Shown here: positions 1 to 64,000 of the stretch, in pieces
Position numbering within the stretch: position 1 is the first letter of the stretch
How the letters are laid out: the number at the start of each line of letters is the position of its first letter
Origin: an uncultured Gammaproteobacteria bacterium
Lineage (GTDB): Bacteria > Pseudomonadota > Gammaproteobacteria > JAADHQ01
Assembly (NCBI GenBank): GCA_947258655.1
Contig: CAMYJD010000012.1
Coordinates: 13,323-77,322 of the forward strand
DNA length: 64,000 nt
Reading direction: 5' to 3'
Translations under genes and position numbers: made by a program
The notes under the pieces: model-generated
Told to the model about the DNA's origin: nothing
Databases searched by the model: none
The model's input: the letters and a program-made list of their open reading frames with translations, nothing else

Positions 1-303
1 AGGCCAGACGCTTGATATCCGTGACCAGGCCGGGACGGCCATGCACAAACAGTACGCCAGGGAACTTGCCTTTTTTCTTCGGTCGGTAAATCAGTACCGG
101 CACCTCGACATCACCATGCATATAACTGCTTTCACGTGAAATAACATCGTAGTTGCGTGGCGGCTCGATCTTGCCTTCATCCCACCAGGACTGCTCCCAC
201 CACCAGGAATTATCCGCTTGTTGGTCGTCAGGGTGTGACCAGGCGTTGTTTACGAGCAAAAAAGAAGCACAAATCAACAGTATGTTAGTGATCGGGTTTT
301 TCA
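1..303 (-). CDS. dienelactone hydrolase family protein (5' part only; gene runs off window start)
   Basis: rc translation from ATG at 301-303 gives MKNPITNILLICASFLLVNNAWSHPDD...GVLFVHGRPG, a signal peptide plus DLH-like motif. Not in ORF track because it is incomplete. Confidence 0.5.
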
Positions 304-529
304 TGATACATCATCCGCTATAGCTGCTCATGTACAGACATGGCCTGTACTGGCAGAAGATTCTATCGAAGCTCTGCAAAAGTCGTCGTTGTGGATGCAG
401 CGTGGAGATTGCTGCGCTACACCGCAATGACGGGAATATACGGGATTTTCCCAGAGTTTCCTTAATAAAAATGTAGTGAAAGTAAATATACTATTATATC
501 GCATCTCAACATGCCAGGCTAACTCCCGC

Positions 530-1222
530 TCAGACATTGGGCCTGATCATGACCAGGTGGCGTTCGGCATCCAGGCCCGGCACTATCAATGGCTCCACCC
601 GCTCAATACGATAACCGTCGGGTAGGACCTCCAGCTCAGCCACAGGGTATGTGCCTTTCATGGCCAGAATCACGCCGTCGGCCGCGAGCAGTTGCGCCAC
701 CCCTGCAATCAGGTTTTCGATGGCACTATAGGCGCGTGCGGTGACCGTATCGAAACGCTGGTCGGGATGAAAGTTTTCTATCCTTTCCGTGATCACCGTG
801 ACATTTTGCAGCCCCAGTTCAGTCACCGCCTGCTGGATAAAACGGGTTTTCTTGTTGTTACTGTCGAGCAGGGTGAAGTAACATTCCGGATTGATGATGG
901 CCAGCGGTATACCCGGCAGGCCAGCGCCGCTGCCGACATCCAGTATCTGTTGTCCATGGAGATAGGGATTGATAACGATGGAATCGAGTATATGCCGCGT
1001 TACCATCAGCTTCATGTCGCGCACCGAGGTCAGGTTATAGGCCGCGTTCCATTTATGTAACAACTGAATAAACTGCACGAAATGACTGGCTGATCCTGCG
1101 GGCACACTGAAGGGCAGGGCAGGGAGCAGCTGTTCCAACATCTGCTGCAGTGCAGACGCATCAGTGGCTTCGTCCAGCGAACGCTTATGCCGGAACCGTT
1201 TCTGATTTCTGGACAGACTCAT
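530..1222 (-). CDS. rsmG: 16S rRNA (guanine527-N7)-methyltransferase RsmG/GidB
   Basis: 230 aa; GidB-like SAM-MTase motifs (LLDVGSGAGLPGIPLAI, LLDSNNKKTRF); classical partner of mnmG. Confidence 0.9.
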   Translation of the reverse strand: MSLSRNQKRFRHKRSLDEATDASALQQMLEQLLPALPFSVPAGSASHFVQFIQLLHKWNAAYNLTSVRDMKLMVTRHILDSIVINPYLHGQQILDVGSGAGLPGIPLAIINPECYFTLLDSNNKKTRFIQQAVTELGLQNVTVITERIENFHPDQRFDTVTARAYSAIENLIAGVAQLLAADGVILAMKGTYPVAELEVLPDGYRIERVEPLIVPGLDAERHLVMIRPNV

Positions 1223-1229
1223 CTAATCA

Positions 1230-1682
1230 TCAGGGTTTGGTAGCAATATCCGAGAATTTATTCAGTGCACCAGTCATTTTGGCGACGATCTCATCGCGAT
1301 CGCTGATGCCGTGACGATTAGCGAGAAATGCGGGATTATTGTACGTCAACCAGACCTTGCCGTTCTCATCCTGCCAGGCTAGGGCCTTCATGGGAAAATC
1401 AATACCGGAGGCCTGATTGCTGGTGAACATATGACTACCCAGTTTCGGGTTACCAAATATCAACAGTTCCGTTGGCCTGACATCGATGCCGACACCCTTT
1501 GCTTTTTTGTCATGGGCCCAGCGCAAGGCGACGGTAATGCCTTTCTTCTTCAATACATTTTCCAGTCTGTCTATGGTCTCCTTGACACTGAAAGCACTCG
1601 GTTTGGTGATCAATCCATGGTCTGCCTGAGCCAGCAGTGGCATACACAGAACCATTATCATCAGCAAAACTGTTTTTTTCAT
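1230..1682 (-). CDS. DUF302 domain secreted protein
   Basis: 150 aa, N-terminal signal peptide; LLIFGNPKLG...MKALAWQDENGKVWLTYNNP resembles the DUF302 signature. Confidence 0.65.
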   Translation of the reverse strand: MKKTVLLMIMVLCMPLLAQADHGLITKPSAFSVKETIDRLENVLKKKGITVALRWAHDKKAKGVGIDVRPTELLIFGNPKLGSHMFTSNQASGIDFPMKALAWQDENGKVWLTYNNPAFLANRHGISDRDEIVAKMTGALNKFSDIATKP

Positions 1683-1822
1683 GACTCTCTCCCATTTATC
1701 ATTGTTCGTCCAGATTAAGATGGCATGTCATGCATTTAGTTCATTTATAACATGCCAAGTAACATACTATTGCATTATGCATGCATTACCTCAACTCCTG
1801 TTTTTCAGGAAATAAGCACCGT

Positions 1823-2959
1823 CTAATAGTACATAAGACCGCTCTGGTCCAACCAGTATAGTCCCCCAACGGCCACGATGATTGCCGTTATCACTGCCAG
1901 TGCAATCTTGAATGGACTGTATGGACGCTCACCCTGGACAGTACCGTTCCTGCCATTAACGACAAAACGGTAGGTCTTGTCACGGAAACGGAAACTGGCC
2001 GACCACAACGGTAACAATACATGCTTGAATGTCGTGTCGCTGTGTTGCGTGTGCAGGTGAGTGATACGTTGCTGGTCACCACCGATATGCTGTCTCACAT
2101 CATTGCGAATGATATTCTCCATGACGGTTTGTGCAATTGTGAATCCTTCATCGAGCTCGACCTGGTATACCTCGCTGCTAAAACCGCTGATATAGGCCTC
2201 TGAGTACGGCACCAGATTTTCCAGGTCCCACGGCGCCAGCGAATCGGTGACTTTCCGCGGCAGGGTTTGTGTCGCGCCGATCAGTACATCATCGAAATGC
2301 CGTCGTGTGTTACCGCTGACCGGCGTCCAGCGTATGCGCGGTTGCCTACGTGTGCGTGTCACCGTGCGGCCGTTTTCAACCGTGGTATAACGCTGCTGTA
2401 CATAATAGATATCACCGCGCATGCCAGAGTAGGCGGTGCGGGTGTGACTATCATAGGTCCAGTAAGGTATATAGACCCCATGCAGTTTCGTTTCGTCACG
2501 CGCGAAGGTCTTCAACGCGCCAGGCGCGAACCATAGACCGGATATCCATTTTTTATAATATGCGCGCGCCTGTTTGTCAGTAATGCTGAACGGTAATAGT
2601 GCCTTCGCCTTGATCGGTTTGATATGGCTGGTACTGGTTATGACTGCAGTACCGCAAAACGGGCATTCACCGGCATGAATATGAGCATCGAGCTCGAACT
2701 GCGCGGCACACTGTACGCACTTGATAAAGGTCTTTTGCGCGGGAAGTGTGCGCGCACGCTGTAACTCGCGCAATGCCATATGGAAATCGATTTCGCGTAT
2801 CGGTTCACCCGTATGCACGATGGCATTGCGATGACCACAATAACTGCATTCGAGTTGGCCACTGCCGACCGCGTAGGTCAACATTGCGCCGCACTGTTCG
2901 CAGGGGTAACGTGTCTCGGTCAGCTCCCGCGTCGAGAGCTCACCTGTTGTTTTGTCCAT
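1823..2959 (-). CDS. double zinc-ribbon protein with C-terminal membrane anchor (uncharacterised family)
   Basis: Start chosen at MDKTTGEL directly after the stop of the upstream SPFH gene. Two CxxC...CxxC ribbons (CEQCGAM..CSYCGH; CVQCAAQ..CPFCGT), a roughly 250 aa unknown domain, and a terminal TM helix IALAVITAIIVAVGGLYWL. Confidence 0.6.
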   Translation of the reverse strand: MDKTTGELSTRELTETRYPCEQCGAMLTYAVGSGQLECSYCGHRNAIVHTGEPIREIDFHMALRELQRARTLPAQKTFIKCVQCAAQFELDAHIHAGECPFCGTAVITSTSHIKPIKAKALLPFSITDKQARAYYKKWISGLWFAPGALKTFARDETKLHGVYIPYWTYDSHTRTAYSGMRGDIYYVQQRYTTVENGRTVTRTRRQPRIRWTPVSGNTRRHFDDVLIGATQTLPRKVTDSLAPWDLENLVPYSEAYISGFSSEVYQVELDEGFTIAQTVMENIIRNDVRQHIGGDQQRITHLHTQHSDTTFKHVLLPLWSASFRFRDKTYRFVVNGRNGTVQGERPYSPFKIALAVITAIIVAVGGLYWLDQSGLMYY

Positions 2960-2961
2960 AT

Positions 2962-4062
2962 TCAGCTTTTCGGCAAGGGTGGTGGTTGGTCTGCCTGAAA
3001 CTGCGCCGTCAATGCAGCGACCTGTCCGGCCGGCTTCCATTGCGCCATGCCGTTCGCCCACACCAGCGTTTCGGCATTGATCTCACCATTCATGATCCTG
3101 GCCCGTACCTCATTGACACTGAACGGACCACTGGCTTCGCCATTCACGGCGACATGGTATTGCGTCTCGATTGGCAATGGTGGTGGCGTAGCCGCACTGC
3201 TTGAACCGCTATCCATGTCCCGTGCCAGTTTATTGGCCATCGCAAAACCGACACCGAGACCAATACCATCTGCGGCGCCACCGCCCGGGTTATCAGCGGC
3301 GGCCTCCATTGCGGCACCGGTTTGATATTTCAGGTATTTATCCAGATTACCTATCACACCCATACTGGTGCGCTTGTCCAGCGCCTGTTCCACGGTCGGT
3401 GGCAGGGATATATTTTCCACCAGCATATTGGCCAGTTCGAGACCGTACTCGGCAAATTCCGGGGCAATGCGCTGGGTCAGGAATTCGCCCAGCTGGTCAT
3501 AGTTGGCTGCCATATCCAGCACCGGGATATTGGCCGATGCGACAACTGTGGCAAAGCGTGACGTGATCAGGTTACGTAACTGGTCACTGATTTCATCGGT
3601 TGTGAACTGACCATCGGTACCGACGATCTCACGTATGAACTTGAGTGCATCGTTAATACGAACAGCATAGGTGCCGAAGCCGCGCAAACGCACCGCACCG
3701 AATTCGCTATCGCGTAACATCAACGGATTTTTCGTTCCCCATTTCAGATCAACAAAACGCTTGCTATTGCAGAAATAGACCTCGGCCTTGAATGGACTGT
3801 TAAAGCCATGATCCCAGTGTTGCAGGGTCGTCAGGATCGGCAGGTTTTTGGTCTCCAGTTCATAAATGCCCGGCGTCAGTACATCGGCGACCTCGCCTTC
3901 ATTGACGAATACCGCCACCTGGGATTCACGCACAGTCAGTTTGGCGCCGTATTTGATTTCATTGCCATAGCGCTCGAATCGATACACCATTGTGTCCTGT
4001 GTGTCATCGGTCCATTCGATAACATCAACAAATTCACCAAACAGTTTGTCAAACAATCCCAT
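2962..4062 (-). CDS. SPFH/band-7 domain protein with Pro-rich linker and C-terminal GYF-like (DUF4339-type) domain
   Basis: 366 aa; N-terminal MGLFDKLFGEF plus SPFH-like core; PPPLP linker; C-terminal YHVAVNGEASGPFSVNEVRARIMNGEINAETLVWANGMAQWKPAGQV. Confidence 0.7.
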   Translation of the reverse strand: MGLFDKLFGEFVDVIEWTDDTQDTMVYRFERYGNEIKYGAKLTVRESQVAVFVNEGEVADVLTPGIYELETKNLPILTTLQHWDHGFNSPFKAEVYFCNSKRFVDLKWGTKNPLMLRDSEFGAVRLRGFGTYAVRINDALKFIREIVGTDGQFTTDEISDQLRNLITSRFATVVASANIPVLDMAANYDQLGEFLTQRIAPEFAEYGLELANMLVENISLPPTVEQALDKRTSMGVIGNLDKYLKYQTGAAMEAAADNPGGGAADGIGLGVGFAMANKLARDMDSGSSSAATPPPLPIETQYHVAVNGEASGPFSVNEVRARIMNGEINAETLVWANGMAQWKPAGQVAALTAQFQADQPPPLPKS

Positions 4063-4081
4063 TTCAGTTCTCCTGTTACGT

Positions 4082-5203
4082 TTAGCCAGGTCTGCTGGAT
4101 ATGGTCGTTGCCGCCGCGGTTCCCGTTGCGCTGTGCAATTCGCTTTCCAGTTTCATTAAGGTTGATTCGGCCTCACGATGATGCTGTTGACCTTCAGTAA
4201 CAATGTGCAGGCTTTCTTCCACGCTGGCAATAAGCTCCTTGTTGGCACGCCTGATAGATTGCGCAGCATGCAGCTTTTTGTTGTTTTGCACCAGTAACTC
4301 CTGGCTCTGTTTTATTGCACCTGCAGCGTGACCTGCCTCGACCATACTACGATGGATGCTCACCGCCTCGGTGAGTTGCTGACGCCAGATCGATACCGTA
4401 TTCAGCAGTGTGGTATCGATCTTGTCAACCAGTTGCTTGTCGTTCTGCTGCACTATACGGATACCGGGAATACCCTGCAACGACACCATACGTGTCAATG
4501 TCAGGTCCTGTATGCGCCGTTGCAGATCGTTGCGGCCCATGCGCAGGTCGCGCAGTGCCTGATCTTCGACAACAGTCTTTGTCGAGCCTGTTGCCTGTTC
4601 CAGTTCGGGCAACATATCCGCGTCAATAATCCGCAACTGTTCTTGCGCCGCACTGATGTAGAGCTCGAGCTCCTGAAAATATTCAAGGTTGGTCATATAG
4701 AGCTTGTCGAGCGTGGCAATATGACGCAACAGATTGGTCTTGTCTCTTTCCAGCTTATCCGTTATGGAATCGATTTGTCTGCGCACCCTTTCATACTGCT
4801 GTATGAACCTGGCGACCGGTGTAGCGCGACCAAATAACCTTGCCAGCAGACGCTTGAAGAATCCGGGCTTTGGCGCCTGATCCAGAACGTCCAGATCAAA
4901 ACTGTGTAACACCGTGACAATCTCACTGAGGGATTGACCAGCAGAACCGAGGTTGTTGTCACGCACCCCTTCGAGCAGACTGTCCGTAATGGTCGCCAAC
5001 TGTTGCTGGGCCTGGCTGCCAAAGAACATGATCGATTGACTGCTGCTAATGTCTATGTCATGCATCAGGCGCGCGATGATTTGCTTTTGCCCGGGTTCGG
5101 CCTCGGCATAGGCAACAGGCTCGCTATCGAGCGTGGGTAAATCGCCCGTAGCAGATACAGCTGCATGAGGCGGTAGTGTATTCATGCCCTGATCAATGGT
5201 CAT
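4082..5203 (-). CDS. TelA-like (toxic anion resistance family) protein
   Basis: 373 aa soluble protein with long coiled-coil segments, size and composition like TelA/YaaN; sits next to an XpaC-like gene as in the Bacillus xpaC-yaaN pair. Confidence 0.5.
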   Translation of the reverse strand: MTIDQGMNTLPPHAAVSATGDLPTLDSEPVAYAEAEPGQKQIIARLMHDIDISSSQSIMFFGSQAQQQLATITDSLLEGVRDNNLGSAGQSLSEIVTVLHSFDLDVLDQAPKPGFFKRLLARLFGRATPVARFIQQYERVRRQIDSITDKLERDKTNLLRHIATLDKLYMTNLEYFQELELYISAAQEQLRIIDADMLPELEQATGSTKTVVEDQALRDLRMGRNDLQRRIQDLTLTRMVSLQGIPGIRIVQQNDKQLVDKIDTTLLNTVSIWRQQLTEAVSIHRSMVEAGHAAGAIKQSQELLVQNNKKLHAAQSIRRANKELIASVEESLHIVTEGQQHHREAESTLMKLESELHSATGTAAATTISSRPG

Positions 5204-5265
5204 GTATATGCGCCCTGATAATTCATTGTGAGCAGTGCTGATGATTTTATATCAGCATGATTCAT

Positions 5266-6108
5266 TCACACTATCCCTTCCTTTTCCAGTTGCATTTGCA
5301 ATACCTCGATCTGGACATCCAGTTCAGTGGCATTATTTTCCATTAGCTTTTTCTGTTGTTCGGCTATGACTGTTTCAATCGTCGCCAGCACACGCCTGAA
5401 ATTTTCATCCAGTTCGCTCGATTCCATATGCTCGTGAGCGCGTGCATAACCGCTCGTGACTTGCTGTGCTCCGTCCAGATACACCTTGAGGAACTTGCGT
5501 GCACGCCTGGCATCACGCGGGTCTTCTTCGATAGTCTGCAGAATATTTCGTGTTTGTTTGACGATGCGCCGCAGCCGTTGCCTGAGTTCCTGGTTGTTGA
5601 TTCTGGCGCGCGCTTCTTCAATGCTCTGAATTTTAGTCTCCGCCTCGTCAAGCAGGTCCAGTACTTCTTCGGAGGTAATCCCGACTGCAGCAATCCCGGT
5701 GCCATCGCGCGCCGGGTCAAAACCGTAATACAGATAAAAACCGGTCAATGCGGCAATGCCGAGCAATAGACTGACAATAATGCCATTACCGATGGCCAGC
5801 CATGAGGTGATGGCGACTGCGATACCAAGCAGGATGGCGCCGAGCGTTTTATAGGGCAGGGTACTGGTACGCCGTACAATCTTGCGTTGTTTTGCCCGTG
5901 CTTCAATTGCAAAGCCCTTACGTGCAAGGGTTGCCGCGATCATGGCCAGGATAAATCCCGCGCCACTACCGGTTGCCAGTGTCAGGTTATCATTCAATAA
6001 TCCCCGTAATGCGGCCAGTAACAACGGGAAGGGCAGGATATACAGCAGGATACCGCGCAGCTGGTAGCGTGACGGTTTGATGCTGTCCGGTTTGTAGCGC
6101 CTGGCCAT
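5266..6108 (-). CDS. XpaC-like membrane protein (N-terminal TM helices, C-terminal TelA-related helical domain)
   Basis: 280 aa; four predicted TM helices followed by a coiled-coil region containing ARKFLKVYLDGAQQV. Confidence 0.45.
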   Translation of the reverse strand: MARRYKPDSIKPSRYQLRGILLYILPFPLLLAALRGLLNDNLTLATGSGAGFILAMIAATLARKGFAIEARAKQRKIVRRTSTLPYKTLGAILLGIAVAITSWLAIGNGIIVSLLLGIAALTGFYLYYGFDPARDGTGIAAVGITSEEVLDLLDEAETKIQSIEEARARINNQELRQRLRRIVKQTRNILQTIEEDPRDARRARKFLKVYLDGAQQVTSGYARAHEHMESSELDENFRRVLATIETVIAEQQKKLMENNATELDVQIEVLQMQLEKEGIV

Positions 6109-6123
6109 GATGCTAATAATGCC

Positions 6124-6213
6124 CTAGATAGAAAACAGCGCCTGCCATGAGATCAGGCCAATGGTTGCCAGTAGCAATATCAGGCCAATGGTTTTTTTCA
6201 GCATTAGCGGCAT
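6124..6213 (-). CDS. 29-aa single-TM micro-protein at head of cassette
   Basis: rc ORF MPLMLKKTIGLILLLATIGLISWQALFSI preceded by GGGGGAG Shine-Dalgarno 5 nt upstream; not in ORF track (too short). Confidence 0.3.
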   Translation of the reverse strand: MPLMLKKTIGLILLLATIGLISWQALFSI

Positions 6214-6327
6214 ATACACTCCCCCGAATTAAATCTATTGACGATCATACTTAAAGCACAGCTATATATTAAAGATAACAAGCGTTAATTATTGTAATAA
6301 TATTACGTTGTATTGATAAGCGGCCTG

Positions 6328-8208
6328 TTATGCTGAGCGTCGCTGTTTCTTCAAATGTACAAGTAGCAACGATACCGCTGCCGGCGTCATACCCGGGATG
6401 CGGCTGGCCTGACCAATGGTCAGTGGCCGGGTCTTGTTTAATTTTTCAGTGACTTCGAAAGACAGCCCCCTGACAGTACTGTAATCCAGCGTCGCGGGAA
6501 TCCTGGTCTCTTCATGTTTGCGGTGTCTGGCGATCTCTTCCTGCTGACGATTGATATAACCGGAATACTTGATCTGGATCTCTACCTGTTCGGCAACCTT
6601 CGGGTCGGTCACCGCAGTACCTGCGCCTGGCAGGGTCATCAGTTTCTGATAGCTGACCTCGGGGCGACTGAGCAATTCGTCCAGCCTCGCCGCGCGTGTC
6701 AGGGCCTGCCCCAATACCTCGCAAACAATATCAGCAGGGACCTTTTCCGGGGCAATACTGGTACTGCGCAGGCGCTTTTTCTCGGACTCGACGGCTTGCT
6801 GTTTTTGTTCAAAGGCATCCCAGCGATGATCATCCACAAGACCGAGCTCACGACCTGTCGGTGTCAGGCGCAGATCGGCATTGTCTTCTCGCAGTAACAA
6901 ACGATACTCGGCCCGGCTCGTGAACATGCGGTAGGGTTCTGCGGTACCACGCGTAATCAGGTCATCGATCAGTACACCGATATAGGCCTGGTCGCGGCGC
7001 GGACACCAGGGTTCCTGTTCACGGGTATACTGGCAGGCATTGATACCGGCCACGAGACCCTGGGCCGCCGCCTCTTCATAGCCTGTCGTACCGTTGATCT
7101 GACCGGCAAAGAACAGGCCATCGATGAATTTCGTCTCTAGCGACGGCTTCAGGTCGCGCGGATCGAAAAAATCATATTCAATCGCATAACCCGGGCGGGT
7201 GATGTGCGCATTCTCGAATCCCTTCATCGAACGCACCAGTTCATACTGGACATCGAACGGCAGACTGGTGGAAATTCCGTTCGGATAGACCTCGTGGGTC
7301 TGCAGGCCTTCGGGCTCGACGAAGATCTGGTGCGATTGCTTGTCGGCGAAACGCACGACCTTGTCCTCGATAGAAGGGCAATAGCGCGGGCCGACACCAT
7401 CGATGACACCGGTATACATCGGCGAGCGGTCCATACCGGAACGAATGATATCGTGCGTCTGTTCATTGGTATGGGTGATGTAACAGGGAATCTGTTCGGG
7501 GTGTTCATCGGCATGCCCCATATACGAGAACACCGGCACCGGCATATCGCCCGGCTGTTCTTCCAGCACGCTGTAATCGATACTGCGCCCATCGATGCGT
7601 GGCGGTGTGCCGGTCTTCAGGCGATCGACACGGAAAGGCAGCTCACGCAGGCGCTGTGACAGCGCATTGGCTGGCGGGTCACCGGCACGTCCACCCTGAT
7701 AATGGGACAGGCCGATATGAATCAGGCCACCGAGAAATGTACCCACCGTCAACACAACCGAGCGCGCTGAAAAACGCAGGCCCATCTGTGTCACAACACC
7801 GACAACCCGGTCCTGATCGACAATCAGGTCGTCAACGGCCTGCTGGAACAGACTCAGGTTCGGCTGGTTTTCCAGCGTCTCCCTGACCGCCTGTTTATAT
7901 AACACCCGGTCTGCCTGTGCGCGCGTCGCTCGTACGGCCGGCCCCTTACGGGCATTCAATGTACGGAACTGGATGCCGCCGAGATCGGCGGCATGGGCCA
8001 TGACACCGCCCAGCGCATCCACTTCCTTGACCAGGTGACCCTTGCCTATGCCGCCAATGGCTGGATTACAGCTCATTTGGCCCAGCGTTTCGATATTATG
8101 GGTCAGCAGCAGCGTCCTGGCACCCATTCGTGCAGACGCAAGCGCCGCCTCGGTACCGGCATGACCACCACCAATCACAATGACATCGAAATCTTGCTGA
8201 TATTTCAT
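6328..8208 (-). CDS. mnmG: tRNA uridine-5-carboxymethylaminomethyl modification enzyme MnmG/GidA
   Basis: 626 aa; FAD motif [15 protein letters not shown]; full-length GidA architecture. Confidence 0.95.
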
Positions 8209-8606
8209 ATAGTTAACTATCGAGACTCAAAATGTAACTCATCCGCAGTTCGTCTGGATTCTGCAAATAATAGGTTATATCTATCAATTTTATGTTAATG
8301 ATAGAAAAGTCTGAATAAAACCAGGCGTCTGCCAGGCTTGGATACGCAAAATTGAACACTTTTTAACCAGCGCGTATTCTATGCCTTTTTGTCTTGCATG
8401 GCCAACATCACGGCAATGGTCTGAGACGCACGTAATGATGGCCAAACAGTGGTGCAATACCCCATCATTAAGGATTGTTTCTGTGTAAACAAATGCAATC
8501 ATTTACTCAATATAAAAACAATCATTTGTATAAATTCAGACGCGATCTGGCAGATTGATAGACCAGTTTCAATATTATTTGACGGTCAAGATGCCGAAAA
8601 ACCAAC

Positions 8607-8663
8607 AAAGCGGACATTCACAACTAAGAGACTGTATGGCCGGGGCCGACCCTAAACGGCCTG
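8607..8663. repeat. 57-nt intergenic repeat element, copy A (perfect 16-mer AAAGCGGACATTCACA then GGCCGG..CGACCC core)
   Basis: about 72% identical to copy B at 38328-38384, sharing a perfect 16-mer. Confidence 0.5.
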
Positions 8664-8907
8664 TCGTGGAGTGTGAAGAAAACGAACGTTTACTGTACAC
8701 GCGAAGTCCGACTGTGAACAACCAAGTTAATTTCTTCCTGTTGATACTGTAATGGCATTAAGTAAAACATTCTACACGGCTGGAACTGAACCTAAGCTGC
8801 CTGGATAGTCATACCCACAGTAAGTGCTTATCTCACTGTTTTTACTAGTATATCTACCTATCATGAGGAAAATTAGGTAAAAATCCAAAAAATATTCCTT
8901 CATTTAC

Positions 8908-8938
8908 TTGACCTGGAGTTGACTCTAGGTTGTAGGCT
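8908..8938 (+). promoter_or_regulatory. MerR-type promoter: -35 TTGACC, 19-bp spacer with dyad ACCTGGAG-N4-CTCTAGGT, -10 TAGGCT
   Basis: seen directly about 80 bp upstream of the merP-like start; a 19-bp spacer with a centred dyad is the MerR-family operator layout. Confidence 0.45.
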
Positions 8939-9015
8939 TTCTACTGCCTTAATATTAAAACTGCCCGGCTAGCCACCGATTGACTGGCTGATGAACTTAC
9001 TATGAGGAAAAAGCA

Positions 9016-9312
9016 ATGAAACGAATATTGATATTGACAGGTTTATTCCTATTGCCTTTATCACCATTTGCGGCCGATAAACAGGTTGTGGAAATTGATA
9101 TCGAAGGTATGAGTTGTAAATTCTGTGCACTTAGTGTGAAAAGGAATCTGTCCACATTACCCGGTGTAGACAAGGCGGCAGTCAGTTTTAAGGACAGGAA
9201 GGCTCATATCAAGATGGCTCCGGGTAAAAAGGCTGATGTAGCTCAGATTAACAAAAAAGTTAATGAAGCTGGTTTTAAGCCTGTGAACGTAACCGTCAGC
9301 AAGGATGATTAA
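9016..9312 (+). CDS. periplasmic heavy-metal-associated (HMA) protein, MerP-like
   Basis: 98 aa, signal peptide, GMSCKFC metal-binding motif. Confidence 0.8.
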   Translation: MKRILILTGLFLLPLSPFAADKQVVEIDIEGMSCKFCALSVKRNLSTLPGVDKAAVSFKDRKAHIKMAPGKKADVAQINKKVNEAGFKPVNVTVSKDD

Positions 9313-9336
9313 ATTCTATTTTTCTGGAGACGAGTC

Positions 9337-9621
9337 ATGAGTATCAAGATAGAAATATTTTCCTCACCTGGTTGTGGTAAGTGTGGTCATGCCAAAGAAG
9401 TTTTACGCAAACTGGCTGATGAATTAGGTGGTGATAATATCCAGTGGCGTGAAGTGAATATTCTCGATGAAATGGACCATGCCGTTGATCTGGGCGTGCT
9501 ATCTACACCATCCATTGTTGTAGATGGCAAACTAGTTTTCGCAAGCCTACCTTCAGTTAAAAACCTTCGTACCGAACTGGAACGCATGCTGGATATGAGT
9601 GATCAGGATTCAAAAACATGA
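9337..9621 (+). CDS. small thioredoxin/glutaredoxin-fold protein (CGKC active site)
   Basis: 94 aa, SPGCGKCGHAK motif; translationally coupled (ATGA overlap) to the downstream membrane protein. Confidence 0.65.
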   Translation: MSIKIEIFSSPGCGKCGHAKEVLRKLADELGGDNIQWREVNILDEMDHAVDLGVLSTPSIVVDGKLVFASLPSVKNLRTELERMLDMSDQDSKT

Positions 9622-10925
9622 TAACTTTATTACTCCTTACCGCAACACTATTGGGCCTACTGGCCTTTTTTGAACCGTGTACCATTGCGACTCACACCCT
9701 GTTTTCAGTGCGAGCACATCAATCAGAAGACAATAAAACATGTTGTCAAAGTTTGCTGTCTGTCTGGTTGGGTCGAACTGCTTTATTAGTGGGGCTGTTT
9801 ACTATAGCCGTGTTTTTTACAGAGGCTCCACAGTGGGGGCCTTACACACCCAGTATTATTCTGTCTGCTATGGCTGTACTTTACCTGGTATCACGCTTTA
9901 TCTATATCCCGGTGCCGCATCTTGAGTTTTTCAAATTATTGCCAAATGGGAGGAACTTACCTCATGGCATACAACTAGGCTTGACCTTACCCGCCTGTAC
10001 CTTACCTTTGGTTATCGTGACTGTTGGTATGGCGATTACTGTGGATTCAATAAGTATTGCCGCCATAGCTGGATTTCTTTTTGCAACACTGTTTACACTA
10101 CCTATGGTTATTGCAACATATAAAGGTGTTCATGAATATGCGAGACAACTATTGAATCGTGCAGCTGTAGGCAGTCCATATCTAACGGCCGTCCTGCTAT
10201 TCAGCACAGCACTTTACCTGTTAATTCCTGCTTTAGATATCAGCTCGGAAATGCTTAAGGAAACCTTTCAGACAGCGAGCTGGGCCGGAATCGGAATAGC
10301 ATTTTTGGCAGGCTTTGTTTTTAGCTTTAATCCAGTGTCCTTTGCTTCTATTCCCGTCATGCTGGCTTATGTTACCAAAGCACATGAGGAGCGAAGGGCT
10401 TTGTTAATGGGCGGCGCCTTTGTACTTGGGATGGTTTTTACTCATGTTGTACTGGGTGTGGCTGCCGCACTTGGAGGTGAATGGGTACAAGGTGTTATGG
10501 GGAGGCAATGGGGCATACTCCTCGGGCCTATACTGATCATCATGGGGCTGATGTGGTCAGGTGCAGTAAATATCCGCTTGCCGTGGTTTGGGGTCAAAGG
10601 CCGAAAAGTAACGGGTATTTGGGGTGCCTTTTTATTGGGAATTCCATTTTCTGTTGCTGTATGTCCCTTCTGCACACCAGCTTTACTGGTTACATTAACG
10701 GCCAGTGCAGCGATTGGTTCAGTCAGTTTTGGTTTTGCCCTATTATTTGCGTTTGCGTTAGGTCGTAGCATACCTATCATATTGGGTGCCTGGAGTATGG
10801 GTTGGTTAGAGTCATTGCAGATACTCTCCCGATATCAAAAATGGTTTGAAGTAACCGCAGGGATTGTGCTTGTTATCGCCGGCTTGTATTTACTGAATGA
10901 GTATTTCTTTTTTATTGAATATTGA
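9618..10925 (+). CDS. CcdA/DsbD-family thiol-disulfide transporter-like polytopic membrane protein
   Basis: 435 aa, at least 10 TM helices; C-terminal half resembles the DsbD transmembrane domain (CPFCTP motif) but has NPVSF where the first Cys motif is expected. Confidence 0.55.
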   Translation: MITLLLLTATLLGLLAFFEPCTIATHTLFSVRAHQSEDNKTCCQSLLSVWLGRTALLVGLFTIAVFFTEAPQWGPYTPSIILSAMAVLYLVSRFIYIPVPHLEFFKLLPNGRNLPHGIQLGLTLPACTLPLVIVTVGMAITVDSISIAAIAGFLFATLFTLPMVIATYKGVHEYARQLLNRAAVGSPYLTAVLLFSTALYLLIPALDISSEMLKETFQTASWAGIGIAFLAGFVFSFNPVSFASIPVMLAYVTKAHEERRALLMGGAFVLGMVFTHVVLGVAAALGGEWVQGVMGRQWGILLGPILIIMGLMWSGAVNIRLPWFGVKGRKVTGIWGAFLLGIPFSVAVCPFCTPALLVTLTASAAIGSVSFGFALLFAFALGRSIPIILGAWSMGWLESLQILSRYQKWFEVTAGIVLVIAGLYLLNEYFFFIEY

Positions 10926-10945
10926 TAAATGATCAAACTGGAATC

Positions 10946-11347
10946 ATGTATAAAATTGGCGAAGTAACAGAGCGCACGGGCCTATCGGCCGACACATTAC
11001 GATATTACGAAAAAATTGGGTTACTACCGAATATATCGCGTAACACATCAGGTGTGCGCTTGTATAGCGAGAAGGATCTTTCAAGGCTAAATTTCATCAA
11101 GCGAGCACAACGCATGAATTTTACGCTTGATGAAATCAAGCAGTTACTAATGATGCGTGAAGACCCACAGCATGCAAAAGACACTGTGCGCCAGTTAACA
11201 GCTAAAAAGCTTGAGGATATCGAAAACCACCTTACAGACCTATCAACTCTCAGGAATGAACTAACACTACTACTTAATTTATGCCGTGCAAGCGAAGAGG
11301 GCTGCCCCATTATTGAAGATCTGGATACCGACAAACAAAAGAAATAA
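10946..11347 (+). CDS. MerR-family metal-responsive transcriptional regulator (CueR/ZntR-like)
   Basis: MYKIGEVTERTGLSADTLRYYEKIGLL HTH; C-terminal C-x6-C (LCRASEEGCP) metal site. Confidence 0.85.
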   Translation: MYKIGEVTERTGLSADTLRYYEKIGLLPNISRNTSGVRLYSEKDLSRLNFIKRAQRMNFTLDEIKQLLMMREDPQHAKDTVRQLTAKKLEDIENHLTDLSTLRNELTLLLNLCRASEEGCPIIEDLDTDKQKK

Positions 11348-11552
11348 ATGTTATCTATTAGTTTAGACAGATAGCATTATTTGAAGATTAGGAAATGAAA
11401 TACTTACGACTGATATTATTACTTTTCTTTGTTATAGAGAGCGCATTTTTCTCGATAGTATACGCTGTAAATAAATTCCCACCTTTTGTAATGCAACTCA
11501 CAATAAGTGCAGAAAATTATGGACATAGAAAAGCCTTAATACAAATAAATAA

Positions 11553-11822
11553 GGTTTTAATGATATTGGAGAAAAGAAACTCAAGATTGCTATAGTCGCT
11601 AATGAAGACGGGATACATGCCCTATTGGAAGAGAATAAAGAAACCTCTCAACTCTTAACTAAATTAGCAAATCGAGGGGTTAAATTTAAAGCATGCCGTA
11701 TTAGTATGCGTGCCTGGAAATTAAAAGATAATCAGTTCCCGCTGGAAGTAGAATTTGTACCGGTTGGCGCACCTGAAGGTATAAAGTTACAAATGCAAGG
11801 TTATAAATATTGGCGACCATAA
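11553..11822 (+). pseudogene. possible DsrE/TusD-like small protein lacking a canonical start codon
   Basis: Open frame ..DIGEKKLKIAIVANEDGIHALL..GVKFKACRISMRAW.. looks like a YchN/DsrE-fold N-terminus. The frame has no ATG; an ATT sits where an ATG would be expected; low-GC surroundings. Confidence 0.2.
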
Positions 11823-12139
11823 TATTTGTCTGTAACCTCGAACACTAGTCTACCTTGAATGCCCGATTTTGTGATACTAAATATTAGTATGCATAAGAAA
11901 CGTACGTTAATTGTACGTTCACAATATTCGTCAATTAAATCAGTTTGTAGTCTTTCAGTGTAAAGAAACTGATGTACAGCGAAAGTATGGGAAACTTTAC
12001 CCAGCAATACTGTAATCAGATGACTGCTTTTGACCGTTCTCTGTAGTTGATTAATGGAATGTCGAACGGCTATTGATTCACCTGACCAGGCAGTCTTCAG
12101 AAGCAAGACATACAGGCGCCGGTAGCAGCCGCCCCGGGA

Positions 12140-12622
12140 TTATTCCTTGACCGGGTGCTTGGCCAGTTTACGCTGCAAGGTTCGTCGATGCATGCCAAGG
12201 CGACGCGCGGTTTGCGAGATATTGCCCTGGCACTCGTTCAACACTTTATGGATATGCTCCCATTCCAGGCGCGCAACGCTGAGTGGTTTGGCTCGTAACG
12301 GTACACTGACGTCGCCTTCATCCTTATGAAAGGCATTGATAATTTCATCGGCATCGGCGGGTTTAGTCAAGTAATGCCTTGCGCCCAGTTTTATGGCCTC
12401 AACGGCCGTGGCCACCGAGGCATAACCGGTCAGGACAACGACACGGGTATTTTCATCCAGCGCCATCAATGCCTTGACCAGCTCGAGTCCGGAATCTCTC
12501 GGCATGCGCAGATCGACAACGGCATACTCCGGTGACTCCTGCCTGGCCGCGGCAATACCTTCATTGACATTATGTGCTATGCGCACATGATAGCCGCGCT
12601 GCTGCATGGCATCGGACAGCAC
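12140..12622 (-). CDS. RegA/ActR/PrrA-like response regulator (receiver + Fis-type HTH), N-terminally truncated
   Basis: C-terminus SQTARRLGMHRRTLQRKLAK matches the RegA HTH. The ORF begins at a GTG within the receiver domain; the acidic pocket (LLxVDDD) is absent and an in-frame stop lies 14 codons upstream. Confidence 0.5.
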   Translation of the reverse strand: MLSDAMQQRGYHVRIAHNVNEGIAAARQESPEYAVVDLRMPRDSGLELVKALMALDENTRVVVLTGYASVATAVEAIKLGARHYLTKPADADEIINAFHKDEGDVSVPLRAKPLSVARLEWEHIHKVLNECQGNISQTARRLGMHRRTLQRKLAKHPVKE

Positions 12623-12672
12623 TTCTATGTCCGAATAATTACAAATATGCCGCCCAGACTGTATTCATTTGC

Positions 12673-12963
12673 TCAATCGTGTTTTCTGTAACAGGCGCCC
12701 TTTATATCCATCATTGCCTGTATACTTTCGACACCGCTCAAGTGCTCCAGCAGGCAATTGTTGTATGCCCGTCTCTTGTCTGATGTAAAACTGGGGCTTC
12801 CATAGTTCTCTTCGCAGGCCCGCTTTATCACACGTGCTGCTACATCGAGTTTTACCCCCTTCAGGTGCTTCAGAATACAATCATCGTATTCGGATTGACC
12901 TGCCAATACTGGTACCGACAACATGACAGACAGTATGCTGATAATAATCGGTGCATGTTTCAT
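12673..12963 (-). CDS. small secreted protein with two internal Cys-containing repeats
   Basis: MKHAPIIISILSVMLSVPVLA signal peptide; repeats DCILKHLKGVKLDVAARVIKRACEEN and NNCLLEHLSGVESIQAMMDIKGACYRK; GGAG RBS. Confidence 0.4.
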   Translation of the reverse strand: MKHAPIIISILSVMLSVPVLAGQSEYDDCILKHLKGVKLDVAARVIKRACEENYGSPSFTSDKRRAYNNCLLEHLSGVESIQAMMDIKGACYRKHD

Positions 12964-13006
12964 ATTGACTCCAATACCTGGGTAACGGCCTGTTATTATG
13001 GACTCT

Positions 13007-14404
13007 CTATATCTGGTCGAGTTCAATAATATCGCCCGCTTGCGGCACTGATGCTGTCAATTGTAATTTATCATGCAGCAATTGGCTGAACTGCTGCTTG
13101 ACTTCGGCCTCGCCATGCACAACAAATACCCTTGGTTTATTGCTGAAGCCGCTTGCCCAGTGCAACAGATCTTTCTGGTCGGCATGCGCTGACAATCCGC
13201 CAACCGTATGGATATGTGCATTGACCTTGTAAAAATCGCCGTGGATCTTTATCTCATCTTCCCTGTTGACCAGCCTGCGGCCCAGAGTTCCGTTGGCCTG
13301 GTAACCGACGATCATGACATGGCATTCATGGCGGCTGATATTGTGTTTCAAATGATGAACGATACGGCCACCATTGCACATACCGCTGCCTGCAATGATA
13401 ATGGCACCACTCTTGATTTCATTGATCTGCATGGATTCTTCCACGGCATGGGTCAGATTCAGGTTACGCAAATGGGGCATTTCATTAATCTGGCTGCGTA
13501 ACTTTGTTGCCTCCTCATCATACAGGTGGGGATAATCCCAGTAGATATGACTCGCCTCGATAGCCATCGGACTGTCGAGAAATATTTGCCAGCGATCCAG
13601 TTCCCATTCATCGTAATGCGTACCCAGCAGATACAGCAACTCCTGACTGCGGCCAATAGAAAATGCCGGTATCAGTATATTGCCATGTTCATGGCGGGCA
13701 CTACTGATGACTTCACCAATTTCCTCAATTGTATGTTGCCTGTCCCGGTGCAGACGGTTGCCATAGGTACTTTCCATTAATACCAGGTCCGCTTCCTCGA
13801 TCGAGGTCGGATCGTTGAGGATAGGCGTATCGTACTGGCCTATATCACCGCTGAAAACAAGTTTACGGCGAACATTACCTTCACTGAGCCACATTTCCAC
13901 CATACAGGAACCCAGTATATGCCCGGCATCCTGGTAACGTATGGATATGCCTGGCAATATCTCTGTTTGTTGACGATAGGGCAAACCCTGCATTTGCTCC
14001 CATGCCGTGATCGCATCCGCCTCAGTATACAGGGGCTCTATTGCTTCCATCCCGTTTTTGGCGCGCTTTTTGTTTTCATATTTTGCATCGCGTTCTGCCA
14101 GACTGGCGGAATCGCGTAATAGAACCGCACATAGATCACGGGTCGCATTTTGTGTATATACCGGTCCACTGTAACCACGCTTGACCAGTAAAGGTATACG
14201 ACCAGAATGGTCGATGTGCGCATGGCTTAGCACCACGGCATCCAGTTCATCCGGATTAAAGGGAAAAGGTTCATGATTAGCCTGTTCTTCCTTGCGCCTT
14301 CCCTGTATCAGGCCACAATCAATCAGGATCTGGTACTGGCCACACCTGATAATATGGCATGATCCAGTCACACCTCCTATAGCACCGTAAAATTCCAGTT
14401 CCAT
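13007..14404 (-). CDS. MBL-fold metallo-hydrolase with beta-CASP/RNA-specificity domain (RNase J-like)
   Basis: HAHIDHSG motif and size; start taken at MELEFYGA. Confidence 0.8.
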   Translation of the reverse strand: MELEFYGAIGGVTGSCHIIRCGQYQILIDCGLIQGRRKEEQANHEPFPFNPDELDAVVLSHAHIDHSGRIPLLVKRGYSGPVYTQNATRDLCAVLLRDSASLAERDAKYENKKRAKNGMEAIEPLYTEADAITAWEQMQGLPYRQQTEILPGISIRYQDAGHILGSCMVEMWLSEGNVRRKLVFSGDIGQYDTPILNDPTSIEEADLVLMESTYGNRLHRDRQHTIEEIGEVISSARHEHGNILIPAFSIGRSQELLYLLGTHYDEWELDRWQIFLDSPMAIEASHIYWDYPHLYDEEATKLRSQINEMPHLRNLNLTHAVEESMQINEIKSGAIIIAGSGMCNGGRIVHHLKHNISRHECHVMIVGYQANGTLGRRLVNREDEIKIHGDFYKVNAHIHTVGGLSAHADQKDLLHWASGFSNKPRVFVVHGEAEVKQQFSQLLHDKLQLTASVPQAGDIIELDQI

Positions 14405-14566
14405 TAACATGCTCCTCATCTAATCTCTGCACGGATACATATCGTTCCGCAAAATACAGATTAATAATCATGGATATCGCTTTTATGATTATAAATCAGC
14501 TCCACAATTTTTCATCAATCTATCAGTCAAGCATCAGTACACTATTGTTCCTGTACTTATAATCAT

Positions 14567-15259
14567 CTAGTCTCCACCACAGCCGCCACCACAATCAGAA
14601 CCGCAGTTTGACGAGTCGAACAGGCCATCAAAAAATCCTGCGGAATCCGTATCTGCAGCACTGTCACCCGCACAACCCGATGAACAACCAATATGAGCGG
14701 CACAATAACCATCTCCATATACCGGCGACTGCTTGTCTGTACAATTTATCGAATATTTAAACCCATTGGGTATATCCAGTATTGTATCGATAGCAAAGAT
14801 CAATGGTAATTTTGAAGGTCTGCCGGGATGTATATGTTCGCGGGCACATGCAAGACGCCATGCGCGCTTGATGCCATGCTGGGCTAATGTCGGCGTTGTC
14901 ATGGCTTCTGTAGGTGTATGATGCAGGAATCTTCCTAACGCCTTGCGGCAGAATATTTTATAGGAGCGTGTGAACAGGATAAATTCATGCCAGGCCTCAT
15001 CAACGACCTGTGAAGGCATGGCTACCATGTTGCGTCCGCCATGATTGCACATCCAGAAATAATCACGCAATGCACGAAATACCATATGAACCTGTTGTTC
15101 ATCAAGGTGAGGATACTTGTCACAAATCTTGTTTCTGATCGACCTGTGGAACTGATAACGCTTGATGTATTGCAGTTGTCTGGATCTATGGTGCCTGATA
15201 TAGATCCATGTCAGTAAGGCCATTAAACTGAAGGTTATAATTATTACATCCCAACCCAT
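14567..15259 (-). CDS. N-terminally membrane-anchored protein with Gly/Cys/Ser/Asp-rich C-terminal tail
   Basis: 230 aa; TM helix VIIITFSLMALLTWIYI; tail ..GCSSGCAGDSAADTDSAGFFDGLFDSSNCGSDCGGGCGGD. Confidence 0.5.
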   Translation of the reverse strand: MGWDVIIITFSLMALLTWIYIRHHRSRQLQYIKRYQFHRSIRNKICDKYPHLDEQQVHMVFRALRDYFWMCNHGGRNMVAMPSQVVDEAWHEFILFTRSYKIFCRKALGRFLHHTPTEAMTTPTLAQHGIKRAWRLACAREHIHPGRPSKLPLIFAIDTILDIPNGFKYSINCTDKQSPVYGDGYCAAHIGCSSGCAGDSAADTDSAGFFDGLFDSSNCGSDCGGGCGGD

Positions 15260-15511
15260 AATATTCCCTCATCACGTTGTTCATGAATAATGACACGTTC
15301 CGTGGTCATTCGATAATGATTAAATCTTTGACTGGCTACGATATTAACCCAGACCTGTTGTTATTACCCTGTGTAAAACATATCACATTGCTGATGTTTC
15401 AGCGCATACAAATCCAGTGAATTCAATGACTCTGTGTTGATCCCGGCTTTTCAGCTTCGTTTAAGCTTGGCCTGATATGCTACCTGTAAATCGTAGAACA
15501 GGGGTTACAAC

Positions 15512-16102
15512 ATGCACGCTCAACAATATACAAAGGTATGGGATCCGTTTGTACGCATCTTTCATTGGGCGTTGGTCGCCGCTTTTGTGCTGGCCTATGT
15601 TACGGAGGATGAGCTAATGACGCTGCATGCCTGGGCCGGTTACAGCGTCCTCGCCCTGGTAGTAAGCAGGATTATCTGGGGTCTGATCGGCAACCGCCAT
15701 GCGCGTTTTCGCGATTTTGTTTATTCACCGGGCACGATTATGCAGTTTCTCAGGGATACGTTGCATCTACAGGCGAAGCGCTATCTGGGCCACAACCCGG
15801 CCGCTGGTGCGATGGTTATCATGCTGTTGTTGAGTCTACTGATCACATCATTGACCGGTCTGGTTGTATATGGCGCAGAGGAGGCTGCCGGCCCGCTTGC
15901 AGGCTGGGCCAGCCAATTCGGCCATGACCTGGCTGAGGCATTCGAGGAAGTGCACGAATTTTTTGCCAATTTCACGTTATTTCTGGTGTTCCTGCATGTA
16001 GCCGGGGTGGTCCTGGAAAGCATGATACAGCGTGAAAATCTGGTTGCGTCAATGATCAATGGCAAAAAACAACTCAGACATCAGGAGACTGAGCAAAAAT
16101 GA
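15512..16102 (+). CDS. cytochrome b561-family membrane di-haem protein
   Basis: 196 aa; VWDPFVRIFHW and HNPAAGAMV motifs, four TM helices. Confidence 0.8.
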   Translation: MHAQQYTKVWDPFVRIFHWALVAAFVLAYVTEDELMTLHAWAGYSVLALVVSRIIWGLIGNRHARFRDFVYSPGTIMQFLRDTLHLQAKRYLGHNPAAGAMVIMLLLSLLITSLTGLVVYGAEEAAGPLAGWASQFGHDLAEAFEEVHEFFANFTLFLVFLHVAGVVLESMIQRENLVASMINGKKQLRHQETEQK

Positions 16103-16167
16103 TAGCGCAACAATTAATCACTGGCTATTCACAAATCTGACATTACTATTATACAAAGGAGTACACG

Positions 16168-16470
16168 ATGAAAAAACGTAACATGCTTATTATTATCGGT
16201 GCCGCGATCATTGGCTACCTGTCTTTAACTCAGGCAGATACACATGATGAGGCCAGATCACTGCGTGATCAGGGTGAGATCCTGGCGCTGGAGACAATAC
16301 TGGAGCGCGCCCGCAAGGATTATCCCGGCAAGGTCATCGAAGTGGAACTGGAGAGCGAACACGGTAGCTACCTGTATGAGATCGAGATTCTCGACAAACA
16401 GGGCAGGGTATGGGAACTTGAATACGATGCCCGTACTGGTGAACTTGTAAAACAGGAGCAGGATGACTGA
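16168..16470 (+). CDS. PepSY domain secreted protein
   Basis: 100 aa, signal peptide; PGKVIEVELESEHGSYLYEIEILDKQGRVWELEYDARTGEL. Confidence 0.75.
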   Translation: MKKRNMLIIIGAAIIGYLSLTQADTHDEARSLRDQGEILALETILERARKDYPGKVIEVELESEHGSYLYEIEILDKQGRVWELEYDARTGELVKQEQDD

Positions 16471-16482
16471 CGCAGGTAGCCT

Positions 16483-17151
16483 ATGAGACTGTTATTGATC
16501 GAGGATGACATAACACTTGTACAACAGTTGAAACCGGAACTGGAACGTTGCGGTTTCGCTGTTGATGTCAGCCATGACGGTGTCGAGGCTGAATATCTGG
16601 GCAATGAGGCTATCTATGACCTTGCCATCCTCGATCTCGGTCTTCCCAAACGCAGTGGTATTGAGGTACTGAGAAACTGGCGCAAGCATGATAATCATAT
16701 ACCCGTCATCATATTGACCGCACGCGATGACTGGCATGAACGAGTGGATGGTTTTCAGGCAGGCGCCGATGATTATCTGGGTAAGCCCTTTCATAGTGAA
16801 GAACTGATCGCACGTATCCAGGCATTACTGCACCGCGTCCATCAGCAGCCTGCCGGGCTGCTAAAGGCGGATGGCCTGAGCCTGGATGAGGAAGCACAAT
16901 CCGTCCGCCTCGATAGCGGAGCCACCTATACGCTGACCAACACCGAGTTCCGCCTGTTACGTTACTTCCTCCTGCACCCGGATAAACCGTTATCAAAAAT
17001 GCAACTGAGCGAACATGTCTATGAACTGGATGCAGACAAGGACAGTAATGTCATCGAGGTCTATGTGCGACGCCTACGGGAAAAACTGGGCAAGACGCGT
17101 ATCGAGACGCGGCGAGGGCAGGGCTATGTATTTCGGAGCCGGCTGACATGA
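16483..17151 (+). CDS. OmpR-family response regulator
   Basis: receiver (LLLIEDD..DLGLP) plus winged-helix C-terminus. Confidence 0.9.
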   Translation: MRLLLIEDDITLVQQLKPELERCGFAVDVSHDGVEAEYLGNEAIYDLAILDLGLPKRSGIEVLRNWRKHDNHIPVIILTARDDWHERVDGFQAGADDYLGKPFHSEELIARIQALLHRVHQQPAGLLKADGLSLDEEAQSVRLDSGATYTLTNTEFRLLRYFLLHPDKPLSKMQLSEHVYELDADKDSNVIEVYVRRLREKLGKTRIETRRGQGYVFRSRLT

Positions 17152-18503
17152 AGTCGATCAAGCTGCGACTGGGCATAGGCATCCTGCTGAGTATTTCAGC
17201 TGTTTTTATACTGCTATGGCTGGCCGGCAGTCATAGCATCCGTTTGCTGGTCGTGGAGCAAATGTCGACCAGACTGATGCATGATAGTGAGGGCCTGTTA
17301 GCACACCTGACTTTCGACACGGCAGGACAGATACTACTTGATCCGTCTGGCATAGACTCGATATACCAACGACCGTTTTCCGGTCACTACTATATTATCC
17401 ACTCCGGCACTGTACGCCTGCGTTCGCGCTCGCTGTGGGACAGTGACCTGGCATTACCATCAGAGCAATCCCTGCAAACACGTCAATTGCATGTGCAAGG
17501 ACCACAACAACAACCGTTGCTGGTGCTGCAAACGATCTATCTGAAACAGGGTAATACAATCACGATCGCAGTCGCAGAAGACCTGACGATGCTTGAACAG
17601 CAGATCTCGCGCTTCCATTACTGGTTTGGTCTGGTTGCGCTTGCGGTATTGGCATTACTGGTGCTGTTGCAGGTCTTTATTGTTCGCGTTGGCCTGTCAC
17701 CTTTATACCGGGCACGTCAACAGATTACTGAACTCGAGGCAGGCAAGCGCAATGCGCTTGATTACGATGTGCCAACAGAATTACAACCACTCGTGCATGA
17801 AATCAATAAGCTAGTGTCGCGTATTACACAACGCCTGCAGCGTTCGCGCAACGCACTCGGTGACCTGGCACATGCATTGAAAAAACCGTTGACGGTACTC
17901 GCACAACTGAATCAGGACGAATGCTTGCATAATTGTAATGACATTCGCAAACAGATGGAGTATCAGACCAGCGACATACAGCGCAGCATCGATCATGTGT
18001 TGAAACGCGCACGCCTTGCCGGTGAAGGACCGCCAATCTCGCAGTTTTCATTGCAGCATGATCTCCCCGCGCTGCTTGATACACTGGCCAGAATGTACCC
18101 ACAAAAGGAAATTGCGTCTTCACTGGCCGTCGATGATCATGAGCGAGTACCCTTCGACCGTGAAGACATGATGGAGTTACTGGGCAACATCATCGACAAT
18201 GCCTGTAAATGGGCGCGACACAAGGTTCTGCTGGATGTCGACATCAGCGATAGCGTCCACATACGCGTACAGGATGACGGTCCCGGTATTGACGAGCACA
18301 ACTTGCGTCAATTGACTGCACGAGGGACACGCCTGGACGAAAAAACCAGTGGCCATGGGCTGGGGCTCGCTATCGCCGAGGATATTGTGCGCCAGTACAG
18401 TGGCAGCCTGTCGTTTACCAGCACACGGCAGTTTGACAATGGCCTGTGCGTGGACATCCATTTACCTCTCAGGCATGACTCAGACAACAGCGGCACCGAA
18501 TAA
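17148..18503 (+). CDS. sensor histidine kinase (2 TM, HAMP, HisKA, HATPase)
   Basis: overlaps the RR gene by 4 nt; G-box GHGLGLAI. Confidence 0.9.
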   Translation: MKSIKLRLGIGILLSISAVFILLWLAGSHSIRLLVVEQMSTRLMHDSEGLLAHLTFDTAGQILLDPSGIDSIYQRPFSGHYYIIHSGTVRLRSRSLWDSDLALPSEQSLQTRQLHVQGPQQQPLLVLQTIYLKQGNTITIAVAEDLTMLEQQISRFHYWFGLVALAVLALLVLLQVFIVRVGLSPLYRARQQITELEAGKRNALDYDVPTELQPLVHEINKLVSRITQRLQRSRNALGDLAHALKKPLTVLAQLNQDECLHNCNDIRKQMEYQTSDIQRSIDHVLKRARLAGEGPPISQFSLQHDLPALLDTLARMYPQKEIASSLAVDDHERVPFDREDMMELLGNIIDNACKWARHKVLLDVDISDSVHIRVQDDGPGIDEHNLRQLTARGTRLDEKTSGHGLGLAIAEDIVRQYSGSLSFTSTRQFDNGLCVDIHLPLRHDSDNSGTE

Positions 18504-18714
18504 TTTCCGCTACCCCCATAATAAACCGTCGCCAAACGTACACACGTATTTTTAACCATAGGTTTATAAAGGAATTGTAGCCAGGCAAACCTGTGTGTAA
18601 ACTCAAGCTATGGCAGGTTCAGACGTTAACCGATTAATATAATGAGTAAATAATTTCGGCCACTATCCGGGCAAATAAGAAATATGTAATTATACACAAT
18701 AAAACAATAGGTTA

Positions 18715-19581
18715 TTGGCTATGCAGGAATTTTGTAAAATATTGTTGATACCACTGCTGTATGCATCGGCTTTCATGCCATGGCATCTATATGCGGGAGA
18801 AGATCCATTAAAGATGGGCATATTTCCGCGCCGTAATGCCACCGCGACACTGATCTCCTTCAAGCCCCTGGCCAATTACCTTTCGCAACAGCTCGGCAGG
18901 CAAGTGGAGCTGCACACTGCAGGGGATTTTACCAGTTTCTGGAACAACGTTGCGGCGCGGGAATATGATATCGTGCACTACAACCAGTATCACTATATCA
19001 AGTCCCGCAAGGTCGGCTACAGCGCCATACTGAAGAACGAGGAATTCGGCAAGACAACCCTGAAGGGTGCAATCTATGTCAGAACAGACAGCGGCATACA
19101 ATCCCTGCAGGACCTCAAGGGCAAGACCATCATCTTCGGCGGTGATACCAAGGCCATGATTTCGTACGTGGTGCCAACGGCGATATTACGACGAGCCGGC
19201 CTTAAGCCGGGTGATTACCGGGAAAAATTCTCCAAGAACCCCCCCAATACGCTGCTATCCGTCTATTTCGGCCAGGCCGATGCTGCCGGTACTGGTGACA
19301 TCATCCTCAAGATACCTACGGTAAAAAATTCCGTCGATACGTCACAAGTAAAACTGTTGGCCGAAAGTGAACCACTGGCACACATCCTGTGGGCATTGAA
19401 GGATACTATGGATCCCGATCTGCGCAACAGGATTACAAATGCATTGCTTGCACTAAATAACTCGGCCGCAGGCAAGAAAATATTAAAGCAGGCAAAGATG
19501 ACCGGCCTGCACCAAGCCTCGGACAGTGAATATAATGCCCATAGAAAATACCTGCAGGAAGTATTTGGTGGCAACTACTAG
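18715..19581 (+). CDS. PhnD/SsuA-family periplasmic substrate-binding protein (paralogue 1)
   Basis: 288 aa, signal peptide; shares blocks such as IYVRTDSGIQSLQDLKGK with the paralogues. Confidence 0.7.
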   Translation: MAMQEFCKILLIPLLYASAFMPWHLYAGEDPLKMGIFPRRNATATLISFKPLANYLSQQLGRQVELHTAGDFTSFWNNVAAREYDIVHYNQYHYIKSRKVGYSAILKNEEFGKTTLKGAIYVRTDSGIQSLQDLKGKTIIFGGDTKAMISYVVPTAILRRAGLKPGDYREKFSKNPPNTLLSVYFGQADAAGTGDIILKIPTVKNSVDTSQVKLLAESEPLAHILWALKDTMDPDLRNRITNALLALNNSAAGKKILKQAKMTGLHQASDSEYNAHRKYLQEVFGGNY

Positions 19582-19606
19582 AAATTACAGCGAAGCGCAC
19601 AGTGCG

Positions 19607-21916
19607 ATGTCATCACGGCCTGAAAAAAAACGTCTCAGCCTCGGTACGACCTTTATTCTCGTGGTCAGCGCTGTATTGTCTGTTGCGATGGGTATTTCCA
19701 TATACGTCAATAACACGATCCAGCAGAATGTTTTTCTGGAGCAGATCACGACCAAGGGTGAGGCACTGGTCAGTTTCACCGCATTAATCAGTTCCGATGC
19801 GGTACTGGGTCACGATTTTTTGCTGTTGAATCAATATATGAAAGAAATATCACAGCAGCAGAATATCGTCTATGGTGTTATTTATGCGGCAGACGGCAGA
19901 AATCTGACCGCTTATCTGAATAATGAAAACCCTGTAGTACAGCAGCACCGGGATTCTGATTTTATCCGTACCATTAACAATATAAACTCGGACCAGCGTA
20001 TACTCACGCTGCAGCATCCGATAGAAGCGGGGGAAAAGATCGGCTCGGTCATACTCGGTATCGATACCAGCAGAACGACGCTTCTGGCCAATGCGGCCAT
20101 GAGAAACCAACTTACTCAAGGTGTGATCACTATACTGATACTGTCCTTGATTATTTATCTTATATTCCGTTCACGCACGCTACGGCCGATTACTGCACTG
20201 ATACAACATACCCGTGATGTCATGAATGGCAAGCTCGAACATAAAGCCACAATACCCAACAGCCATGAGCTCGCAGAGCTTGCCGAGTCGTTCAATCGGA
20301 TGACCGAGGTACTTGCCGCCAGTAATGCAAGCAAGGACGAGGCCATGGACATGATGAGTCGGGCCAACCTCGACCTGCAGGCAGCGACCAAGGCAAAAAG
20401 CGAATTTCTCGCTAATATGAGCCATGAAATACGTTCGCCACTGACAGCCATTATTGGTTTCGGTGAAACCATTATGAATGCCAACACGACACCGTCCGAG
20501 CGCCATGATGCCACCCAGGCGATCATTCGTAACGGCGTGCACTTGCAGGGCATTATCAGTGACATCCTCGACCTGTCCAAAATCGAGGCGCAGAAACTGG
20601 AGATCGAGTCTATCGAGGTTTCGCTATTCGATTTACTCGCCGATATCGGCAGCCTGATAGAAGTCCAGTCACGTGAACAAAGTATTGAAACCAGTATCGA
20701 TTATCGGTTTCCAATACCGGGGAAGATTTATACCGACCCGATGCGGCTGAAGCAGATCCTGATCAACTTATGCAACAACGCTATCAAGTTTACAGCCAAG
20801 GGAAGTGTTCGCCTCGAGGTGAGTTACAACAGGCTCCAGGAACAGATAAAGTTTGATATTATAGATACAGGCATTGGCCTGTCGCCCGAGCAACAACAAA
20901 AGATTTTCGATCCATTCACACAGGCCGACTCGTCCACGACGCGTCAATATGGTGGCACCGGTCTGGGCCTGCCACTATCGAGGCAATTGGCCGAGATGCT
21001 CGGTGGCGGCATTTCTGTCAGCAGTAAAACGGGGATTGGCAGCCGCTTTACCGTGTCTATCGGCGCAGGATCTGTCGCACCGGATACTCTTATAGATGTA
21101 TTACCCGGTACTAGCGAACAAAACAAACCTGTGCAGCAAACAGAACCCGCCAAATTAACAGGAGATATACTGCTGGCAGAGGATTTACCCGACAACCAGA
21201 AATTGATATCCATCTTCATACGTAATCTGGGTGCCCGGGTTACGATCGCAGAGAACGGTAAAAAGGCTGTAGAAGCCGCACTCAACAATAAATTCGACCT
21301 GATCCTGATGGATATGCAAATGCCTGTTATGGATGGTATCGAGGCGGTAAAGTATTTACGCTCGCATAACTATACAGGAGCCATTATCGCGTTGACTGCA
21401 AATGCGATGAAGGAAGACCGGGAAAGATGCATGCAGGCGGGCTGTGATGAATTTCTGACAAAACCCATTGAGCGGACAACTTTTAATGAAACATTGACTC
21501 GGTATCTACAGGATAATACTGCCAGTAATGAGGCTGACGATGTCATTGTTCCTGACATCAATGACGATTTCGGTATGCTCGACATAACCAGGTCTTTTGT
21601 CCAGCGTTTACCTGACAAGCAAGCCAGCATAAACGAGGCATTCGAAAACCGGGACTGGGCAACACTGGGCCGCCTGGTGCATGACCTCAAGGGATCGGGT
21701 GGCGGGCTTGGATATCCTGCCGTCACCGAAGCCTGTAGAGACATCGAATCAAAGCTTCGTAACAAAACTATGCATGATGCATCACGGCATGCCGATGGCC
21801 AGGAAGACCCCGAATCTACGGCCGCTATAAGAGACTCTATCGAAACATTACATTCGCTCTGTGAACGTATCATCAAGGGGTGGGATGTTACTTACAATAA
21901 AAACAATATAGCCTAG
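19607..21916 (+). CDS. hybrid sensor histidine kinase (TM-periplasmic loop-TM-HAMP-HisKA-HATPase-REC-HPt)
   Basis: start taken at MSSRPEKKRL; H-box MSHEIRSPL; receiver DLILMDMQMPVMDG; HPt HDLKGSGGGLG. Confidence 0.85.
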   Translation: MSSRPEKKRLSLGTTFILVVSAVLSVAMGISIYVNNTIQQNVFLEQITTKGEALVSFTALISSDAVLGHDFLLLNQYMKEISQQQNIVYGVIYAADGRNLTAYLNNENPVVQQHRDSDFIRTINNINSDQRILTLQHPIEAGEKIGSVILGIDTSRTTLLANAAMRNQLTQGVITILILSLIIYLIFRSRTLRPITALIQHTRDVMNGKLEHKATIPNSHELAELAESFNRMTEVLAASNASKDEAMDMMSRANLDLQAATKAKSEFLANMSHEIRSPLTAIIGFGETIMNANTTPSERHDATQAIIRNGVHLQGIISDILDLSKIEAQKLEIESIEVSLFDLLADIGSLIEVQSREQSIETSIDYRFPIPGKIYTDPMRLKQILINLCNNAIKFTAKGSVRLEVSYNRLQEQIKFDIIDTGIGLSPEQQQKIFDPFTQADSSTTRQYGGTGLGLPLSRQLAEMLGGGISVSSKTGIGSRFTVSIGAGSVAPDTLIDVLPGTSEQNKPVQQTEPAKLTGDILLAEDLPDNQKLISIFIRNLGARVTIAENGKKAVEAALNNKFDLILMDMQMPVMDGIEAVKYLRSHNYTGAIIALTANAMKEDRERCMQAGCDEFLTKPIERTTFNETLTRYLQDNTASNEADDVIVPDINDDFGMLDITRSFVQRLPDKQASINEAFENRDWATLGRLVHDLKGSGGGLGYPAVTEACRDIESKLRNKTMHDASRHADGQEDPESTAAIRDSIETLHSLCERIIKGWDVTYNKNNIA

Positions 21917-22099
21917 GTGATAAAGCGCATACATTGATTAATACCGTTTACTATGTTCCATTACGTCAATAATCTTCAGATCATGGAATGACAGGCAGAG
22001 ACTCTGATTTATTCAGCACACCTGGACATAGATAAACTGGTGTCAATAAAACAGTCGGTAGATAACATACTAAAACATCTACGACCCCAGTTCCCTGCT

Positions 22100-22198
22100 T
22101 CAATACAGTATAGGGAGCTTGATCGAACAGGCTGTCAGGCCGCTCAGCACAAACAGCATGATTAAAACCGATATGGAATATTTTTTCTGATATGCCAT
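22100..22198 (-). CDS. 32-aa putative small lipoprotein
   Basis: rc ORF MAYQKKYSISVLIMLFVLSGLTACSIKLPILY with LTAC lipobox; not in ORF track. Confidence 0.2.
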   Translation of the reverse strand: MAYQKKYSISVLIMLFVLSGLTACSIKLPILY

Positions 22199-22233
22199 GC
22201 TGGTCCCTACCCTGGCGTTATGTTCTCGATTGA

Positions 22234-23580
22234 CTATTTGCCTATACAGAAACTAGAAAATATCTTGCCGAGTAAATCATCACTGCCAAACTCACCGGTA
22301 ATCTCAGCCAGGTCCTGTTGTGCCTCGCGCAGTTCCTCGGCTGCCAGTTCACCGGCCCTTGCCTGTTGCAGTTGCTCTCTGGCCATGTGTAAATGCCGGC
22401 CTACCCTTTCCAACGCATCTACATGGCGACGGCGTGCAATAAATTCACCTTCTCCCCCTGCATGATAACCGACACATTGTTCCAGGTGTTTTGTTAGCAG
22501 CTCGACACCCTGTTGTTGTTTAGCCGATATTGTAATCACGGGAGGTTCGACCATTTCCATTGTCGCATCGTTGCCGCTCAGATCACATTTGTTGCGCACG
22601 ATCGTCAGCGCCGGGCCAGACGGCAGTTGCTGCAGTATTTGTCTATCCTCGTCTGTAACACCGTCGCGGTCGTCTACCAATAACAGCACGCGATCCGCCT
22701 TTTCGATTTCTGACCAGGCGCGCTGAATGCCTATTTGTTCTACCCGGTCTTCGCTGTCCCTGAGTCCGGCGGTGTCAATGATATGCATCGGTAATCCATC
22801 GATGTGGATATGTTCACGCAATACATCGCGGGTAGTACCGGCAATCTCGGTAACAATCGCCGATTCCTTGCCGGCCAGCGCGTTCAGCAGACTCGACTTA
22901 CCGGCATTGGGTCTTCCGGCGATGACTACGGTAATACCTTCATGTAACAGGCTTCCCTGCCTTGTTGATTCCATCAGGCTGGAAAAATCCCTGTCCAGCT
23001 GGTCCAGACGAAGATAAATATTATTATCGGACAAAAAATCGATTTCCTCTTCGGGAAAATCGATCGCCGCCTCGATGTACATCCGCAGTTCTGTCAGGCT
23101 TATTAGCAGCTCGTTGACGCGTTGCGAAAAAACCCCCTGCAAGGAACGCACGGCCGCACGTGCCGCCTGTTCACTACTGGCATCGATAATGTCGGCGATG
23201 GCCTCTGCCTGGGCCAGATCAAGTTTGTCATTGAGGAAGGCGCGTTCGGAAAATTCGCCCGGCCTGGCTATGCGTGCACCAGCCTTGATACATTGTTGCA
23301 GGATCAGGTCGAGAATGACCGGACCGCCATGTGCTTGCAGTTCGAGGACGTCTTCACCGGTAAATGAATGCGGATGGGGGAAGTATAACGCGATACCCTG
23401 ATCCAGTACCGCGCCATCTTCATCGGTAAAGGGCAGATATTCGGCCTGTCTTGGCTGCGGGACCTTGGCGAGGATGCGTCTGGCTATGTGCTGACAATAA
23501 GGACCGGATATACGAATGATACCGACACCTCCCCGGCCAGGGGGTGTGGCTAGTGCGGCTATGGTGTCACTGTTCATCAA
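22234..23580 (-). CDS. mnmE: tRNA modification GTPase MnmE/TrmE
   Basis: 448 aa; G-domain [12 protein letters not shown]; C-terminal CIGK. Confidence 0.95.
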
Positions 23581-23653
23581 CGCGCTAACCTTTCCCTGCT
23601 ATGTATTCTGCAGATACGATTTAACGAGAAAGGGGACTTGCAGTCCCCTTTGT

Positions 23654-25327
23654 TTATTTCGCCGATTCTATTCTTTTCGTTATAACCCACTGTTGTGTTA
23701 TTGACAGCGCATTATTGACGACCCAGTACAATACCAGGCCCGACGGGAAAAACAGGAAGAATATGGTAAACACAAAAGGCAGGGCCATCATGACCTTGGC
23801 CTGAACCGGATCCAGTGGTGCAGGATTCAGTTTTTGCTGGATGAACATGGTCGCGCCCATCAGTATCGGTAATACATAAAACGGGTCCTTCGCCGACAGG
23901 TCTGTAATCCACAACATAAACGGTGCCTGGCGCAATTCCACTGCCTCCAGCAATACCCAGTACAGCGCAATGAAAACCGGTATCTGCACGAGGATAGGCA
24001 AGCATCCACCGAGTGGATTGATCTTCTCCTTTTTATATAAATCCATCAATGCCTTGTTCATACCCTGGCGGTCATCGCCATAGCGCTCTTTCAGGGCCTG
24101 CATTCGTGGCTGCATCTTGCGCATATTGGCCATCGATTTATAACTGGTCTCGGACAGCTTGTAGAATGCCAGCTTGATGATCAAGGTCAGAAAGATGATG
24201 GCCCAACCCCAGTTACCTAACAGACTATGCAATGCACTCAGTAACCAGAACAGTGGCTTGGCGATAACTGTCAGGAAACCATAATCCGCAGTCAGTTCAA
24301 GACCGGTAGCAATATCTTCCAGGACATTCTGGTCTTTGGGACCGGTGTACAACTGACTGCTGAATTGCTTGCTCTGTCCAGTTCCTATTGTCTCGGCCGG
24401 AGATATCATACCGAGGTAGTAACGGTAGTTCAGATAATTACTGTAAAAGCTGTTAGTGTCTTGTGCATTTGGTGCCCAGGCAGCCAGAAAGTAATGCTGC
24501 ATCATCCCGATCCAGCCACCCTGGACGTTACTACGATTCAGTTTACTTTCCTGCATCTGGCTGAAATCAATCTTTTCATAGAGCTCTTCAGGGGTATAGA
24601 TAACACCGCCCATGTAGGTCTGCATCATGAACATGGAGGTTGATTCCTCACCATAATGCGTGCGCTGTAATTGGCGATAGAAACTACCCTGCCAGTCAGA
24701 CGCTGACCCGTTTTCAACCTTGACCTTCATATCGATCAGATGGCTGGAGCGCTTGAAGGTATAGGTCTTGGTCACCTTGACACCTGTGTCATCACTCCAG
24801 GTCAGGACAACATCTAATGTGTCCTCACCTTCGCCCAGCCTGTACTCGGTCTTGTCGGCGTTGAAGCGCGTCTCATGTGTCGGCCCGTTACCTTTAAGCA
24901 TGGAAAAACCGGATTGCGCTACATACAGTTTTGCACCCTCGTCAGTCATTAACTGAATGGCCTGTTCGGGTTTATCCTGTTCTAGTGGATACTTGCGCAA
25001 GAACACTTCGCGTATATCGCCACCCAGTGTATCCAGCGTGACCTGTAGATAATCGGTAATAACCTGTATGCGCTGATCTGATTCGAGCTTGTTGGCTTCA
25101 CCACTGATCGTTGGGCCGCTAGGCTTTACCGGTTGGGCGGCTGCCGGAACATCACCGGGTACAGCCGGTGCCGGTACTGCGCTGGCGGATGTTGCTGCGC
25201 TGTCACTGCCGCTACTGACCGTAGTTGGTACAGTGCTACTGACGCCGTAGTCACGTTGCCACTCCTGGTATAGCAACATGCCAAGAAAGACGAGCGCGAT
25301 AATGATAAAAAGCCGTTGATTTTCCAT
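23654..25327 (-). CDS. yidC: membrane protein insertase YidC
   Basis: 557 aa; conserved position after yidD-rnpA-rpmH. Confidence 0.95.
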   Translation of the reverse strand: MENQRLFIIIALVFLGMLLYQEWQRDYGVSSTVPTTVSSGSDSAATSASAVPAPAVPGDVPAAAQPVKPSGPTISGEANKLESDQRIQVITDYLQVTLDTLGGDIREVFLRKYPLEQDKPEQAIQLMTDEGAKLYVAQSGFSMLKGNGPTHETRFNADKTEYRLGEGEDTLDVVLTWSDDTGVKVTKTYTFKRSSHLIDMKVKVENGSASDWQGSFYRQLQRTHYGEESTSMFMMQTYMGGVIYTPEELYEKIDFSQMQESKLNRSNVQGGWIGMMQHYFLAAWAPNAQDTNSFYSNYLNYRYYLGMISPAETIGTGQSKQFSSQLYTGPKDQNVLEDIATGLELTADYGFLTVIAKPLFWLLSALHSLLGNWGWAIIFLTLIIKLAFYKLSETSYKSMANMRKMQPRMQALKERYGDDRQGMNKALMDLYKKEKINPLGGCLPILVQIPVFIALYWVLLEAVELRQAPFMLWITDLSAKDPFYVLPILMGATMFIQQKLNPAPLDPVQAKVMMALPFVFTIFFLFFPSGLVLYWVVNNALSITQQWVITKRIESAK

Positions 25328-25335
25328 TGTTATAA

Positions 25336-25566
25336 TTACTTCTGTTGTTTGTTAACTTCCGGGACGGGATCAACGCCACCGGGTGACCACGGATGGCAAC
25401 GCAGTATCCGCCGTAATGCCAGCCAGCTTCCATATACAGCACCGTGCCTATGAATCGCGGTATGCGCATAACACGAGCATGAGGGATAAAATCGGCAATG
25501 ATTACCCAGAAGCGGGCTTATTATATATTGGTATGAACGAATAATGAAAATCAGGATTGTGCGCAT
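25336..25566 (-). CDS. yidD: membrane protein insertion efficiency factor YidD
   Basis: 76 aa, [18 protein letters not shown]. Confidence 0.9.
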
Positions 25567-25922
25567 TTTTTTACTAGCCTGTCCCAGTGTTTTGACAGAG
25601 AGCGATGTATCTCATTATTACTCCTGTCCTGCAAGCCTTTTTTCGCCAGTACGACGATATCGAGCCCCGGTAACATGGCCTGGCGGGCGCGAAAACTTTC
25701 ACGCACGAGGCGTTTAATTCGGTTACGTTGCACGGCACTGGCAATACTCTTCTTCGCTATCGCCAGCCCCAGCCTTGCGTTTTCGCTGTGATTCACACAT
25801 GCCAGAATAGTAAATAACTGATCACTGGATCTGAGTGGATCTGCAAATACCTGCTGGTATTCATTGCGGTTCAACAAGCGCAGCGAGCGCGGAAAACGAC
25901 AGCTGGGATTTTGCTCATTCAA
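25551..25922 (-). CDS. rnpA: ribonuclease P protein component
   Basis: 123 aa basic protein in canonical position. Confidence 0.9.
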
Positions 25923-26063
25923 AAAAAGCGCCTTAAAAATTGTGGATTTAAGGTCTGGACCGATCTGATGGGGCAGATAACAGATGTTGGCTTGAAACTC
26001 TCGCAGTAGGAATGTCTACTCGCTTAAACGGGCATGCATGTGACCCGCTACAGTAGCTATATA

Positions 26064-26198
26064 TTAAGGAGTCAGACGCTTGCGACCCTTGGCACGCCTG
26101 GCGTTAATTACAGCACGGCCGCCGCTTGTACTCATACGTGCACGAAAACCATGGTTGCGTGCCCTTTTTAATACACTGGGTTGGAATGTTCTTTTCAT
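26064..26198 (-). CDS. rpmH: 50S ribosomal protein L34
   Basis: rc translation [44 protein letters not shown]; absent from ORF track (below length cutoff). Confidence 0.9.
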
Positions 26199-26297
26199 AT
26201 CGCCTTACCTGATTAACGCGCCGGAACAAGCCGGAATTAATGAACCGGCAATCCTACTGTGTCATGCAGGGCATGTCAACCGAAAAAATAAATCACT

Positions 26298-26321
26298 TTA
26301 TCCACTCTGCATTGTGGATAA
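26298..26321. promoter_or_regulatory. pair of DnaA boxes in rpmH-dnaA spacer (TTATCCACT, TGTGGATAA)
   Basis: read directly from sequence; dnaA autoregulatory region and possible origin. Confidence 0.6.
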
Positions 26322-26393
26322 CTTTGAAAAATAGAGTTAGAATCCGAGGATAACGAAGTTATTAACAACCTCTCCAACAAGAAGGGAGCCCTC

Positions 26394-27719
26394 TTGTCCA
26401 GTCTTTGGAATCAGTGTCTTCAATACCTTGAAGATGAATTACCGCAGAACCAGTTTAATACCTGGATCAGGCCGCTGCACGCGATCCAGAATGGCGAATC
26501 GCTGCAACTGCTGGCTCCAAACCAGTTTGTACTAGACCAGGTTAAGGATAATTTTCTCGACTCTATTCAGCAATCCCTGCAAAACCTGAGCAGCAACCAA
26601 CCCCCGAGCCTGAAATTGCAGGTGGGCAGCGTCAATCAGGCTGCTCAACCGACCGCTGTACAGACGGATAACGACACGGGCAAGCAGGCGATTTCACACA
26701 AGAGCAATATTAACCCAGATTTCACGTTTGCATCCTTTGTTGAGGGCAAGTCCAACCAATTGGCGCGGGCGGCCTCGGTACAGGTCGCCGAGAATCCGGG
26801 TAAGGCCTATAACCCGTTGTTTATCTATGGCGGCGTCGGTCTTGGTAAGACCCATTTGATGCACGCCGTCGGCAACATGATGATGGCCAAGAATCCGCAG
26901 GCGCGGGTTGTATATCTACATTCAGAGCGTTTTGTTGCCGATATGGTCAAGGCCTTGCAACATAACTCGATCAATGAATTCAAACGCTATTACCGCTCCG
27001 TCGATGCGTTGCTGATCGATGATATCCAGTTCTTTGCTAAAAAAGAGCGCTCCCAGGAAGAGTTTTTTCATACCTTTAACTCATTACTGGAAGGCCATCA
27101 GCAGGTTATCCTGACCTGTGACCGTTACCCGAAGGAGGTCAATGGCCTCGAAGAACGACTGAAATCTCGCTTCGGCTGGGGTTTGACGGTATCGGTGGAA
27201 CCACCGGAACTGGAAACACGCGTGGCCATCCTGCTGGGCAAGGCCAAACAATTGCATGCGGATTTACCCGATGAGGTCGCATTTTTCATTGCCAAACGCC
27301 TGCGCTCCAACATCCGTGAACTCGAAGGTGCATTAAAGCGCGTTATAGCTAATGCCCATTTTACCAACCAGTCGATTACGCTCGATTTCGCCAAAGAGGC
27401 ACTGAGGGACCTGCTGTCGCTGCAGGATCGCCTGGTCAGTATTGAAAACATTCAGAAAACCGTTGCTGAGTATTACAAAATACGCGTGCATGATTTATTA
27501 TCGTCCCGGCGCACGCGTTCTATAACGCGACCGCGGCAAATCGCGATGAGCCTGGCAAAGGAATTGACCAGCCATAGTCTGCCCGAAATCGGCGATGCCT
27601 TTGGCGGGCGCGATCATACGACCGTGTTGCATGCCTGTCGCAAGGTCAAGGAGCTACGCGAAACAGAAATCAGGATCAGGGAAGATTATTTAAGCCTGTT
27701 AAGAATATTGAGCACATAA
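26394..27719 (+). CDS. dnaA: chromosomal replication initiator DnaA
   Basis: 441 aa, TTG start with GAAGGGAG RBS; Walker [11 protein letters not shown]. Confidence 0.95.
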
Positions 27720-27940
27720 TGTGGATAACTTGTTTATATAAATTAGAATTAAAGATATTCAATTGTTATCCACAGTTTAGTAACAAATAGTAAAGCGGTT
27801 TTACATTCGTTATACATAATTAAAACCGATATAAGATATTGTTTTATATGATAAAAATAGTTTTATTAACAAAAGGCGTGTTTGTTAATAATTACAATAA
27901 CAAAGATATATTTATTTATATTAATAAATAGGGAAATCGG
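27720..27940. promoter_or_regulatory. AT-rich dnaA-dnaN spacer with inverted DnaA boxes (TGTGGATAA near 27719, TTATCCACA near 27765) - candidate oriC/DUE
   Basis: boxes seen in sequence; about 220 bp of very low GC between them and dnaN. Confidence 0.5.
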
Positions 27941-29041
27941 ATGAAGTTCAAGATCAAACGCGAAACGTTACTTAAACCACTTCAGTTTGTCATCGGTGTT
28001 GTAGAACGCAGGCAGACCTTACCGGTCCTATCAAATCTGCTGTTACAAGCAGATACAGGACGTATATCCTTAACGGCAACTGATCTTGAAGTGGAACTGG
28101 TGGCTAATTTTGATCTTGAGGTTAACGATGGCGGTGAGATCACAATACCAGCACGTAAATTTCTCGATATCTGCCGAGCTTTGCCCGAGGATTCGGAGTT
28201 GAATGTTGGTTTCCAGAAGGAGCGCGTACAGGTCAGATCGGGTAAAAGTCGATTCACGCTAGCCACGTTACCGGCAGCGGAATTCCCGCTGGTTGAAGAC
28301 ATCAAGGTCCAGAAGGAATTCAGTATTCCACAACGCGCACTGAAAAAGTTGATTGAACGCACCCATTTTGCAATGGCTCAACAGGATGTACGATATTATC
28401 TGAATGGTCTTTTATTCGAGATCAAGGCGGGTCAATTAAGAACCGTTGCTACGGATGGACATAGGCTGGCGATATCCGAGGTTGATGCAGATATTTCCGG
28501 CGATGATCATCATCAGGTTATCGTTCCCAGAAAAGGGATACAGGAACTGGCCCGATTACTTGAAGATTCGGATGATATGGCCCTGATACAGCTCGGGTCG
28601 AATCATATACGTATTCAGCTGCCGGAACTGCGTTTTACATCAAAACTGATCGATGGCAAGTTTCCTGACTATAACAAGGTCCTGCCCAAGGCCAGTAATA
28701 AATTCGTTAATGCTGAACGTGAAACATTGAAGCAAGCCCTGGTCCGAACATCGATCCTATCGAATGAAAAATACCGAGGTGTGAGGTTGAATCTCGAGGA
28801 ACAGCGTTTGTCGATACAGGCGCATAACCCGGAACAGGAAGAGGCAGAAGAAGAACTTGAAATCGATTACCAGGGTGATCCGATCGAGATCGGTTTTAAC
28901 GTCAATTACATACTCGACGCACTGAATGGTATTCCGGAAGACAAGGTTACGATTTCACTGAGTGATTCCAACAGTAGTTGCCTTATCGAGCCTGCCGAGT
29001 CAAAAGACTGCCGATATGTCGTTATGCCGATGCGGCTGTAA
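27941..29041 (+). CDS. dnaN: DNA polymerase III beta sliding clamp
   Basis: 366 aa, MKFKIKRETLLKPLQ. Confidence 0.95.
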   Translation: MKFKIKRETLLKPLQFVIGVVERRQTLPVLSNLLLQADTGRISLTATDLEVELVANFDLEVNDGGEITIPARKFLDICRALPEDSELNVGFQKERVQVRSGKSRFTLATLPAAEFPLVEDIKVQKEFSIPQRALKKLIERTHFAMAQQDVRYYLNGLLFEIKAGQLRTVATDGHRLAISEVDADISGDDHHQVIVPRKGIQELARLLEDSDDMALIQLGSNHIRIQLPELRFTSKLIDGKFPDYNKVLPKASNKFVNAERETLKQALVRTSILSNEKYRGVRLNLEEQRLSIQAHNPEQEEAEEELEIDYQGDPIEIGFNVNYILDALNGIPEDKVTISLSDSNSSCLIEPAESKDCRYVVMPMRL

Positions 29042-29077
29042 ACAGACCAGCGTAATCTCGTTTACAGAAACAGCTGA

Positions 29078-32648
<3,571 letters not shown>

Positions 32649-32717
32649 GCACAATCAGTGCCAATGCCCAGAACCTTGTTGATAAACCGCTGCGACAGTT
32701 TGACCTGGTAACAGAAC

Positions 32718-32990
32718 ATGGATACATCCGCCCTATCGAATGTTTATATCGCCGCGGCGGCGGCGATTATCTTTTACATAATCGCTATCGTCATGGCGAT
32801 GATGACTTCCCGACAGATCAGCACTAGCGATGCACAAAAACCTTCGTTGATGCAATGCCTGTTGCGTGGAGAATCGCTGACCCCGAAGGGCATGAACTAC
32901 CGTATTTTCGTTTTTATAGCGCTGATGTTCGCGATCATGAACACATTGGCTACAGCGTTTATTTTCATTGCATCACAAACGCAAGCCTGA
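32718..32990 (+). CDS. small 2-TM membrane protein
   Basis: 90 aa, two hydrophobic helices. Confidence 0.35.
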   Translation: MDTSALSNVYIAAAAAIIFYIIAIVMAMMTSRQISTSDAQKPSLMQCLLRGESLTPKGMNYRIFVFIALMFAIMNTLATAFIFIASQTQA

Positions 32991-33008
32991 AGCATTTAAC
33001 GACGTGTA

Positions 33009-34250
33009 TTGATGACGCGCTTACTTGTTATCGGTTATGTCTGGCCGGAACCCGGCTCATCCGCAGCCGGGAACCGGATGATGCAATTATTGCAGCTGTT
33101 CGTGCAACAGCGATGGCAAATTATTTTCGCCAGCCCCGCCGCTGCCAGTGAGCATATTGCAGACATCGAATCATTGGGTATCAGGCGGCAACGGATCGAA
33201 CTGAACAACAGCAGCTTCGATACCTTTATCAGTGAATATCAGCCTGACATCGTCGTGTTTGATCGCTTCATGATGGAAGAGCAATTTGGCTGGCGTGTAG
33301 AACAACATTGCCCACAGGCTTTGCGGATTCTCGAATCAGTAGACCTGCATTGCCTGCGCCATGCACGCCAGCAGGCGAACAGGCAACAGCGCGAACTTTG
33401 CCAACAGGATTATTACAGCGATATCGCCAAGCGCGAGATAGCCAGTATCTACCGCTGTGATCTTAGCCTGATTATTTCCACGGCGGAAATGGACCTGCTA
33501 CAGCAAGTCTTTCGCGTTGAGCGCGAATTACTCCATTATGTACCATTCATGCTTGATCCCGTCACTGCCGCAAGCGCCGCTGACGAGCTACGCGGATTTA
33601 AACAACGCGAGCATTTTATTTTTATCGGTAACTTCCACCACGCACCGAACTGGGATGCCGTGCGCTATCTGAAACAGGATATCTGGCCCGGGATCCGCAA
33701 GCAATTGCCCCAGGCCCAACTACAGATATATGGATCCTATACACCACAAAAGGCCAGGCAACTGCATAACAGTGCAGAAGGATTTATTATTGCGGGTCGC
33801 GCAAAAGATGCCGGACAAGTTATGCAACAGGCCAGGGTATGCCTGGCGCCATTGCGCTTCGGTGCCGGTCTGAAGGGCAAGCTGATCGATGCAATGCAAT
33901 CCGGAACGCCCAGTGTCACGAGCACTATCGGTGCCGAAGGCATGCATGCAGACATGCCATGGAACGGCGCGATCGAGGACGATGCTGATGCATTCGTGGA
34001 TGTGGCAGTGCAGCTATATCAACAGGAAGATGACTGGCAGACGGCTCAACAAAACGGCTTTAAAATCATCAACCGCCTTTATAATAAAATTGAATTGGGA
34101 CAGGAACTGCTGCAAATCATCGCAACTATCGGTAAAGACCTGGAACAACACCGACTGAATAATTTTACTGGTGCCATGCTCGTACATCATACGATGCAGA
34201 GTTCAAAGTATATGTCGCGATGGATTGAAGCTAAAAACAGATTGAAATGA
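33009..34250 (+). CDS. glycosyltransferase family 1 (GT4-type)
   Basis: 413 aa; C-terminal LAPLRFGAGLKGKLIDAMQSGTPSV. Confidence 0.7.
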   Translation: MMTRLLVIGYVWPEPGSSAAGNRMMQLLQLFVQQRWQIIFASPAAASEHIADIESLGIRRQRIELNNSSFDTFISEYQPDIVVFDRFMMEEQFGWRVEQHCPQALRILESVDLHCLRHARQQANRQQRELCQQDYYSDIAKREIASIYRCDLSLIISTAEMDLLQQVFRVERELLHYVPFMLDPVTAASAADELRGFKQREHFIFIGNFHHAPNWDAVRYLKQDIWPGIRKQLPQAQLQIYGSYTPQKARQLHNSAEGFIIAGRAKDAGQVMQQARVCLAPLRFGAGLKGKLIDAMQSGTPSVTSTIGAEGMHADMPWNGAIEDDADAFVDVAVQLYQQEDDWQTAQQNGFKIINRLYNKIELGQELLQIIATIGKDLEQHRLNNFTGAMLVHHTMQSSKYMSRWIEAKNRLK

Positions 34251-34345
34251 TTTAATGCCTCACAGATAGTGAGTATGAAGATCTCTTTTATAGGATTTTA
34301 TTCTGAAAACAAAGAGCTCTGCTATTAATTTTCAATTATTACACC

Positions 34346-34732
34346 ATGGTAGAGCGGTTTAACTCAAAGATTGAGGATACTGTGATTACACTGAAGTCCA
34401 TAATTGATTGGTTTAAAGGGAATAAATATGAATTATTGCCAATAGACTTTGATGTGAAAAGGCTCGATGATGATAATTCATTCCAGATAGAGATACACAA
34501 TGACGAGAAAACCGAAATGAAATTTGTTGTTATTGTGTTGGAAAAATATTTAGGATTATCGAAAAAAGATGCAATTAATATAATGTTAGAGATCCATACG
34601 AAGGGAAAAACTATAATTACGGGCTATGATAAAAATACAGCCAACAGGCTGGTGAGTCATATTGAATCTATGGCAAAAATAAATAGTTTCCCTCTTGTGT
34701 GTAATGTACAAAAGACATATCAAGATATTTAA
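34346..34732 (+). CDS. ClpS-like adaptor-domain protein with about 45-aa N-terminal extension
   Basis: EIHNDEKTEMKFVVIVLEKYLGLSKKDAINIMLEIHTKGKTIITGY..FPLVCNVQK parallels the ClpS core; low-GC islet. Confidence 0.55.
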   Translation: MVERFNSKIEDTVITLKSIIDWFKGNKYELLPIDFDVKRLDDDNSFQIEIHNDEKTEMKFVVIVLEKYLGLSKKDAINIMLEIHTKGKTIITGYDKNTANRLVSHIESMAKINSFPLVCNVQKTYQDI

Positions 34733-35019
34733 GCTGTCAAATTGTTGATCACCCGGAAACCAGAATCACGATATTGAAGTTAGTTTCTGACTATTTAAAA
34801 TGGCTGCTTGATCCGGAACATGCTTCCGACAACGACAGCAGTAGTCAAAATCAGGACAGACTTAGGCAAGTTATGTATTTTGGATAAATATTGAGATTTT
34901 TTCCAGGCCGCTGACAGATATTAGTCAAGGCAGAATACTAAAGTTCTGTGCTGCCTTGCCGCCATACTATGTGGGCATATATTAAGCATATGTTAAATAC
35001 AAGCTATTTGGTGTGAATT

Positions 35020-35898
35020 ATGTATCATGGCACAAGACAATGTAGCAGATTTTTATCAATTATCGCGGTGTTACTATTGTCTGGCCTGTCAACACAGAGC
35101 GCTTTTTCATCAAATGATAGCATCAAGATGGCTATTATTTCGCTGGCGCCACCTGCCAAAATTTATAGACAATGGCAGGAGTTTGCAGATTACCTGTCTA
35201 GTAAAACAGGCCGGGAAGTAAAAATTATTGTTCCACGAGGCTTCAAGAAAATAAAATCGGCGGTTGAGGATAAGACAGTCGATATTTTTTATGTCAATTC
35301 GCATATATTCTACAAGTTAACAGAGGCACAAAAGGCCGAACCACTTGCACAGATGATGAATCTGGATGGCAGCATATACAGTAATAGTGTTATGTTTGTG
35401 CGCAAGGACAGCGGAATTGATTCCTTACAACAACTCAAGGGTGAAAAAATTGCGTTTGTTGCTCCGATGGGTGCGGGTGGTTATCTTGCACCAAGGGCAG
35501 CATTCTATGACGCCGGAATACAAACAAAAGTAGATACTGAAGAGAAATTCACCAAAAACCTGACTTCATCTGTCCATAAGGTATTACTGGGAGATGTCAA
35601 AGCGGGCACAATGTGTGGCCTGAACTACAAATTAATGAGTGAACGCATCAAGACGGGCGACCTGAAAATCATTGCATCGAGTGCTGACTATCCTGAAAAT
35701 GTATTTGGTATTCGTGCGGATTTGCCAGCAGCATTAAAAAAGCAGATCTCTGAAGTCATGATTGGTATGGATAAGGATATAAACGGCAGAAAGATTCTTG
35801 ACGGAATGAAGGGCATGAAAATAAAGAAATTCGTAAAATATGATCCTGAAACAGAACACACTACCAGAGCATTGCGTAAAAGCGCAGATTTCAAATAA
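35020..35898 (+). CDS. PhnD/SsuA-family periplasmic substrate-binding protein (paralogue 2)
   Basis: 292 aa, signal peptide; VRKDSGIDSLQQLKGEKIAF. Confidence 0.7.
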   Translation: MYHGTRQCSRFLSIIAVLLLSGLSTQSAFSSNDSIKMAIISLAPPAKIYRQWQEFADYLSSKTGREVKIIVPRGFKKIKSAVEDKTVDIFYVNSHIFYKLTEAQKAEPLAQMMNLDGSIYSNSVMFVRKDSGIDSLQQLKGEKIAFVAPMGAGGYLAPRAAFYDAGIQTKVDTEEKFTKNLTSSVHKVLLGDVKAGTMCGLNYKLMSERIKTGDLKIIASSADYPENVFGIRADLPAALKKQISEVMIGMDKDINGRKILDGMKGMKIKKFVKYDPETEHTTRALRKSADFK

Positions 35899-36025
35899 AT
35901 AAAGTTTGTAGACATCGAGATCCTGTGGGTTTGAATGAATTAATTATTATACTTGATATACGCAGTAGCGGTATTGTCACGTAAATTTATAATTTTCACT
36001 GCTAACTCATATTAAAGACTTTTCA

Positions 36026-38254
36026 ATGAGACTTAGCCTGAATACACGTATGGTCATCAGCCTGTTAGCACTCGTGCTAACGGGCTTTATTGTGCTTGCC
36101 ATTGTATTACTGACTAATGCGAAATCGCGTATCGATCAGTTTCTGGAAACCCAGGCCGTCTACCAGGTACAAACCCTGGCTCAGGCCAGCCTCGATGGCC
36201 TGGTATCAGAAGATTATGAATTACTTGAGAGTTGGGTAAACTCATCGATCCCTTCCGATAATTATGCCTATGCAGCCCTGGTAAGATCCAATGGTCAGGT
36301 TATGTCGCATACTGATCCTAATTATATAGGGAAAAATATTACAACAATAACAGGTGTTAGTAAGCATGTGTCGCGCATATCGGAATATCAACAGCGACCG
36401 GTCAAGGAAATAATTAGCCCGGCAAAGATTGGTGGACAAGTTCTGGCAAATGCCCATGTGGCCTATTACATGGACGCTGGAGAATTTATTAACAGAGATA
36501 CAGCCGTTGAGATACTGATTATTCTTACGGTCATTTTTACTGTTATTCTGATCGCTGGTTATATGCTTATGCGAGGTATAACCGGACCGATAGAAATATT
36601 ACGCCAGATTATTTCAAAGTCGTCACTTGATAAATCAGTCAACATTGACCAGAAAATAATTAATCGTGCGGATGAAGTCGGTGATCTTGCACGTGCGTTC
36701 GAGGATACTTCAGAAAGATTGGTCCATTAACCAATAAGGCGATAGTCGAGACATCCAATGATGGCATTATTGTTATTAATGAAAAAGGGATTGTTGAATC
36801 AATTAACTCTGCCGCAGAAAATATTTTTGGTTATACGCCTGCAGAAGTAGTTGGGCATAATGTATCCATGCTGATGCCGGAACCCTATGCACATGAACAT
36901 GACGGTTATATAGAAAAATATCATCAAACCGGTAAAGCATCGATTATAGGTAAAAGAAGAGAGCTTGCAGCTAAACGCAAGGACGGAAAAATTATACCTA
37001 TTGAACTGGGTATCGGTGAAATAGTATATGAAGGAAAGGCGCGTTATGCAGGGACTGTGCGTGATATTACAGATCGTAAGGAGTATGAGAATGCCCTTGT
37101 TGAAGCGAGGGATGCATCAGATAGAGGAAACCGTACAAAAACACGATTCCTGGCCACAATGAGTCATGAATTACGAACCCCCATGAACGCAATTATGGGT
37201 GCAATGGGGCTGTTGAAAGATGTGGATATACCAGAAGAGGAGAAGAATTTCCTGGTATGTGCTGAAAAAGCTGCGGGTGAGTTGCTTGAGCTAATAGATA
37301 ATGTCCTTGACTTTACCGATCTTGAATCTGGTAGTGTAGCGCTGGATTTAAGTGGTTTTAATCTACTGGAAATGCTGGAGACGATTCATACGAAATATAA
37401 CGATGTATTGGCCGATATGCCGGTCAGTCTGGATCTGGAAATTGCAGACGGCATACCCGATTTATTAATCGGTGATTTTCGACGTATTAATAATGTCCTG
37501 GAAAAACTCGTTCAAAATGCCATCAAATTCACTTCTGAAGGCAGCATTGTATTACGTGTCATAACGGAAGGCATGTCGAATAACAAGATAAATCTGAAAT
37601 TCGAGGTATGTGATACAGGCATAGGAATAGACGAGCAGGATCAACAAAGCATATTCGACAGTTTTACCCAGGCAGATGATTCATACACCAGACGCTTCGG
37701 TGGAACAGGTATCGGGCTTAGTATATGCAAGGCGTTGGTTCAGGTAATGGGGGGCGAGATTGGTGTTGAATCCGAAGCGGAAAAAGGCAGCAGGTTCTGG
37801 TTTACTCTTTCACTGGATGTAATAAATATGCAAGCGCCTGCAAATACAAAAGCAGCGGAGCCAGTTGTCGAAATAGACAGGCCAGGTCAAAGTGCCCGAC
37901 TGCTGGTTGTCGAGGATGACATCAGTAATCAACGCATAGTTCAGGCCATGCTGAACAGGCTGGGATTTTATTCGGATATCGCCGAAAATGGCAGAGTTGC
38001 GCTGCAAAAACTTGAACAGTCTGACTATGATCTCATATTAATGGATTGCCAAATGCCGGTCATGGATGGATTGGAAGCGACCAGGAAAATCAGACAATTA
38101 GAAACAAACAGGGAGCATATACCAATCATTGCTGTCACTGCGAACTCGATGGAGGGTGACAAGGAAAAATGCCTTGAGGCCGGTATGGATGACTATGTCA
38201 GTAAACCCATTGATATGCAATGTCAGTAAACCCATTGATATGCAATTACTCAAA
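36026..38254 (+). pseudogene. hybrid sensor kinase (TM-loop-TM-HAMP-PAS-HisKA-HATPase-REC) disrupted by a frameshift near 36720-36735 and a 25-bp tandem duplication at its 3' end
   Basis: ORFs 36026-36730 and 36868-38229 are continuous in protein space after a -1 shift. The PAS segment TNKAIVETSNDGIIVINEKG.. begins in the other frame. Removing the duplicated 25-mer restores ..KPIDMQLLKTAIVDWLK*. Confidence 0.65.
38197..38246. repeat. perfect 25-bp tandem duplication GTCAGTAAACCCATTGATATGCAAT x2
   Basis: read directly from sequence. Confidence 0.85.
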
Positions 38255-38327
38255 ACCGCTATAGTAGACTGGTTAAAATAAACACTAGCTGCTATGCAAT
38301 CAAACCATTATTGTGACTAAAACGAAA

Positions 38328-38384
38328 AAAGCGGACATTCACAGCAACGGATCTGACAGGCCGGAGTCGACCCAAAGCAGGCGG
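38328..38384. repeat. 57-nt intergenic repeat element, copy B
   Basis: perfect 16-mer AAAGCGGACATTCACA plus GGCCGGAGTCGACCC core; see copy A. Confidence 0.5.
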
Positions 38385-38410
38385 ATAAGCATAGCGCCAT
38401 CCCCAATGTC

Positions 38411-38430
38411 ATTCCCGCGCAGGCGGGAAT
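38411..38430. repeat. hairpin ATTCCCGC-GCAG-GCGGGAAT (8-bp stem)
   Basis: perfect inverted repeat 27 nt after repeat copy B; resembles ATTCCC-N8-GGGAAT type small repeats. Confidence 0.4.
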
Positions 38431-38861
38431 CCAGAAAGGACTAAGAATGGAAAGGATACCATACGCAATTATTTAGCGACAACGATCGTCGTTGCCTGGG
38501 GAAGGAAATCTAAAAGAGTTTTTACTCTGACCCCAAATGTTCCAAATGTTCCCAGGTTTTTGCGCCGCGGCGATCTGTTAACGTGTATAGATCAGCTATA
38601 AAGAATATTGATCTGGATGCGAGACTCAACAGATTGTTTCACTGCGACCGCTTTGTATCCCCAAACGCATGGCCTGTTAGTTCGCAATGACAATGCTTAT
38701 GAAAGGACGCTTCAGACCGGTTTCTGCCTGTTAAACAAATATTCCTGAAAGACCGCTATAGGGTGTATGAGACCTTCATCTCCAGACAATATTGTCTGGA
38801 CAAGTGTTAATCTATTTTGCAATGTGTCAGGTTGGGTCTGAGCTACTACAGCTAATTGTTA

Positions 38862-40547
38862 TTAGCCTACCTTTAAAATCGCAATTTCATGCGCATCCAA
38901 TGGAACATGTACAAATGCCCTTCCGGTTGGTGTTTGCTCAACGGTATAGGTCTGATCAGGTTTGAGCAGGTTGCGCAAACGTTGAGCCGGGCCGCTCAGA
39001 TAGTGATCCACCGTGATGTAGTCCTGTCGGTTGGTGTCCTGTAAATTCAGTAACACGATCACTTCATCGGTATCGAGAATTCGTGACCAGGCCAGCGTGC
39101 ATTGACCACTGGCCGGAAAATAGAAATGTTCGGCGTCTACGGAAATCTCGCGGAAATATTGACGACCATAACGCAGTGCAGGTTGTTGTGCGCGTATACT
39201 GCATATAGCGCTATTGAAAAATTGCATGCCGGTCGTATTGAATGCACCCCATTGTCCGCCAAACATGCATTCGCGAACATAACTGTCATTGTCGCCACCA
39301 CCGTTAAATCCCTGCTCGGTGCCGTAATAAATACAGGGTATGCCCTGACTGGTCAGTAAATAGCCTATACCCAGTATCGCCTGTTGCGGATAGGGATTGT
39401 TATGCAGGAAACGCCGATACGGGTGTGCCATCTGGTCATGGTTATCGATAAACGTGACAAAATAGCGCCCGGCTTCACCATGATCTGCATACTGGTGACG
39501 CAGGTGTTCATAACGTCGGCGTAAAACTTCGGGACTGTTAAATCCCTTGATGACATCCTCGAGCACGAAATACAGCGGGAAATCCAGCGCCGCATCGAGC
39601 GATGGAAAACGTTCATTGGTATTTTCGATGCGACTGTTGCGACCGAGATATTTCTGGATCGTAGCATCGTTATCGACGATCTCGCCAAACATGAAGAAAT
39701 TATGCTTGCCATAGCGCTGCGCATATTCGCGCATCGCATTACAGAATATGGCCACGGATGAACTTTCCATATGCTTGACCGTATCGATACGAAAACCGTC
39801 AATATCGGCACTGACTATCCAGGATTTATAGGCCTTGATCAGGGTGTCGAGTACCCTGGGCTGGTTTATATCGAGTTCCTTGAGGCTGAAAAAATCGCCG
39901 TCCTGTGCTTCACGCTCATCATACCAGTTGCGGATTTCGCCCATGCGTTTGAAGGTTTCCGGGTCCTGCAGTTCTTCGGGCCAGATGCCGTCGACACGTT
40001 GCAGGCCCGGGGTCGGGTCCTGCTCACGCCAGAAACCAAACGGGTAACGTTGTCCCTGATGATAATAATAGGGATGTCCACCAGCATAGGCAAAGACATC
40101 GCCACTGTGGTTGAAGATAATGTCCTGGATCACATACATGCCACGTTCATGGGCTTCATGGGTCAGTTCCTGCAGATCGGCCAGATTACCGAAGCGCGGA
40201 TCGATATCGAGAAAATCCTGTACCCCATAGCCATGATAACTGTCATCCTTGTCGAGTCGGTTCTTGAAAATCGGGCTCAACCAGATGGTCGTGCAGCCGA
40301 GTTCGTGTAGGTAATCGAGACGCCGCGTGATGCCCTTGATCGTGCCACCCTGGAAACGTTTGCCTTCAACGGCGTTCCTGCCATTACCATTGCTGTGGAT
40401 GTTGTAGGGTGGATGGTCCAGGTTGTCGTCAAAACGATCGACGAGTAAAAAATAGATGACCTGATCGCGCCAGTCCAGCGGAGACGGATGGAGTGTGTGG
40501 CGTGGTTGAAAATCCAGTTCGGTAACGGAATGCGGTCTGGTCGTCAT
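38862..40547 (-). CDS. alpha-amylase family glycoside hydrolase (GH13)
   Basis: DQVIYFLLVDRFDD, GFRIDTVKHM catalytic-region motifs; start at MTTRPHS with AGGAG RBS. Confidence 0.85.
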   Translation of the reverse strand: MTTRPHSVTELDFQPRHTLHPSPLDWRDQVIYFLLVDRFDDNLDHPPYNIHSNGNGRNAVEGKRFQGGTIKGITRRLDYLHELGCTTIWLSPIFKNRLDKDDSYHGYGVQDFLDIDPRFGNLADLQELTHEAHERGMYVIQDIIFNHSGDVFAYAGGHPYYYHQGQRYPFGFWREQDPTPGLQRVDGIWPEELQDPETFKRMGEIRNWYDEREAQDGDFFSLKELDINQPRVLDTLIKAYKSWIVSADIDGFRIDTVKHMESSSVAIFCNAMREYAQRYGKHNFFMFGEIVDNDATIQKYLGRNSRIENTNERFPSLDAALDFPLYFVLEDVIKGFNSPEVLRRRYEHLRHQYADHGEAGRYFVTFIDNHDQMAHPYRRFLHNNPYPQQAILGIGYLLTSQGIPCIYYGTEQGFNGGGDNDSYVRECMFGGQWGAFNTTGMQFFNSAICSIRAQQPALRYGRQYFREISVDAEHFYFPASGQCTLAWSRILDTDEVIVLLNLQDTNRQDYITVDHYLSGPAQRLRNLLKPDQTYTVEQTPTGRAFVHVPLDAHEIAILKVG

Positions 40548-40818
40548 GAAGGCGCTCCTATATCCATGCATGCAATGAAGGGTTCTGCTGACAAGCATAG
40601 ATCAAAAACGCTCTAATTCAACGGCCATCAACATATGCGCGTGAGTTGCAGGAATTAAGGTGGCAGATGATAAGTACAAATGGATTGTAGTTAGGTATAA
40701 TTATTAAAAACCCTATAACTGTTATACCTTTCCGTGATCAAGTGTCAAAACAGACATAGCGCTTAGATGACGGGGCTGTAATAATGCGTACCAATTTCTG
40801 AACAGAGTAAAATGAATC

Positions 40819-41589
40819 ATGTTAATAGTTATATCGCCGGCAAAAAAACTCGACTATGAGAGTGAACTGAAAGTAAAGACCTATACCGTTCCTGACTACC
40901 TGGATGACTCGCAGCTATTGATCAATCGCATGCGTGACTTCTCGGCCCTGGATATTTCAGAACTGATGCACGTCAGCAGCAAGATTGCCGAATTGAATTT
41001 TGACCGCTATGAGGTGTGGACACCCGAGTTTACGCCGGACAATGCCAGGCAGGCCATTTTTGCCTTCAAGGGCGATGTCTACACGGGTCTCGATGCCGAT
41101 ACACTGAAAAAAGCCGATCTTGATTTTGCCCAAAAGCATCTGCGCATCCTGTCCGGTCTGTATGGATTGTTGAGACCAATGGATTTGATGCAGGCCTATC
41201 GCCTGGAGATGGGGACCAAACTGGAAAATGTACGTGGCAAGAATCTGTATGAATTCTGGGGTATGAAGATTACCGATGGCCTTAATGCACAGTTGAAAAA
41301 GATTAAATCCACGACACTGGTGAACCTTGCTTCCAACGAGTATTTCAAATCAGTAAAGGCGAAGGAAATAAATGGCGACATCATCACACCGTCTTTCAAG
41401 GAATACAAGAACGGTGATTACAAGATGATCGGTATCTATGCTAAAAAAGCACGCGGTCTGTTGAGTCGCTATATCATCCAGAACCGCTTATCCGATGTGG
41501 AAGACATCAAGGCCTTTGATGAGGATGGCTATAAGCTCAACAAAAAATTGTCGAAAGGCAACAACCTCGTATTTACGCGCAGGCAATAA
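40819..41589 (+). CDS. yaaA: peroxide stress protein YaaA (UPF0246)
   Basis: MLIVISPAKKLDY.. near-colinear with E. coli YaaA. Confidence 0.93.
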   Translation: MLIVISPAKKLDYESELKVKTYTVPDYLDDSQLLINRMRDFSALDISELMHVSSKIAELNFDRYEVWTPEFTPDNARQAIFAFKGDVYTGLDADTLKKADLDFAQKHLRILSGLYGLLRPMDLMQAYRLEMGTKLENVRGKNLYEFWGMKITDGLNAQLKKIKSTTLVNLASNEYFKSVKAKEINGDIITPSFKEYKNGDYKMIGIYAKKARGLLSRYIIQNRLSDVEDIKAFDEDGYKLNKKLSKGNNLVFTRRQ

Positions 41590-41803
41590 GCTGAGTAGTG
41601 TAGATTGTATGTTCCAATAGGTATTATCAGCCTGGTGAATGTACATTACTGAATGTTTCCTGCGAGAAGATTGGTCTTCAATAGCAGGGTTATACAACAA
41701 TGGACTGCAGTCATACCTGTAGCAGACAGTAATCTATTTGTTTGCGGATCTGATTACGAGCTGTTTACTGAGTGCCTGTTAATCATTTGTGTACTGGGTA
41801 TCT

Positions 41804-42850
41804 TCAATAGAGGTATACCGCACCAGCAGCAGTGGCTGCATTATCTCCCTGACCGGGCGTAGTGTTGTTCACTCCAGTCGCTGCACTGTCTTCAAATTGT
41901 ACACTGACAGCAAGCGTGTCGCCGTCACGACTCAATGCAGGGATACCAAAGGAATCATCCGCGTCCGTATTGGAAGCCTTCACGTAGGCCTGTTGTGTCC
42001 AGGTCGAAACGGATCGGGTAAATACATAAACGCCACCTGCACTACTTGCAGAGTTGTCTACCTGGCCGGGTGAGGTGTTATTGATCCCAGTCGCCGCACT
42101 GTCTTCACTCATTGCGCCCACCGCCAGCGTATTACCATCACCGCTCAATACAGGAAGACTAAAGGAATCACCAGCACCTGTGTTGGAAGCCTTCACGTAG
42201 GCCTGTTGTGTCCAGGTTGTGTCTGATCGCGTGTACACATAAACAGCACCTGCATCGAGGGCTGAATTATCACCCTGACCCGGTACGGTGTTGTTCACGC
42301 CGGTCGCCGCACTGTCTTCAAAATATGCCCCCACAGCCAGCGTATTGCCGTCTCCACTCAATGTAACCGAAATACCAAAGTTATCGTTAGCTTCAGTATT
42401 GGAGGCCTTTATATAGCCTGTAGCTGCGATACTGTCTATTAGTGCAAGGGTCTGGTTGTTTGAACCAACACATGTGGTCGCCGCTGCATCACAGGCTTCC
42501 ACAATATATTGTGCGGAAACCCAGTCTGTTTTGTGTACAGGTATGACCAGGCTATGACTTGTAGCAGTGATATTGCTGGCGCTTGGGATTACCGTGAAAC
42601 CCGATGCGCCATCGGGATTCTCTAGAATTCTATAGTGGTCCGCACCTGCAACCGCAGGCCATGTAAACCTGATTTGCTTCAAGTCGAATGTCAGTGTCGG
42701 CACGGGCGCACTCAGGCCCGTTGCCGGGGTACTGCTTCCGCCAGAGCAGCCTGAAAGTAGAGATGACAGCACCATGAAGAAAAAAAGGCAAATCAAATAA
42801 AAGATATGTGTCCTATGGTCAGAAATACAGAGCTTGCTGTGTATAGTCAT
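41804..42850 (-). CDS. lipoprotein with three tandem FG-GAP/beta-propeller-like repeats
   Basis: LLSGCSGG lipobox. Three copies of about 70 aa YxKASNT..D.FG..LSGDGNTLAVGA..EDSAATGxNNTxPGQxDN..AGxVYV. The same repeats are visible as about 220-bp DNA repeats (for example GCCTTCACGTAGGCCTGTTGTGTCCAGGT twice). Confidence 0.6.
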   Translation of the reverse strand: MTIHSKLCISDHRTHIFYLICLFFFMVLSSLLSGCSGGSSTPATGLSAPVPTLTFDLKQIRFTWPAVAGADHYRILENPDGASGFTVIPSASNITATSHSLVIPVHKTDWVSAQYIVEACDAAATTCVGSNNQTLALIDSIAATGYIKASNTEANDNFGISVTLSGDGNTLAVGAYFEDSAATGVNNTVPGQGDNSALDAGAVYVYTRSDTTWTQQAYVKASNTGAGDSFSLPVLSGDGNTLAVGAMSEDSAATGINNTSPGQVDNSASSAGGVYVFTRSVSTWTQQAYVKASNTDADDSFGIPALSRDGDTLAVSVQFEDSAATGVNNTTPGQGDNAATAAGAVYLY

Positions 42851-43391
42851 AATCGTCCCAATAATTAAATGTTATATCCTGAAATTCCGTTTACAAGGGC
42901 ACATAAGAAAACGGTAATATTAGCGCTATTTTTTCGGTGATAATTTGAGCATATATAGTTTGGTGTAGTCAACGCTGCAATCACTTTCCTAAACAGTTTC
43001 TTGAAAGCTTTATACTATCAAATTACTCATAACACTTTAGTTTCTCGATAACTGAAAATAGCATTCAACACAATGTGATGATGTCTTTCACAGTGCTTTG
43101 TATAACAGTGTGAATGAATTACAGGTCTATCATGAAATAACATGATTCGATATGAAGCAATGCAATCAAGTTTTAAGAATATTGAATTGTATTTTAGCAG
43201 AGCGTGTTTATACTCATACTTACACAATCAAGTCCTAATTAATAAAGATTGAATTTATGTAAGTTCACGACACGATAATGATGCACTCGTTGACATGCAA
43301 GTACTCGAATATATTTGCGCCCTTTTGATTTATTAATCTGCCGGAAAAATATTCCTGATCCAATTACGTAAATGTTGATCACAAAATACTT

Positions 43392-44516
43392 ATGCTAACA
43401 AAACAGAATATTATCACGGTAATGATTTTAGCCGTTGTATTGGCCAGTAATTCGCAAGCACGCAGCTTCAGGGGTGAAGGCAGTGATCTGATGATGGGTA
43501 TTGGCGCCAATGCGATAGCAAAGAGCGGTGCGGTGGCTGCCAGCTCCAGGGACATCTATTCCATGTACTGGAATCCCGCCGGGCTTGCCGAGATGTCACA
43601 GAACCAGGTCACGCTGTCCGGTCAGCTGGATGCGCAACTCGCCGGGATCAATTTTGCAGCAATGGCGTTTAATAATGAATGGTTGCGCTTTGGGCGCTAT
43701 CAGTTCGCGATAGGGTTGTCACGCCAGACACGCCTGCATGTCAAGGCCAGCGGTGCCTATGGGCCTGATGATTTTGAGAGTATCTTCCTGCGCTACGCCC
43801 TGCCCGGCCTGCCTGATGATTTTGATGGGGATATCGAATCGAAGACACGTGATACGCGCATCACTGTTGCGCTCAGCCCAACAGATGCGCGCTGGAGCCT
43901 CGGTATCAATATCGGGCAAATACATTGCAAAACCAGTTTCTGCGGTGTGTTTGCAACGGATCCGGGAAATTATACCGTTGCATCGACCGATGCCAGGGCC
44001 ACAACCGTAGGCATCGGCGGCAAATATCAGGTCAGTGATAATCTCACATTGGGCCTGAATATCAAGGACATCGATACCCGCCTGGATGTAGAGACGATTG
44101 TGACCGACCAGAACGGCACAACAATCGAGCGCTTCACGACCGGCTTCCCGCGCAGCATCACCGTCGCAGCATTATGGAAACATGGATTTGATCGGGACAT
44201 AACACTTGAATATGAAAATGTCAGTGGTAATTACGGTAGCTCCAGTGTCGATTTTCAGATTATCAGAGGGGGCTATGAATTGCGCCAGGATCAATGGTCG
44301 TACCGGGCCGGTATCCTGATACCGCTGGTGATTGAAAGTGATTCAGTTCAGGACATCAAGAGTGATCTGCCTGCACCGTTTCTGCTCAGCGTGGGTCTGG
44401 GCTGGCAATCAAATTATAGCTCAATCGATTTCGCTCTCTATCCGCACCCATTAACCAGTTACTCCAACAGCAAGATCAGCTTGTCAGCCGATCTGTCTAT
44501 AACGTACAGATTCTGA
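43392..44516 (+). CDS. outer-membrane beta-barrel protein (FadL/OmpP1-like transport barrel?)
   Basis: 374 aa, signal peptide, alternating amphipathic strands, C-terminal ..SITYRF with terminal Phe. Confidence 0.55.
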   Translation: MLTKQNIITVMILAVVLASNSQARSFRGEGSDLMMGIGANAIAKSGAVAASSRDIYSMYWNPAGLAEMSQNQVTLSGQLDAQLAGINFAAMAFNNEWLRFGRYQFAIGLSRQTRLHVKASGAYGPDDFESIFLRYALPGLPDDFDGDIESKTRDTRITVALSPTDARWSLGINIGQIHCKTSFCGVFATDPGNYTVASTDARATTVGIGGKYQVSDNLTLGLNIKDIDTRLDVETIVTDQNGTTIERFTTGFPRSITVAALWKHGFDRDITLEYENVSGNYGSSSVDFQIIRGGYELRQDQWSYRAGILIPLVIESDSVQDIKSDLPAPFLLSVGLGWQSNYSSIDFALYPHPLTSYSNSKISLSADLSITYRF

Positions 44517-44778
44517 TATGTAGTGGCCCTTGAGTTTATTCAAAATAGCACGATATAGCGGGAACTGCTTTTTGTGGATAGTGTTGTGTAAACGCGATCT
44601 GTTGCTCGGATGAAAAGGCGCAGAAGTCGCTGTATTTATGTCAGCGCTGCCCGGGATAGTGTAGCAGGATTTGAATTGATGTCAGAATGAAATAAAAAAC
44701 CAGAACAGGGAAATAATGATGGCCCTGTTGAGAAAAGGCTGCTGGCCCGGGAAGAATCCCGGGCACTGCAGTTGCTAT

Positions 44779-45810
44779 TTATGCAGCACTGTCTGCATCA
44801 TCACGGAGATGATAATCGATAGCAAGTTGCACTTCATTACGTGAACCGAGGATAACCGGAACACGCTGATGCAGATCGCTGGGCTGGATATCCATGATAC
44901 GTTCACGGCCCGTGCTGCTCATACCGCCGGCCTGTTCGATGATCATAGACATCGGATTGGCTTCGTACATCAGGCGCAGTTTACCGTCCAGTCCCTTGGC
45001 CTTCATCTTGCTGTCGACAGGATACATAAAGACACCGCCACGGGTCAGGATGCGGTGTACTTCTGCTACCATGGATGCAATCCAGCGCATGTTGAAATCG
45101 CGTCCACGGGGGCCTTCGCTACCTTCCAGACATTCTTCTATATAACGTTTCAGTGGTGTTTCCCAGAAACGCATATTCGATGCATTGACGGCAAACTCCT
45201 GGGTATCTTCCGGAATAGTCATGGAACCGTGGGTCAGGATGAATTCACCGATGTTCTGGTCAAGGGTAAAGCCATTCACGCCGTTGCCCGTCGTCAGTAC
45301 CATCATCGTCGAGGGCCCATACAGTGCGTAACCCGCACATACCTGCTCGCTACCCGGCTGCAGGAAATCCTCGGCAGTCGGCTCTTCAACACCATCCGGG
45401 CAGCGCAGGATGGAAAAGATAGTACCCACAGAAACATTAACGTCGATGTTGGAAGAACCATCCAGTGGATCGAAAACGAGCAGGTATTTGCCACGTGGGT
45501 ATTGTGTAGGGATCTGGTACACATCCTCCATTTCCTCGGAGGCCATGCCGGCGACATGCCCGGACCATTCATTGGATTTCAGAAAGATCTCGTTACTGAT
45601 GATATCCAGTTTTTTCTGTGTTTCACCCTGGATGTTTTCACTCTCGGCACTACCCAGTACATCGATAAGTGCGCCGTGATTCACGGCATTTGAGATGACC
45701 TTGCACGCGGTAACGACGTCGTTCAACAGGGATGTAAAATCACCTGTTGCGCTAGCAATATGCCGCTGTTCTTCTATTATAAATTGGGTAATGGTAGTTC
45801 CATTATGCAT
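44779..45810 (-). CDS. fbp: fructose-1,6-bisphosphatase class 1
   Basis: [22 protein letters not shown] motif; start at MHNGTT. Confidence 0.9.
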
Positions 45811-46074
45811 GATTGTGCCGCTCCACTGTCGCAAAAACTTGTAAGTAATTGATATATCACTTATATCAACACTCTGTGAAAAAGGATATTAGTATATGAT
45901 AATACACGGATATACCTGCGCAGGCAACCACGGATGTATAATATTATTTAACATAATACGTCGTTACGCTGGCTGGCTATACATGTCACGACGGGTATTA
46001 ATAGCAATATGGATGGTCAGATGCTGCTTCGAGCCCGCAATCCTTGATATGGAGGTCCAGGTTGTGCAGCGTGT

Positions 46075-46785
46075 TTAACGCCCGCCAATCTCGGTCATCT
46101 TGTGCTCGATCCAGGACTCGACTTCGTTGAGAATGTCACTGGCACTCCTGCCCCGGGTTTCAATCGGCTCGCCTATAGCGACCGTAATGGTACCGGGGTG
46201 TTTGAAGAACTGCCCTTTTGGCCAGAAATAACCGGCATTATGGGCAATCGGGATAACCCGGTGGCCGCTCTTTGCGGCCAGTAATGCTCCACCGGGGCGG
46301 TAGTTGGTTTGTTCTCCGGCCATGGTGCGTGTGCCCTCCGGAAAAATCATAACGCTAATGCCTGAATCGAGACGTTTAATACCCTGCTCGATCAGTTGTT
46401 TCAGCGCCTGTTTACCCAGCTTGCGATTAATGGCAATCGGATTGAGCATGGCAACGCCCCAGCCAAAGATAGGAATCCATAACAGTTCCCGTTTCAGTAC
46501 CCACACCATCGGTGGCATAAACAGTTGGTAGGTTATGGTCTCCCAGGTGGATTGATGCTTGCTCATAAATATGACGGATTCGTCGGGGATGTTATCCATG
46601 CCCTGTACTGTATAGGAGAGTCCGCAGGTAACCTTTAGCCACCACAGATTGAACAATGGCCAGCCCTTGGAAATGATATAACGCACGCGAAACGGGAAAA
46701 TGAAGGAAATAGTCAATATTGATGTGACAACAATCGTGGACAGATAAAATCCGAGCCAGAATAAAACCGTTCTCAAGGTGGGCAT
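46075..46785 (-). CDS. plsC: 1-acyl-sn-glycerol-3-phosphate acyltransferase
   Basis: H(x4)D-type motif SKHQSTWE, FPEGTR; conserved after gmhB. Confidence 0.85.
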   Translation of the reverse strand: MPTLRTVLFWLGFYLSTIVVTSILTISFIFPFRVRYIISKGWPLFNLWWLKVTCGLSYTVQGMDNIPDESVIFMSKHQSTWETITYQLFMPPMVWVLKRELLWIPIFGWGVAMLNPIAINRKLGKQALKQLIEQGIKRLDSGISVMIFPEGTRTMAGEQTNYRPGGALLAAKSGHRVIPIAHNAGYFWPKGQFFKHPGTITVAIGEPIETRGRSASDILNEVESWIEHKMTEIGGR

Positions 46786-46786
46786 G

Positions 46787-47338
46787 CTACGATCCTGTCT
46801 GGGCTCCGGTTAACAGTTGCGCGGTATATTCCGAGAGGTTGTTATATACAGGGATGCCGTCCAATCCACTGGCATGTGACAGAGTGTCCTCGCCGTAACC
46901 GCTACGCACCAGTATCGGTGCAGCATTAACTTCCCGCGCCGCCTGTACATCAGCGATTGAATCACCGACGAAAGGAATATTAAGCAATGAAATATTCAGG
47001 CGAATTTGTAAGTCCAACAACAGACCCGCACGCGGTATGCGGCAATCACAATTATCCTCTACCCGATGCGGACAAAAAAGTATCGATTCAATAGTACCAC
47101 CAAGTACGTTCAGCTGCTGATGCATTTTCTCATGGATCGAATTAAGGGTCCGGATATCTAATTCTCCATCACCAATACCAGGCTGATTGGTGATAACGAC
47201 AATACGATAACCAGCACGGCTAAGCTGGGCGATGGCCTCCAGGCTTCCTTTTATCGGTATCCATTCTTGCGGAGACTTTATACAGCTATTGGCAGGCTGG
47301 TTGATAACGCCGTCCCTGCCTAGAAGAATCAGTTTCAT
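46787..47338 (-). CDS. gmhB: D-glycero-beta-D-manno-heptose-1,7-bisphosphate 7-phosphatase (HAD)
   Basis: LILLGRDGVIN..VITNQPGIG HAD motifs; Zn-finger CPHRVEDNCDCR. Confidence 0.85.
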   Translation of the reverse strand: MKLILLGRDGVINQPANSCIKSPQEWIPIKGSLEAIAQLSRAGYRIVVITNQPGIGDGELDIRTLNSIHEKMHQQLNVLGGTIESILFCPHRVEDNCDCRIPRAGLLLDLQIRLNISLLNIPFVGDSIADVQAAREVNAAPILVRSGYGEDTLSHASGLDGIPVYNNLSEYTAQLLTGAQTGS

Positions 47339-47349
47339 AATGCTGGACG

Positions 47350-47694
47350 CTAATCCCTGAACTCTGAAACGCGAATACGGCCATTGACCATTTTTGCATC
47401 GCGCTTCATGATCTTGTTCATCTTGTCCCAGAATGCCTGGCGCAGATCAAAGTCTGCAGCAATCGCTGTGCCGACCAGCAGAATGAACAGGTCAGCGCAT
47501 TCCTCTGCCAATGCCTCATTGGCCTTGCCTTTGGTAACACATGCCGATATCTCACCCAGCTCTTCAGCCATCAGTGCAATTCGGTATGTAAGTTCCTCAC
47601 CGCCGGTGTTTTTGAAGTCATGTTTGTCATGAAAGGCTTGCACACAAGCGAGCATGTCGGTATATGAATCAGGATCCAGATCAGTAGTACTCAT
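47350..47694 (-). CDS. MazG-like nucleotide pyrophosphohydrolase
   Basis: 114 aa; ALMAEELGEIS..EECADLFILL EExxE/D motifs. Confidence 0.65.
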   Translation of the reverse strand: MSTTDLDPDSYTDMLACVQAFHDKHDFKNTGGEELTYRIALMAEELGEISACVTKGKANEALAEECADLFILLVGTAIAADFDLRQAFWDKMNKIMKRDAKMVNGRIRVSEFRD

Positions 47695-47703
47695 AGCTTC
47701 ACC

Positions 47704-49782
47704 CTATTGCAAACGTGAAAGGTCGGCAACACGCAGAAACAGATTACGTATGACATTTAACATAGCGAGCCTGTTGGTGCGTAAGCCTTCATCATCGCTC
47801 ATGACCATGACCTGGTCAAAGAAATCATCAACAGGTTGACGTAGTCCCGCCAGTTGGGTCATTGCCGCCTCATATTCCTGCTGCTCAAACAGTGGTTCAA
47901 GTACAGGAATCAATTCCTCAATATTGCCTGCCAGTGCTTTTTCGGCATCGTCAGTTAGCACAAACAGATTCCATTTATCTGGTAGCTCCTGCTGTGCTTT
48001 CTTAAGTATATTGGAGATGCGTTTATTTGCCGCAGCCAGGCTCTCTGCTTCTGGTAATTTACGGAACTCTGCCAGTGCCCGCAAGCGTTTATCGGCATGT
48101 TGTAAATTGCCAGGTTTCAGGCAGAGCACCGCATCGATCTCATCGCGTGCGTAACCATGAGTGCTATAATAGACCTGTAAGCGGGTAGCTATAAAGTCAT
48201 AGACATGTGCCGTGGTATCTTCAATGTGGATAGGTACACGTTGATAGGTGTAATTCTTGATCGCATTCTTGATAATCAGATCAAGTTCAATATCCAGATC
48301 CTGCTCGATGAGGATTCGCAGCACGCCCAGTGCCGCACGGCGTAGTGCAAACGGATCCTTGTCGCCACTGGGAGCCTGGCCAATGGCAAAGATCCCGACC
48401 AGTGTGTCAATTTTGTCTGCCAGTGACGTGCAGATACCGGACTGTGTTTGTGGCAGCTCATCGCCCGAGAAGCGTGGCATGTAATGTTCATCAATGGCCT
48501 GGGTAACTTCGTTATCTTCACCATCGAAGCGGGCATAGTATCGCCCCATTATGCCCTGCAGTTCAGGAAACTCACCGACCATATCAGTCATCAGGTCAGC
48601 CTTGCACAAGCTCGCCGCACGTTGTGGGTTTTTTTCATCCCAGCCAACACTACTGGCGATGTATGCGGATAATTCGCTGATACGTACGACCTTATCGAAT
48701 ACACTGCCGAGCTTGCTCTGAAAGACAACGGTTTTAAGGCGCTCATTATGCTCGGACAAAGTGACTTTTTTATCCTGTTCCCAAAAGAATTCCGCATCGG
48801 ACAGACGTGGACGGATGACACGTTCATTGCCCTCACGTACCTTGTCAGGATCCTTGCTGACGATATTGCTGATGGTAATAAAGTGGGGCAACAGTTTTCC
48901 CTGCTCATCGACAACATGAAAATATTTTTGATGGCCCTTCATCGCCGAAATCAGTGCCTCGGATGGAACATCAAGAAAGCGTTGATCGAAATTACCGAGA
49001 ACGGCCTGAGGCCATTCAACCATCGATGTCACTTCATCAAGTAGGGCTTCATCGATGATTGCGTTGCCTTTGACCTGCTTGGCAATCTCGAGTACCTGGC
49101 CACGAATAGCTTCACGACGTGTATCGAAATCGGCGATGACATGGGCCTCGGTTTCCAGCATCGGTGCATATGCTGCGGGTTCGCCAATGTAGACGGCCTG
49201 GGGGTGGTGAAAACGATGTCCTCGTGTTTCGCGTCCGCTTTTGACACCGAGTATTTTTGCGTCAATGACTTCGTCGCCAAACAGTAACACGACCCAGTGT
49301 ACCGGGCGTACAAATTGTTCCTTGAGGCTACCCCAACGCATGCGTTTCGGGATCGGTAATGCATCCAGTGCGCTGGTGACGATAGCGGCTATCAGTTTTG
49401 TAGCGGCTTCACCTTTTTGCGTAGTACTATAGGCAAGCCAGCTGCCCTTGTCGGTCTCTATTTTATCGAGCTGGTCGACCTCGACGCCGCAACTACGGGC
49501 GAATCCGCTGGCCGCCTTGGTAGGACAGCCTTCTTCATCAAATGCCGCAGTCAGTGCAGGGCCGCGTCGTTCCACTTGCTTGTCCTGCTGCTTGTCCTGC
49601 AACGCGCTGACCAGCAGGGCTAGTCGTCGAGGTGATGCATATTGCTGAATACCGCCATGGCTCAGCTCGACGGATTTGAGTCCCTCGAGGACTGCATCGT
49701 GAAAGGCGCGGGACAATTTTTTCAGTGCCTTCGGTGGCAGTTCCTCGGTACCGATTTCTATCAGGAGATCGCGGGTATCCAT
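47704..49782 (-). CDS. glyS: glycine--tRNA ligase beta subunit
   Basis: 692 aa, canonical after glyQ. Confidence 0.95.
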   Translation of the reverse strand: MDTRDLLIEIGTEELPPKALKKLSRAFHDAVLEGLKSVELSHGGIQQYASPRRLALLVSALQDKQQDKQVERRGPALTAAFDEEGCPTKAASGFARSCGVEVDQLDKIETDKGSWLAYSTTQKGEAATKLIAAIVTSALDALPIPKRMRWGSLKEQFVRPVHWVVLLFGDEVIDAKILGVKSGRETRGHRFHHPQAVYIGEPAAYAPMLETEAHVIADFDTRREAIRGQVLEIAKQVKGNAIIDEALLDEVTSMVEWPQAVLGNFDQRFLDVPSEALISAMKGHQKYFHVVDEQGKLLPHFITISNIVSKDPDKVREGNERVIRPRLSDAEFFWEQDKKVTLSEHNERLKTVVFQSKLGSVFDKVVRISELSAYIASSVGWDEKNPQRAASLCKADLMTDMVGEFPELQGIMGRYYARFDGEDNEVTQAIDEHYMPRFSGDELPQTQSGICTSLADKIDTLVGIFAIGQAPSGDKDPFALRRAALGVLRILIEQDLDIELDLIIKNAIKNYTYQRVPIHIEDTTAHVYDFIATRLQVYYSTHGYARDEIDAVLCLKPGNLQHADKRLRALAEFRKLPEAESLAAANKRISNILKKAQQELPDKWNLFVLTDDAEKALAGNIEELIPVLEPLFEQQEYEAAMTQLAGLRQPVDDFFDQVMVMSDDEGLRTNRLAMLNVIRNLFLRVADLSRLQ

Positions 49783-50705
49783 CAGGCGGCCCCCTCCTTG
49801 TTCTTCAGCATCGGGAAGCCCAGGGCCTCGCGGCTACCGTAATATTTTTCGGCAACGGCGCGTGACAGTGCGCGGATACGACCGATGAAGCGTGCGCGTT
49901 CGGTCACCGAGATGGCGTGGCGGGCATCGAGCAGGTTAAAGGTATGCGAGGCCTTCATCATCATCTCATAGGCGGGTAACGGCAGGTCGTTTTCGATCAG
50001 TTTGTTACTTTCACGTTCGCAAGTATCAAACCACGTGAACAGGCTTTCCACATCGGCATGCTCGAAGTTATAGGCCGACATCTCGACCTCGTTCTGATGA
50101 AACACATCACCATAAGTGACGACACCATTCGGGCCGTGTGTCCAGACCAGATCGAAGACACTTTTTACGCCCTGCAGATACATCGCAATGCGCTCCAGTC
50201 CATAGGTGATCTCGCCGGTTACCGGCTCACAGTCGAGCGAACCAACCTGCTGGAAGTAGGTAAACTGTGTCACTTCCATACCGTTCAGCCAGACTTCCCA
50301 GCCCAGGCCCCAGGCACCCAGCGTCGGTGACTCCCAGTTATCCTCGACGAAGCGGATGTCATGGACGAGCGGATCAATTCCGAGCATTTTCAATGAATCA
50401 AGATACAGTTCCTGGATGTTCAGTGGGGATGGCTTCAGTACAACCTGGAACTGATAATAATGTTGCAGGCGGTTAGGGTTTTCGCCATAGCGACCATCGG
50501 TAGGTCGTCGTGAAGGTTGAACATAAGCTGCATTCCAGGGTTCCGGGCCGATCGAACGCAGGAAGGTTGCGGTGTGGAATGTGCCGGCACCGACCTCCAT
50601 ATCATAGGGCTGTAGCAGGATACAGCCCTGTTTGGCCCAGTAATTTTGCAAGGCGAGTATCAGCCCCTGAAAGGTGGAGACATCGACAGATGAATCATTT
50701 GTCAT
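49782..50705 (-). CDS. glyQ: glycine--tRNA ligase alpha subunit
   Basis: 307 aa, [17 protein letters not shown]. Confidence 0.95.
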
Positions 50706-50851
50706 GTTACGAATCCGTGACCGCTATATTAATAAGGAGTGGATTATAGCCCGGCGAGCCCTGGCCATTAAACAGCAATTCGCGAAGAATTTACCAAATA
50801 TTGACAGAAATCGTCAGTTTAGCGATGATTTTCTCAAGAAAGCGATGATTT

Positions 50852-51457
50852 ATGTCGAAAACACTAACAGAGGCGAGTGCGATGGGCATGATTATTACTG
50901 AAAACTCGACGACGGCGTTATGGCTCAACCTGGTCCAGACAGCCGGTCAAAGCTGCCAACAGCAACTGGATCAGGAGCTGGAAAGCTATCTGGTCTTCAT
51001 GTTGATGCGTCACATCGATGATACCGGTCTGGCCGATACCATACTGGCGCCACAATACCTGCAGGGTATGCAGACACAGGGCCAGTCCGGCGTCCAGCAA
51101 CTGCAGACCGTCGCAGATCAATGCCTGCTGTTCTCCGGCCTGTTCCCGAAACGCTCAAGACGGCGCCTGGTCAAGGCGCATTATTATGTAGACCTGGGCC
51201 GGTCTGCGTATATGCAGTTGGCAAGCCGCGTTAAAAGGGCCTATGCAGAACTGTATGAAAATCTGTCCAGACATTTTGTCGAAATGATGGATATCCTGCA
51301 GGCCCTGCGCTTCAGTACAAATCCGTCGCAACTGGATTCCTTGCTGCTGATCGATTATTGGCAGCAATGTGACAGCCAATATGCACGCCGTTTGTTGCAG
51401 GAACGCTATGGACAGGCTTTGTTACGTATACCTGAATCTGATCAAGATCCGAATTAA
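50852..51457 (+). CDS. hypothetical Gln/Leu-rich protein
   Basis: 201 aa, no recognisable motif; divergent from glyQ. Confidence 0.35.
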   Translation: MSKTLTEASAMGMIITENSTTALWLNLVQTAGQSCQQQLDQELESYLVFMLMRHIDDTGLADTILAPQYLQGMQTQGQSGVQQLQTVADQCLLFSGLFPKRSRRRLVKAHYYVDLGRSAYMQLASRVKRAYAELYENLSRHFVEMMDILQALRFSTNPSQLDSLLLIDYWQQCDSQYARRLLQERYGQALLRIPESDQDPN

Positions 51458-51791
51458 TGTCATGCTCGCATCAGGCGAGATCACTGCCACTCCCTTGATG
51501 TTTGTTCATACTTTTATATGCCGTGTATCATGGATTGCACATATATTATCTTTGCTATATCGATCCCCGCTAGAACAGCAAATATTGAGCTGTAATCAAA
51601 AAATATAACCGCACAAAATGCGTGCAATTAACTGAGCTGAACAACCAAAGCCTGAAACCATTGTATTTAAACCGATAAGATCTAAGGCTTTTGATTGGTT
51701 TTTGTCAATAAAATAAAAGAGAGTTATAGTGTCATCGGTGAATAGCAGACAAAGCTCTGTTAGTATTCCGTTCGAACAATAAAAAAAATGG

Positions 51792-52814
51792 ATGATTATG
51801 TTTAATCGATACCTTACACGCATCAATTGCGTGCTGATGTGTTGTGGCTGCCTGTTTATGTCTGGTTGCGATGAGCAACAGCAAACAACTTCCACGACCG
51901 GACCGTCTTTGACAACGGTAAAGATTGCCGTGTCTACAACACCATTGTCGGCTCCGTTTTATGTAGCACAGGCCAATGGCTATTTTACCGAGCAAGGCCT
52001 GAATGTGGCATTCGTTGATACCATTGGCGGTAACCGTTGTCTGCAAAAAGTGTTGGACGCCGAGGTCGACATGGGCACTGCATCTGATTACCCGGTGATG
52101 ATAAAGAGTTTTGCACACAAGGATTTTACCATCGCGGCGACCTTCGTCAGTTCGGTGAATGATGTAAAACTCATTGCCAGTAAAAAAAATGGTATTAATG
52201 AGCCTGCGGAGCTAAAAAATAAAATAATAGGTACGGTTACCGGCGCATCGAGTCATTATTTTCTCGACCGCTTTCTGCTGCTCAATAATATGAGTCTGGC
52301 CGATGTCAATGTGATTCATGTCGATCCGGAAGCCCAGCCAGCCGCGCTTGCCAACGGAGATGTGGATGCGCTGTCGGTATGGGAACCCTATGCCTATCTG
52401 GCGAAAAATGCCCTGCAGCATGACAGTGTTATTTTTTCATCGGGCGAGTATTATCGCGAAACATTCAATCTGGTCATGAACAAGGATTATATTAAAAACA
52501 ATGCCGATACGGTCAGAAAAGTCCTGCTGGGATTGGCCAGTGCTATTGAATTTATCAAGCAGCAGCCTGACAAGGCACAACAACTGCTGGTTAAAAGACT
52601 CAAGCTGGATAACGCCTTCATCGACTGGATATGGGATGATTATGATTTTGCATTAACGCTCGATCAGTCGCTGCTGAATACACTGGAGAATGAAGCCAGG
52701 TGGGCATTGCAGCATGGTATCGTCAACAATGGTACGGCAGTCAATTATCTTGATTATGTTGATACCGGCATACTCAAGGATATTGGTGGCGCCAGGATAA
52801 CTATTATCCAGTAA
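51792..52814 (+). CDS. SsuA/NMT1/PhnD-like periplasmic substrate-binding lipoprotein (paralogue 3)
   Basis: 340 aa; lipobox LFMSGC. Confidence 0.65.
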   Translation: MIMFNRYLTRINCVLMCCGCLFMSGCDEQQQTTSTTGPSLTTVKIAVSTTPLSAPFYVAQANGYFTEQGLNVAFVDTIGGNRCLQKVLDAEVDMGTASDYPVMIKSFAHKDFTIAATFVSSVNDVKLIASKKNGINEPAELKNKIIGTVTGASSHYFLDRFLLLNNMSLADVNVIHVDPEAQPAALANGDVDALSVWEPYAYLAKNALQHDSVIFSSGEYYRETFNLVMNKDYIKNNADTVRKVLLGLASAIEFIKQQPDKAQQLLVKRLKLDNAFIDWIWDDYDFALTLDQSLLNTLENEARWALQHGIVNNGTAVNYLDYVDTGILKDIGGARITIIQ

Positions 52815-52816
52815 AC

Positions 52817-54733
52817 ATGACCATCCGGGGCAAACTGTTATCTATTATATTCTCGGCCATTGTTGCCGGCACCGGCGTCATAGCCATGACGATTTATTCG
52901 GTCCAGGCCGTCAATGAAGCCATCAGTAAGGAACGGCAGAGCAGTCAGATCACCAGCAAGATCTCGGCACTGCTGCTGCTCACACAGGAATATCTTATCC
53001 TACCTTCTCCTCGTATCCAGCAACAATGGAAAATAATCTATGCCGCATTGACTGATAAAGTAAGGATGCTCAGCTCTGACGCTAACGCGGAGCGAATATT
53101 GACCAGAAAATTGGAAGCACATCTTGGATCACTCAATAGCCTGTTTGACAGGATTGTTGCACTGCATGTTTCGGAACAGCATGAAGCTGAGAACGAGTTC
53201 AAGCAATTACAACTAAAAAATGCATTGACGGGTAGACTGTTGGTCGAGGCCGGCCAGGTACAGGATCATTCCAATGAAATCAAAAGGATTAAAATACAGA
53301 ACGTATATAGCCTGCAAGACCGTAACAACCTGTTATTGATGGTTTTCATTCTGGCGCTGGCACTGGTCAGTATCGTTATTGCCTACATGGTCCTGCGAGG
53401 TATAGTCAGACCTATTGCTATCCTCAAACAGGAAACGTCTATGATCAGTCAGGGTAAATTTGAGCACCCGATACAAGCATTCGGTGACGATGAATTCAGC
53501 GATCTGGCATATTCTTTCGAAGATATGCGTAAAAATCTGTTGGACACCATGGTTTCGAAAAAGCAGCTTGAATCATATATTGAAGAGCGTACTGCAGAGT
53601 TGAGGGAGGCCAGGGATCAGGCCGAAAAGGCCAGCATGGCAAAATCCCAGTTTCTGTCCAGTATGAGCCATGAACTGCGTACACCATTGAATGCCATCCT
53701 GGGTTTTGGGCAACTGCTGGATGTCCATGACGGTGTGGTAACTGATAAGGTTGCATATGAATATGTCAATGAAGTCCTCAGGGCGGGATATCATTTACTC
53801 GATCTGATTAACGAAGTACTGGACCTGTCGCGTATCGAAAGCGGAAACCTCGATATTCAAATAGAACCTGTGCCGTTGAAAAACGCAATCACAGAATGTC
53901 TAAGCCAGCTCAAAGCAGGACTGGCCAGTAAACATAATATCACCCTGAACAATCAGATCGATGATCCAGACCTCGTTGTTCTGGCGGATCCACGCAAACT
54001 CAGACAGGTTTTTATCAATCTTCTCAGTAATGCGGTCAAATACAATGTTAACGGCGGTTCCGTTACTATCATGACCGAAGCGATAGGAGAGGAGCGGGTA
54101 TGGATATTATTTACCGATACCGGCAAGGGCATAGCAGCAAAAGACATGCACAAGCTGTTCGATCCGTTTGAGCGACTGTCATACAAGCATAGCAACATCG
54201 ATGGTACCGGTATTGGCTTGACCGTTACCAGGCAGCTTGTGGAGGCAATGGAGGGCACCATTGGTGTAGAAAGTATCGAGGGCCAGGGTTCTACCTTCTG
54301 GGTGGAAATGCCTTTGGCGACGACAACCCGGACTGCCACTGACAGCGAAACAACAGCTGCTGGAAAAAAATTCAAACTGTTATATATCGAAGACGATCCA
54401 ATGAATACGCGACTGATTCAGGACGCGCTTAAGTCCAGAGAGAACATTGAGGTCATTACCAGCTCGACAGCGGAGCATGGTATCACCCAGGCCGATGAGC
54501 AGCTCCCGGATATAATCCTGATGGATATCAAGCTGCCTGGCATTGATGGATTTGCAGCGCTCGAAATTCTCAGAAATGTTGAGGCGACAAATGATATCCC
54601 GGTCATTGCGCTTACTGCAAATGCCATGAACGGTGATGCACAGGCGTACCGTGATGCGGGGTTTAATGGTTACATCAGTAAACCGATTGATATGCAGCAG
54701 TTGTACAAAGTCATCGATGAATATTTAATTTAG
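52817..54733 (+). CDS. hybrid sensor histidine kinase (TM-loop-TM-HAMP-HisKA-HATPase-REC)
   Basis: H-box MSHELRTPLNAI; receiver DIILMDIKLPGIDG. Confidence 0.85.
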   Translation: MTIRGKLLSIIFSAIVAGTGVIAMTIYSVQAVNEAISKERQSSQITSKISALLLLTQEYLILPSPRIQQQWKIIYAALTDKVRMLSSDANAERILTRKLEAHLGSLNSLFDRIVALHVSEQHEAENEFKQLQLKNALTGRLLVEAGQVQDHSNEIKRIKIQNVYSLQDRNNLLLMVFILALALVSIVIAYMVLRGIVRPIAILKQETSMISQGKFEHPIQAFGDDEFSDLAYSFEDMRKNLLDTMVSKKQLESYIEERTAELREARDQAEKASMAKSQFLSSMSHELRTPLNAILGFGQLLDVHDGVVTDKVAYEYVNEVLRAGYHLLDLINEVLDLSRIESGNLDIQIEPVPLKNAITECLSQLKAGLASKHNITLNNQIDDPDLVVLADPRKLRQVFINLLSNAVKYNVNGGSVTIMTEAIGEERVWILFTDTGKGIAAKDMHKLFDPFERLSYKHSNIDGTGIGLTVTRQLVEAMEGTIGVESIEGQGSTFWVEMPLATTTRTATDSETTAAGKKFKLLYIEDDPMNTRLIQDALKSRENIEVITSSTAEHGITQADEQLPDIILMDIKLPGIDGFAALEILRNVEATNDIPVIALTANAMNGDAQAYRDAGFNGYISKPIDMQQLYKVIDEYLI

Positions 54734-54911
54734 ACATACAAACGGCAATCAACATGTTTGCTTGCTGTTAAAGATCACCACCTCCCGAGAAGGGGGATTA
54801 AATATTCAGATCCCGTCCTATCAACCAGATTAGCCTTGGTATGAGAACAAGCATAGCGCAGGTAGTAATAATTGCTCGTGGTAATCGTCTTGTTTCAGGT
54901 CACTATTTGAT

Positions 54912-55550
54912 TTAGCCTACTTTGTCGAGTTCACGCGGTCGAAATTTCACCCCATAGTCATCAGCTATTTCGCGACAGGCATTGATATCGACACCTTCCA
55001 GTCCGTCGATAGCGGTAAGGGTGATATCATCGATATATTGTTTGGCACATTCGATAAAATCGAGTAATGCCGGATAGGTTCCTGTTAGCGGCGGGCGGCA
55101 ATGGCGGTTATAAACGTCCTCCGATTGTGCATTCAGGGAGACAGAGATGGCATCCACCTTACCGGCGAGTTCGGGAGTGATGTCCATGCCCTGGACAAGA
55201 TTGCCGAGTCCGTCGGTATTCAGGCGCACGCGGATCTGCTCAGGGATTGCTTCAGCGACTTCCAATAATGCCGAAAGGCGCATGGTCGGCTCACCAAGAC
55301 CGCAGAACACAACCTCGTTATAGCGGGTTGGATCACCTATTGCCGCTACAATGTCATCGACACTGGGATCAGCGCATAACTTCAGATTATAACCCTGCAC
55401 ATCCCATATCTTGTTGAATTTCGGGCAGAAGTTACACTTTAGCGTACAGCGGTTGGTGAGATTGACATAACAATTACCATGTAAGTTGTAAGTCAGAATA
55501 TCGCCCGATCTGGAATGGACACCGCTACTCCATTTATTGCTATTTGACAT
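54912..55550 (-). CDS. small radical-SAM protein (about 210 aa)
   Basis: CTLKCNFC cluster motif plus GLGEP. Confidence 0.55.
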   Translation of the reverse strand: MSNSNKWSSGVHSRSGDILTYNLHGNCYVNLTNRCTLKCNFCPKFNKIWDVQGYNLKLCADPSVDDIVAAIGDPTRYNEVVFCGLGEPTMRLSALLEVAEAIPEQIRVRLNTDGLGNLVQGMDITPELAGKVDAISVSLNAQSEDVYNRHCRPPLTGTYPALLDFIECAKQYIDDITLTAIDGLEGVDINACREIADDYGVKFRPRELDKVG

Positions 55551-55936
55551 GTCTAATACTCAAAGTTACCTATAATAAATAAAATACCTTTTTAGCTTAT
55601 TGTTGTTAATTTTGTATTGATTTGGATCAAAACGCAGCTATATTCGCTGAAAAAGTACATATCACCATAGCATTACAACTTTCTATCATGATCTATTACA
55701 TGTTTTTTTGATGATTCATATCGCTTTAATTATGTGCTAGAGTGAATTGTTTTTATAGTCAATGACTTACATATTTTTCTGTGTTTACTAATAGGCTGCA
55801 ACGAAAAATATCGCCAATAGCATTAAAATATTAGCAAATTCTTATAAAGATATTTATGGCCGTGCCGATACAAGCGTTATCGAGACTACACAGTGCCTTT
55901 TTGGGGCTTGAGAATTTAACATTCAATGGAGGCTAC

Positions 55937-56767
55937 ATGGCTTACAAAATAAAACGCGCAATGATAAATCTGGGGCTCATGGCCGCAATCGTTATGCCTG
56001 GAATGGTATCGGCCGAATTGATCTTTACGGCCCCGCCACGTGAAACCCCGGAGGCAGGCCAAAAGCTCTATGGCCCGCTGGCTGAGCATTTGTCTGGACT
56101 ACTGAATGAAAAGGTCGCGTATCAGCATCCCGGCAACTGGCGTAAATATAAAAAGGATATGCAAAAGGGCGTCTATGACATCGTCTTTGATGGTCCGCAT
56201 TTTGCCGCCTGGCGTATGCAGAAAAAACAGGCGGAAGCGGCGGTAAAATTACCCGGCCAATTGAGTTTTGTACTGGTCGCGCGTAAGGATCAGAACATAT
56301 CCGACAAGAAACAGCTGATCGGCAAGAAGGTGTGCACGCTGCCATCACCTAATCTGGGTGCGATGACCGTGTATTCAATGTATCCGAATCAGATGAGCCA
56401 GCCGAAATTCACGTTTATTAAGGGTGGCTTCAAGAAAGTAACGAAGTCCATGATGGCCGGCAAGTGTGTTGCGTCAATAATGCGTAAGTCATTTTTCACC
56501 AAGAAACTGCCACAGGAAACACGTGACAAGCTGGTCGTGCTGGAAATCAGCAAGCCTTATGTAAACCAGGGTATGACATTGAATGCACGTATCCCTGCGG
56601 CCAAGCGCAAGATGATCATCGAGTCGTTAACCAAGGGTGAAGGCAAGAACGCAGCGCGCCCGTTGTTTGAGCGTTTCAGCGCCAATGCCACCAGCTTTAT
56701 TATTGCTGAAGGCAAGGAATATGATGAACTGAACCTGCTGAAAAAGAACAATATGTTTGGTTGGTAA
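55937..56767 (+). CDS. PhnD/SsuA-family periplasmic substrate-binding protein (paralogue 4, no adjacent kinase)
   Basis: start at MAYKIKRAMINLGL; signal peptide; followed by a strong terminator. Confidence 0.65.
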   Translation: MAYKIKRAMINLGLMAAIVMPGMVSAELIFTAPPRETPEAGQKLYGPLAEHLSGLLNEKVAYQHPGNWRKYKKDMQKGVYDIVFDGPHFAAWRMQKKQAEAAVKLPGQLSFVLVARKDQNISDKKQLIGKKVCTLPSPNLGAMTVYSMYPNQMSQPKFTFIKGGFKKVTKSMMAGKCVASIMRKSFFTKKLPQETRDKLVVLEISKPYVNQGMTLNARIPAAKRKMIIESLTKGEGKNAARPLFERFSANATSFIIAEGKEYDELNLLKKNNMFGW

Positions 56768-56787
56768 CAGGTTCTACAGTAATATAG

Positions 56788-56819
56788 AAAAGGCCCGCAT
56801 ATGCGGGCCTTTTGTTTTG
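56788..56819 (+). terminator. rho-independent terminator AAAAGGCCCGCAT/ATGCGGGCCTTTTGTTTTG
   Basis: perfect 18-nt palindrome followed by a T-run. Confidence 0.75.
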
Positions 56820-56956
56820 CTTCAAGGAGCAATTCAGAACTCATGCGTTATGGCTTGCAGGATACAATCACATATCTATAGCAGTATTTGCTAGAATAAA
56901 ACTTGTATCGTTTTCTCTGGTTGTATAATTATTTCACTCTTACAATGGTAATGTAG

Positions 56957-58090
56957 ATGCAGCAATTGCACGTACCACAGGGCAAATATATCCTGTCACG
57001 CTACCCGGAGCGTAAAAAAGAAAACCTGCGTGCCTGGGATGCAGCCGATGAAATGCTGTTGCTGCATGTACATGAACAGGACTGGCTGACAACGGATGAC
57101 AGGCTATTGATCATGAATGACAGCTTTGGCGCGTTATCGGTTGCGATGGCAATGTACAAACCTGAAATGCTTAGCGATTCGTATCTGGCCATGCAGGGAA
57201 CGCGTACAAACCTGAAAGCTAATGCTATAGCAGACGGAAAAGTGTCGATTATCACTAGTATGGACACCCTGCAGGGTACGTATGATCGGGTATTGATAAA
57301 GATCCCGAAGAGTCTGGCACAACTGGAAGCACAGCTTTATCAGATACGGCCGCATTTACACGCGCGCAGCAGTATCATTGCCGCAGGCATGGTAAAGGCC
57401 ATTCATACCTCCACCCTGGAGCTGTTTGAGCGCATAATAGGACCGACACGTACCTCACTGGCGCGTAAAAAAGCCCGTATGATTTTTTGTCAGTACGATC
57501 ATGATCTCGATCCAGGTATCAATCCTTATCCCCGTGAATACATACTTGATAATAGAGATTATCGCATTATTAATCATGCCAGTGTCTTCTCACAACAGAG
57601 CCTTGACATCGGTAGCCGATTTTTTATCGAACATATACCATCATCAACACAGGCAAAAAAGATCGTCGATCTGGGTTGCGGTAACGGCGTCATCGGATTG
57701 ATAGCGGCTGAAAGAAACCCCGCAGCCGAATTGTACTTTATTGATGAATCCTATATGGCCGTGGCGTCGGCACAGGCGACTTTCACAGCGGCCTTCGGCA
57801 ACAGCCGTAAAGCAACATTCAGTGTGGCTGACGGGCTTGAAGGATTTGCCGATAACAGTATCGACCTGATCCTGAACAATCCACCGTTTCATCAGCATAA
57901 TGCCGTTGGTGACAGCGTTGCCTGGCAGATGTTTACAGCGGCGAAGAACGTCCTGAGACAGGGAGGAGAATTATGGGTGATCGGTAACCGCCATCTCGGC
58001 TATCACGTAAAGCTGAAACGCCTTTTCGGGAATTATGCCAACATCGCCAGTAACCGCAAGTTTGTTATCCTCAAGGCCGTCAAACGTTAA
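56957..58090 (+). CDS. rlmG: 23S rRNA (guanine1835-N2)-methyltransferase
   Basis: 377 aa, colinear with E. coli RlmG/YgjO incl. DLGCGNGVIGL and NPPFHQ. Confidence 0.85.
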   Translation: MQQLHVPQGKYILSRYPERKKENLRAWDAADEMLLLHVHEQDWLTTDDRLLIMNDSFGALSVAMAMYKPEMLSDSYLAMQGTRTNLKANAIADGKVSIITSMDTLQGTYDRVLIKIPKSLAQLEAQLYQIRPHLHARSSIIAAGMVKAIHTSTLELFERIIGPTRTSLARKKARMIFCQYDHDLDPGINPYPREYILDNRDYRIINHASVFSQQSLDIGSRFFIEHIPSSTQAKKIVDLGCGNGVIGLIAAERNPAAELYFIDESYMAVASAQATFTAAFGNSRKATFSVADGLEGFADNSIDLILNNPPFHQHNAVGDSVAWQMFTAAKNVLRQGGELWVIGNRHLGYHVKLKRLFGNYANIASNRKFVILKAVKR

Positions 58091-58169
58091 TGGTTAGTTG
58101 AAGATGTTAATTATGTAATTCAGCGATTACGGCTATACTATTACAGTTATGGAAATTAAATAAAGAAGG

Positions 58170-58766
58170 ATGCTTATGTCGACAGAAATTACGCGCTGCG
58201 TATGGGCAGGCAGCGACCCGGATTACATCAATTATCACGACAAGGAATGGGGTATACCGGTCTACAATGATCGTAAGCTTTTCGAAATGCTGATTCTGGA
58301 AGGAGCGCAGGCAGGACTGAGCTGGATTACTGTGCTGAAGAAACGCCCACATTATCGCAAGGTGTTCGAACGCTTCGACCCACACAAGATAGCGTTGTTC
58401 AACAAACGCAAGGTCAATAGCCTGTTAAAAGATCCAGGCATTATTCGTAACCGGCTGAAAGTAGAAGCAACTATAGTGAATGCACAATCGTCTCTGGAAA
58501 TCAGGGCTAACTATGGGAAATTCAGCGATTTTCTCTGGCAGTTTGTCGATGGTCGTCCAGTTCAGAACCGTTGGAAGACAATAAATCAGATTCCTGTGAA
58601 TACAAAAGAATCAGACGCGATGAGTAAGGAATTGAAGCGCCATGGTTTTAAATTTGTCGGTACGACGATTTGTTATGCCTTTATGCAGGCCGTCGGTATG
58701 GTCAATGATCATACGACTGACTGTTTTTGTTATGAACCAGTCAAATCAACAGGAGGAGTAAAATGA
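58170..58766 (+). CDS. tag: DNA-3-methyladenine glycosylase I
   Basis: RCVWAGSDPDYINYHDKEWGIP.. Confidence 0.9.
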   Translation: MLMSTEITRCVWAGSDPDYINYHDKEWGIPVYNDRKLFEMLILEGAQAGLSWITVLKKRPHYRKVFERFDPHKIALFNKRKVNSLLKDPGIIRNRLKVEATIVNAQSSLEIRANYGKFSDFLWQFVDGRPVQNRWKTINQIPVNTKESDAMSKELKRHGFKFVGTTICYAFMQAVGMVNDHTTDCFCYEPVKSTGGVK

Positions 58767-59212
58767 CTGTACCTAGCAAGCCTGATAGCTGTGCGTGGCT
58801 AATGCCGATGCTGACAGTCAGGGATGTACTGGCGAGTCTTGATTTCTATGAAAAGGCCTTCGGCTTTGAACGCGGCATGACGATGCCCGATGAACAGGGA
58901 AACATAGCCTATGCTGATATGCTCTATAAAGGCATGCAGGTCGTTATGATGATGCCAGAAGGGGCATGGGGTAGTCAGACAAAGGCACCAGCCAGTAACG
59001 GTGTTGATTCGCCAGTGAATCTGTACGTCTATTGCGATAACGTCGATGTACTGTGCGAGCAGGCGCAACAGGCGCAAGCAAGTATTATAAACAAGCCTGA
59101 AGATATGTTCTGGGGCGATCGGACCAGCTGTATCAAGGATCCTGATGGTCACATGTGGACCTTCGCGACACATATAGCCGATGTCGAGCTTGATAATATG
59201 GCCGCAAAATGA
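58763..59212 (+). CDS. VOC/glyoxalase-family protein
   Basis: 149 aa; overlaps tag by 4 nt. Confidence 0.65.
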   Translation: MTVPSKPDSCAWLMPMLTVRDVLASLDFYEKAFGFERGMTMPDEQGNIAYADMLYKGMQVVMMMPEGAWGSQTKAPASNGVDSPVNLYVYCDNVDVLCEQAQQAQASIINKPEDMFWGDRTSCIKDPDGHMWTFATHIADVELDNMAAK

Positions 59213-59274
59213 CACCTGGATGTGAAAACCTGCTATGAAAATAACAGTACGGGCCTGAACATTAGCCCGTACGG

Positions 59275-60243
59275 TTATTTGACTTTACCGACAATATAGA
59301 TACTACCGATAATCAATATTATCCCGATAAGTTGCGCTGCAGTTAATGTCTCATCGAGTACAAAGTAGGCCAGTATCAGTGTCATAACCGGGCCGATGGC
59401 ACTGACAAGTGCTGTACGACTGGCGCCAATACGCTGGATTCCGGCATTCATCATATACGCAGGCAATACGGTACAGAAAATGGCCATGACCAGCCCGATC
59501 AAATAAAAGGCCGATGTCATATCTAATAACAGTACTCCGTGCTTTGCTGTATAGTGCGCCAATGTAAACAATGTCGCGACCACCATCGACCAGGATGTGA
59601 ACCGTAACGATCCGATTCTGTTAATGATACCGTGGCTGCCAACCATGAAAACTGCAAAACTGAACGCTGCAGCAAACACCAGTGCGCCACCCTTGGTCAC
59701 ATCGTTGCCGCTAGCGGAACTGTCTGTCATAAACATCAACATCAGGCCGAGATAGGCAACCAGAAGTGCCATTCTTTCATAGGAGTGGATTCTGCGCCTG
59801 CTGACTAACGCCGAAAGGATAACGACCAGTGTCGGATACAGGTACAGGATCATCCGTTCCAGTGAAGCCGATATATAGGCAAGCCCGGAGAAATCCAGTA
59901 GGCTGGACAGGTAGTAACCGAGAAACCCAAGGGCAATAACAGCGAGTATATCCTGTGAAGTCATACGCGCATGCATGTTAGTGCGGCTGTTCTGGATTGC
60001 AACAAGCAGAAAAAACGGTAATGCGATCAACATGCGTATGGCCATCAGACTGATGGCATCAATATCATGATCAAGTGCATAGGCGAGTTTGATCAATATA
60101 CCCTTGGATGCAAATCCCAATGCGGCCAGCATAACCATGCCCATTCCAATAAATACAGGTTGGTAATATGTCGCCGTGCGGTTTTGATCAGTGTCCATGT
60201 CCCTGTTCCCCGCCATGGCACCGGAACAGACTGCATAAAACAA
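59275..60243 (-). CDS. DMT-superfamily (EamA-like) transporter
   Basis: 10 TM helices in two halves. Confidence 0.7.
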   Translation of the reverse strand: MFYAVCSGAMAGNRDMDTDQNRTATYYQPVFIGMGMVMLAALGFASKGILIKLAYALDHDIDAISLMAIRMLIALPFFLLVAIQNSRTNMHARMTSQDILAVIALGFLGYYLSSLLDFSGLAYISASLERMILYLYPTLVVILSALVSRRRIHSYERMALLVAYLGLMLMFMTDSSASGNDVTKGGALVFAAAFSFAVFMVGSHGIINRIGSLRFTSWSMVVATLFTLAHYTAKHGVLLLDMTSAFYLIGLVMAIFCTVLPAYMMNAGIQRIGASRTALVSAIGPVMTLILAYFVLDETLTAAQLIGIILIIGSIYIVGKVK

Positions 60244-60448
60244 AACAGCCGTGTCTGGTTGCCACGGCTGTTTTGTTATTAGAAATTCAATTCAATAGCG
60301 TCAGCCGTGTATACCCCATACCAGTAGCCACGGTTTGCTAATAAATTGAAGTGTGATTGTTATGTATTTGTTCATGATTGCAGACTAGTCATATATTGAT
60401 ATTGTGTCAACAGTAAAAAAGGGGTTAAAAAAGTAAAAAAGTAAAAAA

Positions 60449-60504
60449 GGGGTCGGTGACAAATCGTAATACGAATGATTTACATTTGTCACCGACCCCT
60501 TTTT
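60449..60504. terminator. 15-bp-stem hairpin GGGGTCGGTGACAAA..TTTGTCACCGACCCC flanked by T-runs on both strands
   Basis: seen in sequence; overlaps the stop codon of the 60503-60955 gene. Confidence 0.7.
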
Positions 60505-60955
60505 AGAGCCAACGTCTGATTCGGCTGGCATATGCAGCGTATTGCTGGCCAAACTTGTTGGCAAGCGCCTGTTCTTCCGGTTTTATATTCAGGGATGTGA
60601 TCGATACAATGAACAAAGGCAGGAGCAGGATGTTGATCAGGTTACCGATATAGATACACCAGGCGGTTAATATCAGCAAAAAACCCAGGTACATCGGATT
60701 ACGCGTATAGCGGTAAACGCCAGTGGTGACGAGCGTGCTCGCATTGCCTGGCTTGAGCGGATTAAATGTCGTTGCGTATTTTCTGAACAGTGCGCCGCCA
60801 GCCAGTACCAGCAGCAGACCACAGAGCGCAACAACAGCAGCGCTGATTTGCTGCGCTGTGAATGTGAAATCGGCAAATGGCAACAATGCATTGATGGCCA
60901 GCATCAGCAGACCAAAACACAGCAGCTGTAGCATCGGCAGTATTCTCATTGGCAT
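60503..60955 (-). CDS. isoprenylcysteine carboxyl methyltransferase (ICMT/PEMT)-family membrane methyltransferase
   Basis: GVYRYTRNPMYLG motif. Confidence 0.7.
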   Translation of the reverse strand: MPMRILPMLQLLCFGLLMLAINALLPFADFTFTAQQISAAVVALCGLLLVLAGGALFRKYATTFNPLKPGNASTLVTTGVYRYTRNPMYLGFLLILTAWCIYIGNLINILLLPLFIVSITSLNIKPEEQALANKFGQQYAAYASRIRRWL

Positions 60956-60999
60956 ATAATCTTATATCTGTGCTGGTCCACAATGTATGACATCAGCGC

Positions 61000-61512
61000 C
61001 TATCGATAGATGGCAAGTTCAGTAGTATGTCTGTCGGGGTCGGGGTCATGGATTGCATTGATATTTTCGATCATACGGATGTAGTCGGCGGGCAGACGGT
61101 GTTCGCGTGCGCCTGCAAGTACATGCTCCTTGTACCAGTGGTAAGGTGACAATGAGTCATTGATGGTAGTTGCGTAGTAGGTATGCGCCTTTACGCTGTT
61201 GCCTGTGTTCGTCAGTACGGTTACATGCTTTTGTTCATAGCCCTGACCCAGTCCCTCTATACGGTCAAGTATTTTTTTATCGGATGACAATAGCCTGAAT
61301 AATACTCCGATAACAACATGCCCTTGTTGTTGTGTATGTTCGACATCACACTTGGCAGAACCGTCATTGCCCACCTTGCGAAAGCCTAGCCTGTGCCCGT
61401 GCAACCTGGCTGTGTCGATTACGGCAGCTGACGGCACGCGTTTCGTGATACGCCTGACAGACATATTGGAGCCATAGGCAAAATATAAGATATCTGTACG
61501 TGTGGTGTTCAT
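61000..61512 (-). CDS. gamma-glutamylcyclotransferase (AIG2/GGCT-like)
   Basis: YFAYGSNM N-terminal motif. Confidence 0.7.
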   Translation of the reverse strand: MNTTRTDILYFAYGSNMSVRRITKRVPSAAVIDTARLHGHRLGFRKVGNDGSAKCDVEHTQQQGHVVIGVLFRLLSSDKKILDRIEGLGQGYEQKHVTVLTNTGNSVKAHTYYATTINDSLSPYHWYKEHVLAGAREHRLPADYIRMIENINAIHDPDPDRHTTELAIYR

Positions 61513-61520
61513 GGCAGGTG

Positions 61521-61754
61521 TCAGGATTTACCCGGGCCGATAAGAATGGTAATCAATGCAGCGGCTATCGTACCGATCACGATGACGCTTAACAGGGTTG
61601 TCAGGTAGTCGTTAAACACCTCTTTGGAAATGGTGCCCGTGACCAATAGAATGGCTAACGCCGCGACCAGGATAACGGTGATGGCAAAGGCGAGTTTGAG
61701 GATGCCAGACAGGCCGCTCTTATTCGATGTTGTCGTTTGTGGAAGATCAGACAT
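61521..61754 (-). CDS. small 2-TM membrane protein
   Basis: start taken at MSDLPQTT; two hydrophobic helices. Confidence 0.35.
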   Translation of the reverse strand: MSDLPQTTTSNKSGLSGILKLAFAITVILVAALAILLVTGTISKEVFNDYLTTLLSVIVIGTIAAALITILIGPGKS

Positions 61755-62032
61755 AAAATTAGTTTTCCTGCGTAGTTGCCAGTGCCATGTGCAAGGCTTT
61801 CTTTGGTCATGATGATCAGGCACATCACTTCAGGTTGCGCATAGGCCTGCGATGACGTCTTCGGCAGTATATACAATAATATCGGTATCGGCACATATAC
61901 ACGCTTTATATGTATGGTTTTAGCCGACACCAACGCAATTTGCCGCATTCCACATAGTTTTATCTGGCAAATTACTCATATTCCTGTGGTGTTTGCTATA
62001 ATCATGCTCCGTTTTTTCACTACCGCATCAAC

Positions 62033-63076
62033 ATGAGCAGACAAATCAAAGCTGTTTCCCTGATATCCGGCGGCCTCGACTCGTTATTGGCGACCCGGGT
62101 TGTCATGGACCAGGGCGTACACGTAGAAGGCATCAATTTTTTTACCGGATTCTGCGTCGAAGGGCATACCCATGCCATTCGCAAAAAAGACCGGGCCAAA
62201 CCCAAGCGTAACAATGCACTGTGGGTAGCCGAGCAACTGGGGATCAAGTTGCATATCATTGATGTTATCGAGGACTACAAGGATGTATTGATCAATCCCA
62301 AGCATGGCTATGGCGCGAATATGAATCCTTGCCATGATTGCAAGACCTTCATGGTGAGCAAGGCACTGGAGTGGATCGAACGCAACGAGTTCGATTTCAT
62401 CATTACCGGTGAGGTCGTAGGTCAGCGGCCGATGTCGCAACGCAAGGATACGATGCCGGTGATCGCACGGGAGTCAGGCGCCGGCGAGCGTCTGCTGCGC
62501 CCCCTGTGCGCGCAGCACTTGCCTGAAACCCTGCCCGAGCAGATGGGCTGGGTAATGCGTGAGCAGTTACATGATTTTCATGGGCGTTCACGCAAACCGC
62601 AGATGGCACTGGCACAGCAATACGGATTTGAGGACTATGCCCAACCTGCAGGTGGCTGCTGTTTCCTGACCGATGAAAATTACTCCAAGAAACTGGTTGA
62701 CCTGTGGGATGCACGCGGTAACCGGGAATATGAAATGGACGATATCATGTTGCTAAAGGTAGGTCGCCATATCCGCCCATCCAGGAACTTCAAGTTGATC
62801 GTTGCGCGTGAAGAAGGCGAGGTAAACTTTATGCAAGGCTACCGTAATCGTTTTATTTCGATCAAGACTACCAGCCATAGTGGTCCATTAGTACTGGTCG
62901 ATGGCCAGCCGAATGAACAGGATTTGCAGTTGGCAGCACGCATTACCGCGCGTTACAGCAAGGGAAAACTGGCCGATGAGGTCGAGCTCGAGGTGTGCAG
63001 GCCCGACCAGGGTAGCATGCAGGTCAAGGTAAAACCGATGCCGGCCGCAGAGATGCCGGAGGCATGGTATGTTTAA
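62033..63076 (+). CDS. PP-loop ATP-pyrophosphatase (ThiI/TtuA-like tRNA sulfurtransferase family)
   Basis: SGGLDS PP-loop; conserved Cys (CHDCK); TusA gene immediately downstream. Confidence 0.65.
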   Translation: MSRQIKAVSLISGGLDSLLATRVVMDQGVHVEGINFFTGFCVEGHTHAIRKKDRAKPKRNNALWVAEQLGIKLHIIDVIEDYKDVLINPKHGYGANMNPCHDCKTFMVSKALEWIERNEFDFIITGEVVGQRPMSQRKDTMPVIARESGAGERLLRPLCAQHLPETLPEQMGWVMREQLHDFHGRSRKPQMALAQQYGFEDYAQPAGGCCFLTDENYSKKLVDLWDARGNREYEMDDIMLLKVGRHIRPSRNFKLIVAREEGEVNFMQGYRNRFISIKTTSHSGPLVLVDGQPNEQDLQLAARITARYSKGKLADEVELEVCRPDQGSMQVKVKPMPAAEMPEAWYV

Positions 63077-63114
63077 TCCCGACGTAATCAAAGATACATT
63101 AAAGCGAACGTAAT

Positions 63115-63342
63115 ATGGCCCATTTTGAACTCGATGCGACTGGTCTGCTCTGTCCGATGCCGGTCATCAGGACACAGGATCTGGTTGAAGACCTTAGCTG
63201 TGGTGACACGCTCGAGGTGTTATGTACCGACCCGGGCGCACTGAATGACGTCAGTGCCTGGTGCCGTATTAATGGTCACAAGCTCATCGATGCCAAACAG
63301 GACGAGGACCGCGTTATCATCAAAATACAGGTCATGCGTTAA
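63115..63342 (+). CDS. TusA-like sulfur carrier protein
   Basis: 75 aa, LLCPMPV (CPxP) motif. Confidence 0.8.
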   Translation: MAHFELDATGLLCPMPVIRTQDLVEDLSCGDTLEVLCTDPGALNDVSAWCRINGHKLIDAKQDEDRVIIKIQVMR

Positions 63343-63347
63343 TCACG

Positions 63348-64000
63348 ATGGAAAATGTACTCGCTGATCAACGCTATGCCGAAGCCAGAAAAGTAACCCT
63401 GGTTGGTTCGGTGCTGGACCTGGTGCTGGGCGTTGGCAAGATCTTCGCCGGCTATATAGGCAGTTCCCAGGCCCTGATTGCCGATGGTATTCATTCGCTG
63501 TCTGACCTCGTCACTGATGTGCTGGTGTTGTTCGCGGCCAAGCATGGCAGTCGCGCTGCCGACGAGGAGCACCCTTATGGGCATGCCCGTATAGAAACCA
63601 TGATGACCGTCGCGTTGGGCATGGCGCTGATCGCCGTTGCGTTGGGACTGGGCTATGATGCGGCGCGGCGCCTGTTTGAACCGGAGTTGCTGTTGCACCC
63701 GGGCTGGCTGGCGCTGATTGTCGCGGCGATATCGATCCTGTCCAAGGAGATTATTTATCACTATACGTTGCGTGCCGCGACAAGGCTGCGCTCTAATCTA
63801 TTGCGTGCCAATGCCTGGCATAGCCGTTCGGACGCGATATCCTCGGTTATTGTTTTAATCGGTGTGCTGGGTTCGATGGCCGGGCTTACATACCTTGATG
63901 CCATCGCCACGATAGGCGTGGTCTATATGATTGCCAAGATCGGCTGGGACCTGGCCTGGCACAGTATGCGCGAACTAGTTGACACCGCACTGGATGCCGA
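63348..64000 (+). CDS. cation diffusion facilitator (CDF) metal efflux transporter, 3' end beyond window
   Basis: manual translation MENVLADQRYAEARKVTLVGS..HSLSDLVTD..HSRSDAISS; not in ORF track because there is no stop. Confidence 0.7.
   Translation, partial: MENVLADQRYAEARKVTLVGSVLDLVLGVGKIFAGYIGSSQALIADGIHSLSDLVTDVLVLFAAKHGSRAADEEHPYGHARIETMMTVALGMALIAVALGLGYDAARRLFEPELLLHPGWLALIVAAISILSKEIIYHYTLRAATRLRSNLLRANAWHSRSDAISSVIVLIGVLGSMAGLTYLDAIATIGVVYMIAKIGWDLAWHSMRELVDTALDA

Follow-up and report, generated by a model that had tools for sequence, protein, structure and literature searches.

Organisation of the mnmG-rsmG interval

The locus described here raises the question whether the genes lying between mnmG and rsmG of an uncultured gammaproteobacterium form one functional unit, as the initial annotation of this 64,000-nt stretch of DNA (the window) had assumed, and what such a unit may do. 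ORF calls bore out the six reading frames described between the two genes. All are located on the minus strand, as are mnmG on the upstream side (6328-8208; TIGR00136 1.2e-284, Pfam GIDA 2e-174), rsmG on the downstream side (530-1222; TIGR00138 1.4e-53, Pfam GidB 9e-57) and every feature given below. From mnmG to rsmG, the intergenic gaps measure 114, 15, 62, 19, 2, 140 and 7 nt. Five of the six genes constitute an operon (1823-6213), here called the module, which encodes a micro-protein, an XpaC-type protein, a TelA-family protein, an SPFH protein and a double-zinc-ribbon protein (ZnR). In GC content (49-57%) these genes resemble mnmG and rsmG. The far side of mnmG is occupied by a variable low-GC region about 14 kb long. 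Pfam assignments were counted only above the gathering score; every assigned domain passes, including the TelA, XpaC, SPFH, GYF and DUF302 domains proposed initially.

The first module gene encodes 29 amino acids (6124-6213) which form a single hydrophobic helix according to the hydropathy profile. Its GGGGGAG Shine-Dalgarno sequence and the homologous peptide preceding XpaC in 42 of 54 loci from several families, with the motif MPxxLxKxIGFxLLLATVGLxSxQA, identify it as a real gene. Further upstream, a consensus scan together with conservation in the clade revealed a sigma-70-like promoter candidate, TTAATA-17 nt-TATGAT (6244..6272), whose -10 hexamer TAT(G/C/T)AT is kept in five clade members. 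As the scan overall showed no enrichment over shuffled sequences, it is conservation that argues for this candidate. The adjacent non-coding block TTACAATAnTTAACGCTT (6280..6297), a candidate regulator-binding site, is invariant across the window and the related loci L001, L002, L089 and L093. In L001 and L002 it is preceded by a spermine synthase gene rather than mnmG, which shows that the block travels with the cassette.

Properties of the module proteins

The second gene (5266-6108) encodes a protein matching the Halogen_Hydrol/XpaC family (PF10112) with 111.3 bits (cut-off 29.8, E 7.4e-32), and a weak direct match to XpaC of B. subtilis was found (E 1e-5). Four N-terminal hydrophobic segments are followed by a polar helical region (residues ~140-280) predicted to be cytoplasmic. 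Together with the position of the gene directly upstream of telA, these features place the protein in the XpaC family. The TelA protein (4082-5203; Pfam TelA, PF05816, 3.2e-71) covers positions 3-327 of the 332 in the profile with 240.6 bits (cut-off 30) and shows 30% identity over 367 residues to B. subtilis YaaN (E 7e-46). It lacks any hydrophobic or transmembrane (TM) segment in hydropathy analysis, and its AF2 model is all helical (pLDDT 85.9) and contains three helices, each about 80 residues long, as expected for a soluble member of the TelA/YaaN family. Neither profile comparison nor fold comparison revealed a relationship with PspA, and TelA is not homologous to it.

The SPFH protein (2962-4062; Band_7_1 1.8e-101, GYF_2 3.2e-19) matches Band_7_1 (PF13421) over all 211 profile positions with 338.5 bits, is devoid of a TM segment in hydropathy analysis and is 25% identical over 258 residues to YdjI of B. 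subtilis (E 4e-34), features which assign it to the YdjI/SamI type. Its C-terminal part consists of a glycine-rich linker and a tail in which a GYF_2 domain (residues 302-351; 3010..3159) is flanked by two PPPLP motifs, namely residues 293-297 (3172-3186) and 360-364 (2971-2985). Motifs of the PPP[LIV]P type occur in all 58 SPFH orthologues, 45 of which carry two copies.

The ZnR open reading frame was listed from a GTG codon (1823-3061), and the ATG at 2959 fits the N-termini of homologues, which gives a gene at 1823-2959. Two CxxC..CxxC zinc ribbons (residues 20-41, 2837-2902; residues 81-102, 2654-2719) contain eight cysteines which are invariant in the family alignment, along with many other columns. 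They are followed by a conserved globular domain and a sole hydrophobic helix at the C-terminus, the putative TM anchor (residues 352-370; 1850-1906). This is the architecture of the YdjG/SamG family, and the BLASTP match to YdjG (25% over 342 residues, E 3e-33) and the hhalign probability of 99.8% over 324 columns show that, at the level of sequence, the homology of ZnR with B. subtilis YdjG/SamG extends over the full length. This family is large, with 6683 representatives at 50% clustering.

Distribution of the module

The gene order XpaC-TelA-SPFH-ZnR was found in 50 of 66 informative loci, each representing a species, among them members of the Granulosicoccaceae, Thiothrix, Cocleimonas, Arenicellales and one Sulfurimonas. 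The recurrence of one order in so many different species is far beyond chance. The module is conserved in Gammaproteobacteria and has variants among Alphaproteobacteria and Campylobacterota; its gene combination is a widely conserved one, not a peculiarity of this genome. Besides the module genes, no neighbour is common to more than 19 loci. A variant from Paracoccus has the order TelA-DUF2927-SPFH-ZnR, and its TelA is the closest to that of the window among the plasmid-database matches listed (40%); among the matches listed, firmicute YaaN proteins reach about 30% and other TelA homologues at most 27%. The Paracoccus gene order and this identity suggest a TelA subfamily which may be co-evolving with the SPFH/ZnR pair.

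History of the mnmG-rsmG site

The sixth gene (1230-1682; Pfam DUF302 6.5e-17) encodes a DUF302 protein which is probably secreted, as its N-terminus resembles a signal peptide ending in AQA|D. Close spacing on a common strand in the window and five relatives would agree with one working module of six genes that splits mnmG from rsmG. We regard this as very improbable, because in L088 and L090 DUF302 resides between mnmG and rsmG while the other five genes are absent, and because none of DUF302, mnmG and rsmG stands beside the module in any of the 80 distant loci which carry it (L003-L082). DUF302 therefore belongs to the mnmG-rsmG interval of this clade as a resident gene, outside the module. 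Its distance to the ZnR gene is 140 nt and that to rsmG only 7 nt, a gap which makes co-transcription with rsmG probable. Whether the remaining genes recur in relatives has a divided answer: the window, L089, L093, L001, L002 and L091/L092 carry the cassette at the mnmG-DUF302-rsmG site, while sister lineages lack it. The cassette bearers form one clade in the mnmG tree, and the identities of the cassette proteins follow those of mnmG. Both observations argue for a single old insertion rather than recent mobility, and by these phylogenetic data the module appears to have reached the mnmG site a single time, within a small clade, with vertical inheritance thereafter.

A recently acquired mobile genomic island could be proposed, as presence of the cassette varies among related genomes, a low-GC region lies beyond mnmG, and a block of two DUF4178 genes, a 54-aa reading frame, DUF350 and Spermine_synth immediately precedes the module at this site in L001 and L002. 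This block comes and goes: it is absent from the window, L089 and L093, and thus does not belong to the module. An island is nevertheless improbable. No integrase or transposase gene is present in 530-8208 and no tRNA gene in the window, junction alignments showed neither recognisable repeats such as att sites nor a split empty site, and the GC content as well as the mnmG-like phylogeny described above match those of the flanking genes.

Possible function of the module

The reading we favour, with a probability of roughly 0.55, is that a conserved five-gene operon, in which two sigma-W-controlled gene pairs kept apart in Bacillus are fused, reached this site by one insertion and provides a membrane-stress scaffold without PspA. 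In B. subtilis, SamG and SamH recruit SamI, which in turn recruits PspA (PMC8581546; bioRxiv 10.64898/2026.02.06.704340), and the xpaC-yaaN and pspA-ydjGHI operons both belong to the sigma-W regulon (PMC3498285). By homology and gene context, the YdjG-like anchor would recruit the soluble SPFH protein to the inner membrane on its cytoplasmic side, comparable to SamG/SamH and SamI, and the PPPLP-GYF-PPPLP tail may drive self-association or autoinhibition. The SPFH/ZnR scaffold would be coupled to a TelA helical bundle anchored by XpaC, with TelA occupying the operon slot of Bacillus PspA by non-homologous displacement, and the five proteins would act jointly in sensing membrane damage or perturbation and in stabilising the membrane affected. 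A more specific version of this proposal is tentative: a PspA-independent membrane-maintenance machine in which a YdjG-anchored SPFH lattice, linked through its tails, recruits or gates TelA held by XpaC and the micro-peptide. TelA would act there as a long helical bundle, whose model bears a generic resemblance only to membrane-binding bundles of the ClyA and BAR types. If true, such a machine would offer a mechanism for TelA, a protein of unclear function since it was named after tellurite resistance, and would explain the shared sigma-W control of xpaC-telA and SPFH/YdjG in Bacillus.

The family name of TelA leads to a different suggestion, a dedicated resistance determinant against toxic anions such as tellurite, selenite or other chalcogens. 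A Listeria telA mutant is indeed 2-fold more sensitive to tellurite (PMC12791056). In 19 Granulosicoccaceae loci the module directly follows a gene for thiopurine S-methyltransferase (TPMT; PF05724, 1e-63). Methylation of tellurite and selenite has been reported for bacterial members of this enzyme family. This adjacency, however, is confined to a single family, where mere synteny may account for it, and the module itself contains no transporter, reductase or methyltransferase. Moreover, telA and xpaC mutants show stronger phenotypes with membrane-active antibiotics than with tellurite (PMC12791056, PMC6811118), and in Bacillus the SPFH/YdjG half is associated with membrane stress, so that we consider a toxic-anion determinant unlikely. 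Defence against phages or xenobiotics is a further option, in which TelA and SPFH would build a sub-membrane barrier or trigger abortive infection upon membrane damage by phage. The Aravind group placed TelA in sub-membrane structures barring entry of phages or xenobiotics (PMC7824862), TelA is common on conjugative plasmids, and an SPFH-ZnR pair on a Vibrio coralliilyticus plasmid adjoins TIR-domain genes. Yet five of the six window proteins had no match in PADLOC-DB 2.0, and that of ZnR was marginal (PDC-S64 E 5.7e-4, PDC-M14A E 9e-3). The neighbours in the 80 distant loci are lineage-specific housekeeping genes rather than defence genes, e.g. those for AddAB-like nucleases, TPMT and a radical-SAM enzyme. 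Vertical inheritance of the module beside core genes also speaks against defence, as does its lack of a nuclease, NTPase or other effector enzyme. A defence role is therefore quite unlikely. Of the functions envisaged in the initial annotation, membrane or envelope stress remains the best reading, whereas a phage-triggered response found no direct support; no significant PADLOC match was obtained.

Comparison with known systems

The closest counterpart of the SPFH-ZnR half is the pspA-ydjGHI (pspA-samGHI) operon of B. subtilis, in which membrane proteins recruit an SPFH protein and this protein recruits a soluble helical effector (PMC8581546). Both systems pair an SPFH protein of the soluble Band_7_1 type (YdjI/SamI) with a membrane partner, YdjG/SamG, in which two zinc ribbons and a globular domain are followed by a TM helix at the C-terminus. 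Judged by homology, the window pair corresponds to YdjI/YdjG (SamI/SamG) of this operon (PMC8581546, PMC11237479), so the pairing itself, initially regarded as part of a novel combination, was already known. The tails of the two SPFH proteins differ: YdjI ends in a zinc ribbon (CPNCG...CPNCG), whereas the PPPLP-GYF_2-PPPLP tail of the window protein lacks Cys pairs and hence such a ribbon. The gene orders differ as well, with SPFH preceding ZnR in the window, as in Enterococcus (SPFH-YdjG-TPM), and ydjG-ydjH-ydjI in B. subtilis. Profile searches of the six window proteins found no PspA domain and Pfam searches of the same proteins no TPM domain of the YdjH/SamH type, which sets the locus apart from Psp-type operons; the remaining slots are filled by TelA, XpaC and the micro-peptide. 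A tblastn search with B. subtilis YdjH, run on L083-L092, gave matches in no loci other than those of Bacillus and Enterococcus L087.

The other half mirrors xpaC-yaaN of Bacillus, as first noted, and likewise the pairs of Listeria (lmo1966-lmo1967) and E. faecium, in which the same two families occur in the order XpaC-TelA. The pair has been connected both with the response to cell-envelope stress and with resistance to membrane-active antibiotics (PMC12791056, PMC6811118): in E. faecium xpaC and telA affect daptomycin binding and phospholipid microdomains (PMC6811118), and raised nisin sensitivity is ascribed to a Listeria telA (lmo1967) mutant in work cited in PMC12791056. The firmicute pair is a stand-alone two-gene operon, whereas in the window the two genes are joined in one operon to the SPFH/YdjG pair and follow the gene for the conserved 29-aa TM peptide; the XpaC protein also differs, with 280 residues and four TM segments in the window and 204 residues in B. 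subtilis.

Plasmid-borne tellurite clusters of the Ter and KlaABC-TelA types have a TelA-family protein in common with the window, but TerB/C/D/Z and KlaB/C are lacking here, the partner genes are entirely different and, among the matches listed, TelA homologues belonging neither to the SPFH/ZnR-linked nor to the firmicute YaaN group stay at or below the 27% given above. Flotillin-NfeD systems (E. coli yqiJK, B. subtilis yuaFG/floT) resemble the window in combining an SPFH scaffold and a small membrane partner in membrane stress; flotillin, however, is inserted into the membrane and paired with NfeD, while the Band_7_1 protein without TM segment is paired with a YdjG-like zinc-ribbon protein. 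The DUF4178-DUF350-spermine-synthase block upstream of the module in L001 and L002 is similar to operons described together with PspA (Ravi et al. 2024, PMC11237479) and represents a second membrane-stress-type module. A search of the accessible literature returned no description of the fused five-gene operon. In it, two membrane-stress gene pairs already known, XpaC-TelA and the SPFH/zinc-ribbon pair of the Bacillus phage-shock operon, are brought together.

Gene content of the mnmG-rsmG interval

Between rsmG (530-1222) and mnmG (6328-8208), six ORFs separated by short gaps are encoded on the minus strand: a micro-peptide of 29 aa (6124-6213), an XpaC-like protein (5266-6108), TelA (4082-5203), an SPFH protein (2962-4062), a zinc-ribbon protein (ZnR, 1823-2959) and a DUF302 protein (1230-1682). 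Pfam and NCBIfam searches returned GidB, DUF302, Band_7_1 with GYF_2, TelA, Halogen_Hydrol and GIDA above curated thresholds. Hydropathy analysis placed four transmembrane (TM) segments in XpaC, one at the C-terminus of ZnR and one in the micro-peptide, identified a signal-peptide-like N-terminus in DUF302 and found no TM segment in TelA and SPFH. The ORFs and domain assignments of the initial annotation were thus correct. ZnR is translated from the ATG at 2959, two bases past the SPFH stop, in agreement with the N-termini of its closest homologues; its AF2 model was poor (pLDDT 53.5, 25-sequence alignment). The DUF302 protein also matched the C-terminal half of the NCBIfam model for the fluoride efflux transporter CrcB (NF002454, 1.5e-29, far below the cut-off), which suggests, from sequence, that CrcB-DUF302 fusions exist in some organisms.

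Conservation of the five-gene unit

Homologues of ZnR were surveyed with one genome per species, and the 80 closest loci were retrieved with 10-kb flanks; order counts rest on the 66 loci with enough upstream sequence. The exact order and orientation XpaC-TelA-SPFH-ZnR was found in 50/66 loci. Two loci lacked only a clear XpaC, two contained SPFH-ZnR only, and 12, mostly Competibacteraceae, carried the ZnR gene alone. The lineages include Granulosicoccaceae, Thiothrix, Thiolinea, Cocleimonas, Arenicellales, some Competibacteraceae and one Sulfurimonas MAG. In one uncultured gammaproteobacterium (L008), the XpaC match (3-458) is found some 7 kb ahead of TelA-SPFH-ZnR (7524-11089), which seems to reflect an insertion inside the module.

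The 29-aa ORF, preceded by the ribosome-binding site GGGGGAG, is a genuine gene and conserved: in 42 of 54 loci, spread over several families, a peptide matching the motif MPxxLxKxIGFxLLLATVGLxSxQA is encoded ahead of XpaC. Many lineages (L003, L005, L009 and L011 among others) carry the variant VG(L/M)(L/V)SCQA, similar to the lipobox of lipoproteins; if cleaved at this site, the peptide would be reduced to a mature form of just 6 to 25 residues. As the window micro-peptide has Trp at the position of the lipobox Cys, lipidation cannot be essential.

Clustering of all ORFs from the 80 loci revealed no further neighbour common to more than 19 of them. In 19 Granulosicoccaceae loci, a thiopurine S-methyltransferase (TPMT) gene (PF05724, 1e-63; for example L003 5780-6472) is located directly upstream of micro-peptide-XpaC-TelA, an arrangement that may reflect mere synteny or point to a chalcogen link. 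DUF302, mnmG or rsmG adjoined the module in none of the 80 distant loci.

Insertion history of the mnmG-rsmG site

Contigs of relatives were inspected after ranking by MnmG identity, which reaches a plateau of about 77% against many orders. Two relatives, L090 (MnmG identity 84%) and L088 (87%), show mnmG-DUF302-rsmG without the cassette, which identifies DUF302 as a resident of the interval. The spacing agrees with this residency, as DUF302 is separated by 7 nt from rsmG compared with 140 nt from the ZnR gene. The initial annotation had proposed a six-gene unit splitting the mnmG-rsmG pair; five of its genes are retained as unit and as insertion, while DUF302 was already present in the interval and is absent beside distant modules. 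The layout of the window recurs in L089 (87%) and L093 (92%), and two further loci, L091 and L092, show ZnR-DUF302-rsmG. Neighbour-joining of MnmG sequences grouped the cassette bearers in a single clade and left the empty genomes outside. We conclude that a single insertion placed the five-gene module between mnmG and DUF302.

No integrase, tRNA or repeats were found at the cassette, whose composition is that of its flanks. Junction alignments of empty and occupied sites revealed no repeats and no split target, the intergenic DNA being too diverged. The identities of the cassette proteins parallel those of MnmG, and these observations are consistent with a single old insertion that was then inherited vertically. 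That the module sits between mnmG and rsmG is an accident of insertion specific to this clade, with no functional tie to tRNA or rRNA modification.

L001 (MnmG identity 89%) and L002 (92%) carry, in addition to the cassette, a second block of stress type immediately after mnmG and ahead of the module, consisting of two DUF4178 genes, a 54-aa ORF, DUF350 and a spermine-synthase-like gene (L001 2511-6391; L002 2614-6488). This block is missing from the window, L089 and L093, and its patchy presence indicates repeated gain or loss at one site. Comparable polyamine/DUF350 operons were reported as PspA-associated (PMC11237479). In this clade, the mnmG-rsmG interval is a recurrent landing site for membrane-stress modules beside the resident DUF302.

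Upstream of the micro-peptide gene, an 18-nt non-coding block, TTACAATAnTTAACGCTT (6297-6280), is invariant across the five clade members (the window, L001, L002, L089 and L093), and a conserved -10-like hexamer TATGAT (6249-6244) lies between block and gene in all five. Both elements are kept even where spermine synthase rather than mnmG is located upstream, which indicates that the module brings its own candidate regulatory region. No regulator gene adjoins the block.

On the other side of mnmG, the window contains a variable low-GC region (34-45%) of about 14 kb that reaches to mnmE (8209-22233) and encodes HMA, thioredoxin-like, DsbD_TM and MerR proteins, two two-component systems, a hybrid histidine kinase, a beta-CASP nuclease, a cytochrome b561 and a phosphonate-binding protein. 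As mnmE directly adjoins mnmG in L090, the origin-proximal backbone rnpA-yidC-mnmE-mnmG-rsmG-parAB of this clade contains several variable insertion points. Neither Rfam nor tRNA scans found anything across the window. The replication origin of E. coli lies beside mnmG. In the window, perfect DnaA boxes flank dnaA (26298-26321 and 27720-27774) with no cluster near mnmG; the mnmG site was therefore rejected as oriC and the origin placed near dnaA.

Homology to two Bacillus gene pairs

The B. subtilis pspA-ydjGHI locus was recovered from a metagenome contig via a primer sequence printed in PMC8581546. Over its full length, ZnR aligned with YdjG at 25% identity over 342 aa (E 3e-33; hhalign probability 99.8%), and it shares the YdjG architecture of two zinc ribbons, a globular domain and a TM segment described by Ravi et al. 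(PMC11237479). The Band_7_1 domain of the SPFH protein matched YdjI (25%/258 aa, E 4e-34), and TelA matched B. subtilis YaaN (30%/367 aa, E 7e-46). As initially noted, the XpaC-TelA adjacency mirrors Bacillus, where xpaC likewise precedes yaaN. In B. subtilis, xpaC-yaaN and pspA-ydjGHI are separate operons, both belonging to the sigma-W membrane-stress regulon (PMC3498285). The window operon is thus a fusion of two dyads which B. subtilis keeps apart.

Proposed function and alternative explanations

The SPFH tail differs from the C-terminal tail of YdjI. A Gly-rich linker leads into PPPLP (aa 293-297), followed by GYF_2 (aa 302-351) and, at the end, a second PPPLP (aa 360-364); the two motifs and the domain together span window 2971-3186. 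All 58 of 58 SPFH orthologues contain a PPP[LIV]P-type motif, 45 of them in two copies. Eukaryotic GYF domains bind proline-rich peptides. The PPPLP-GYF_2-PPPLP arrangement could be a built-in ligand/receptor pair mediating self-association and self-assembly or autoinhibition. For TelA, a confident AF2 model (pLDDT 85.9) revealed a helical head and three helices, each about 80 residues long. The matches listed in fold searches were generic long helical bundles only (ClyA-family toxins, IpaD, BAR domains and designed bundles); none was PspA, Vipp1 or ESCRT-III, and the TelA profile did not match B. subtilis PspA.

Gene content, homologies, conserved order and insertion history were established by the analysis; from gene context and by analogy with SamG/SamH (YdjG/YdjH), SamI (YdjI) and PspA of Bacillus (PMC8581546; bioRxiv 10.64898/2026.02.06.704340) we propose a working model. 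The tail-anchored YdjG-like protein would recruit the soluble SPFH protein to the cytoplasmic side of the membrane, where the SPFH assembly may be coupled to TelA. XpaC, perhaps together with the micro-peptide, would hold TelA at the membrane, and TelA may occupy the slot held by PspA in Bacillus as a non-homologous substitute. In Enterococcus faecium, the phenotype of an xpaC deletion needs intact telA (PMC6811118), which is compatible with a soluble effector under the control of an anchor or regulator.

Other functions are less well supported. A phage or xenobiotic barrier (PMC7824862) would agree with the possible defence-island context of a Vibrio coralliilyticus plasmid (NZ_CP048695.1, 626-8062), in which SPFH-ZnR adjoins one protein with a TIR domain and one with a TRAFs-binding domain, but PADLOC gave no significant match and the module encodes no enzymes. 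Phage-collection matches to ZnR were only weak (21-26% identity), on unannotated Firmicutes-associated contigs. The lack of enzymes, and of transporters, likewise argues against chalcogen resistance, for which the TPMT neighbours in Granulosicoccaceae speak. A recent mobile island is less well supported too, as mobility genes are absent. We therefore favour the membrane scaffold.

Comparison with known systems

TelA/YaaN and XpaC recur in screens for nisin, daptomycin, cationic-peptide and tellurite tolerance, and we know of no mechanism for them. To our knowledge, the only Band_7_1 SPFH protein studied so far is that of the SamG/SamI system, where it serves PspA. Because a PspA-free operon joins both pairs, TelA/XpaC are predicted to work with the SPFH/YdjG scaffold in a single complex or pathway, which provides a concrete, testable hypothesis for these long-obscure proteins. 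Tractable hosts are Paracoccus and Bacillus (YaaN/XpaC versus SamG/SamI).

Related gene sets differ in composition: Enterococcus has SPFH-YdjG-TPM (TPM being the YdjH domain), the V. coralliilyticus plasmid SPFH-ZnR without TelA or XpaC, and Paracoccus chromids TelA-DUF2927-SPFH-ZnR. Among the plasmid-collection matches listed for the window TelA, this SPFH/ZnR-linked Paracoccus TelA was the best (40%), followed by Firmicute YaaN (about 30%) and others at 27% or below, which suggests a TelA subfamily travelling with the SPFH/ZnR pair. The YdjG family comprises 6,683 representatives at 50% clustering. In the literature searched, no paper was found that combines TelA or XpaC with SPFH, Band-7 or YdjG/YdjI. 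Both halves of the operon were already known; new is a widely conserved SPFH/YdjG membrane-stress module that contains TelA and lacks PspA.

Follow-up and report, generated by a model that had tools for sequence, protein, structure and literature searches.

Gene arrangement of the locus

The gene under study lies on the minus strand of the window, by which we mean the whole stretch of 64,000 nucleotides analysed here. It is the last of four co-directional genes, ordered XpaC-like, TelA, SPFH (with a GYF domain) and YdjG-like and separated by spacers of 62, 19 and 2 nt. The features of this cassette are as follows.

5266..6108, minus strand: XpaC-like (Halogen_Hydrol) multi-TM protein (Pfam PF10112, 7.4e-32; multiple hydrophobic windows)
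4082..5203, minus strand: TelA family protein (toxic anion resistance), soluble and helical (Pfam TelA, 3.2e-71; no TM segment)
2962..4062, minus strand: SPFH protein, soluble, with Band_7_1 at aa 26-236 and GYF_2 at aa 302-351 (Pfam, 1.8e-101 and 3.2e-19)
2957..2964, minus strand: SPFH/ydjG-like gene junction, TGA-AT-ATG (read from the sequence)
1823..2959, minus strand: ydjG-like gene (YdjG/SamG family), a 378-aa ORF

The ydjG-like reading frame runs from an ATG at 2959-2957 to a TAG stop at 1825-1823. The ORF listing also holds a longer version that starts from a GTG at 3061, but we favour the ATG, because homologues of 377 aa align from M1 and over 100% of the query. Judged by its conservation, this is a real coding sequence, since one search returned 6238 homologues at E ≤ 1e-3 and an exhaustive one 6683 clusters at 50% identity, of which 3897 reach E ≤ 1e-10. 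The first-pass annotation had placed the ATG directly after the SPFH stop codon. This was close but not literally so, as two nucleotides separate the ATG from the TGA at 2964-2962. Reading of the 25 nt 5′ of the ATG revealed no Shine-Dalgarno-like GGAGG, and this absence and the 2-nt spacer together make translational coupling to the SPFH gene plausible. The spacer is likewise 2 nt in a 79%-identical relative (locus L006), 1 nt in Paracoccus and 3 nt in Vibrio, and in 37 of 61 related loci the first Cys codon lies at most 120 nt from the SPFH stop. Coupling is nevertheless not a family-wide rule, because Tsukamurella has a spacer of 161 nt and Comamonas one of 291 nt.

A promoter and terminator scan of the locus gave nothing above the shuffled expectation. 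The ydjG-like stop is followed by a 140-nt AT-rich spacer (1683..1822) with repeated ATGCAT motifs and an 11-nt inverted repeat (1721-1731 / 1747-1757). The intergenic hairpins in this region were not significant (folding z -1.7); the repeat could serve the cassette as a terminator or the DUF302 gene as an operator. The cassette and this DUF302 gene are wedged between mnmG (6328..8208) and rsmG (530..1222), all within 530..8208 on the minus strand; mnmG and rsmG are normally adjacent. The same gap in L006 additionally holds a DUF4178-DUF4178-DUF350-spermine-synthase set, a gene group that has been linked to PspA systems (PMC11237479).

Protein architecture and relation to YdjG/SamG

The ydjG-like protein contains exactly eight cysteines (20, 23, 38, 41, 81, 84, 99 and 102), arranged as two CxxC-x14-CxxC motifs that are invariant in 115 homologues and align with the cysteines of YdjG. 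These motifs bear out the two zinc ribbons proposed from the sequence at the outset, and the protein can be divided into four parts.

2819..2908, minus strand: zinc ribbon 1 (aa 18-47; C20, C23, C38, C41), from the Cys positions and AF2 strands 26-30, 35-38 and 44-46
2639..2731, minus strand: zinc ribbon 2 (aa 77-107; C81, C84, C99, C102), from the Cys positions and their invariance
1916..2626, minus strand: body domain (aa 112-348), in which helices pack against very long antiparallel beta-hairpins
1850..1906, minus strand: C-terminal TM helix (aa 352-370) with an 8-residue tail, from a maximal Kyte-Doolittle 19-residue mean of 2.39 and AF2 helix 349-373

The segment at aa 352-370 is the only hydrophobic one in the protein, which has no signal peptide. 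It is flanked by basic residues before the helix (R345, K351) and an acidic one after it (D371). The single C-terminal helix of the first-pass annotation is thus recovered here, and it is present in all 115 aligned homologues, with a median of five residues beyond it. An AlphaFold2 model built with the 115-sequence alignment (pLDDT 94.3, pTM 0.88) places two three-stranded ribbons linked by a helix at the N-terminus, followed by helices 128-140 and 147-152, a very long beta-hairpin (160-195 / 198-228), helix 269-292, strands 296-325, 328-335 and 341-343, and the terminal helix 349-373. The tip of the hairpin is basic (RTVTRTRRQPRIR, aa 198-210).

The body, an alpha/beta domain of about 240 aa, had been described as carrying no recognisable motif, and this description holds. 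When Pfam, NCBIfam, PHROGs and PADLOC were searched with the protein, only zinc-ribbon fragments were returned, short and at or below threshold, and no model from these collections matches aa ~110-348. A Pfam scan of all 115 aligned members gave the same picture, as none of the 25 most frequent of the 36 families found, almost all of them zinc-ribbon or zinc-finger models, covers the body. The family has neither a Pfam nor an NCBIfam model, and in sequence searches of the PDB the protein alone and the profile of its family both matched ribbons only, leaving the family without a solved structure or relative.

As the Band_7_1 SPFH neighbour pointed to the pspA-ydjGHI operon of Bacillus subtilis, we searched for a relation to that operon, using a ydjG sequence retrieved from Bacillus genomes through the primer sequence printed in PMC8581546. 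BLASTP against YdjG of B. stercoris gave an E value of 2e-32 at 24% identity (aa 18-353 against 5-316), a span that extends from ribbon 1 through the juxtamembrane motif. Against the HMM of the 115-member family YdjG reached 216 bits, covering HMM positions 12-355 (E 3.7e-68, computed for a single target). Among the ORFs of the 64-kb window YdjG matched the gene at 1823..2959 only. Residues invariant between the family and YdjG include, besides the eight cysteines, F124, W138, P146, Y163, P165, G259, G294, P317, N335, G339, G343, P346 and K351. All the defining features of YdjG/SamG that we looked for were found here, namely two Cys4 ribbons, a homologous central body, a C-terminal TM segment and a neighbouring gene for a Band_7_1 SPFH protein homologous to the YdjG-associated one. 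The two proteins differ in that their identity is only 24%, and the body hairpin of the proteobacterial protein is about 15 residues longer than that of YdjG and basic (alignment columns around aa 190-205).

The homology and the shared architecture are established. By sequence comparison, the gene at 1823..2959 encodes a proteobacterial member of the YdjG/SamG family, which is large and already described. The label "uncharacterised" given in the first-pass annotation is therefore wrong at the family level, as YdjG has been characterised, and its published architecture comprises two ZnRs, a domain related to YpeB and a TM segment (PMC11237479). The YpeB/PepSY relationship proposed for the YdjG body is weakly echoed in our model, rather than demonstrated by it.

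Homologues carry source names such as "hypothetical", "zinc ribbon domain-containing" and "TFIIB-type zinc ribbon-containing", and also the misleading "primosomal protein N'" and "RPC12/RpoP". A PriA identity was rejected, as there is no helicase core, the matches are Cys-rich ribbon matches of about 25 residues, and NF004066 scored 11.7 bits against a cut-off of 813. Identity with RpoP/RPC12, a protein of about 45-50 aa, was rejected at 29.5 bits against a cut-off of 72, with the match limited to ribbon 2.

The same names bear on a reading in which the protein is a membrane-tethered nucleic-acid-binding factor, its TFIIB/RpoP/PriA-like ribbons contacting DNA, RNA or RNA polymerase. Ribbon 1 does show weak matches to TFIIB, PriA-CRR and HypA zinc ribbons, ribbon 2 shows RpoP-type matches (family profile against the PDB, E 9e-4), and the basic hairpin tip would suit such a role. 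However, these matches are confined to ribbons of about 30 residues and stay below the curated RpoP and PriA cut-offs, helicase and polymerase domains are missing, zinc ribbons are generic protein-interaction modules, and the conserved neighbour is a membrane scaffold rather than a nucleic-acid enzyme. We consider this reading very unlikely.

An enzyme with its active site in the unrecognised body is less probable still, to the point of being scarcely credible. It would draw on a DIGGDxQ motif (aa 291-297) whose conservation among the proteobacterial members is 90% or more, but YdjG lacks this motif and has TFSGYTS in its place. Conservation across the 115 homologues amounts to the eight invariant cysteines and about 20 near-invariant positions. 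The invariant residues are of the types Cys, Gly, Pro, Trp, Tyr, Phe, Asn and Lys, and no His, Ser, Glu or Asp is invariant across the family once YdjG is included in the alignment. Moreover, the middle domain has no sequence or fold match above noise to any enzyme family, which agrees with the first-pass view of it.

The SPFH partner and the conserved gene pair

The protein encoded upstream is homologous to YdjI/SamI (BLASTP E 1e-35; Band_7_1 in both), from which it differs at the C-terminus, where it has a GYF_2 domain and YdjI a zinc ribbon. It has no hydrophobic segment, hence no membrane anchor of its own; within the cassette, membrane segments are found in the XpaC-like protein (several) and the YdjG-like protein only, the SPFH and TelA proteins having none. 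Two PPPLP motifs (aa 293-297 and 360-364) flank the GYF_2 domain. GYF domains bind proline-rich peptides, and for this reason the motifs could be a ligand for the same or a neighbouring subunit that drives oligomerisation. An SPFH + GYF architecture was listed already in 2007 (PMC2034487).

To assess the pairing we surveyed 80 metagenome loci and scored the 56 of them that had at least 1.3 kb of flank. An SPFH gene lay directly upstream of the ydjG-like gene, on the same strand, in 49. The remaining seven (L014, L018, L020, L021, L022, L026 and L038) had no SPFH gene within the fetched flanks, and so the YdjG-like family occurs also unpaired; the unpaired gene of L018, for example, neighbours genes for a DegP-like protease and for PKD and beta-helix proteins. 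In annotated genomes an SPFH gene followed by the zinc-ribbon gene was found in Comamonas, Tsukamurella, Enterococcus (where a TPM gene follows), Vibrio and Paracoccus (with TelA and DUF2927), so that the pair is represented in Alpha-, Beta- and Gammaproteobacteria, Actinomycetota and Bacillota. One locus, L066, has tandem YdjG-like paralogues (2769-3908 and 3920-5032) after a single SPFH gene, the first being far more divergent (E 2e-37 against 6e-116).

The accessory genes are less constant. TelA with XpaC upstream was found in 23 of the 33 related loci having at least 4.5 kb of flank. The XpaC-like gene is conserved with TelA in L005, L006 and metagenome loci, and the relatives L005 and L006 keep the whole four-gene cassette with different flanks. 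In many alpha- and gammaproteobacterial loci telA and the SPFH gene are separated by a DUF2927 gene (L029 7844-8797, L070 7891-8844, L048 2852-3814 and L091 4726-5754; about 317 aa, Pfam E down to 7e-63), which is absent from this window. A TPM-domain protein is present in the Bacillus and Enterococcus loci. Searches with Bacillus seeds, whose sensitivity is limited, found neither PspA nor TPM/YdjH in the 64-kb window or the 80 related loci; YdjH was thus missing from the cassette as well, and Pfam detected no PspA among the cassette genes. The gene pairing is established, and because the pair recurs across loci and taxa while the accessory genes vary, the SPFH-YdjG pair is the conserved core, to which PspA/TPM in Bacillota or TelA/XpaC/DUF2927 in Proteobacteria are interchangeable additions.

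Two known operon types invite comparison with the cassette. In Bacillus, ydjG is the second gene of pspA-ydjGHI (pspA-samGHI), with the order G-H-I, whereas here the SPFH gene precedes G. XpaC is the usual partner of TelA. The two upstream genes of the cassette are clear members of the XpaC-TelA pairs known as xpaC-yaaN in B. subtilis, lmo1966-67 in Listeria and xpaC-telA in E. faecium, with which they share the combination of one multi-TM and one soluble helical protein. These pairs form a separate operon in Bacillota, while here the pair is joined head-to-tail to the SPFH/YdjG-like genes, elsewhere often with DUF2927 in between. We found no description of this joined cassette in the literature.

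The pairing of an SPFH protein with a membrane protein could also be read as an anti-phage or abortive-infection module with a membrane effector. On a Vibrio coralliilyticus plasmid (NZ_CP048695.1; L090, 626-8062) the SPFH/YdjG-like pair, with its 3-nt spacer, is found by itself close to TIR-domain, TRAFs-binding-domain and phospholipase-D-like genes, in a neighbourhood that resembles a defence island. Distant homologues (21-26% identity) occur in phage-labelled records, among them MT835641.1, OR846590.1 and OR846934.1, which are unannotated and were deposited as Enterococcus or Listeria phages or from human faeces. Foldseek, too, gave weak matches to long-hairpin pore formers, but these are not significant (E at least 0.01, TM about 0.1), and the long hairpin is polar and basic rather than amphipathic. 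PADLOC provided no credible match for any of the four cassette proteins (none for SPFH, TelA and XpaC; a weak zinc-ribbon overlap with PDC-S64, E 6.8e-4, for the ydjG-like protein). In addition, the genes that enclose the cassette here, mnmG and rsmG, are housekeeping genes, and the other contexts are ordinary chromosomal neighbourhoods. A role in defence thus appears highly improbable.

A proposed membrane receptor for the SPFH protein

The ydjG-like protein is probably a membrane receptor or adaptor for the SPFH protein encoded upstream, acting in a membrane- or envelope-stress module with the XpaC-like protein and TelA; we rate the sensor, nucleic-acid-binding, defence and enzyme readings below it. 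Here the topology, the direct binding of the SPFH protein and the stress role are extrapolated from B. subtilis genetics and the phenotypes published for TelA/XpaC. A single transcript would yield the SPFH and ydjG-like proteins in a fixed ratio. The latter would sit in the inner membrane as a tail-anchored, N-in protein, its two Cys4 ribbons and body of about 240 aa facing the cytoplasm, a topology suggested by the Cys4 ribbons, by the basic residues before and the acidic residue after the helix, and by the lack of any signal peptide. It would then receive the soluble SPFH oligomer at the cytoplasmic membrane face, and the XpaC-like membrane protein and soluble TelA, transcribed together with the pair, would complete the module.

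Published work on B. subtilis (PMC8581546) describes YdjI as soluble and reports that deletion of ydjG or ydjH abolishes the membrane foci of YdjI and PspA. In that organism YdjG is needed for a soluble, flotillin-like SPFH protein to stay at the membrane under envelope stress. A 2026 preprint describes SamG as a membrane anchor for SamI. The tail-anchored partnership with the SPFH scaffold that the topology had suggested in the first-pass annotation gains support from the homology to YdjG/SamG, from the homology of the neighbour to YdjI/SamI and from this dependence of the YdjI foci on ydjG. A joint role in membrane stress would fit as well, because xpaC-yaaN(telA) and pspA-ydjGHI are both sigma-W regulon operons in B. 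subtilis (PMC3498285) and TelA/XpaC influence tolerance to nisin, tellurite and daptomycin.

Several points count against the anchor reading. The two-hybrid contacts reported in the accessible part of the B. subtilis study are YdjG-YdjH, YdjH-YdjI and YdjH-PspA; a direct YdjG-SPFH contact is not among them, and YdjH is named as the likely anchor (PMC8581546). As YdjH is absent here and the reported contacts run through it, direct binding of the SPFH protein by the ydjG-like protein can only be proposed. The lack of YdjH and PspA, the 24% identity, the different SPFH C-terminus and the seven unpaired loci of 56 were weighed likewise.

The logic of an SPFH scaffold with a dedicated membrane partner is familiar from SPFH-NfeD pairs (E. 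coli QmcA-YbbJ) and from HflK/C-FtsH, where the SPFH oligomer is encoded beside a small membrane partner. NfeD has an OB fold and N-terminal TM helices, and the SPFH proteins of these systems have a membrane anchor of their own, unlike the Band_7_1 protein here. The partners in these systems have no sequence or fold relation to the ydjG-like protein; SPFH-NfeD-type pairs are cited as a parallel in the 2026 preprint.

The B. subtilis data also suggest a different division of labour, in which the ydjG-like protein senses or passes on a membrane-stress signal through its cytoplasmic ribbons and body and the SPFH protein serves as a brake, as has been proposed for SamI acting on SamGH. According to the 2026 preprint SamGH is a stress-sensing complex restrained by SamI, and when SamI is lost, stress signalling becomes constitutive, in a way that requires SamH and that SamG modulates. 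Cell-shape defects result from deletion of ydjG or ydjH, and not from deletion of ydjI or pspA, in the earlier study (PMC8581546), and a tether would hardly seem to need so large and highly conserved a cytoplasmic body. However, the signalling phenotype needs SamH, which is absent here, the periplasmic tail of only about 5-8 residues leaves no external sensing domain, and neither the protein nor the cassette showed an output domain (kinase, HTH or cyclase). We therefore regard a sensor or signalling component as unlikely, and retain the membrane receptor as the preferred reading.

A bolder version of the receptor reading, doubtful at present, would make the proteobacterial SPFH/YdjG-like pair the core of an envelope-stress machine that needs neither PspA nor YdjH. 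The zinc-ribbon protein would bind the SPFH oligomer directly, TelA, with XpaC holding it, would stand in for PspA as effector, and the body would be an SPFH receptor of new fold.

These results overturn nothing known. The YdjG/SamG family had been described; we found no earlier description of the operon variant in which its gene and that of the SPFH partner are joined to XpaC-TelA. SPFH proteins are widespread membrane scaffolds, and membrane recruitment of the soluble Band_7_1 type is known from one organism only, while the YdjG/SamG-type partner belongs to a very large family spread over several phyla. The practical value lies in better annotation of this large family, for which no model exists. 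A proteobacterial locus that lacks YdjH and PspA would offer a simpler, tractable system for direct binding between a YdjG-type protein and its SPFH partner, and the same system bears on whether TelA is functionally tied to SPFH scaffolds.

Follow-up and report, generated by a model that had tools for sequence, protein, structure and literature searches.

A diverged 58-nt intergenic repeat in two strain-specific blocks beside the origin gene cluster of an uncultured gammaproteobacterium

The origin region and its two strain-specific blocks

The whole stretch of DNA analysed here (64 kb; hereafter the window) comes from around the replication origin of a gammaproteobacterial chromosome, with mnmG and the mnmE-yidC-rnpA genes on one side and dnaA-dnaN-recF-gyrB on the other (Table 1). 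Perfect DnaA boxes stand next to dnaA, the dnaA-dnaN spacer is very AT-rich (DnaA-box regions 26300-26325 and 27720-27940), and the cumulative GC skew reaches its minimum at 26-27 kb. Based on these three features, this is the probable replication origin. The nearest homologues of MnmG, at 87-93% identity, come from metagenomes and metagenome-assembled genomes, and named taxa appear only at ~77%; judged by this protein, the host belongs to an uncultured lineage.

Two blocks of the window beside the origin cluster have no counterpart in any retrievable relative, and each contains, in non-coding DNA, one copy of a short repeat (copies A and B). GC content is 0.41 in both blocks, compared to 0.48 in the core between them and 0.50 in the repeat itself, which supports and sharpens a preliminary description of the two sites as lying at the edge of low-GC, accessory-looking DNA. 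Decaying genes are found in the regions of both blocks: a kinase gene that is both split and frameshifted, a response regulator gene that has been truncated, and a fragment of a DsrE gene. Apart from copies A and B themselves, the four block edges have no sequence in common.

Table 1. Coordinates of the repeat copies, their blocks and the landmarks of the window
Feature	Position	Strand	Remarks
mnmG	6328-8208	-	left part of window, with rsmG (gidB)
Strain-specific block 1	8416-12110 (right limit approximate)		GC 0.41; in order: 183 nt AT-rich spacer, copy A, HMA / thioredoxin-like / CcdA-DsbD-like / MerR operon, DsrE-like gene fragment
Repeat copy A	8598-8655	+	58 nt, GC 0.50; exact core AAAGCGGACATTCACA at 8607-8622; second conserved block GGCCGGGGCCGACCCTAA at 8638-8655
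Weak inverted partial core match AAATCGGGCATTCAAG	11856-11873	-	12/16; near right end of block 1; nhmmer E = 25, not significant
mnmE, yidC, yidD, rnpA		-	
Perfect DnaA boxes	26313, 27720, 27766		next to dnaA
dnaA	26394-27719	+	
dnaN, recF, gyrB		+	
Strain-specific block 2	34254-38842		GC 0.41; in order: ClpS-like gene, PhnD-like binding protein, broken HAMP/hybrid histidine kinase, copy B, 466 nt non-coding DNA with REP-like palindromes
Repeat copy B	38319-38376	+	58 nt, GC 0.50; exact core at 38328-38343; second block GGCCGGAGTCGACCCAAA at 38359-38376
REP-like imperfect palindrome GGCGGATAAGCATAGCGCCATCC	38380-38402		directly 3' of copy B; 21/21 match in a Salmonella enterica record
dRS3/NIME-like palindrome GTCATTCCCGCGCAGGCGGGAATCCAG	38408-38440		3' of copy B; sole ATTCCC-N8-GGGAAT site in window
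Weak inverted full-length profile match	38706-38759	-	~50% identity; 330 nt right of copy B; nhmmer E = 9.6, not significant

Copy A is located within the 807-nt divergent spacer between mnmG and the HMA operon, about 185 nt inside the left homology breakpoint of block 1. In six contigs from relatives (L035, L036, L097, L098, L125 and L126), homology to the window ends at 8411-8415; beyond this point gene content differs per lineage (a MacAB-like transporter, a 1235-aa PAS-GGDEF protein or yjdM), and homology is regained no earlier than ~12.14-14.4 kb, where the truncated response regulator and beta-CASP genes lie. The ~65 nt just upstream of mnmG (8346-8411) are conserved in the same six contigs. 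The response regulator of the window (12140-12622) is truncated at its N-terminus and has no partner kinase of the kind found in L036 and L125. The HMA operon has its own MerR-type promoter at ~8908-8938 (TTGACC, a 19-nt spacer containing the dyad CTGGAGT..ACTCTAG, and TAGGCT), and copy A is therefore not needed as a promoter there. At the other end of block 1, in its lowest-GC part, the DsrE/DsrF-like gene fragment (11625-11822) retains only the C-terminal half of the domain, which is further evidence that the block is decaying. Plasmid homologues of the CcdA-like protein beside copy A reach at most 58% identity over half its length.

Copy B begins 38 nt past the natural stop (38281) of the frameshifted hybrid histidine kinase gene. 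It lies between two convergent 3' ends, the second being that of the alpha-amylase gene ~480 nt away, and about 460 nt inside the right homology breakpoint of block 2. A glycosyltransferase gene and the alpha-amylase gene are adjacent in seven contigs of three related lineages (L039-L045), with spacers of 7-340 nt, and block 2 in its entirety therefore has no counterpart in those contigs. In the closest relative, L039, the spacer between these two genes, which is the counterpart of the block 2 site, is occupied by a 238-nt MITE-like element (2472-2709 of that contig) with 18-nt terminal inverted repeats (CACCACGAAGACACGAAG, 94% complementary). This site therefore accepts small mobile DNA.

The kinase gene beside copy B is broken in two ways. 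Its hybrid kinase portion (36868-38229) is detached from the HAMP-containing N-terminal part (36026-36730), and an exact 25-nt tandem duplication (ATGTCAGTAAACCCATTGATATGCA twice, at 38195-38244) frameshifts the end of the receiver domain; the gene may be either a pseudogene or an assembly artefact. The window contains three paralogous two-gene modules (18715-21916, 35020-38281 and 51792-54733), each pairing a PhnD-like periplasmic binding protein with a hybrid kinase of HAMP, HisKA, HATPase and receiver domains, and the middle one is the broken module inside block 2. The kinase beside copy B has no homologue above 47% identity, so that the donor lineage is unsampled and donor tracing fails by this route.

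Two palindromes stand immediately 3' of copy B, together spanning 38380-38440. Neither is part of the repeat, and both occur in multiple copies in other bacteria. Perfect matches of 27-31 nt to the dRS3/NIME-like palindrome number 17-18 per Neisseria gonorrhoeae record and at least 40 in a Photobacterium record; Cupriavidus, Aeromonas and Azospirillum have the palindrome too. The palindromes accompany copy B only; copy A has no REP-like neighbour. When both regions were compared by BLAST to plasmids and phages, the only matches were to the REP-like palindromes.

Similarity of the two copies and the search for further ones

In the best ungapped alignment of copies A and B, 44 of the 58 positions are identical (76%). 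Over the slightly shifted interval 8607-8663 / 38328-38384 the count is 41/57 (72%), and the positions, the 16/16 core and the ~72% identity of the repeat first reported there are thereby confirmed. The core AAAGCGGACATTCACA occurs exactly twice in the window, both times on the plus strand. A second block starting with GGCCGG, also described previously, is present in both copies, but the gap that had been placed in it disappears in the ungapped alignment: it reads GGCCGG(G/A)G(C/T)CGACCC(T/A)AA, with T/A rather than T/- at the final variable position. Conservation is block-wise, with 23/25 identities in a 25-nt block (AAAAC.AA.AAAGCGGACATTCACA), 6/15 in a 15-nt spacer and 15/18 in the 18-nt block GGCCGG.G.CGACCC.AA. 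Similarity between the copies stops sharply at ~58 nt.

The 16-mer core alone proves nothing, because about one shared exact 16-mer is expected by chance in 64 kb (4^-16 over ~4e9 position pairs), and this expectation is what speaks for a chance resemblance of the two copies. The full 58-nt pair is another matter. Scored ungapped at +1/-1, it reaches 30, compared to a best self-match of 19.0 on average (sd 1.3, maximum 23) in 60 second-order Markov simulations of the whole window, and a Karlin-Altschul estimate gives E ~1e-5 to 1e-6. This comparison speaks against chance similarity, to which we give a negligible probability. Copies A and B therefore share ancestry, and their homology is real. 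The pair is the top-scoring non-coding repeat in the window; higher scores come only from paralogous coding repeats. Among coding repeats in the window, an FG-GAP repeat protein gene (41804-42850, minus strand) contains three tandem 213-nt units at 41814-42363 with 68-77% identity.

The pattern of differences between the copies can be read in two ways. At 76% identity an identical run of 16 bases is unexceptional (permutation p = 0.08), which is compatible with neutral decay of the repeat. The mismatches are also slightly more clustered, in triplet-sized blocks, than random placement would give (p = 0.026), and this clustering could reflect block-wise constraint rather than neutral decay.

We find no third copy on either strand of the window using an nhmmer profile built from the two copies, and no further core when up to three mismatches to AAAGCGGACATTCACA are allowed or when a profile is searched. 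There is likewise no copy in 193 kb of DNA from relatives. Just these two copies, with no conservation in relatives, was the situation that the preliminary description took to count against its proposals, and it is the situation found within the 64-kb window and these 193 kb. No real homologue emerged from anchored exact-pattern scans that covered 596 Gb of species-representative genomes, JGI metagenome contigs and IMG/VR. The pattern GCGGACATTCACAN{13,17}GGCCGG gave 34 matches in genome contigs other than those of the source genome, 51 in JGI metagenomes and 2 in IMG/VR; a strict 29-base pattern gave none in metagenomes; and in IMG/VR there were 15 matches to the 16-mer alone and 11 to the block-2 pattern. 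These counts are near chance expectation, and the matches are spread over unrelated phyla, fall mostly in coding DNA and show no similarity beyond the seeded bases. Two slightly better-looking matches (L023 and L087) failed on inspection. Since all pattern matches are chance-like, a dispersed family is not demonstrated by these scans, which demand 16-29 exactly conserved bases and would overlook any member at the level of divergence seen between copies A and B. A full-text literature search for a 13-mer of the repeat recovered unrelated human primer sequences only.

Two copies and no more in 64 kb also fit another origin, a one-off ectopic duplication. Under this explanation, the genome would hold no copies besides A and B; the two blocks would derive from a single donor segment, or a short patch would have been copied by illegitimate recombination or gene conversion, with neutral divergence since. 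The absence of any copy from the relatives and the public collections scanned, the equal GC content of the blocks and a divergence compatible with neutral decay are all in its favour. Against it, the blocks and their edges have nothing else in common, 58 nt alone is an odd remainder for a shared donor segment, and 24% divergence implies that the event is old. We consider a one-off duplication possible but unlikely.

RNA, binding-site, attachment and mobile-element signals

We searched the two loci for signs of a function or a mobility mechanism. Rfam 15 gave no match anywhere in the window at the gathering score, and permissive scans (E <=10) of both intergenic regions returned only noise at E >=0.9, none of it overlapping both copies; the covariance-model search that the preliminary description had put forward as a check is thus negative at either threshold. 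No sigma-70-like promoter or intrinsic terminator is present at copy A or copy B. Single-sequence folding energies are no better than those of shuffled sequences (z-scores -1.35 to +0.13), and the consensus fold of the alignment is weak (-6 to -9.5 kcal/mol, few pairs). Read on the minus strand, both copies retain the potential for a 5-bp hairpin in the second block (GGUCG-loop-CGGCC), with both substitutions in the loop and a T-rich stretch after it. Beyond this 5-bp stem the 58-nt unit has no internal dyad and is hence not a palindrome of the REP, BIME or dRS3 type. The small-RNA gene proposed earlier for this repeat is accordingly left with no Rfam match, no promoter or terminator consensus and no shared fold at the copies.

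Neither copy contains a DnaA box, defined as a 9-mer with at most one mismatch to TTATCCACA; the sequence ACATTCACA is two positions off this consensus. The 7-10-mers of the core and of the second block occur in the window at about their expected frequency, without over-representation, and the Neisseria DNA uptake sequence (DUS) is absent from the window. The consensus sequences of CRP, sigma-54, sigma-28, the ends of Tn3, Tn7 and Tn402, and dif show no fit by eye; these comparisons are leads rather than tests.

A functional cis element, in the form of a two-box protein site (boxes of 25 and 18 nt separated by the variable 15-nt spacer), or a short minus-strand RNA would account for the block-wise conservation, the clustering of mismatches and the small minus-strand hairpin kept in both copies with its T-rich stretch. 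The negative RNA results above stand against it, as do the contexts of the copies, which disagree: copy A is upstream of an operon with its own promoter, and copy B is between convergent 3' ends. In addition, relatives lack the element, and none of its sub-motifs is over-represented. We therefore regard a present function of this type as rather improbable.

The repeat is also not coding. The only frame open in copy A is plus frame 2; in copy B this frame lacks a start codon and is closed just upstream by a stop at 38314-38316. The minus-frame peptides of copies A and B have only ~19 residues in common. No synonymous differences occur in the 10 identical codons. The small ORFs at 8449-8655 and 8555-8752 have no Pfam match. 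An origin of copy B as a remnant of the kinase C-terminus was considered and rejected: the copy lies beyond the natural stop, and a blastx comparison to the paralogous kinases of the window aligned only 18 aa, with E = 0.14.

Neither block has a second core at its opposite end. Among the ORFs scanned with Pfam at the two blocks and next to them, none has an integrase, recombinase or transposase domain, and the window contains no tRNA or tmRNA. An integron attC site can be set aside, with no dyad, no integrase domain and, on direct reading, no GTTRRRY core at the element ends. No inverted repeat involves the element within 250 nt, and the two inverted matches that we did find, one near the right end of block 1 and the other to the right of copy B, are not significant and serve as leads only (Table 1). 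The third earlier suggestion, the terminus of a miniature mobile element, thus lacks a significant inverted partner as well as further copies in the window and in the 193 kb from relatives.

An attachment or recombination site had also been suggested by the preliminary description; at such an att-like site, a recombinase acting in trans would have captured or exchanged the adjacent foreign DNA by way of the identical 16-bp core. In favour of such a site, the flanking similarity is weaker than that of the 16/16 core, each copy is near one block edge, and the copies have the same orientation. Nevertheless, there is a single copy per block with no second core at the opposite edge, no integrase or recombinase domain among the scanned block ORFs and no tRNA, and similarity extends to both sides of the core. 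The copies are also off the mapped junctions by the distances given above. Finally, the 29.7 kb between the copies are core chromosome and not an island, because mnmE, yidC, rnpA, dnaA, dnaN, recF, gyrB, the DnaA boxes and the GC-skew minimum are all inside; an island bounded by copies A and B is rejected on this ground. The suggestion gains no support from these observations. We rate an att-like site as improbable, though slightly less so than a functional cis element or RNA.

Origin of the repeat

Known repeat systems offer three comparisons. The first is with mosaic intergenic elements. Neisseria intergenic mosaic elements (NIMEs) are built of RS units, 50-150 bp long, with dRS3 inverted repeats of 20 bp on either side; other mosaic repeats include the non-palindromic linker motifs of enterobacterial BIMEs and the modules of pneumococcal BOX elements. 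Like these, the repeat is a short non-coding, non-palindromic intergenic unit of about 60 nt, and copy B is directly beside a dRS3-like palindrome (ATTCCCGCGCAGGCGGGAAT) and a REP-like palindrome. Unlike these families, which have tens to hundreds of copies, the repeat is seen in two, and copy A has no palindromic neighbour. It has no sequence similarity to NIME, BIME or BOX elements, there is no DUS, and the host is an uncultured gammaproteobacterium rather than a Neisseria.

The second comparison is with the attL and attR sites of integrative islands and prophages, to which the repeat is alike in having an identical 16-bp core as direct repeats near the edges of strain-specific DNA. It differs in its one copy per block, its similarity beyond the core, the origin core between the copies and the lack of an integrase or tRNA target. 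The third is with solo ends of MITEs or insertion sequences. Here the size is fitting, the spacer accepts small insertions and one end is more conserved; the differences are that an inverted partner is not seen at a significant level, that two copies do not fix the ends well enough to define a target-site duplication, and that neither a transposase nor further copies were found. As no defining feature of a named family is established, we file the repeat only as a short intergenic repeat in acquired DNA.

Based on these data, we tentatively favour an explanation in which copies A and B are relic fragments of a short dispersed intergenic repeat private to one lineage, or of the end of a mobile DNA; they would have arrived together with acquired DNA and now be functionless. 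The two copies would be diverged remains of a single non-coding, non-palindromic unit of ~58-65 nt, belonging to horizontally acquired or rapidly replaced DNA and not to the conserved chromosome. In mosaic intergenic elements, REP-like palindromes are accompanied by non-palindromic modules, and this unit may have been one of that kind. Its arrival could date to the acquisition of the two lower-GC blocks beside the origin cluster, either as part of the incoming DNA or as a deposit made in the process, and the repeat would now be decaying with no function of its own. Both the mobile or dispersed origin and the present neutrality of the repeat are what we infer from the evidence.

Supporting a relic of this kind are the sharp 58-nt limits of the repeat, the palindromes beside copy B and the MITE-like element in the L039 spacer; the absence of both blocks from relatives, their GC content of 0.41 versus 0.48 and their decaying genes point the same way. 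On the other side, only two copies are visible in the 64-kb window and the 193 kb from relatives, copy A is without a REP-like neighbour, there is no transposase, integrase or significant inverted partner, and the mismatches cluster.

One further explanation would give the repeat a more active role, as a private landing-pad signal. The repeat would then be a two-box site for a recombinase or nucleoid protein encoded elsewhere in the genome, marking the positions to the left and right of the origin cluster at which foreign DNA is taken in or swapped. A signal of this sort would explain why the copies have the same orientation and an outer-side position in blocks that bracket the origin core. 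We consider it very unlikely.

On present evidence the repeat itself matters little. Its value is that of a marker, indicating that the two origin-flanking blocks are recent, decaying acquisitions that have something in common, and, given the complete genome or genomes of the same species, it could serve as a probe for the source of the two blocks. Its weight would grow only if further copies revealed a signal belonging to a new recombination system or small mobile element.

The loci themselves resemble minimal mobile elements, a concept described for Neisseria, and other replacement hotspots, in that both vary in content from relative to relative between conserved flanking genes. The likeness has a limit: the minimal mobile element concept concerns loci and not a 58-nt repeat, and it needs no specific sequence signal, none of which is shown here. 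Variable content is also seen on the other side of mnmG, where a block of DUF4178, DUF350 and spermine-synthase-like genes lies between mnmG and a Halogen_Hydrol gene in L035 (11881-16262) and L036 and is absent from the window (6108-6328), L097 and L098.

Follow-up and report, generated by a model that had tools for sequence, protein, structure and literature searches.

Do the periplasmic binding proteins encoded in this stretch of DNA feed a transporter, or do they inform the kinases encoded next to them? The window (the whole 64-kb stretch that was analysed) had been predicted to carry four binding-protein genes, at 18715, 35020, 51792 and 55937, and all four proved to be ORFs with N-terminal signal peptides and periplasmic binding-protein folds. 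They are called here SBP1 to SBP4 and the kinases encoded after the first three HK1 to HK3; their coordinates are collected in the table. The coordinates 18715-21916 under which the arrangement was originally described correspond to the first pair alone. In the database proteins, SBP1 starts at 18721 (P0001, an exact match) and SBP3 at 51798.

Table. Features of the four binding-protein genes and three kinase genes in the 64-kb window
Feature	Position	Strand	Remarks
SBP1	18715..19581	+	periplasmic PF12974 (PhnD/PtxB-fold) binding protein; signal peptide end ...LYA/GED
HK1 hybrid sensor kinase	19607..21916	+	ATG 19607; mechanical ORF start is GTG 19526
HK1 periplasmic PDC-like domain, TM1-TM2 flanked	~19712-20107	+	
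HK1 HAMP	20165-20314	+	
HK1 HisKA	20393-20590	+	
HK1 HATPase_c	20735-21061	+	
HK1 REC	21167-21490	+	
HK1 Hpt (C-terminal)	21587-21850	+	
SBP2	35020..35898	+	periplasmic PF12974 binding protein; signal peptide ...SAFS/SND
HK2 N-terminal fragment: TM1, periplasmic domain, TM2, HAMP	36026..36730	+	ends at frameshift-made stop codon
HK2 C-terminal fragment, other frame	36727..38229	+	translation and Pfam
HK2 PAS	~36730-37100	+	
HK2 HisKA	37138-37332	+	
HK2 HATPase_c	37471-37815	+	
HK2 REC, truncated	37903-38217	+	
Perfect 25-nt tandem duplication, two copies of ATGTCAGTAAACCCATTGATATGCA	38195..38244	+	shifts frame, ends HK2 at 38229
SBP3	51792..52814	+	NMT1/SsuA-like binding protein, probable lipoprotein (...FMSGC/DEQ)
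HK3 hybrid sensor kinase, TM1-loop-TM2-HAMP	52817..54733	+	Pfam
HK3 periplasmic domain, ~140 aa	52904-53329	+	helical as judged from sequence
HK3 HAMP	53390-53542	+	
HK3 HisKA	53639-53845	+	
HK3 HATPase_c	53987-54319	+	
HK3 REC	54380-54715	+	
SBP4	55937..56767	+	divergent PF12974 binding protein, orphan; signal peptide ...MVSA/ELI

SBP1 and SBP2 match the Pfam family PF12974 almost equally (2.5e-56, 191 bits and 1e-56, 192 bits, respectively; cut-off 27), and SBP4 matches it at 1.4e-20 (74 bits, same cut-off). SBP3 has no PF12974 match in the Pfam scan; it belongs with NMT1 (4.7e-26) and NMT1_2 (8.2e-14), and its PDB matches are 3qsl, 3e4r and 2x26, at 1e-11 to 1e-13. The predicted fold of SBP1 (AF2 model, pLDDT 90.6) has PtxB, ArrX, HtxB, AioX and XAC2383 as its top Foldseek matches, and the best PDB matches of the SBP2 family profile are ArrX (1.3e-20) and PtxB (2.9e-20); the PDB sequence search with SBP4 returned no significant match. 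In pairwise BLASTP comparisons, SBP1 and SBP2 are 25% identical, SBP4 is 22-24% identical to SBP1 or SBP2 over its N-terminal half only, and SBP3 shows no significant similarity to the other three. The original prediction, in which the four binding proteins were paralogues with common sequence blocks, was therefore too strong: SBP1, SBP2 and SBP4 are 22-25% identical and SBP3 is from another family. The same low identities, or the lack of a BLASTP match, also led us to reject a recent duplication as the origin of the four SBPs and the three kinases.

The three kinases have a common layout, with a TM segment, a loop of ~130-140 aa, a second TM segment, HAMP, and HisKA-HATPase_c-Response_reg, to which HK1 adds a C-terminal Hpt domain and HK2 a PAS domain. 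Of the identical architecture that had been proposed, the TM-loop-TM-HAMP order thus stands; the added domains and the unrelated HK3 loop do not fit it. At E<=0.01, Pfam recognises none of the periplasmic domains of the window kinases, and the partner sensors in related loci gave weak Pfam matches only (CHASE8, 0.012; sCache_3_2, 0.055). Modelling of the HK1 sensor domain predicts a PDC/Cache-like fold. The periplasmic loops of HK1 and HK2 are distantly homologous, a link seen in profile-profile comparison only (HK2 versus the HK1-family N-terminus: hhalign 97.9%, E 5e-13) and not by BLASTP, and profile comparison detected no relation of the HK3 loop to those of HK1 and HK2 beyond TM2 and HAMP. 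Pairs 1 and 2 fall into two distant clades of a single old module, made of a PF12974 SBP and a PDC-like sensor with HAMP, and pair 3 is an analogous module that couples an NMT1-type SBP to a different sensor domain. The idea of one module duplicated three times has to be abandoned: the kinship of pairs 1 and 2 is ancient and distant, and pair 3 differs in both SBP family and sensor domain. No response regulator gene follows HK1, HK2 or HK3 in the 64-kb window.

Each of the first three SBP genes was said to be followed within 150 bp by a kinase gene. The same-strand gaps are indeed ~25 nt (from ATG 19607), 127 nt and 2 nt for pairs 1, 2 and 3; however, HK2 has no intact gene. HK2 is disrupted twice, which may leave pair 2 without function unless the fault lies in the assembly. 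A frameshift between HAMP and PAS splits the gene into 36026-36730 and 36868-38229: the tblastn alignment with the partner protein from the related locus L083 switches frame at ~36680-36724. Without the 25-nt duplication near the 3' end, the HK2 ORF reads ...KPIDMQLLKTAIVDWLK, with a stop at 38279-38281. In this genome, pair 2 is probably not active. This damage was absent from the original description. The N-terminal fragment of HK2 has weak NCBIfam matches to YfiR-like-associated HK and to YfiN, and a scan for promoters and terminators around pair 2 gave a signal no better than that of shuffles.

Relatives of the pairs in other genomes give a clue to function. SBP1 relatives with 42-58% identity were counted, and a membrane protein qualified as a partner if phmmer matched its N-terminal TM-periplasmic-TM region to HK1 residues 1-190 (1e-5 to 1e-47). 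Such a protein is encoded <=3 kb away in 69/81 loci with an SBP1 relative, in most of them with an intergenic gap of 0-30 nt. Fourteen of these partners are hybrid kinases, 47 are GGDEF-EAL proteins and 8 are partial; as the outputs vary, the SBP1 type travels with the sensor domain and not with the output. The distances between SBPs co-vary with those between sensor domains (Mantel r 0.80 versus a permutation maximum of 0.17, n=2000, calculated without species-tree control); adjacency and co-variation can also be explained by co-regulation and shared phylogeny. For SBP2 and SBP3 the pairing was followed in four sampled related loci each. SBP2 relatives have a TM-loop-TM-HAMP sensor 0-16 bp downstream in 4/4 loci (three kinases and one PAS-GGDEF protein), whose periplasmic cores match the HK2 core at 1e-31 to 1e-37. 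The sampled SBP3 relatives span Gammaproteobacteria, Desulfuromonadaceae and Geobacter; in 4/4 loci a HAMP sensor is encoded 4-22 bp downstream of them, with a periplasmic core homologous to that of HK3. Cultivable carriers include Marinobacterium sedimentorum for pair 1 and Sulfuriflexus mobilis for pair 3. The adjacency of SBP and kinase is not due to chance, since all three pair types are found again in unrelated genomes. The module of pairs 1 and 2 is reused with kinase or GGDEF-EAL outputs.

SBP4 has neither a sensor nor a transporter neighbour in the window. Its context (radical-SAM, SBP4, methyltransferase) is kept in 4/5 related metagenome loci, and none of the five has a sensor-like or ABC-like neighbour. 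As predicted, the fourth binding protein is an orphan, conserved in its lineage and with no partner nearby.

ABC genes were sought in the window and around the relatives. No substantial ORF of the 64-kb window contains an ABC_tran or permease domain, and no ABC ATPase or permease gene adjoins the SBP gene in ~89 related loci; some of these loci hold ABC-motif ORFs, on the opposite strand or several kb off. The expectation that no ABC permease or ATPase genes accompany the SBPs is therefore borne out across the window and next to the relatives. Neither phnC/phnE- nor ptxA/ptxC-type genes lie beside SBP1, SBP2 or SBP4 in the window or in related loci, and ssuBC/tauBC-type genes for SBP3 are absent from the window; in 4/4 related loci the neighbour of SBP3 is the HAMP sensor. 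The NCBIfam PhnD equivalog TIGR03431 (cut-off 261 bits) is not reached by SBP1 (100.5) or SBP2 (119.2) and does not match SBP4, and SBP3 stays below the cut-offs of SsuA_fam (111 versus 163.5 bits) and TauA (46 versus 304). An Rfam scan of the 64-kb window yielded no matches.

The ligand site was compared with the oxyanion contacts described for this fold (PMC5700983; PMC5908839), which in Te_PtxB numbering are Tyr71, Tyr100, Ser130-Thr131-Ser132 and His160, with D22 and Y208 as capping residues. At the contact positions, the SBP1 family (120 sequences) has R, H, I/V/L, A, M, a variable residue, P and L/I. The SBP2 family has L/I, Y (kept), S, G, A, G, L and N/D, with G-A-G in place of S-T-S and a family-wide Leu in place of His160, and SBP4 has R, F and L and no S-T-S; the register within the S-T-S loop depends on the alignment, and no alignment restores S-T-S. 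The canonical oxyanion site is lost, and the replacement of the PtxB, PhnD and AioX oxyanion residues holds throughout the SBP1 and SBP2 families. Phosphonate, phosphite or sulfonate-like anions, the ligands originally suggested, are thus unlikely for SBP1, SBP2 and SBP4. Since the canonical site is remodelled, ligand binding by SBP1 and SBP2 is putative. The PtxB cleft-lining positions are almost invariant in the SBP1 family (Arg, His, Ala, Met and Pro at 98-100%); its rebuilt pocket comprises invariant Arg, His, Asn-Gln, His-Tyr and Ala-Met, among them R37, H86, N88, Q89, Y92, A145 and M146 of P0001, and the Arg and Ala-Met substitutions are common to SBP1 and SBP4.

A broader interpretation of the pocket can be sketched, to which we give a low probability as a whole. 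SBP1-type proteins, perhaps with SBP4, would form an uncharacterised PhnD-fold receptor clade with a pocket rebuilt for a non-phosphorus signal, and the same logic would have been invented a second time, independently, in the NMT1-type SBP3 and its kinase. The hosts may be chiefly sulfur-oxidising Gammaproteobacteria and Burkholderiales; given these hosts, one possibility for the signal is a reduced sulfur species or a metal. A single Pfam-unannotated PDC-like domain may feed phosphorelays or c-di-GMP turnover. We found no studied example in which an NMT1-type SBP works with such a sensor kinase.

Taken together, these results make it likely that SBP1, SBP2 and SBP3 are each the periplasmic co-sensor of the kinase encoded directly downstream. 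The SBP would be exported to the periplasm, SBP3 probably remaining lipid-anchored, and a small ligand would be bound in the cleft between its lobes. Liganded or free, it would then dock on the periplasmic domain of the kinase. In HK1 and HK2 this domain would be of the PDC/Cache-like type; that of HK3 is unrelated to it and probably helical. Docking would shift TM2 and HAMP and alter the autokinase/phosphatase activity, and the phosphoryl group would pass to the fused receiver (in HK1, also to Hpt) and on to response regulators encoded elsewhere. The physical docking, the direction of regulation and the ligand are what we infer. The proposal that these SBPs would signal to the neighbouring kinases instead of feeding an importer is well supported by a pairing with the partner's periplasmic domain that is conserved across outputs, and by the absence of ABC genes from the window and beside the relatives. 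It also has precedents in the PF12974 family, the nearest being XAC2383-XAC2382, AioX-AioS (PMC8050422; PMC5908839) and ArrX.

Other explanations start from the same genes. The main role of the SBPs might be to supply substrate to an importer, ABC or other, whose genes lie beyond the window, with the kinase regulating uptake with or without SBP contact, as in the analogues ChvE, CBP-ChiS and BctC. Both PF12974 and NMT1 are SBP families classically associated with ABC transport, the search covered 64 kb, and an ABC, TRAP or other transporter for these SBPs could lie elsewhere in the genome. Several known co-sensor SBPs also double as transporter SBPs (PMC8050422, table 1). We nevertheless consider this unlikely: no ABC genes were found in the 64 kb or adjoining the SBP gene in the ~89 related loci, the transport equivalog scores are all far below cut-off (PhnD, 100-119 versus 261; SsuA_fam, 111 versus 163.5), and the oxyanion contacts of transport PhnD and PtxB are replaced family-wide.

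The SBP-like protein might instead be no small-molecule receptor at all and act independently of ligand, as a constitutive periplasmic partner of the sensor domain, or as its inhibitor or target, along the lines of YfiR-YfiN and LapD-LapG; signalling in the GGDEF-EAL relatives could even be directed outwards, from the cytoplasm to the periplasm. We judge this quite unlikely, as the near-invariant cleft positions of the SBP1 family point to a specific pocket, Pfam LapD_MoxY_N has no match, no LapG-like protease is encoded nearby, and it is hard to see what inside-out signalling would mean for a hybrid kinase with REC and Hpt; many other PDC domains also score nearly as high. That SBP and kinase are functionally unrelated, brought together by chance or by local gene shuffling, would agree with the location of the three pairs among unrelated housekeeping genes close to the replication origin and with the lack of pair 3 at the syntenic site in close relatives. 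Such a coincidence is highly improbable and is effectively refuted by the conserved pairing, which recurs across classes and phyla with differing flanking genes, with the short gaps noted above in most loci and with co-varying divergence of SBP and sensor domain.

The design in which an SBP gene precedes a sensor gene is already known, but neither the SBP1, SBP2 and SBP3 subfamilies nor their ligands have been characterised. Sensing through SBPs is considered widespread, yet few such systems have been investigated. With these loci come three clades that appear dedicated to signalling, two of them large, uncharacterised PF12974 clades and the third of NMT1 type, for which the annotation 'phosphonate ABC transporter substrate-binding protein' is misleading. 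A conserved unit of SBP and sensor domain with swappable kinase or c-di-GMP outputs offers a clean system for an SBP-driven PDC domain, and a ligand search can start directly from the pocket residues that are invariant in the family. For this genome, the pairs represent ordinary regulatory content and not a new mechanism.

Among known systems, TorT-TorS and LuxP-LuxQ rely on type I (Peripla_BP) binding proteins; the SBPs here are type II (PF12974 or NMT1). LuxQ has a double PDC sensor and HK1 a single one; LuxQ equivalog scores of the kinases are far below the NCBIfam cut-off, and the TorS equivalog TIGR02956 (cut-off 676.5 bits) is not reached by HK3 (345), HK1 (338) or the HK2 C-terminal fragment (333). 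The tetrathionate sensor kinase TtrS also uses a PhnD-like fold as sensor, and the sensor part of its model weakly matches SBP2 (8e-14) and SBP1 (1.7e-6); however, its binding domain is fused into the kinase, whereas here the SBP is separate and secreted, with scores far below the 750-bit cut-off. LapD-LapG differs by its LapD_MoxY_N domain and adjoining LapG-type protease: here the former has no sequence match and the latter is not encoded nearby.

In AioX-AioS-AioR, ArxXSR and ArrXSR, a PF12974 SBP is the first component of a two-component system that senses arsenic oxyanions (PMC5908839; PMC8050422). As here, the SBP is encoded beside the sensor kinase, and the sCache-like, unannotated sensor domain of AioS (PMC8050422) resembles that of HK1. 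These systems differ in having a cognate response regulator in the cluster; here none adjoins, and the kinases are hybrids. SBP1 is changed at all positions of the AioX reference pocket (Cys106, Ser161, Ser163, His192, Tyr88 and Tyr131), and SBP2, compared with ArrX, has Asn at the Cys position, G-A-G instead of S-F-S, and Leu instead of His family-wide. The 64-kb window contains no aio, arx or arr enzyme genes and no molybdopterin oxidoreductase. Pocket residues and gene context rule out that the SBPs are arsenic sensors of the AioX/ArrX type.

NspS-MbaA of Vibrio cholerae and ScrB-ScrC each place a TM-loop-TM-HAMP-GGDEF-EAL protein under the control of an SBP homologue; most partners of SBP1 relatives (47/69) have this architecture. 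NspS is a polyamine PotD-like SBP, hence of another family, and the partners in the window are kinases. XAC2383-XAC2382 resembles the pairs in that a PF12974-fold SBP gene is co-oriented with and adjoins a gene for a membrane signalling protein with a periplasmic Cache/PDC-type domain, with no transporter. Fold comparison with the SBP1 model places the XAC2383 structures 5ub3 and 5ub7 among its best matches (TM 0.74-0.76), and the SBP2 profile matches XAC2383 at 2e-6. The relationship to SBP1 is remote, with 16-17% identity in the fold alignment and no SBP1-profile match at E<=0.01, and the output is a hybrid histidine kinase here versus a diguanylate cyclase in XAC2382. XAC2383 reportedly binds phosphate-containing anions, whereas SBP1 and SBP2 do not have the usual oxyanion residues. 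A 2018 study of XAC2383-XAC2382 is said to have found that many bacteria carry homologous pairs whose cytoplasmic outputs differ, and the SBP1-relative loci follow the same pattern: for pair 1 as well, the periplasmic domain of the partner is conserved while the cytoplasmic outputs vary.

The window covers the chromosomal origin region of a probable gammaproteobacterium, in which Pfam domains identify gidB, gidA, mnmE, yidC, rnpA, dnaA, dnaN, recF, gyrB and glyQS. The replication-origin set mnmE, yidC, rnpA, dnaA, dnaN, recF and gyrB lies at 22234-32648, and the cumulative GC skew has its minimum at ~24-28 kb, consistent with an oriC near dnaA. The region encodes four secreted binding proteins (SBP1 to SBP4), the first three being paired with sensor kinases (HK1 to HK3; pairs 1 to 3). 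The original prediction, three paralogous pairs of a binding protein and a hybrid kinase, was based on a real observation, but described it too generously. Its statement that ABC genes are missing holds for the 64 kb, as no ABC_tran or ABC permease domain was found in plausibly coding ORFs of at least 100 aa. SBP4 is indeed an orphan: it is flanked by a radical-SAM gene and an MTS methyltransferase, with no signalling or transport gene beside it.

Binding proteins and sensor kinases encoded in the window
Feature	Position	Location or N-terminus	Domains
SBP1	18715-19581	N-terminal signal peptide	Pfam PF12974 'Phosphonate-bd', 2.5e-56
HK1	19607-21916	same strand as SBP1, downstream	TM, loop, TM, HAMP, HisKA, HATPase_c, REC, Hpt
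SBP2	35020-35898	N-terminal signal peptide	Pfam PF12974 'Phosphonate-bd', 1e-56
HK2 ORF 1	36026-36730	same strand as SBP2, downstream	TM, loop, TM, HAMP
HK2 ORF 2	36868-38229	same strand as SBP2, downstream	HisKA, HATPase_c, REC
SBP3	51792-52814	N-terminal signal peptide, probable lipobox FMSGC	Pfam NMT1/NMT1_2, not PF12974
HK3	52817-54733	same strand as SBP3, downstream	HK1 domain order minus Hpt
SBP4	55937-56767	N-terminal signal peptide	Pfam PF12974 'Phosphonate-bd', 1.4e-20

Directly upstream of SBP1, a separate sensory cluster (15512-18503) encodes a cytochrome b561, a PepSY protein, an OmpR-type regulator and a classical kinase (HK0), for which no HisKA domain was reported at E<=0.001. 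At 12140-13026, a 160-aa protein with a receiver and a Fis-type HTH adjoins an unannotated 117-aa ORF. NtrC-type regulators typically carry a central AAA+ domain, which this protein lacks; it may be a naturally short regulator or else a remnant. A small cluster at 9016-11347, with a DsbD-type membrane protein and a MerR regulator (Pfam) and, from reading of the sequence, HMA-like metallochaperone and thioredoxin-like ORFs, looks related to metal or redox handling. Finally, a 58-nt stretch (76% identical) common to the intergenic regions 8598-8655 and 38319-38376 may be a small repeated element.

The term 'paralogous' does not apply to these proteins in its usual sense. By BLASTP, SBP1 and SBP2 are 25% identical, each shares 22-24% identity with SBP4 across ~110-140 residues, and SBP3 has no significant similarity to the other three; the periplasmic parts of HK1 and HK2 gave no BLASTP match. 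Profile comparison linked the N-terminal modules of the HK1 and HK2 families (hhalign 97.9%, E 5e-13, 198 columns, the periplasmic part among them), and an HMM restricted to the periplasmic core of the HK1 family matched 3/5 HK2-family sensors, HK2 itself not being matched. The HK3 family aligned with both through TM2 and HAMP only; the HK3 loop reads as helical, and part of it resembles the TorS model in its membrane-proximal part. One module is therefore represented by two distant versions, pairs 1 and 2, whereas pair 3 is an analogous module.

The SBP3-HK3 pair is absent from all three syntenic metagenome relatives (L091, L092 and L093), which retain the order glyS, glyQ, the 50852-51457 gene, radical-SAM and SBP4 (window 51458-54911 compared with L091 3865-5592, L092 and L093; flanking genes 63-94% identical at the protein level). 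In L091 and L093 the site is occupied by an ORF of ~135 aa. Pair 3 is an insertion/deletion polymorphism. Pair 2 is contained in a low-GC stretch (34000-38000; 0.38-0.43 compared to ~0.47-0.50 around), which could reflect horizontal acquisition. Given these two observations, finding three pairs within 36 kb reflects this genome rather than a conserved super-operon.

HK2 has the appearance of a pseudogene, resulting from a frameshift and a duplication, whereas SBP2 is intact. The partner kinase of a related locus (L083) aligns in frame 3 to ~36724 and in frame 2 from ~36679, placing a frameshift after the HAMP and before the PAS domain (~36680-36730); the HAMP-PAS linker is ~8 residues shorter than in this homologue. 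In addition, the end of the receiver domain contains a perfect 25-nt tandem duplication (ATGTCAGTAAACCCATTGATATGCA twice, at 38195-38219 and 38220-38244), which shifts the frame so that REC stops at 38229. Without it, HK2 would read ...KPIDMQLLKTAIVDWLK, with a stop at 38279-38281. The duplication is a genuine, recent mutation or else an artefact of assembly. Pair 2 is decaying, unless the assembly is in error at HK2.

To follow the pairing in other genomes, SBP1 relatives were collected and aligned, and with them 80 loci were retrieved from species-representative genomes, an 81st being added through exact-protein look-up; ORFs called in these loci were searched with HK1, GGDEF and EAL segments. 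In 69/81 loci, a membrane protein encoded within 3 kb of the SBP shows homology to HK1 residues 1-190 in its N-terminal TM-periplasmic-TM region. The outputs of these partners differ: 14 are hybrid kinases, 47 are HAMP-(PAS)-GGDEF-EAL proteins (27 encoded downstream of the SBP; the 20 upstream ones mostly in Burkholderiales) and 8 are partial, examples having been confirmed by Pfam. In four of the remaining loci the partner is a GGDEF-EAL protein with an N-terminal region that the search did not recognise as HK1-like. Most intergenic gaps range from -3 to +30 nt. As the sensor region is constant and the cytoplasmic part varies, the SBP is linked to the periplasmic sensor domain rather than to a particular output, as expected if both proteins touch in the periplasm. 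The SBPs and their partner sensor domains have strongly correlated pairwise distances (Mantel r 0.80, permutation maximum 0.17), shared phylogeny, which was not controlled for, contributing to this value. Five MAGs carry two SBP1-type loci each, indicating that several pairs per genome are normal in these lineages.

Similar results were obtained with four relatives each of SBP2 and SBP3, on long contigs. Those of SBP2 (51-64% identity) all have a TM-loop-TM-HAMP sensor 0-16 bp downstream (three kinases, one PAS-GGDEF), with periplasmic cores matching that of HK2 (1e-31 to 1e-37). Those of SBP3 (41-67% identity; Sulfuriflexus, Desulfuromonadaceae, Geobacter and one metagenome contig) all have a HAMP sensor 4-22 bp downstream (three kinases, two of them hybrid), with cores matching that of HK3 (4e-29 to 2e-5).

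The phosphite-, phosphonate- and arsenite-binding residues of Te_PtxB, PhnD and AioX (PMC5700983; PMC5908839) were mapped onto alignments of 120 homologues per family. In the SBP1 family, D22 is replaced by R (100%), Tyr71 by H (100%), Tyr100 by I/V/L, Ser130 by A (100%), Thr131 by M (98%), His160 by P (99%) and Tyr208 by L/I, Ser132 being variable. The SBP2 family keeps one Tyr, with G-A-G for S-T-S, L for His160 and N/D for Tyr208; compared to ArrX, SBP2 has Asn at the Cys position. In SBP4, these positions are occupied by Arg, Phe and Leu, and 'LGAMT' replaces the S-T-S loop. The exact register of this loop varies with the alignment used, and S-T-S was restored in none of the alignments. 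As, in addition, every score against the NCBIfam transport equivalogs is far under cut-off, phosphonate, phosphite or sulfonate-like ligands, as originally proposed, are unsupported for the PF12974 proteins. High conservation at the cleft positions argues for a specific ligand. In Burkholderiales loci (L018, L042, L064 and others; ~4800-12200), a conserved cluster includes a GGDEF-EAL sensor bearing an HK1-like periplasmic domain and two tandem SBP1-like genes, followed by a ~190-aa membrane-anchored CxxCH protein, a ~365-aa protein and a putative SulP-family permease recognised solely by sequence; this cluster may give a clue to the signal of the SBP1 clade, or to its target. SBP1 relatives occur mostly in sulfur-oxidising Gammaproteobacteria, Burkholderiales and Nitrospirota, which, with the CxxCH/SulP-type neighbours, is only a hint toward sulfur chemistry.

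Structural models were obtained for pair 1. HK1 residues 1-215 were modelled with AlphaFold2, using 48 representatives from a 1.84-billion-protein search (pLDDT 94.3). The model combines a long N-terminal helix and a short one with a beta-sheet interspersed with helices and a long exit helix; the periplasmic region is thus predicted to be a single PDC/Cache-like domain. The SBP1 model (pLDDT 90.6) has a PhnD-type bilobal fold, with PtxB, ArrX, HtxB, AioX, E. coli PhnD and XAC2383 as best Foldseek matches (5ub3-5ub7 being the structures of the XAC2383 study).

Taken together, we consider it likely that each SBP is a co-sensor of its kinase: it would dock, in a ligand-dependent manner, on the periplasmic domain of its own kinase and, once docked, would control the phosphorelay. 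The main point of the original prediction, that the binding proteins signal to the adjacent kinases, is therefore retained, without its paralogy and ligand. It is unlikely that the main role of the SBPs, or a second one, is to serve a transporter encoded outside the 64 kb; the low transport equivalog scores speak against this reading. The SBP-like protein might instead be a ligand-independent partner, or an inside-out target as in YfiR-YfiN or LapD-LapG, as suggested by a fold match to LapD and by the many relatives with a LapD-like architecture; with a conserved pocket, kinases as outputs and the LapD sequence family absent, this is rather improbable. Finally, there is very little chance that the adjacency, retained in most of the loci sampled, is a coincidence.

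SBP co-sensor logic is already established (review PMC8050422), with AioX-AioS-AioR, ArxX and ArrX as precedents inside PF12974 (PMC5908839). Pairs 1 and 2 share the working logic of these systems and of XAC2383-XAC2382. The study of the latter reportedly described a partner with a Cache domain and, in many phyla, homologous pairs whose outputs vary. The clades that include pairs 1 and 2 are only distant relatives of XAC2383. Their membership of the arsenic-sensing group was considered and rejected, as both pocket and context fail. For pair 3, no characterised NMT1-type co-sensor was found in the literature searched; the TorT-TorS logic first proposed applies to its way of working, but not to its SBP family or equivalog scores.

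Follow-up and report, generated by a model that had tools for sequence, protein, structure and literature searches.

The locus lies in the replication-origin neighbourhood of an uncultured gammaproteobacterium, with mnmE, yidC, rnpA, rpmH, dnaA, dnaN, recF and gyrB found in the window (the whole stretch of DNA that was analysed, 64 kb in length). Two open reading frames, both on the plus strand, carry the domains of a membrane hybrid histidine kinase between them. ORF A (36026-36730; 234 aa) encodes a first transmembrane segment, a periplasmic sensor domain, a second transmembrane segment and a HAMP domain. The transmembrane segments (hydrophobic residues 9-30 and 160-182) were judged by eye, and the HAMP domain was matched at residues 181-233 with E=1.5e-4, just under the Pfam cut-off. 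ORF B (36868-38229; 453 aa) encodes a PAS domain, the kinase and a receiver. The initial annotation had placed the HAMP part and the PAS-HisKA-HATPase-REC part in different frames, and this is borne out by the codon phases, which are 2 for ORF A and 1 for ORF B (mod 3). No single continuous ORF from sensor to receiver is present: the frames are split, and the receiver is 11 residues short.

When frame B was followed upstream of ORF B, it was found to be open from ~36700, where it reads ...GPLTNKAIVETSNDGIIVINEKG..., and its coding remainder extends from 36733 to 38221 (plus strand; Pfam and ORF list). The domains were placed on a translation starting at 36715. In this translation, PAS occupies residues 8-118 (~36736-37068; Pfam 1.8e-16), HisKA residues 142-206 (~37138-37332; 2.8e-16), HATPase_c residues 253-367 (~37471-37815; 2.1e-28), and the receiver (Response_reg) residues 397-501 (~37903-38217; 2e-28). 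The PAS fold starts near 36736, which is indeed within the apparent gap between the ORFs, as had been claimed, and which precedes the first start codon of frame B by 132 nt. No ATG, GTG or TTG was found in frame B upstream of 36868, and the ATG at that position falls ~45 residues into the PAS fold.

The two parts were stitched into one protein and used in a whole-database search, from which nine homologues (P0001-P0009) of 732-772 aa were taken, with 43-48% identity and 97-100% query coverage. The homologues fall into three clades and are 47-80% identical to each other. All are uncharacterised metagenomic hybrid kinases, none of them studied experimentally, and one is labelled 'response regulator [Gammaproteobacteria bacterium]'. 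Like the window gene, they show the order transmembrane segment, sensor, transmembrane segment, HAMP, PAS, HisKA, HATPase_c, receiver, with no Hpt domain. In contrast to the window copy, which carries two lesions, each is a single intact ORF with a 13-residue linker between HAMP and PAS and one KPxxxx segment. ORF A aligns collinearly with the N-terminal parts of all nine, with no insertion or deletion.

In the ten-sequence alignment, H380 (SHELRTP), N497, DTGIG, F543/F546 and GGTGIGL stand in invariant columns, as do E629-D630, D673, T704 and K726. The H, N, G1, F and G2 boxes and the receiver Asp, Thr and Lys of a hybrid histidine kinase are all present, with Pfam E-values of 1e-16 to 1e-28. 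Kinase relatives above 48% identity (above 42% for ORF A alone) did not appear in two whole-database protein searches, the source contig aside. A motif scan of genome contigs gave no orthologue; the relatives it returned were 30-44% identical, and the generic receiver motif [IV][LF]MDCQMP dominated. The family is left unnamed, since no NCBIfam equivalog reached its cut-off for the kinase. In a leave-one-out count, unique substitutions in the window lineage were ~1.7 times those of three representative homologues; the window sequence is the outgroup, which confounds this ratio, and the excess therefore says little on the duration of relaxed constraint. At 48% amino-acid identity, saturation of the synonymous sites makes dN/dS unsuitable.

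The first lesion (lesion 1) occupies 36722-36732 on the plus strand, where the window has 11 nt (GTCCATTAACC) and the homologues have 13 codons. When codons were compared with the loci of two homologues (L084 and L085), the 11 nt were found to stand between TTG, in SERL, and AAT, in NKAIV. In 9/9 homologues, 13 residues lie between these two motifs, the alignment consensus being SERLxxSHxELxxSLxxNKAIV. As this length is the same in three clades with only 47-55% identity between them, the linker is of conserved length. The alignment is collinear from end to end but for a gap of 10 columns, which coincides with the frame change and affects no sequence other than that of the window. The TAA that ends ORF A is exposed by this lesion.

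A passage from frame A to frame B demands a deletion of 1 mod 3, and 39-11 = 28 fits; a 25-nt deletion also fits if the ancestral linker had 12 codons. As read from the alignment, lesion 1 is a loss of ~28 nt (possibly 25), or ~9-10 codons, from the HAMP-PAS linker, the size being taken from homologues at only 43-48% identity. A lineage with a shorter linker and a 1-nt deletion would be a conceivable, if strained, alternative to this loss. No homopolymer at the site is longer than AAA. With no homopolymer and ~28 nt missing, the lesion is neither a single-base slip nor a base-calling error. The initial annotation had described an internal frameshift for which a sequencing error was possible. 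The change of frame stands, while a one-base event explicable by sequencing error does not; the caveat itself continues to apply in the form of an assembly error, but not of a base-calling error.

The second lesion (lesion 2) is a tandem duplication near the 3′ end. The first copy of GTCAGTAAACCCATTGATATGCAAT (38197-38221, plus strand) encodes VSKPIDMQ, the start of receiver strand β5, and the second (38222-38246) is a perfect repeat that shifts the frame. The head-to-tail 25-bp duplication described in the initial annotation is thus exact; Tandem Repeats Finder reported 38195-38246 with period 25, 2.1 copies and 100% match. No further copy of the 25-mer was found elsewhere in the 64-kb window on either strand, and no other perfect repeat with a period of at least 20 nt was reported in the window by the same program. 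By our own arithmetic, the chance of a given 25-mer being repeated in tandem is ~4^-25, or ~6e-11 over 64 kb. Because the copies are perfect, the duplication appears to be young.

The duplication starts in the VSKPIDMQ codons, near the receiver's conserved Lys-Pro (K726). Unrepaired, the frame terminates in ...KPIDMQCQ*, with the stop at 38227-38229, two codons past the shift. When one copy was deleted in silico, the frame read ...KPIDMQLLKTAIVDWLK* with the stop at 38279-38281. This repaired C-terminus could be aligned with those of the homologues; it has the invariant L733 and W740 and shares its stop column with 8/9 of them. The earlier claim that the duplication creates a premature stop, and that removal of one copy restores a receiver C-terminus, is therefore upheld by the alignment. 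The original 3′ end (38247-38281, plus strand), encoding LLKTAIVDWLK followed by TAA, is now stranded out of frame. The lost segment LLKTAIVDWLK corresponds, in the CheY-like fold, to receiver helix α5. In the truncated product, Response_reg was matched at profile positions 2-103 of 111 only.

The sequence junctions of the lesions are GTC|CATTAACC and GCAAT|GTCAG. The identity of the two 25-mer copies runs 2 nt (AT) further to the left, giving a layout of arm, spacer, arm, spacer, arm (AT + 23 nt). The microhomology arm is AT, 2 bp long, and the chance expectation for a match of at least 2 bp is 1/16. Tandem duplications also occur in bacteria (bioRxiv 10.64898/2026.02.28.708716), where those whose microhomology is short or absent are a common class of spontaneous mutation (PMC8639346; bioRxiv 10.64898/2026.02.28.708716). 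Like the microhomology-mediated duplications described, that of the window duplicates a short coding segment head to tail and causes a frameshift. The described cases differ in having arms mostly of at least 3 bp (5-8 bp in ssp1 alleles), as against 2 bp in the window.

The broken kinase gene lies in an accessory block of 4,613 bp (34249-38861) that also holds a ClpS-like gene, a binding-protein gene and a 580-bp non-coding tail. The window GyrB is 88-92% identical to proteins of gammaproteobacterial metagenome contigs. In 4/4 relatives compared, a small ORF and a glycosyltransferase gene come after gyrB, and yaaA lies beyond them. Between the last two genes is a slot that is empty in one relative (L081), holds an MCP gene in two others (L082 and L083) and an alpha-amylase-family gene in the fourth (L086); in the window it holds an alpha-amylase-family gene together with the 4.6-kb low-GC block. 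The closest relative is L086 (~80% DNA identity), which is collinear with window positions 25240-34248 and 38862-41591. At the site of the block it has 9 bp, as against 4,613 bp in the window.

The GC content of the block is 40.8% and its GC3 ~0.40, compared with ~0.48-0.50 and 0.51-0.60, respectively, in the flanking core genes; the GC and GC3 of the block are put at ~10-15 points below the flanks. A search of the block ends for an integrase, a transposase, or terminal direct or inverted repeats gave nothing convincing. From its composition and its absence in relatives, the block is probably horizontally acquired DNA. The cassette within it appears dispensable, because the block is missing in the nearest relative. 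No gene for a cognate response regulator is present in the block (34249-38861), which encodes only the ClpS-like protein, the binding protein and the kinase.

Some further features of the block and its surroundings may be noted. The ClpS-like gene (34346-34732), at the left end of the block, has a GC content of 31.5% and encodes 128 aa with an N-terminal extension of ~40 residues; it matched Pfam ClpS with E=1.8e-20 but fell under every NCBIfam ClpS equivalog cut-off. The 580-bp tail contains a perfect palindrome, ATTCCCGCGCAGGCGGGAAT, at 38411-38430 (8-bp stem, 4-nt loop), which occurs once in the window; it may resemble the small REP/dRS3-like repeats of some proteobacteria. Outside the block, a 213-bp tandem repeat (41862-42362; 2.4 copies, 75% identity, Tandem Repeats Finder score 543) lies inside a 348-aa minus-strand ORF (41804-42850). 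This ORF belongs to a second stretch (~41600-46075) that has no counterpart in L083, where an acyltransferase gene follows yaaA within ~800 bp. No Rfam match at gathering thresholds was obtained anywhere in the window, and promoter and terminator scans gave background level only.

Directly upstream of the kinase gene, on the same strand and separated from it by 127 nt, is an intact gene (35020-35898) for a PhnD-like periplasmic solute-binding protein of 292 aa (Pfam Phosphonate-bd, E=1e-56), which also scored above the NCBIfam TIGR01098 subfamily cut-off. Its product is presumed to be the ligand-binding partner of the kinase. The gene for homologue P0001 (in L084) likewise has a PhnD-like gene directly upstream, whose product shares 67% identity with the window binding protein from end to end. 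Because P0001 has this same upstream gene, the binding protein and the hybrid kinase are, judging by gene order and identity, a conserved cassette in which the damage is confined to the kinase. The gene for another homologue, P0003 (L085, 3564-8271), is preceded by that for a 793-aa fatty-acid cis-trans isomerase (CTI) family protein and not by a binding-protein gene; not every member of this kinase family is therefore paired with a binding protein.

The window has three pairs of a binding-protein gene and a HAMP hybrid kinase gene (18715-21916, 35020-38254 and 51792-54733), which are alike in gene order and in general kinase class. The pair at 18715-21916 has a PhnD-like partner and a kinase with Hpt and without PAS, and is intact and conserved in L083. 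The pair at 51792-54733 has an NMT1-like partner and a kinase without PAS, and is also intact. The occurrence of three such pairs in 64 kb suggests that coupling of binding proteins to kinases is frequent in this organism. The two PhnD-like binding proteins of the window are only 25% identical to each other, and no significant similarity was found among the sensor domains of the window's kinase pairs. The initial annotation had called the broken gene one of the kinase paralogues; this applies to class and gene order but not to close kinship. As the gene sits in a low-GC block that is missing in the nearest relative, it more probably belongs to an acquired cassette than stems from a recent duplication.

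AioX is a PhnD-type binding protein. In AioXSR, a sensor-kinase system reliant on a solute-binding protein, that protein is the first component of a signalling pathway (PMC5908839, PMC8050422). Both that system and the window block adjoin a periplasmic binding-protein gene with the gene of a membrane histidine kinase. They differ in that the block has no adjacent response-regulator gene, and the window kinase is a hybrid with PAS and receiver domains. Orthology to AioS or AioX is not indicated by the sequences, and no NCBIfam equivalog reached its cut-off. By analogy with the AioX-AioS pair, the window binding protein may have signalled to the kinase.

In its intact state, the locus would have been a cassette of two genes, one for a membrane hybrid histidine kinase and one for a periplasmic solute-binding protein of the PhnD type. 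Detection of a ligand, by analogy a small anionic one, would fall to the latter or to the kinase's own periplasmic domain, and the signal would pass from HAMP through a helical linker of fixed length to PAS and on to the DHp/CA kinase core. The phosphoryl group would then move from His380 to Asp673, from there to a separately encoded Hpt protein, and finally to a response regulator; the last two would be encoded elsewhere, because none is in the block. Two independent length mutations of the replication-slippage type would have disabled the kinase gene. The deletion of ~28 nt from the linker would end the frame after HAMP, so that PAS, kinase and receiver would have no start codon to use. The 25-bp duplication, with its 2-bp AT microhomology, would cut the receiver just past the conserved Lys-Pro. 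The cassette would then be in the process of loss. The lesions in the sequence, the comparison with homologues and the block with its composition are shown directly, while this signalling route and the presence of the lesions in the organism, and not just in the assembly, are what we infer.

That the gene of the organism is intact, and that one or both lesions are local misassemblies, is a possibility we consider real though rather unlikely. The sequence is known from a single unannotated contig: ORF A (P0241), ORF B (P0244), the binding protein, GyrB, YaaA and DnaN are each represented in the protein collection from one NCBI contig of 88,333 bp only. This sole contig is evidently the window's own source, probably a draft or MAG, and so it provides no independent confirmation of the lesions. 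The lesions also sit in a block that varies between relatives and in GC, where coverage could be lower or mixed. Metagenome assemblers err locally in such strain-variable low-GC blocks, and two clustered errors would not be implausible. A perfect duplication with zero spacer resembles what an untrimmed 25-nt contig overlap would leave, the two lesions are of similar size (~25-28 nt), and a collapsed or over-trimmed join might explain the missing linker segment. Against these points, the loss of 28 nt does not match the duplication of 25 nt if one k value made both, and a de Bruijn graph would hold the junction k-mers GCAAT|GTCAG only if reads carried them. The 64 kb contain no N characters and no second perfect tandem duplication with a period of at least 20 nt. 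At least 15 core genes over ~22-51 kb aligned to the proteins of relatives as single full-length matches in tblastn, with no frame change. With the neighbouring core genes intact and no N, the assembly is not generally prone to frameshifts or other errors.

Slipped-strand switching had been offered in the initial annotation as the alternative to a pseudogene. In a reversible switch of this kind, whether slipped-strand or microhomology-mediated, an unstable 25-bp duplication would turn the kinase off and on in the population. In S. pombe, tandem duplications revert ~100 times faster than they form (PMC8639346), so that a two-copy duplication is lost far oftener, at ~1e-4 per cell, than it arises; the perfect, and hence young, copies of the window would suit such a state. 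The linker deletion is, however, a second and non-revertible lesion, and collapse of the duplication would not restore function because that deletion keeps the gene off. The gene has no homopolymer or multi-copy short repeat tract of the sort found in phase-variable loci, the longest run at the frameshift site being AAA and the only repeat reported by Tandem Repeats Finder being the two-copy 25-mer. The microhomology arm, at 2 bp, is of a length with a 1/16 chance expectation. A version of ORF B without the duplication was not found by exact look-up in a 15-billion-protein collection, in which the locus is represented by a single strain. The claim of slipped-strand switching is therefore dropped, and we hold a reversible switch to be very improbable. 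Equally slim is the chance that the duplication toggles the acquired kinase in the natural population while the linker 'deletion' is an assembly error or a tolerated shorter linker. If that were true, the kinase would be a bacterial, environmental case of a signalling gene switched reversibly by tandem duplication; if both alleles were seen in reads, it would make, for an environmental bacterium, a modest case study in the instability of tandem duplications. Still harder to credit is a gene that remains functional, either by a programmed -1 ribosomal frameshift from ORF A into frame B or as separate sensor and kinase polypeptides. In favour of this reading, frame B is offset by -1 from frame A, with an overlap of ~30 nt. 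Programmed frameshifting was rejected all the same, for no slippery heptamer of the form X XXY YYZ was found in frame A at 36689-36730; the fused product would, moreover, be short by 9-10 residues of a linker that is invariant in length in the homologues (n=9). A functional split gene was likewise rejected, as frame B has no ATG, GTG or TTG until mid-PAS, and the receiver is truncated in either case.

We consider it on the whole probable that an accessory sensor-kinase gene has recently been inactivated, and that the locus is an ordinary pseudogene and not a pair of proteins. Its frame is disrupted by two length changes relative to nine intact homologues. Of the earlier proposal of a pseudogene with two independent lesions, the two disabling length changes and the intactness of the rest are confirmed in the window, and their presence in the organism is presumed. 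The inactivation appears recent, because neither the binding-protein gene nor any catalytic motif has been damaged. That a single gene of 2.2 kb carries two lesions is as expected of one that has turned neutral. In annotation, the locus should be given as a single hybrid-kinase gene, disrupted, plus a binding-protein gene that is intact but orphaned. Beyond annotation the significance is slight; the locus would serve as a clear case in which medium-sized slippage mutations, and not point frameshifts, bring about the loss of a signalling cassette that had been acquired.
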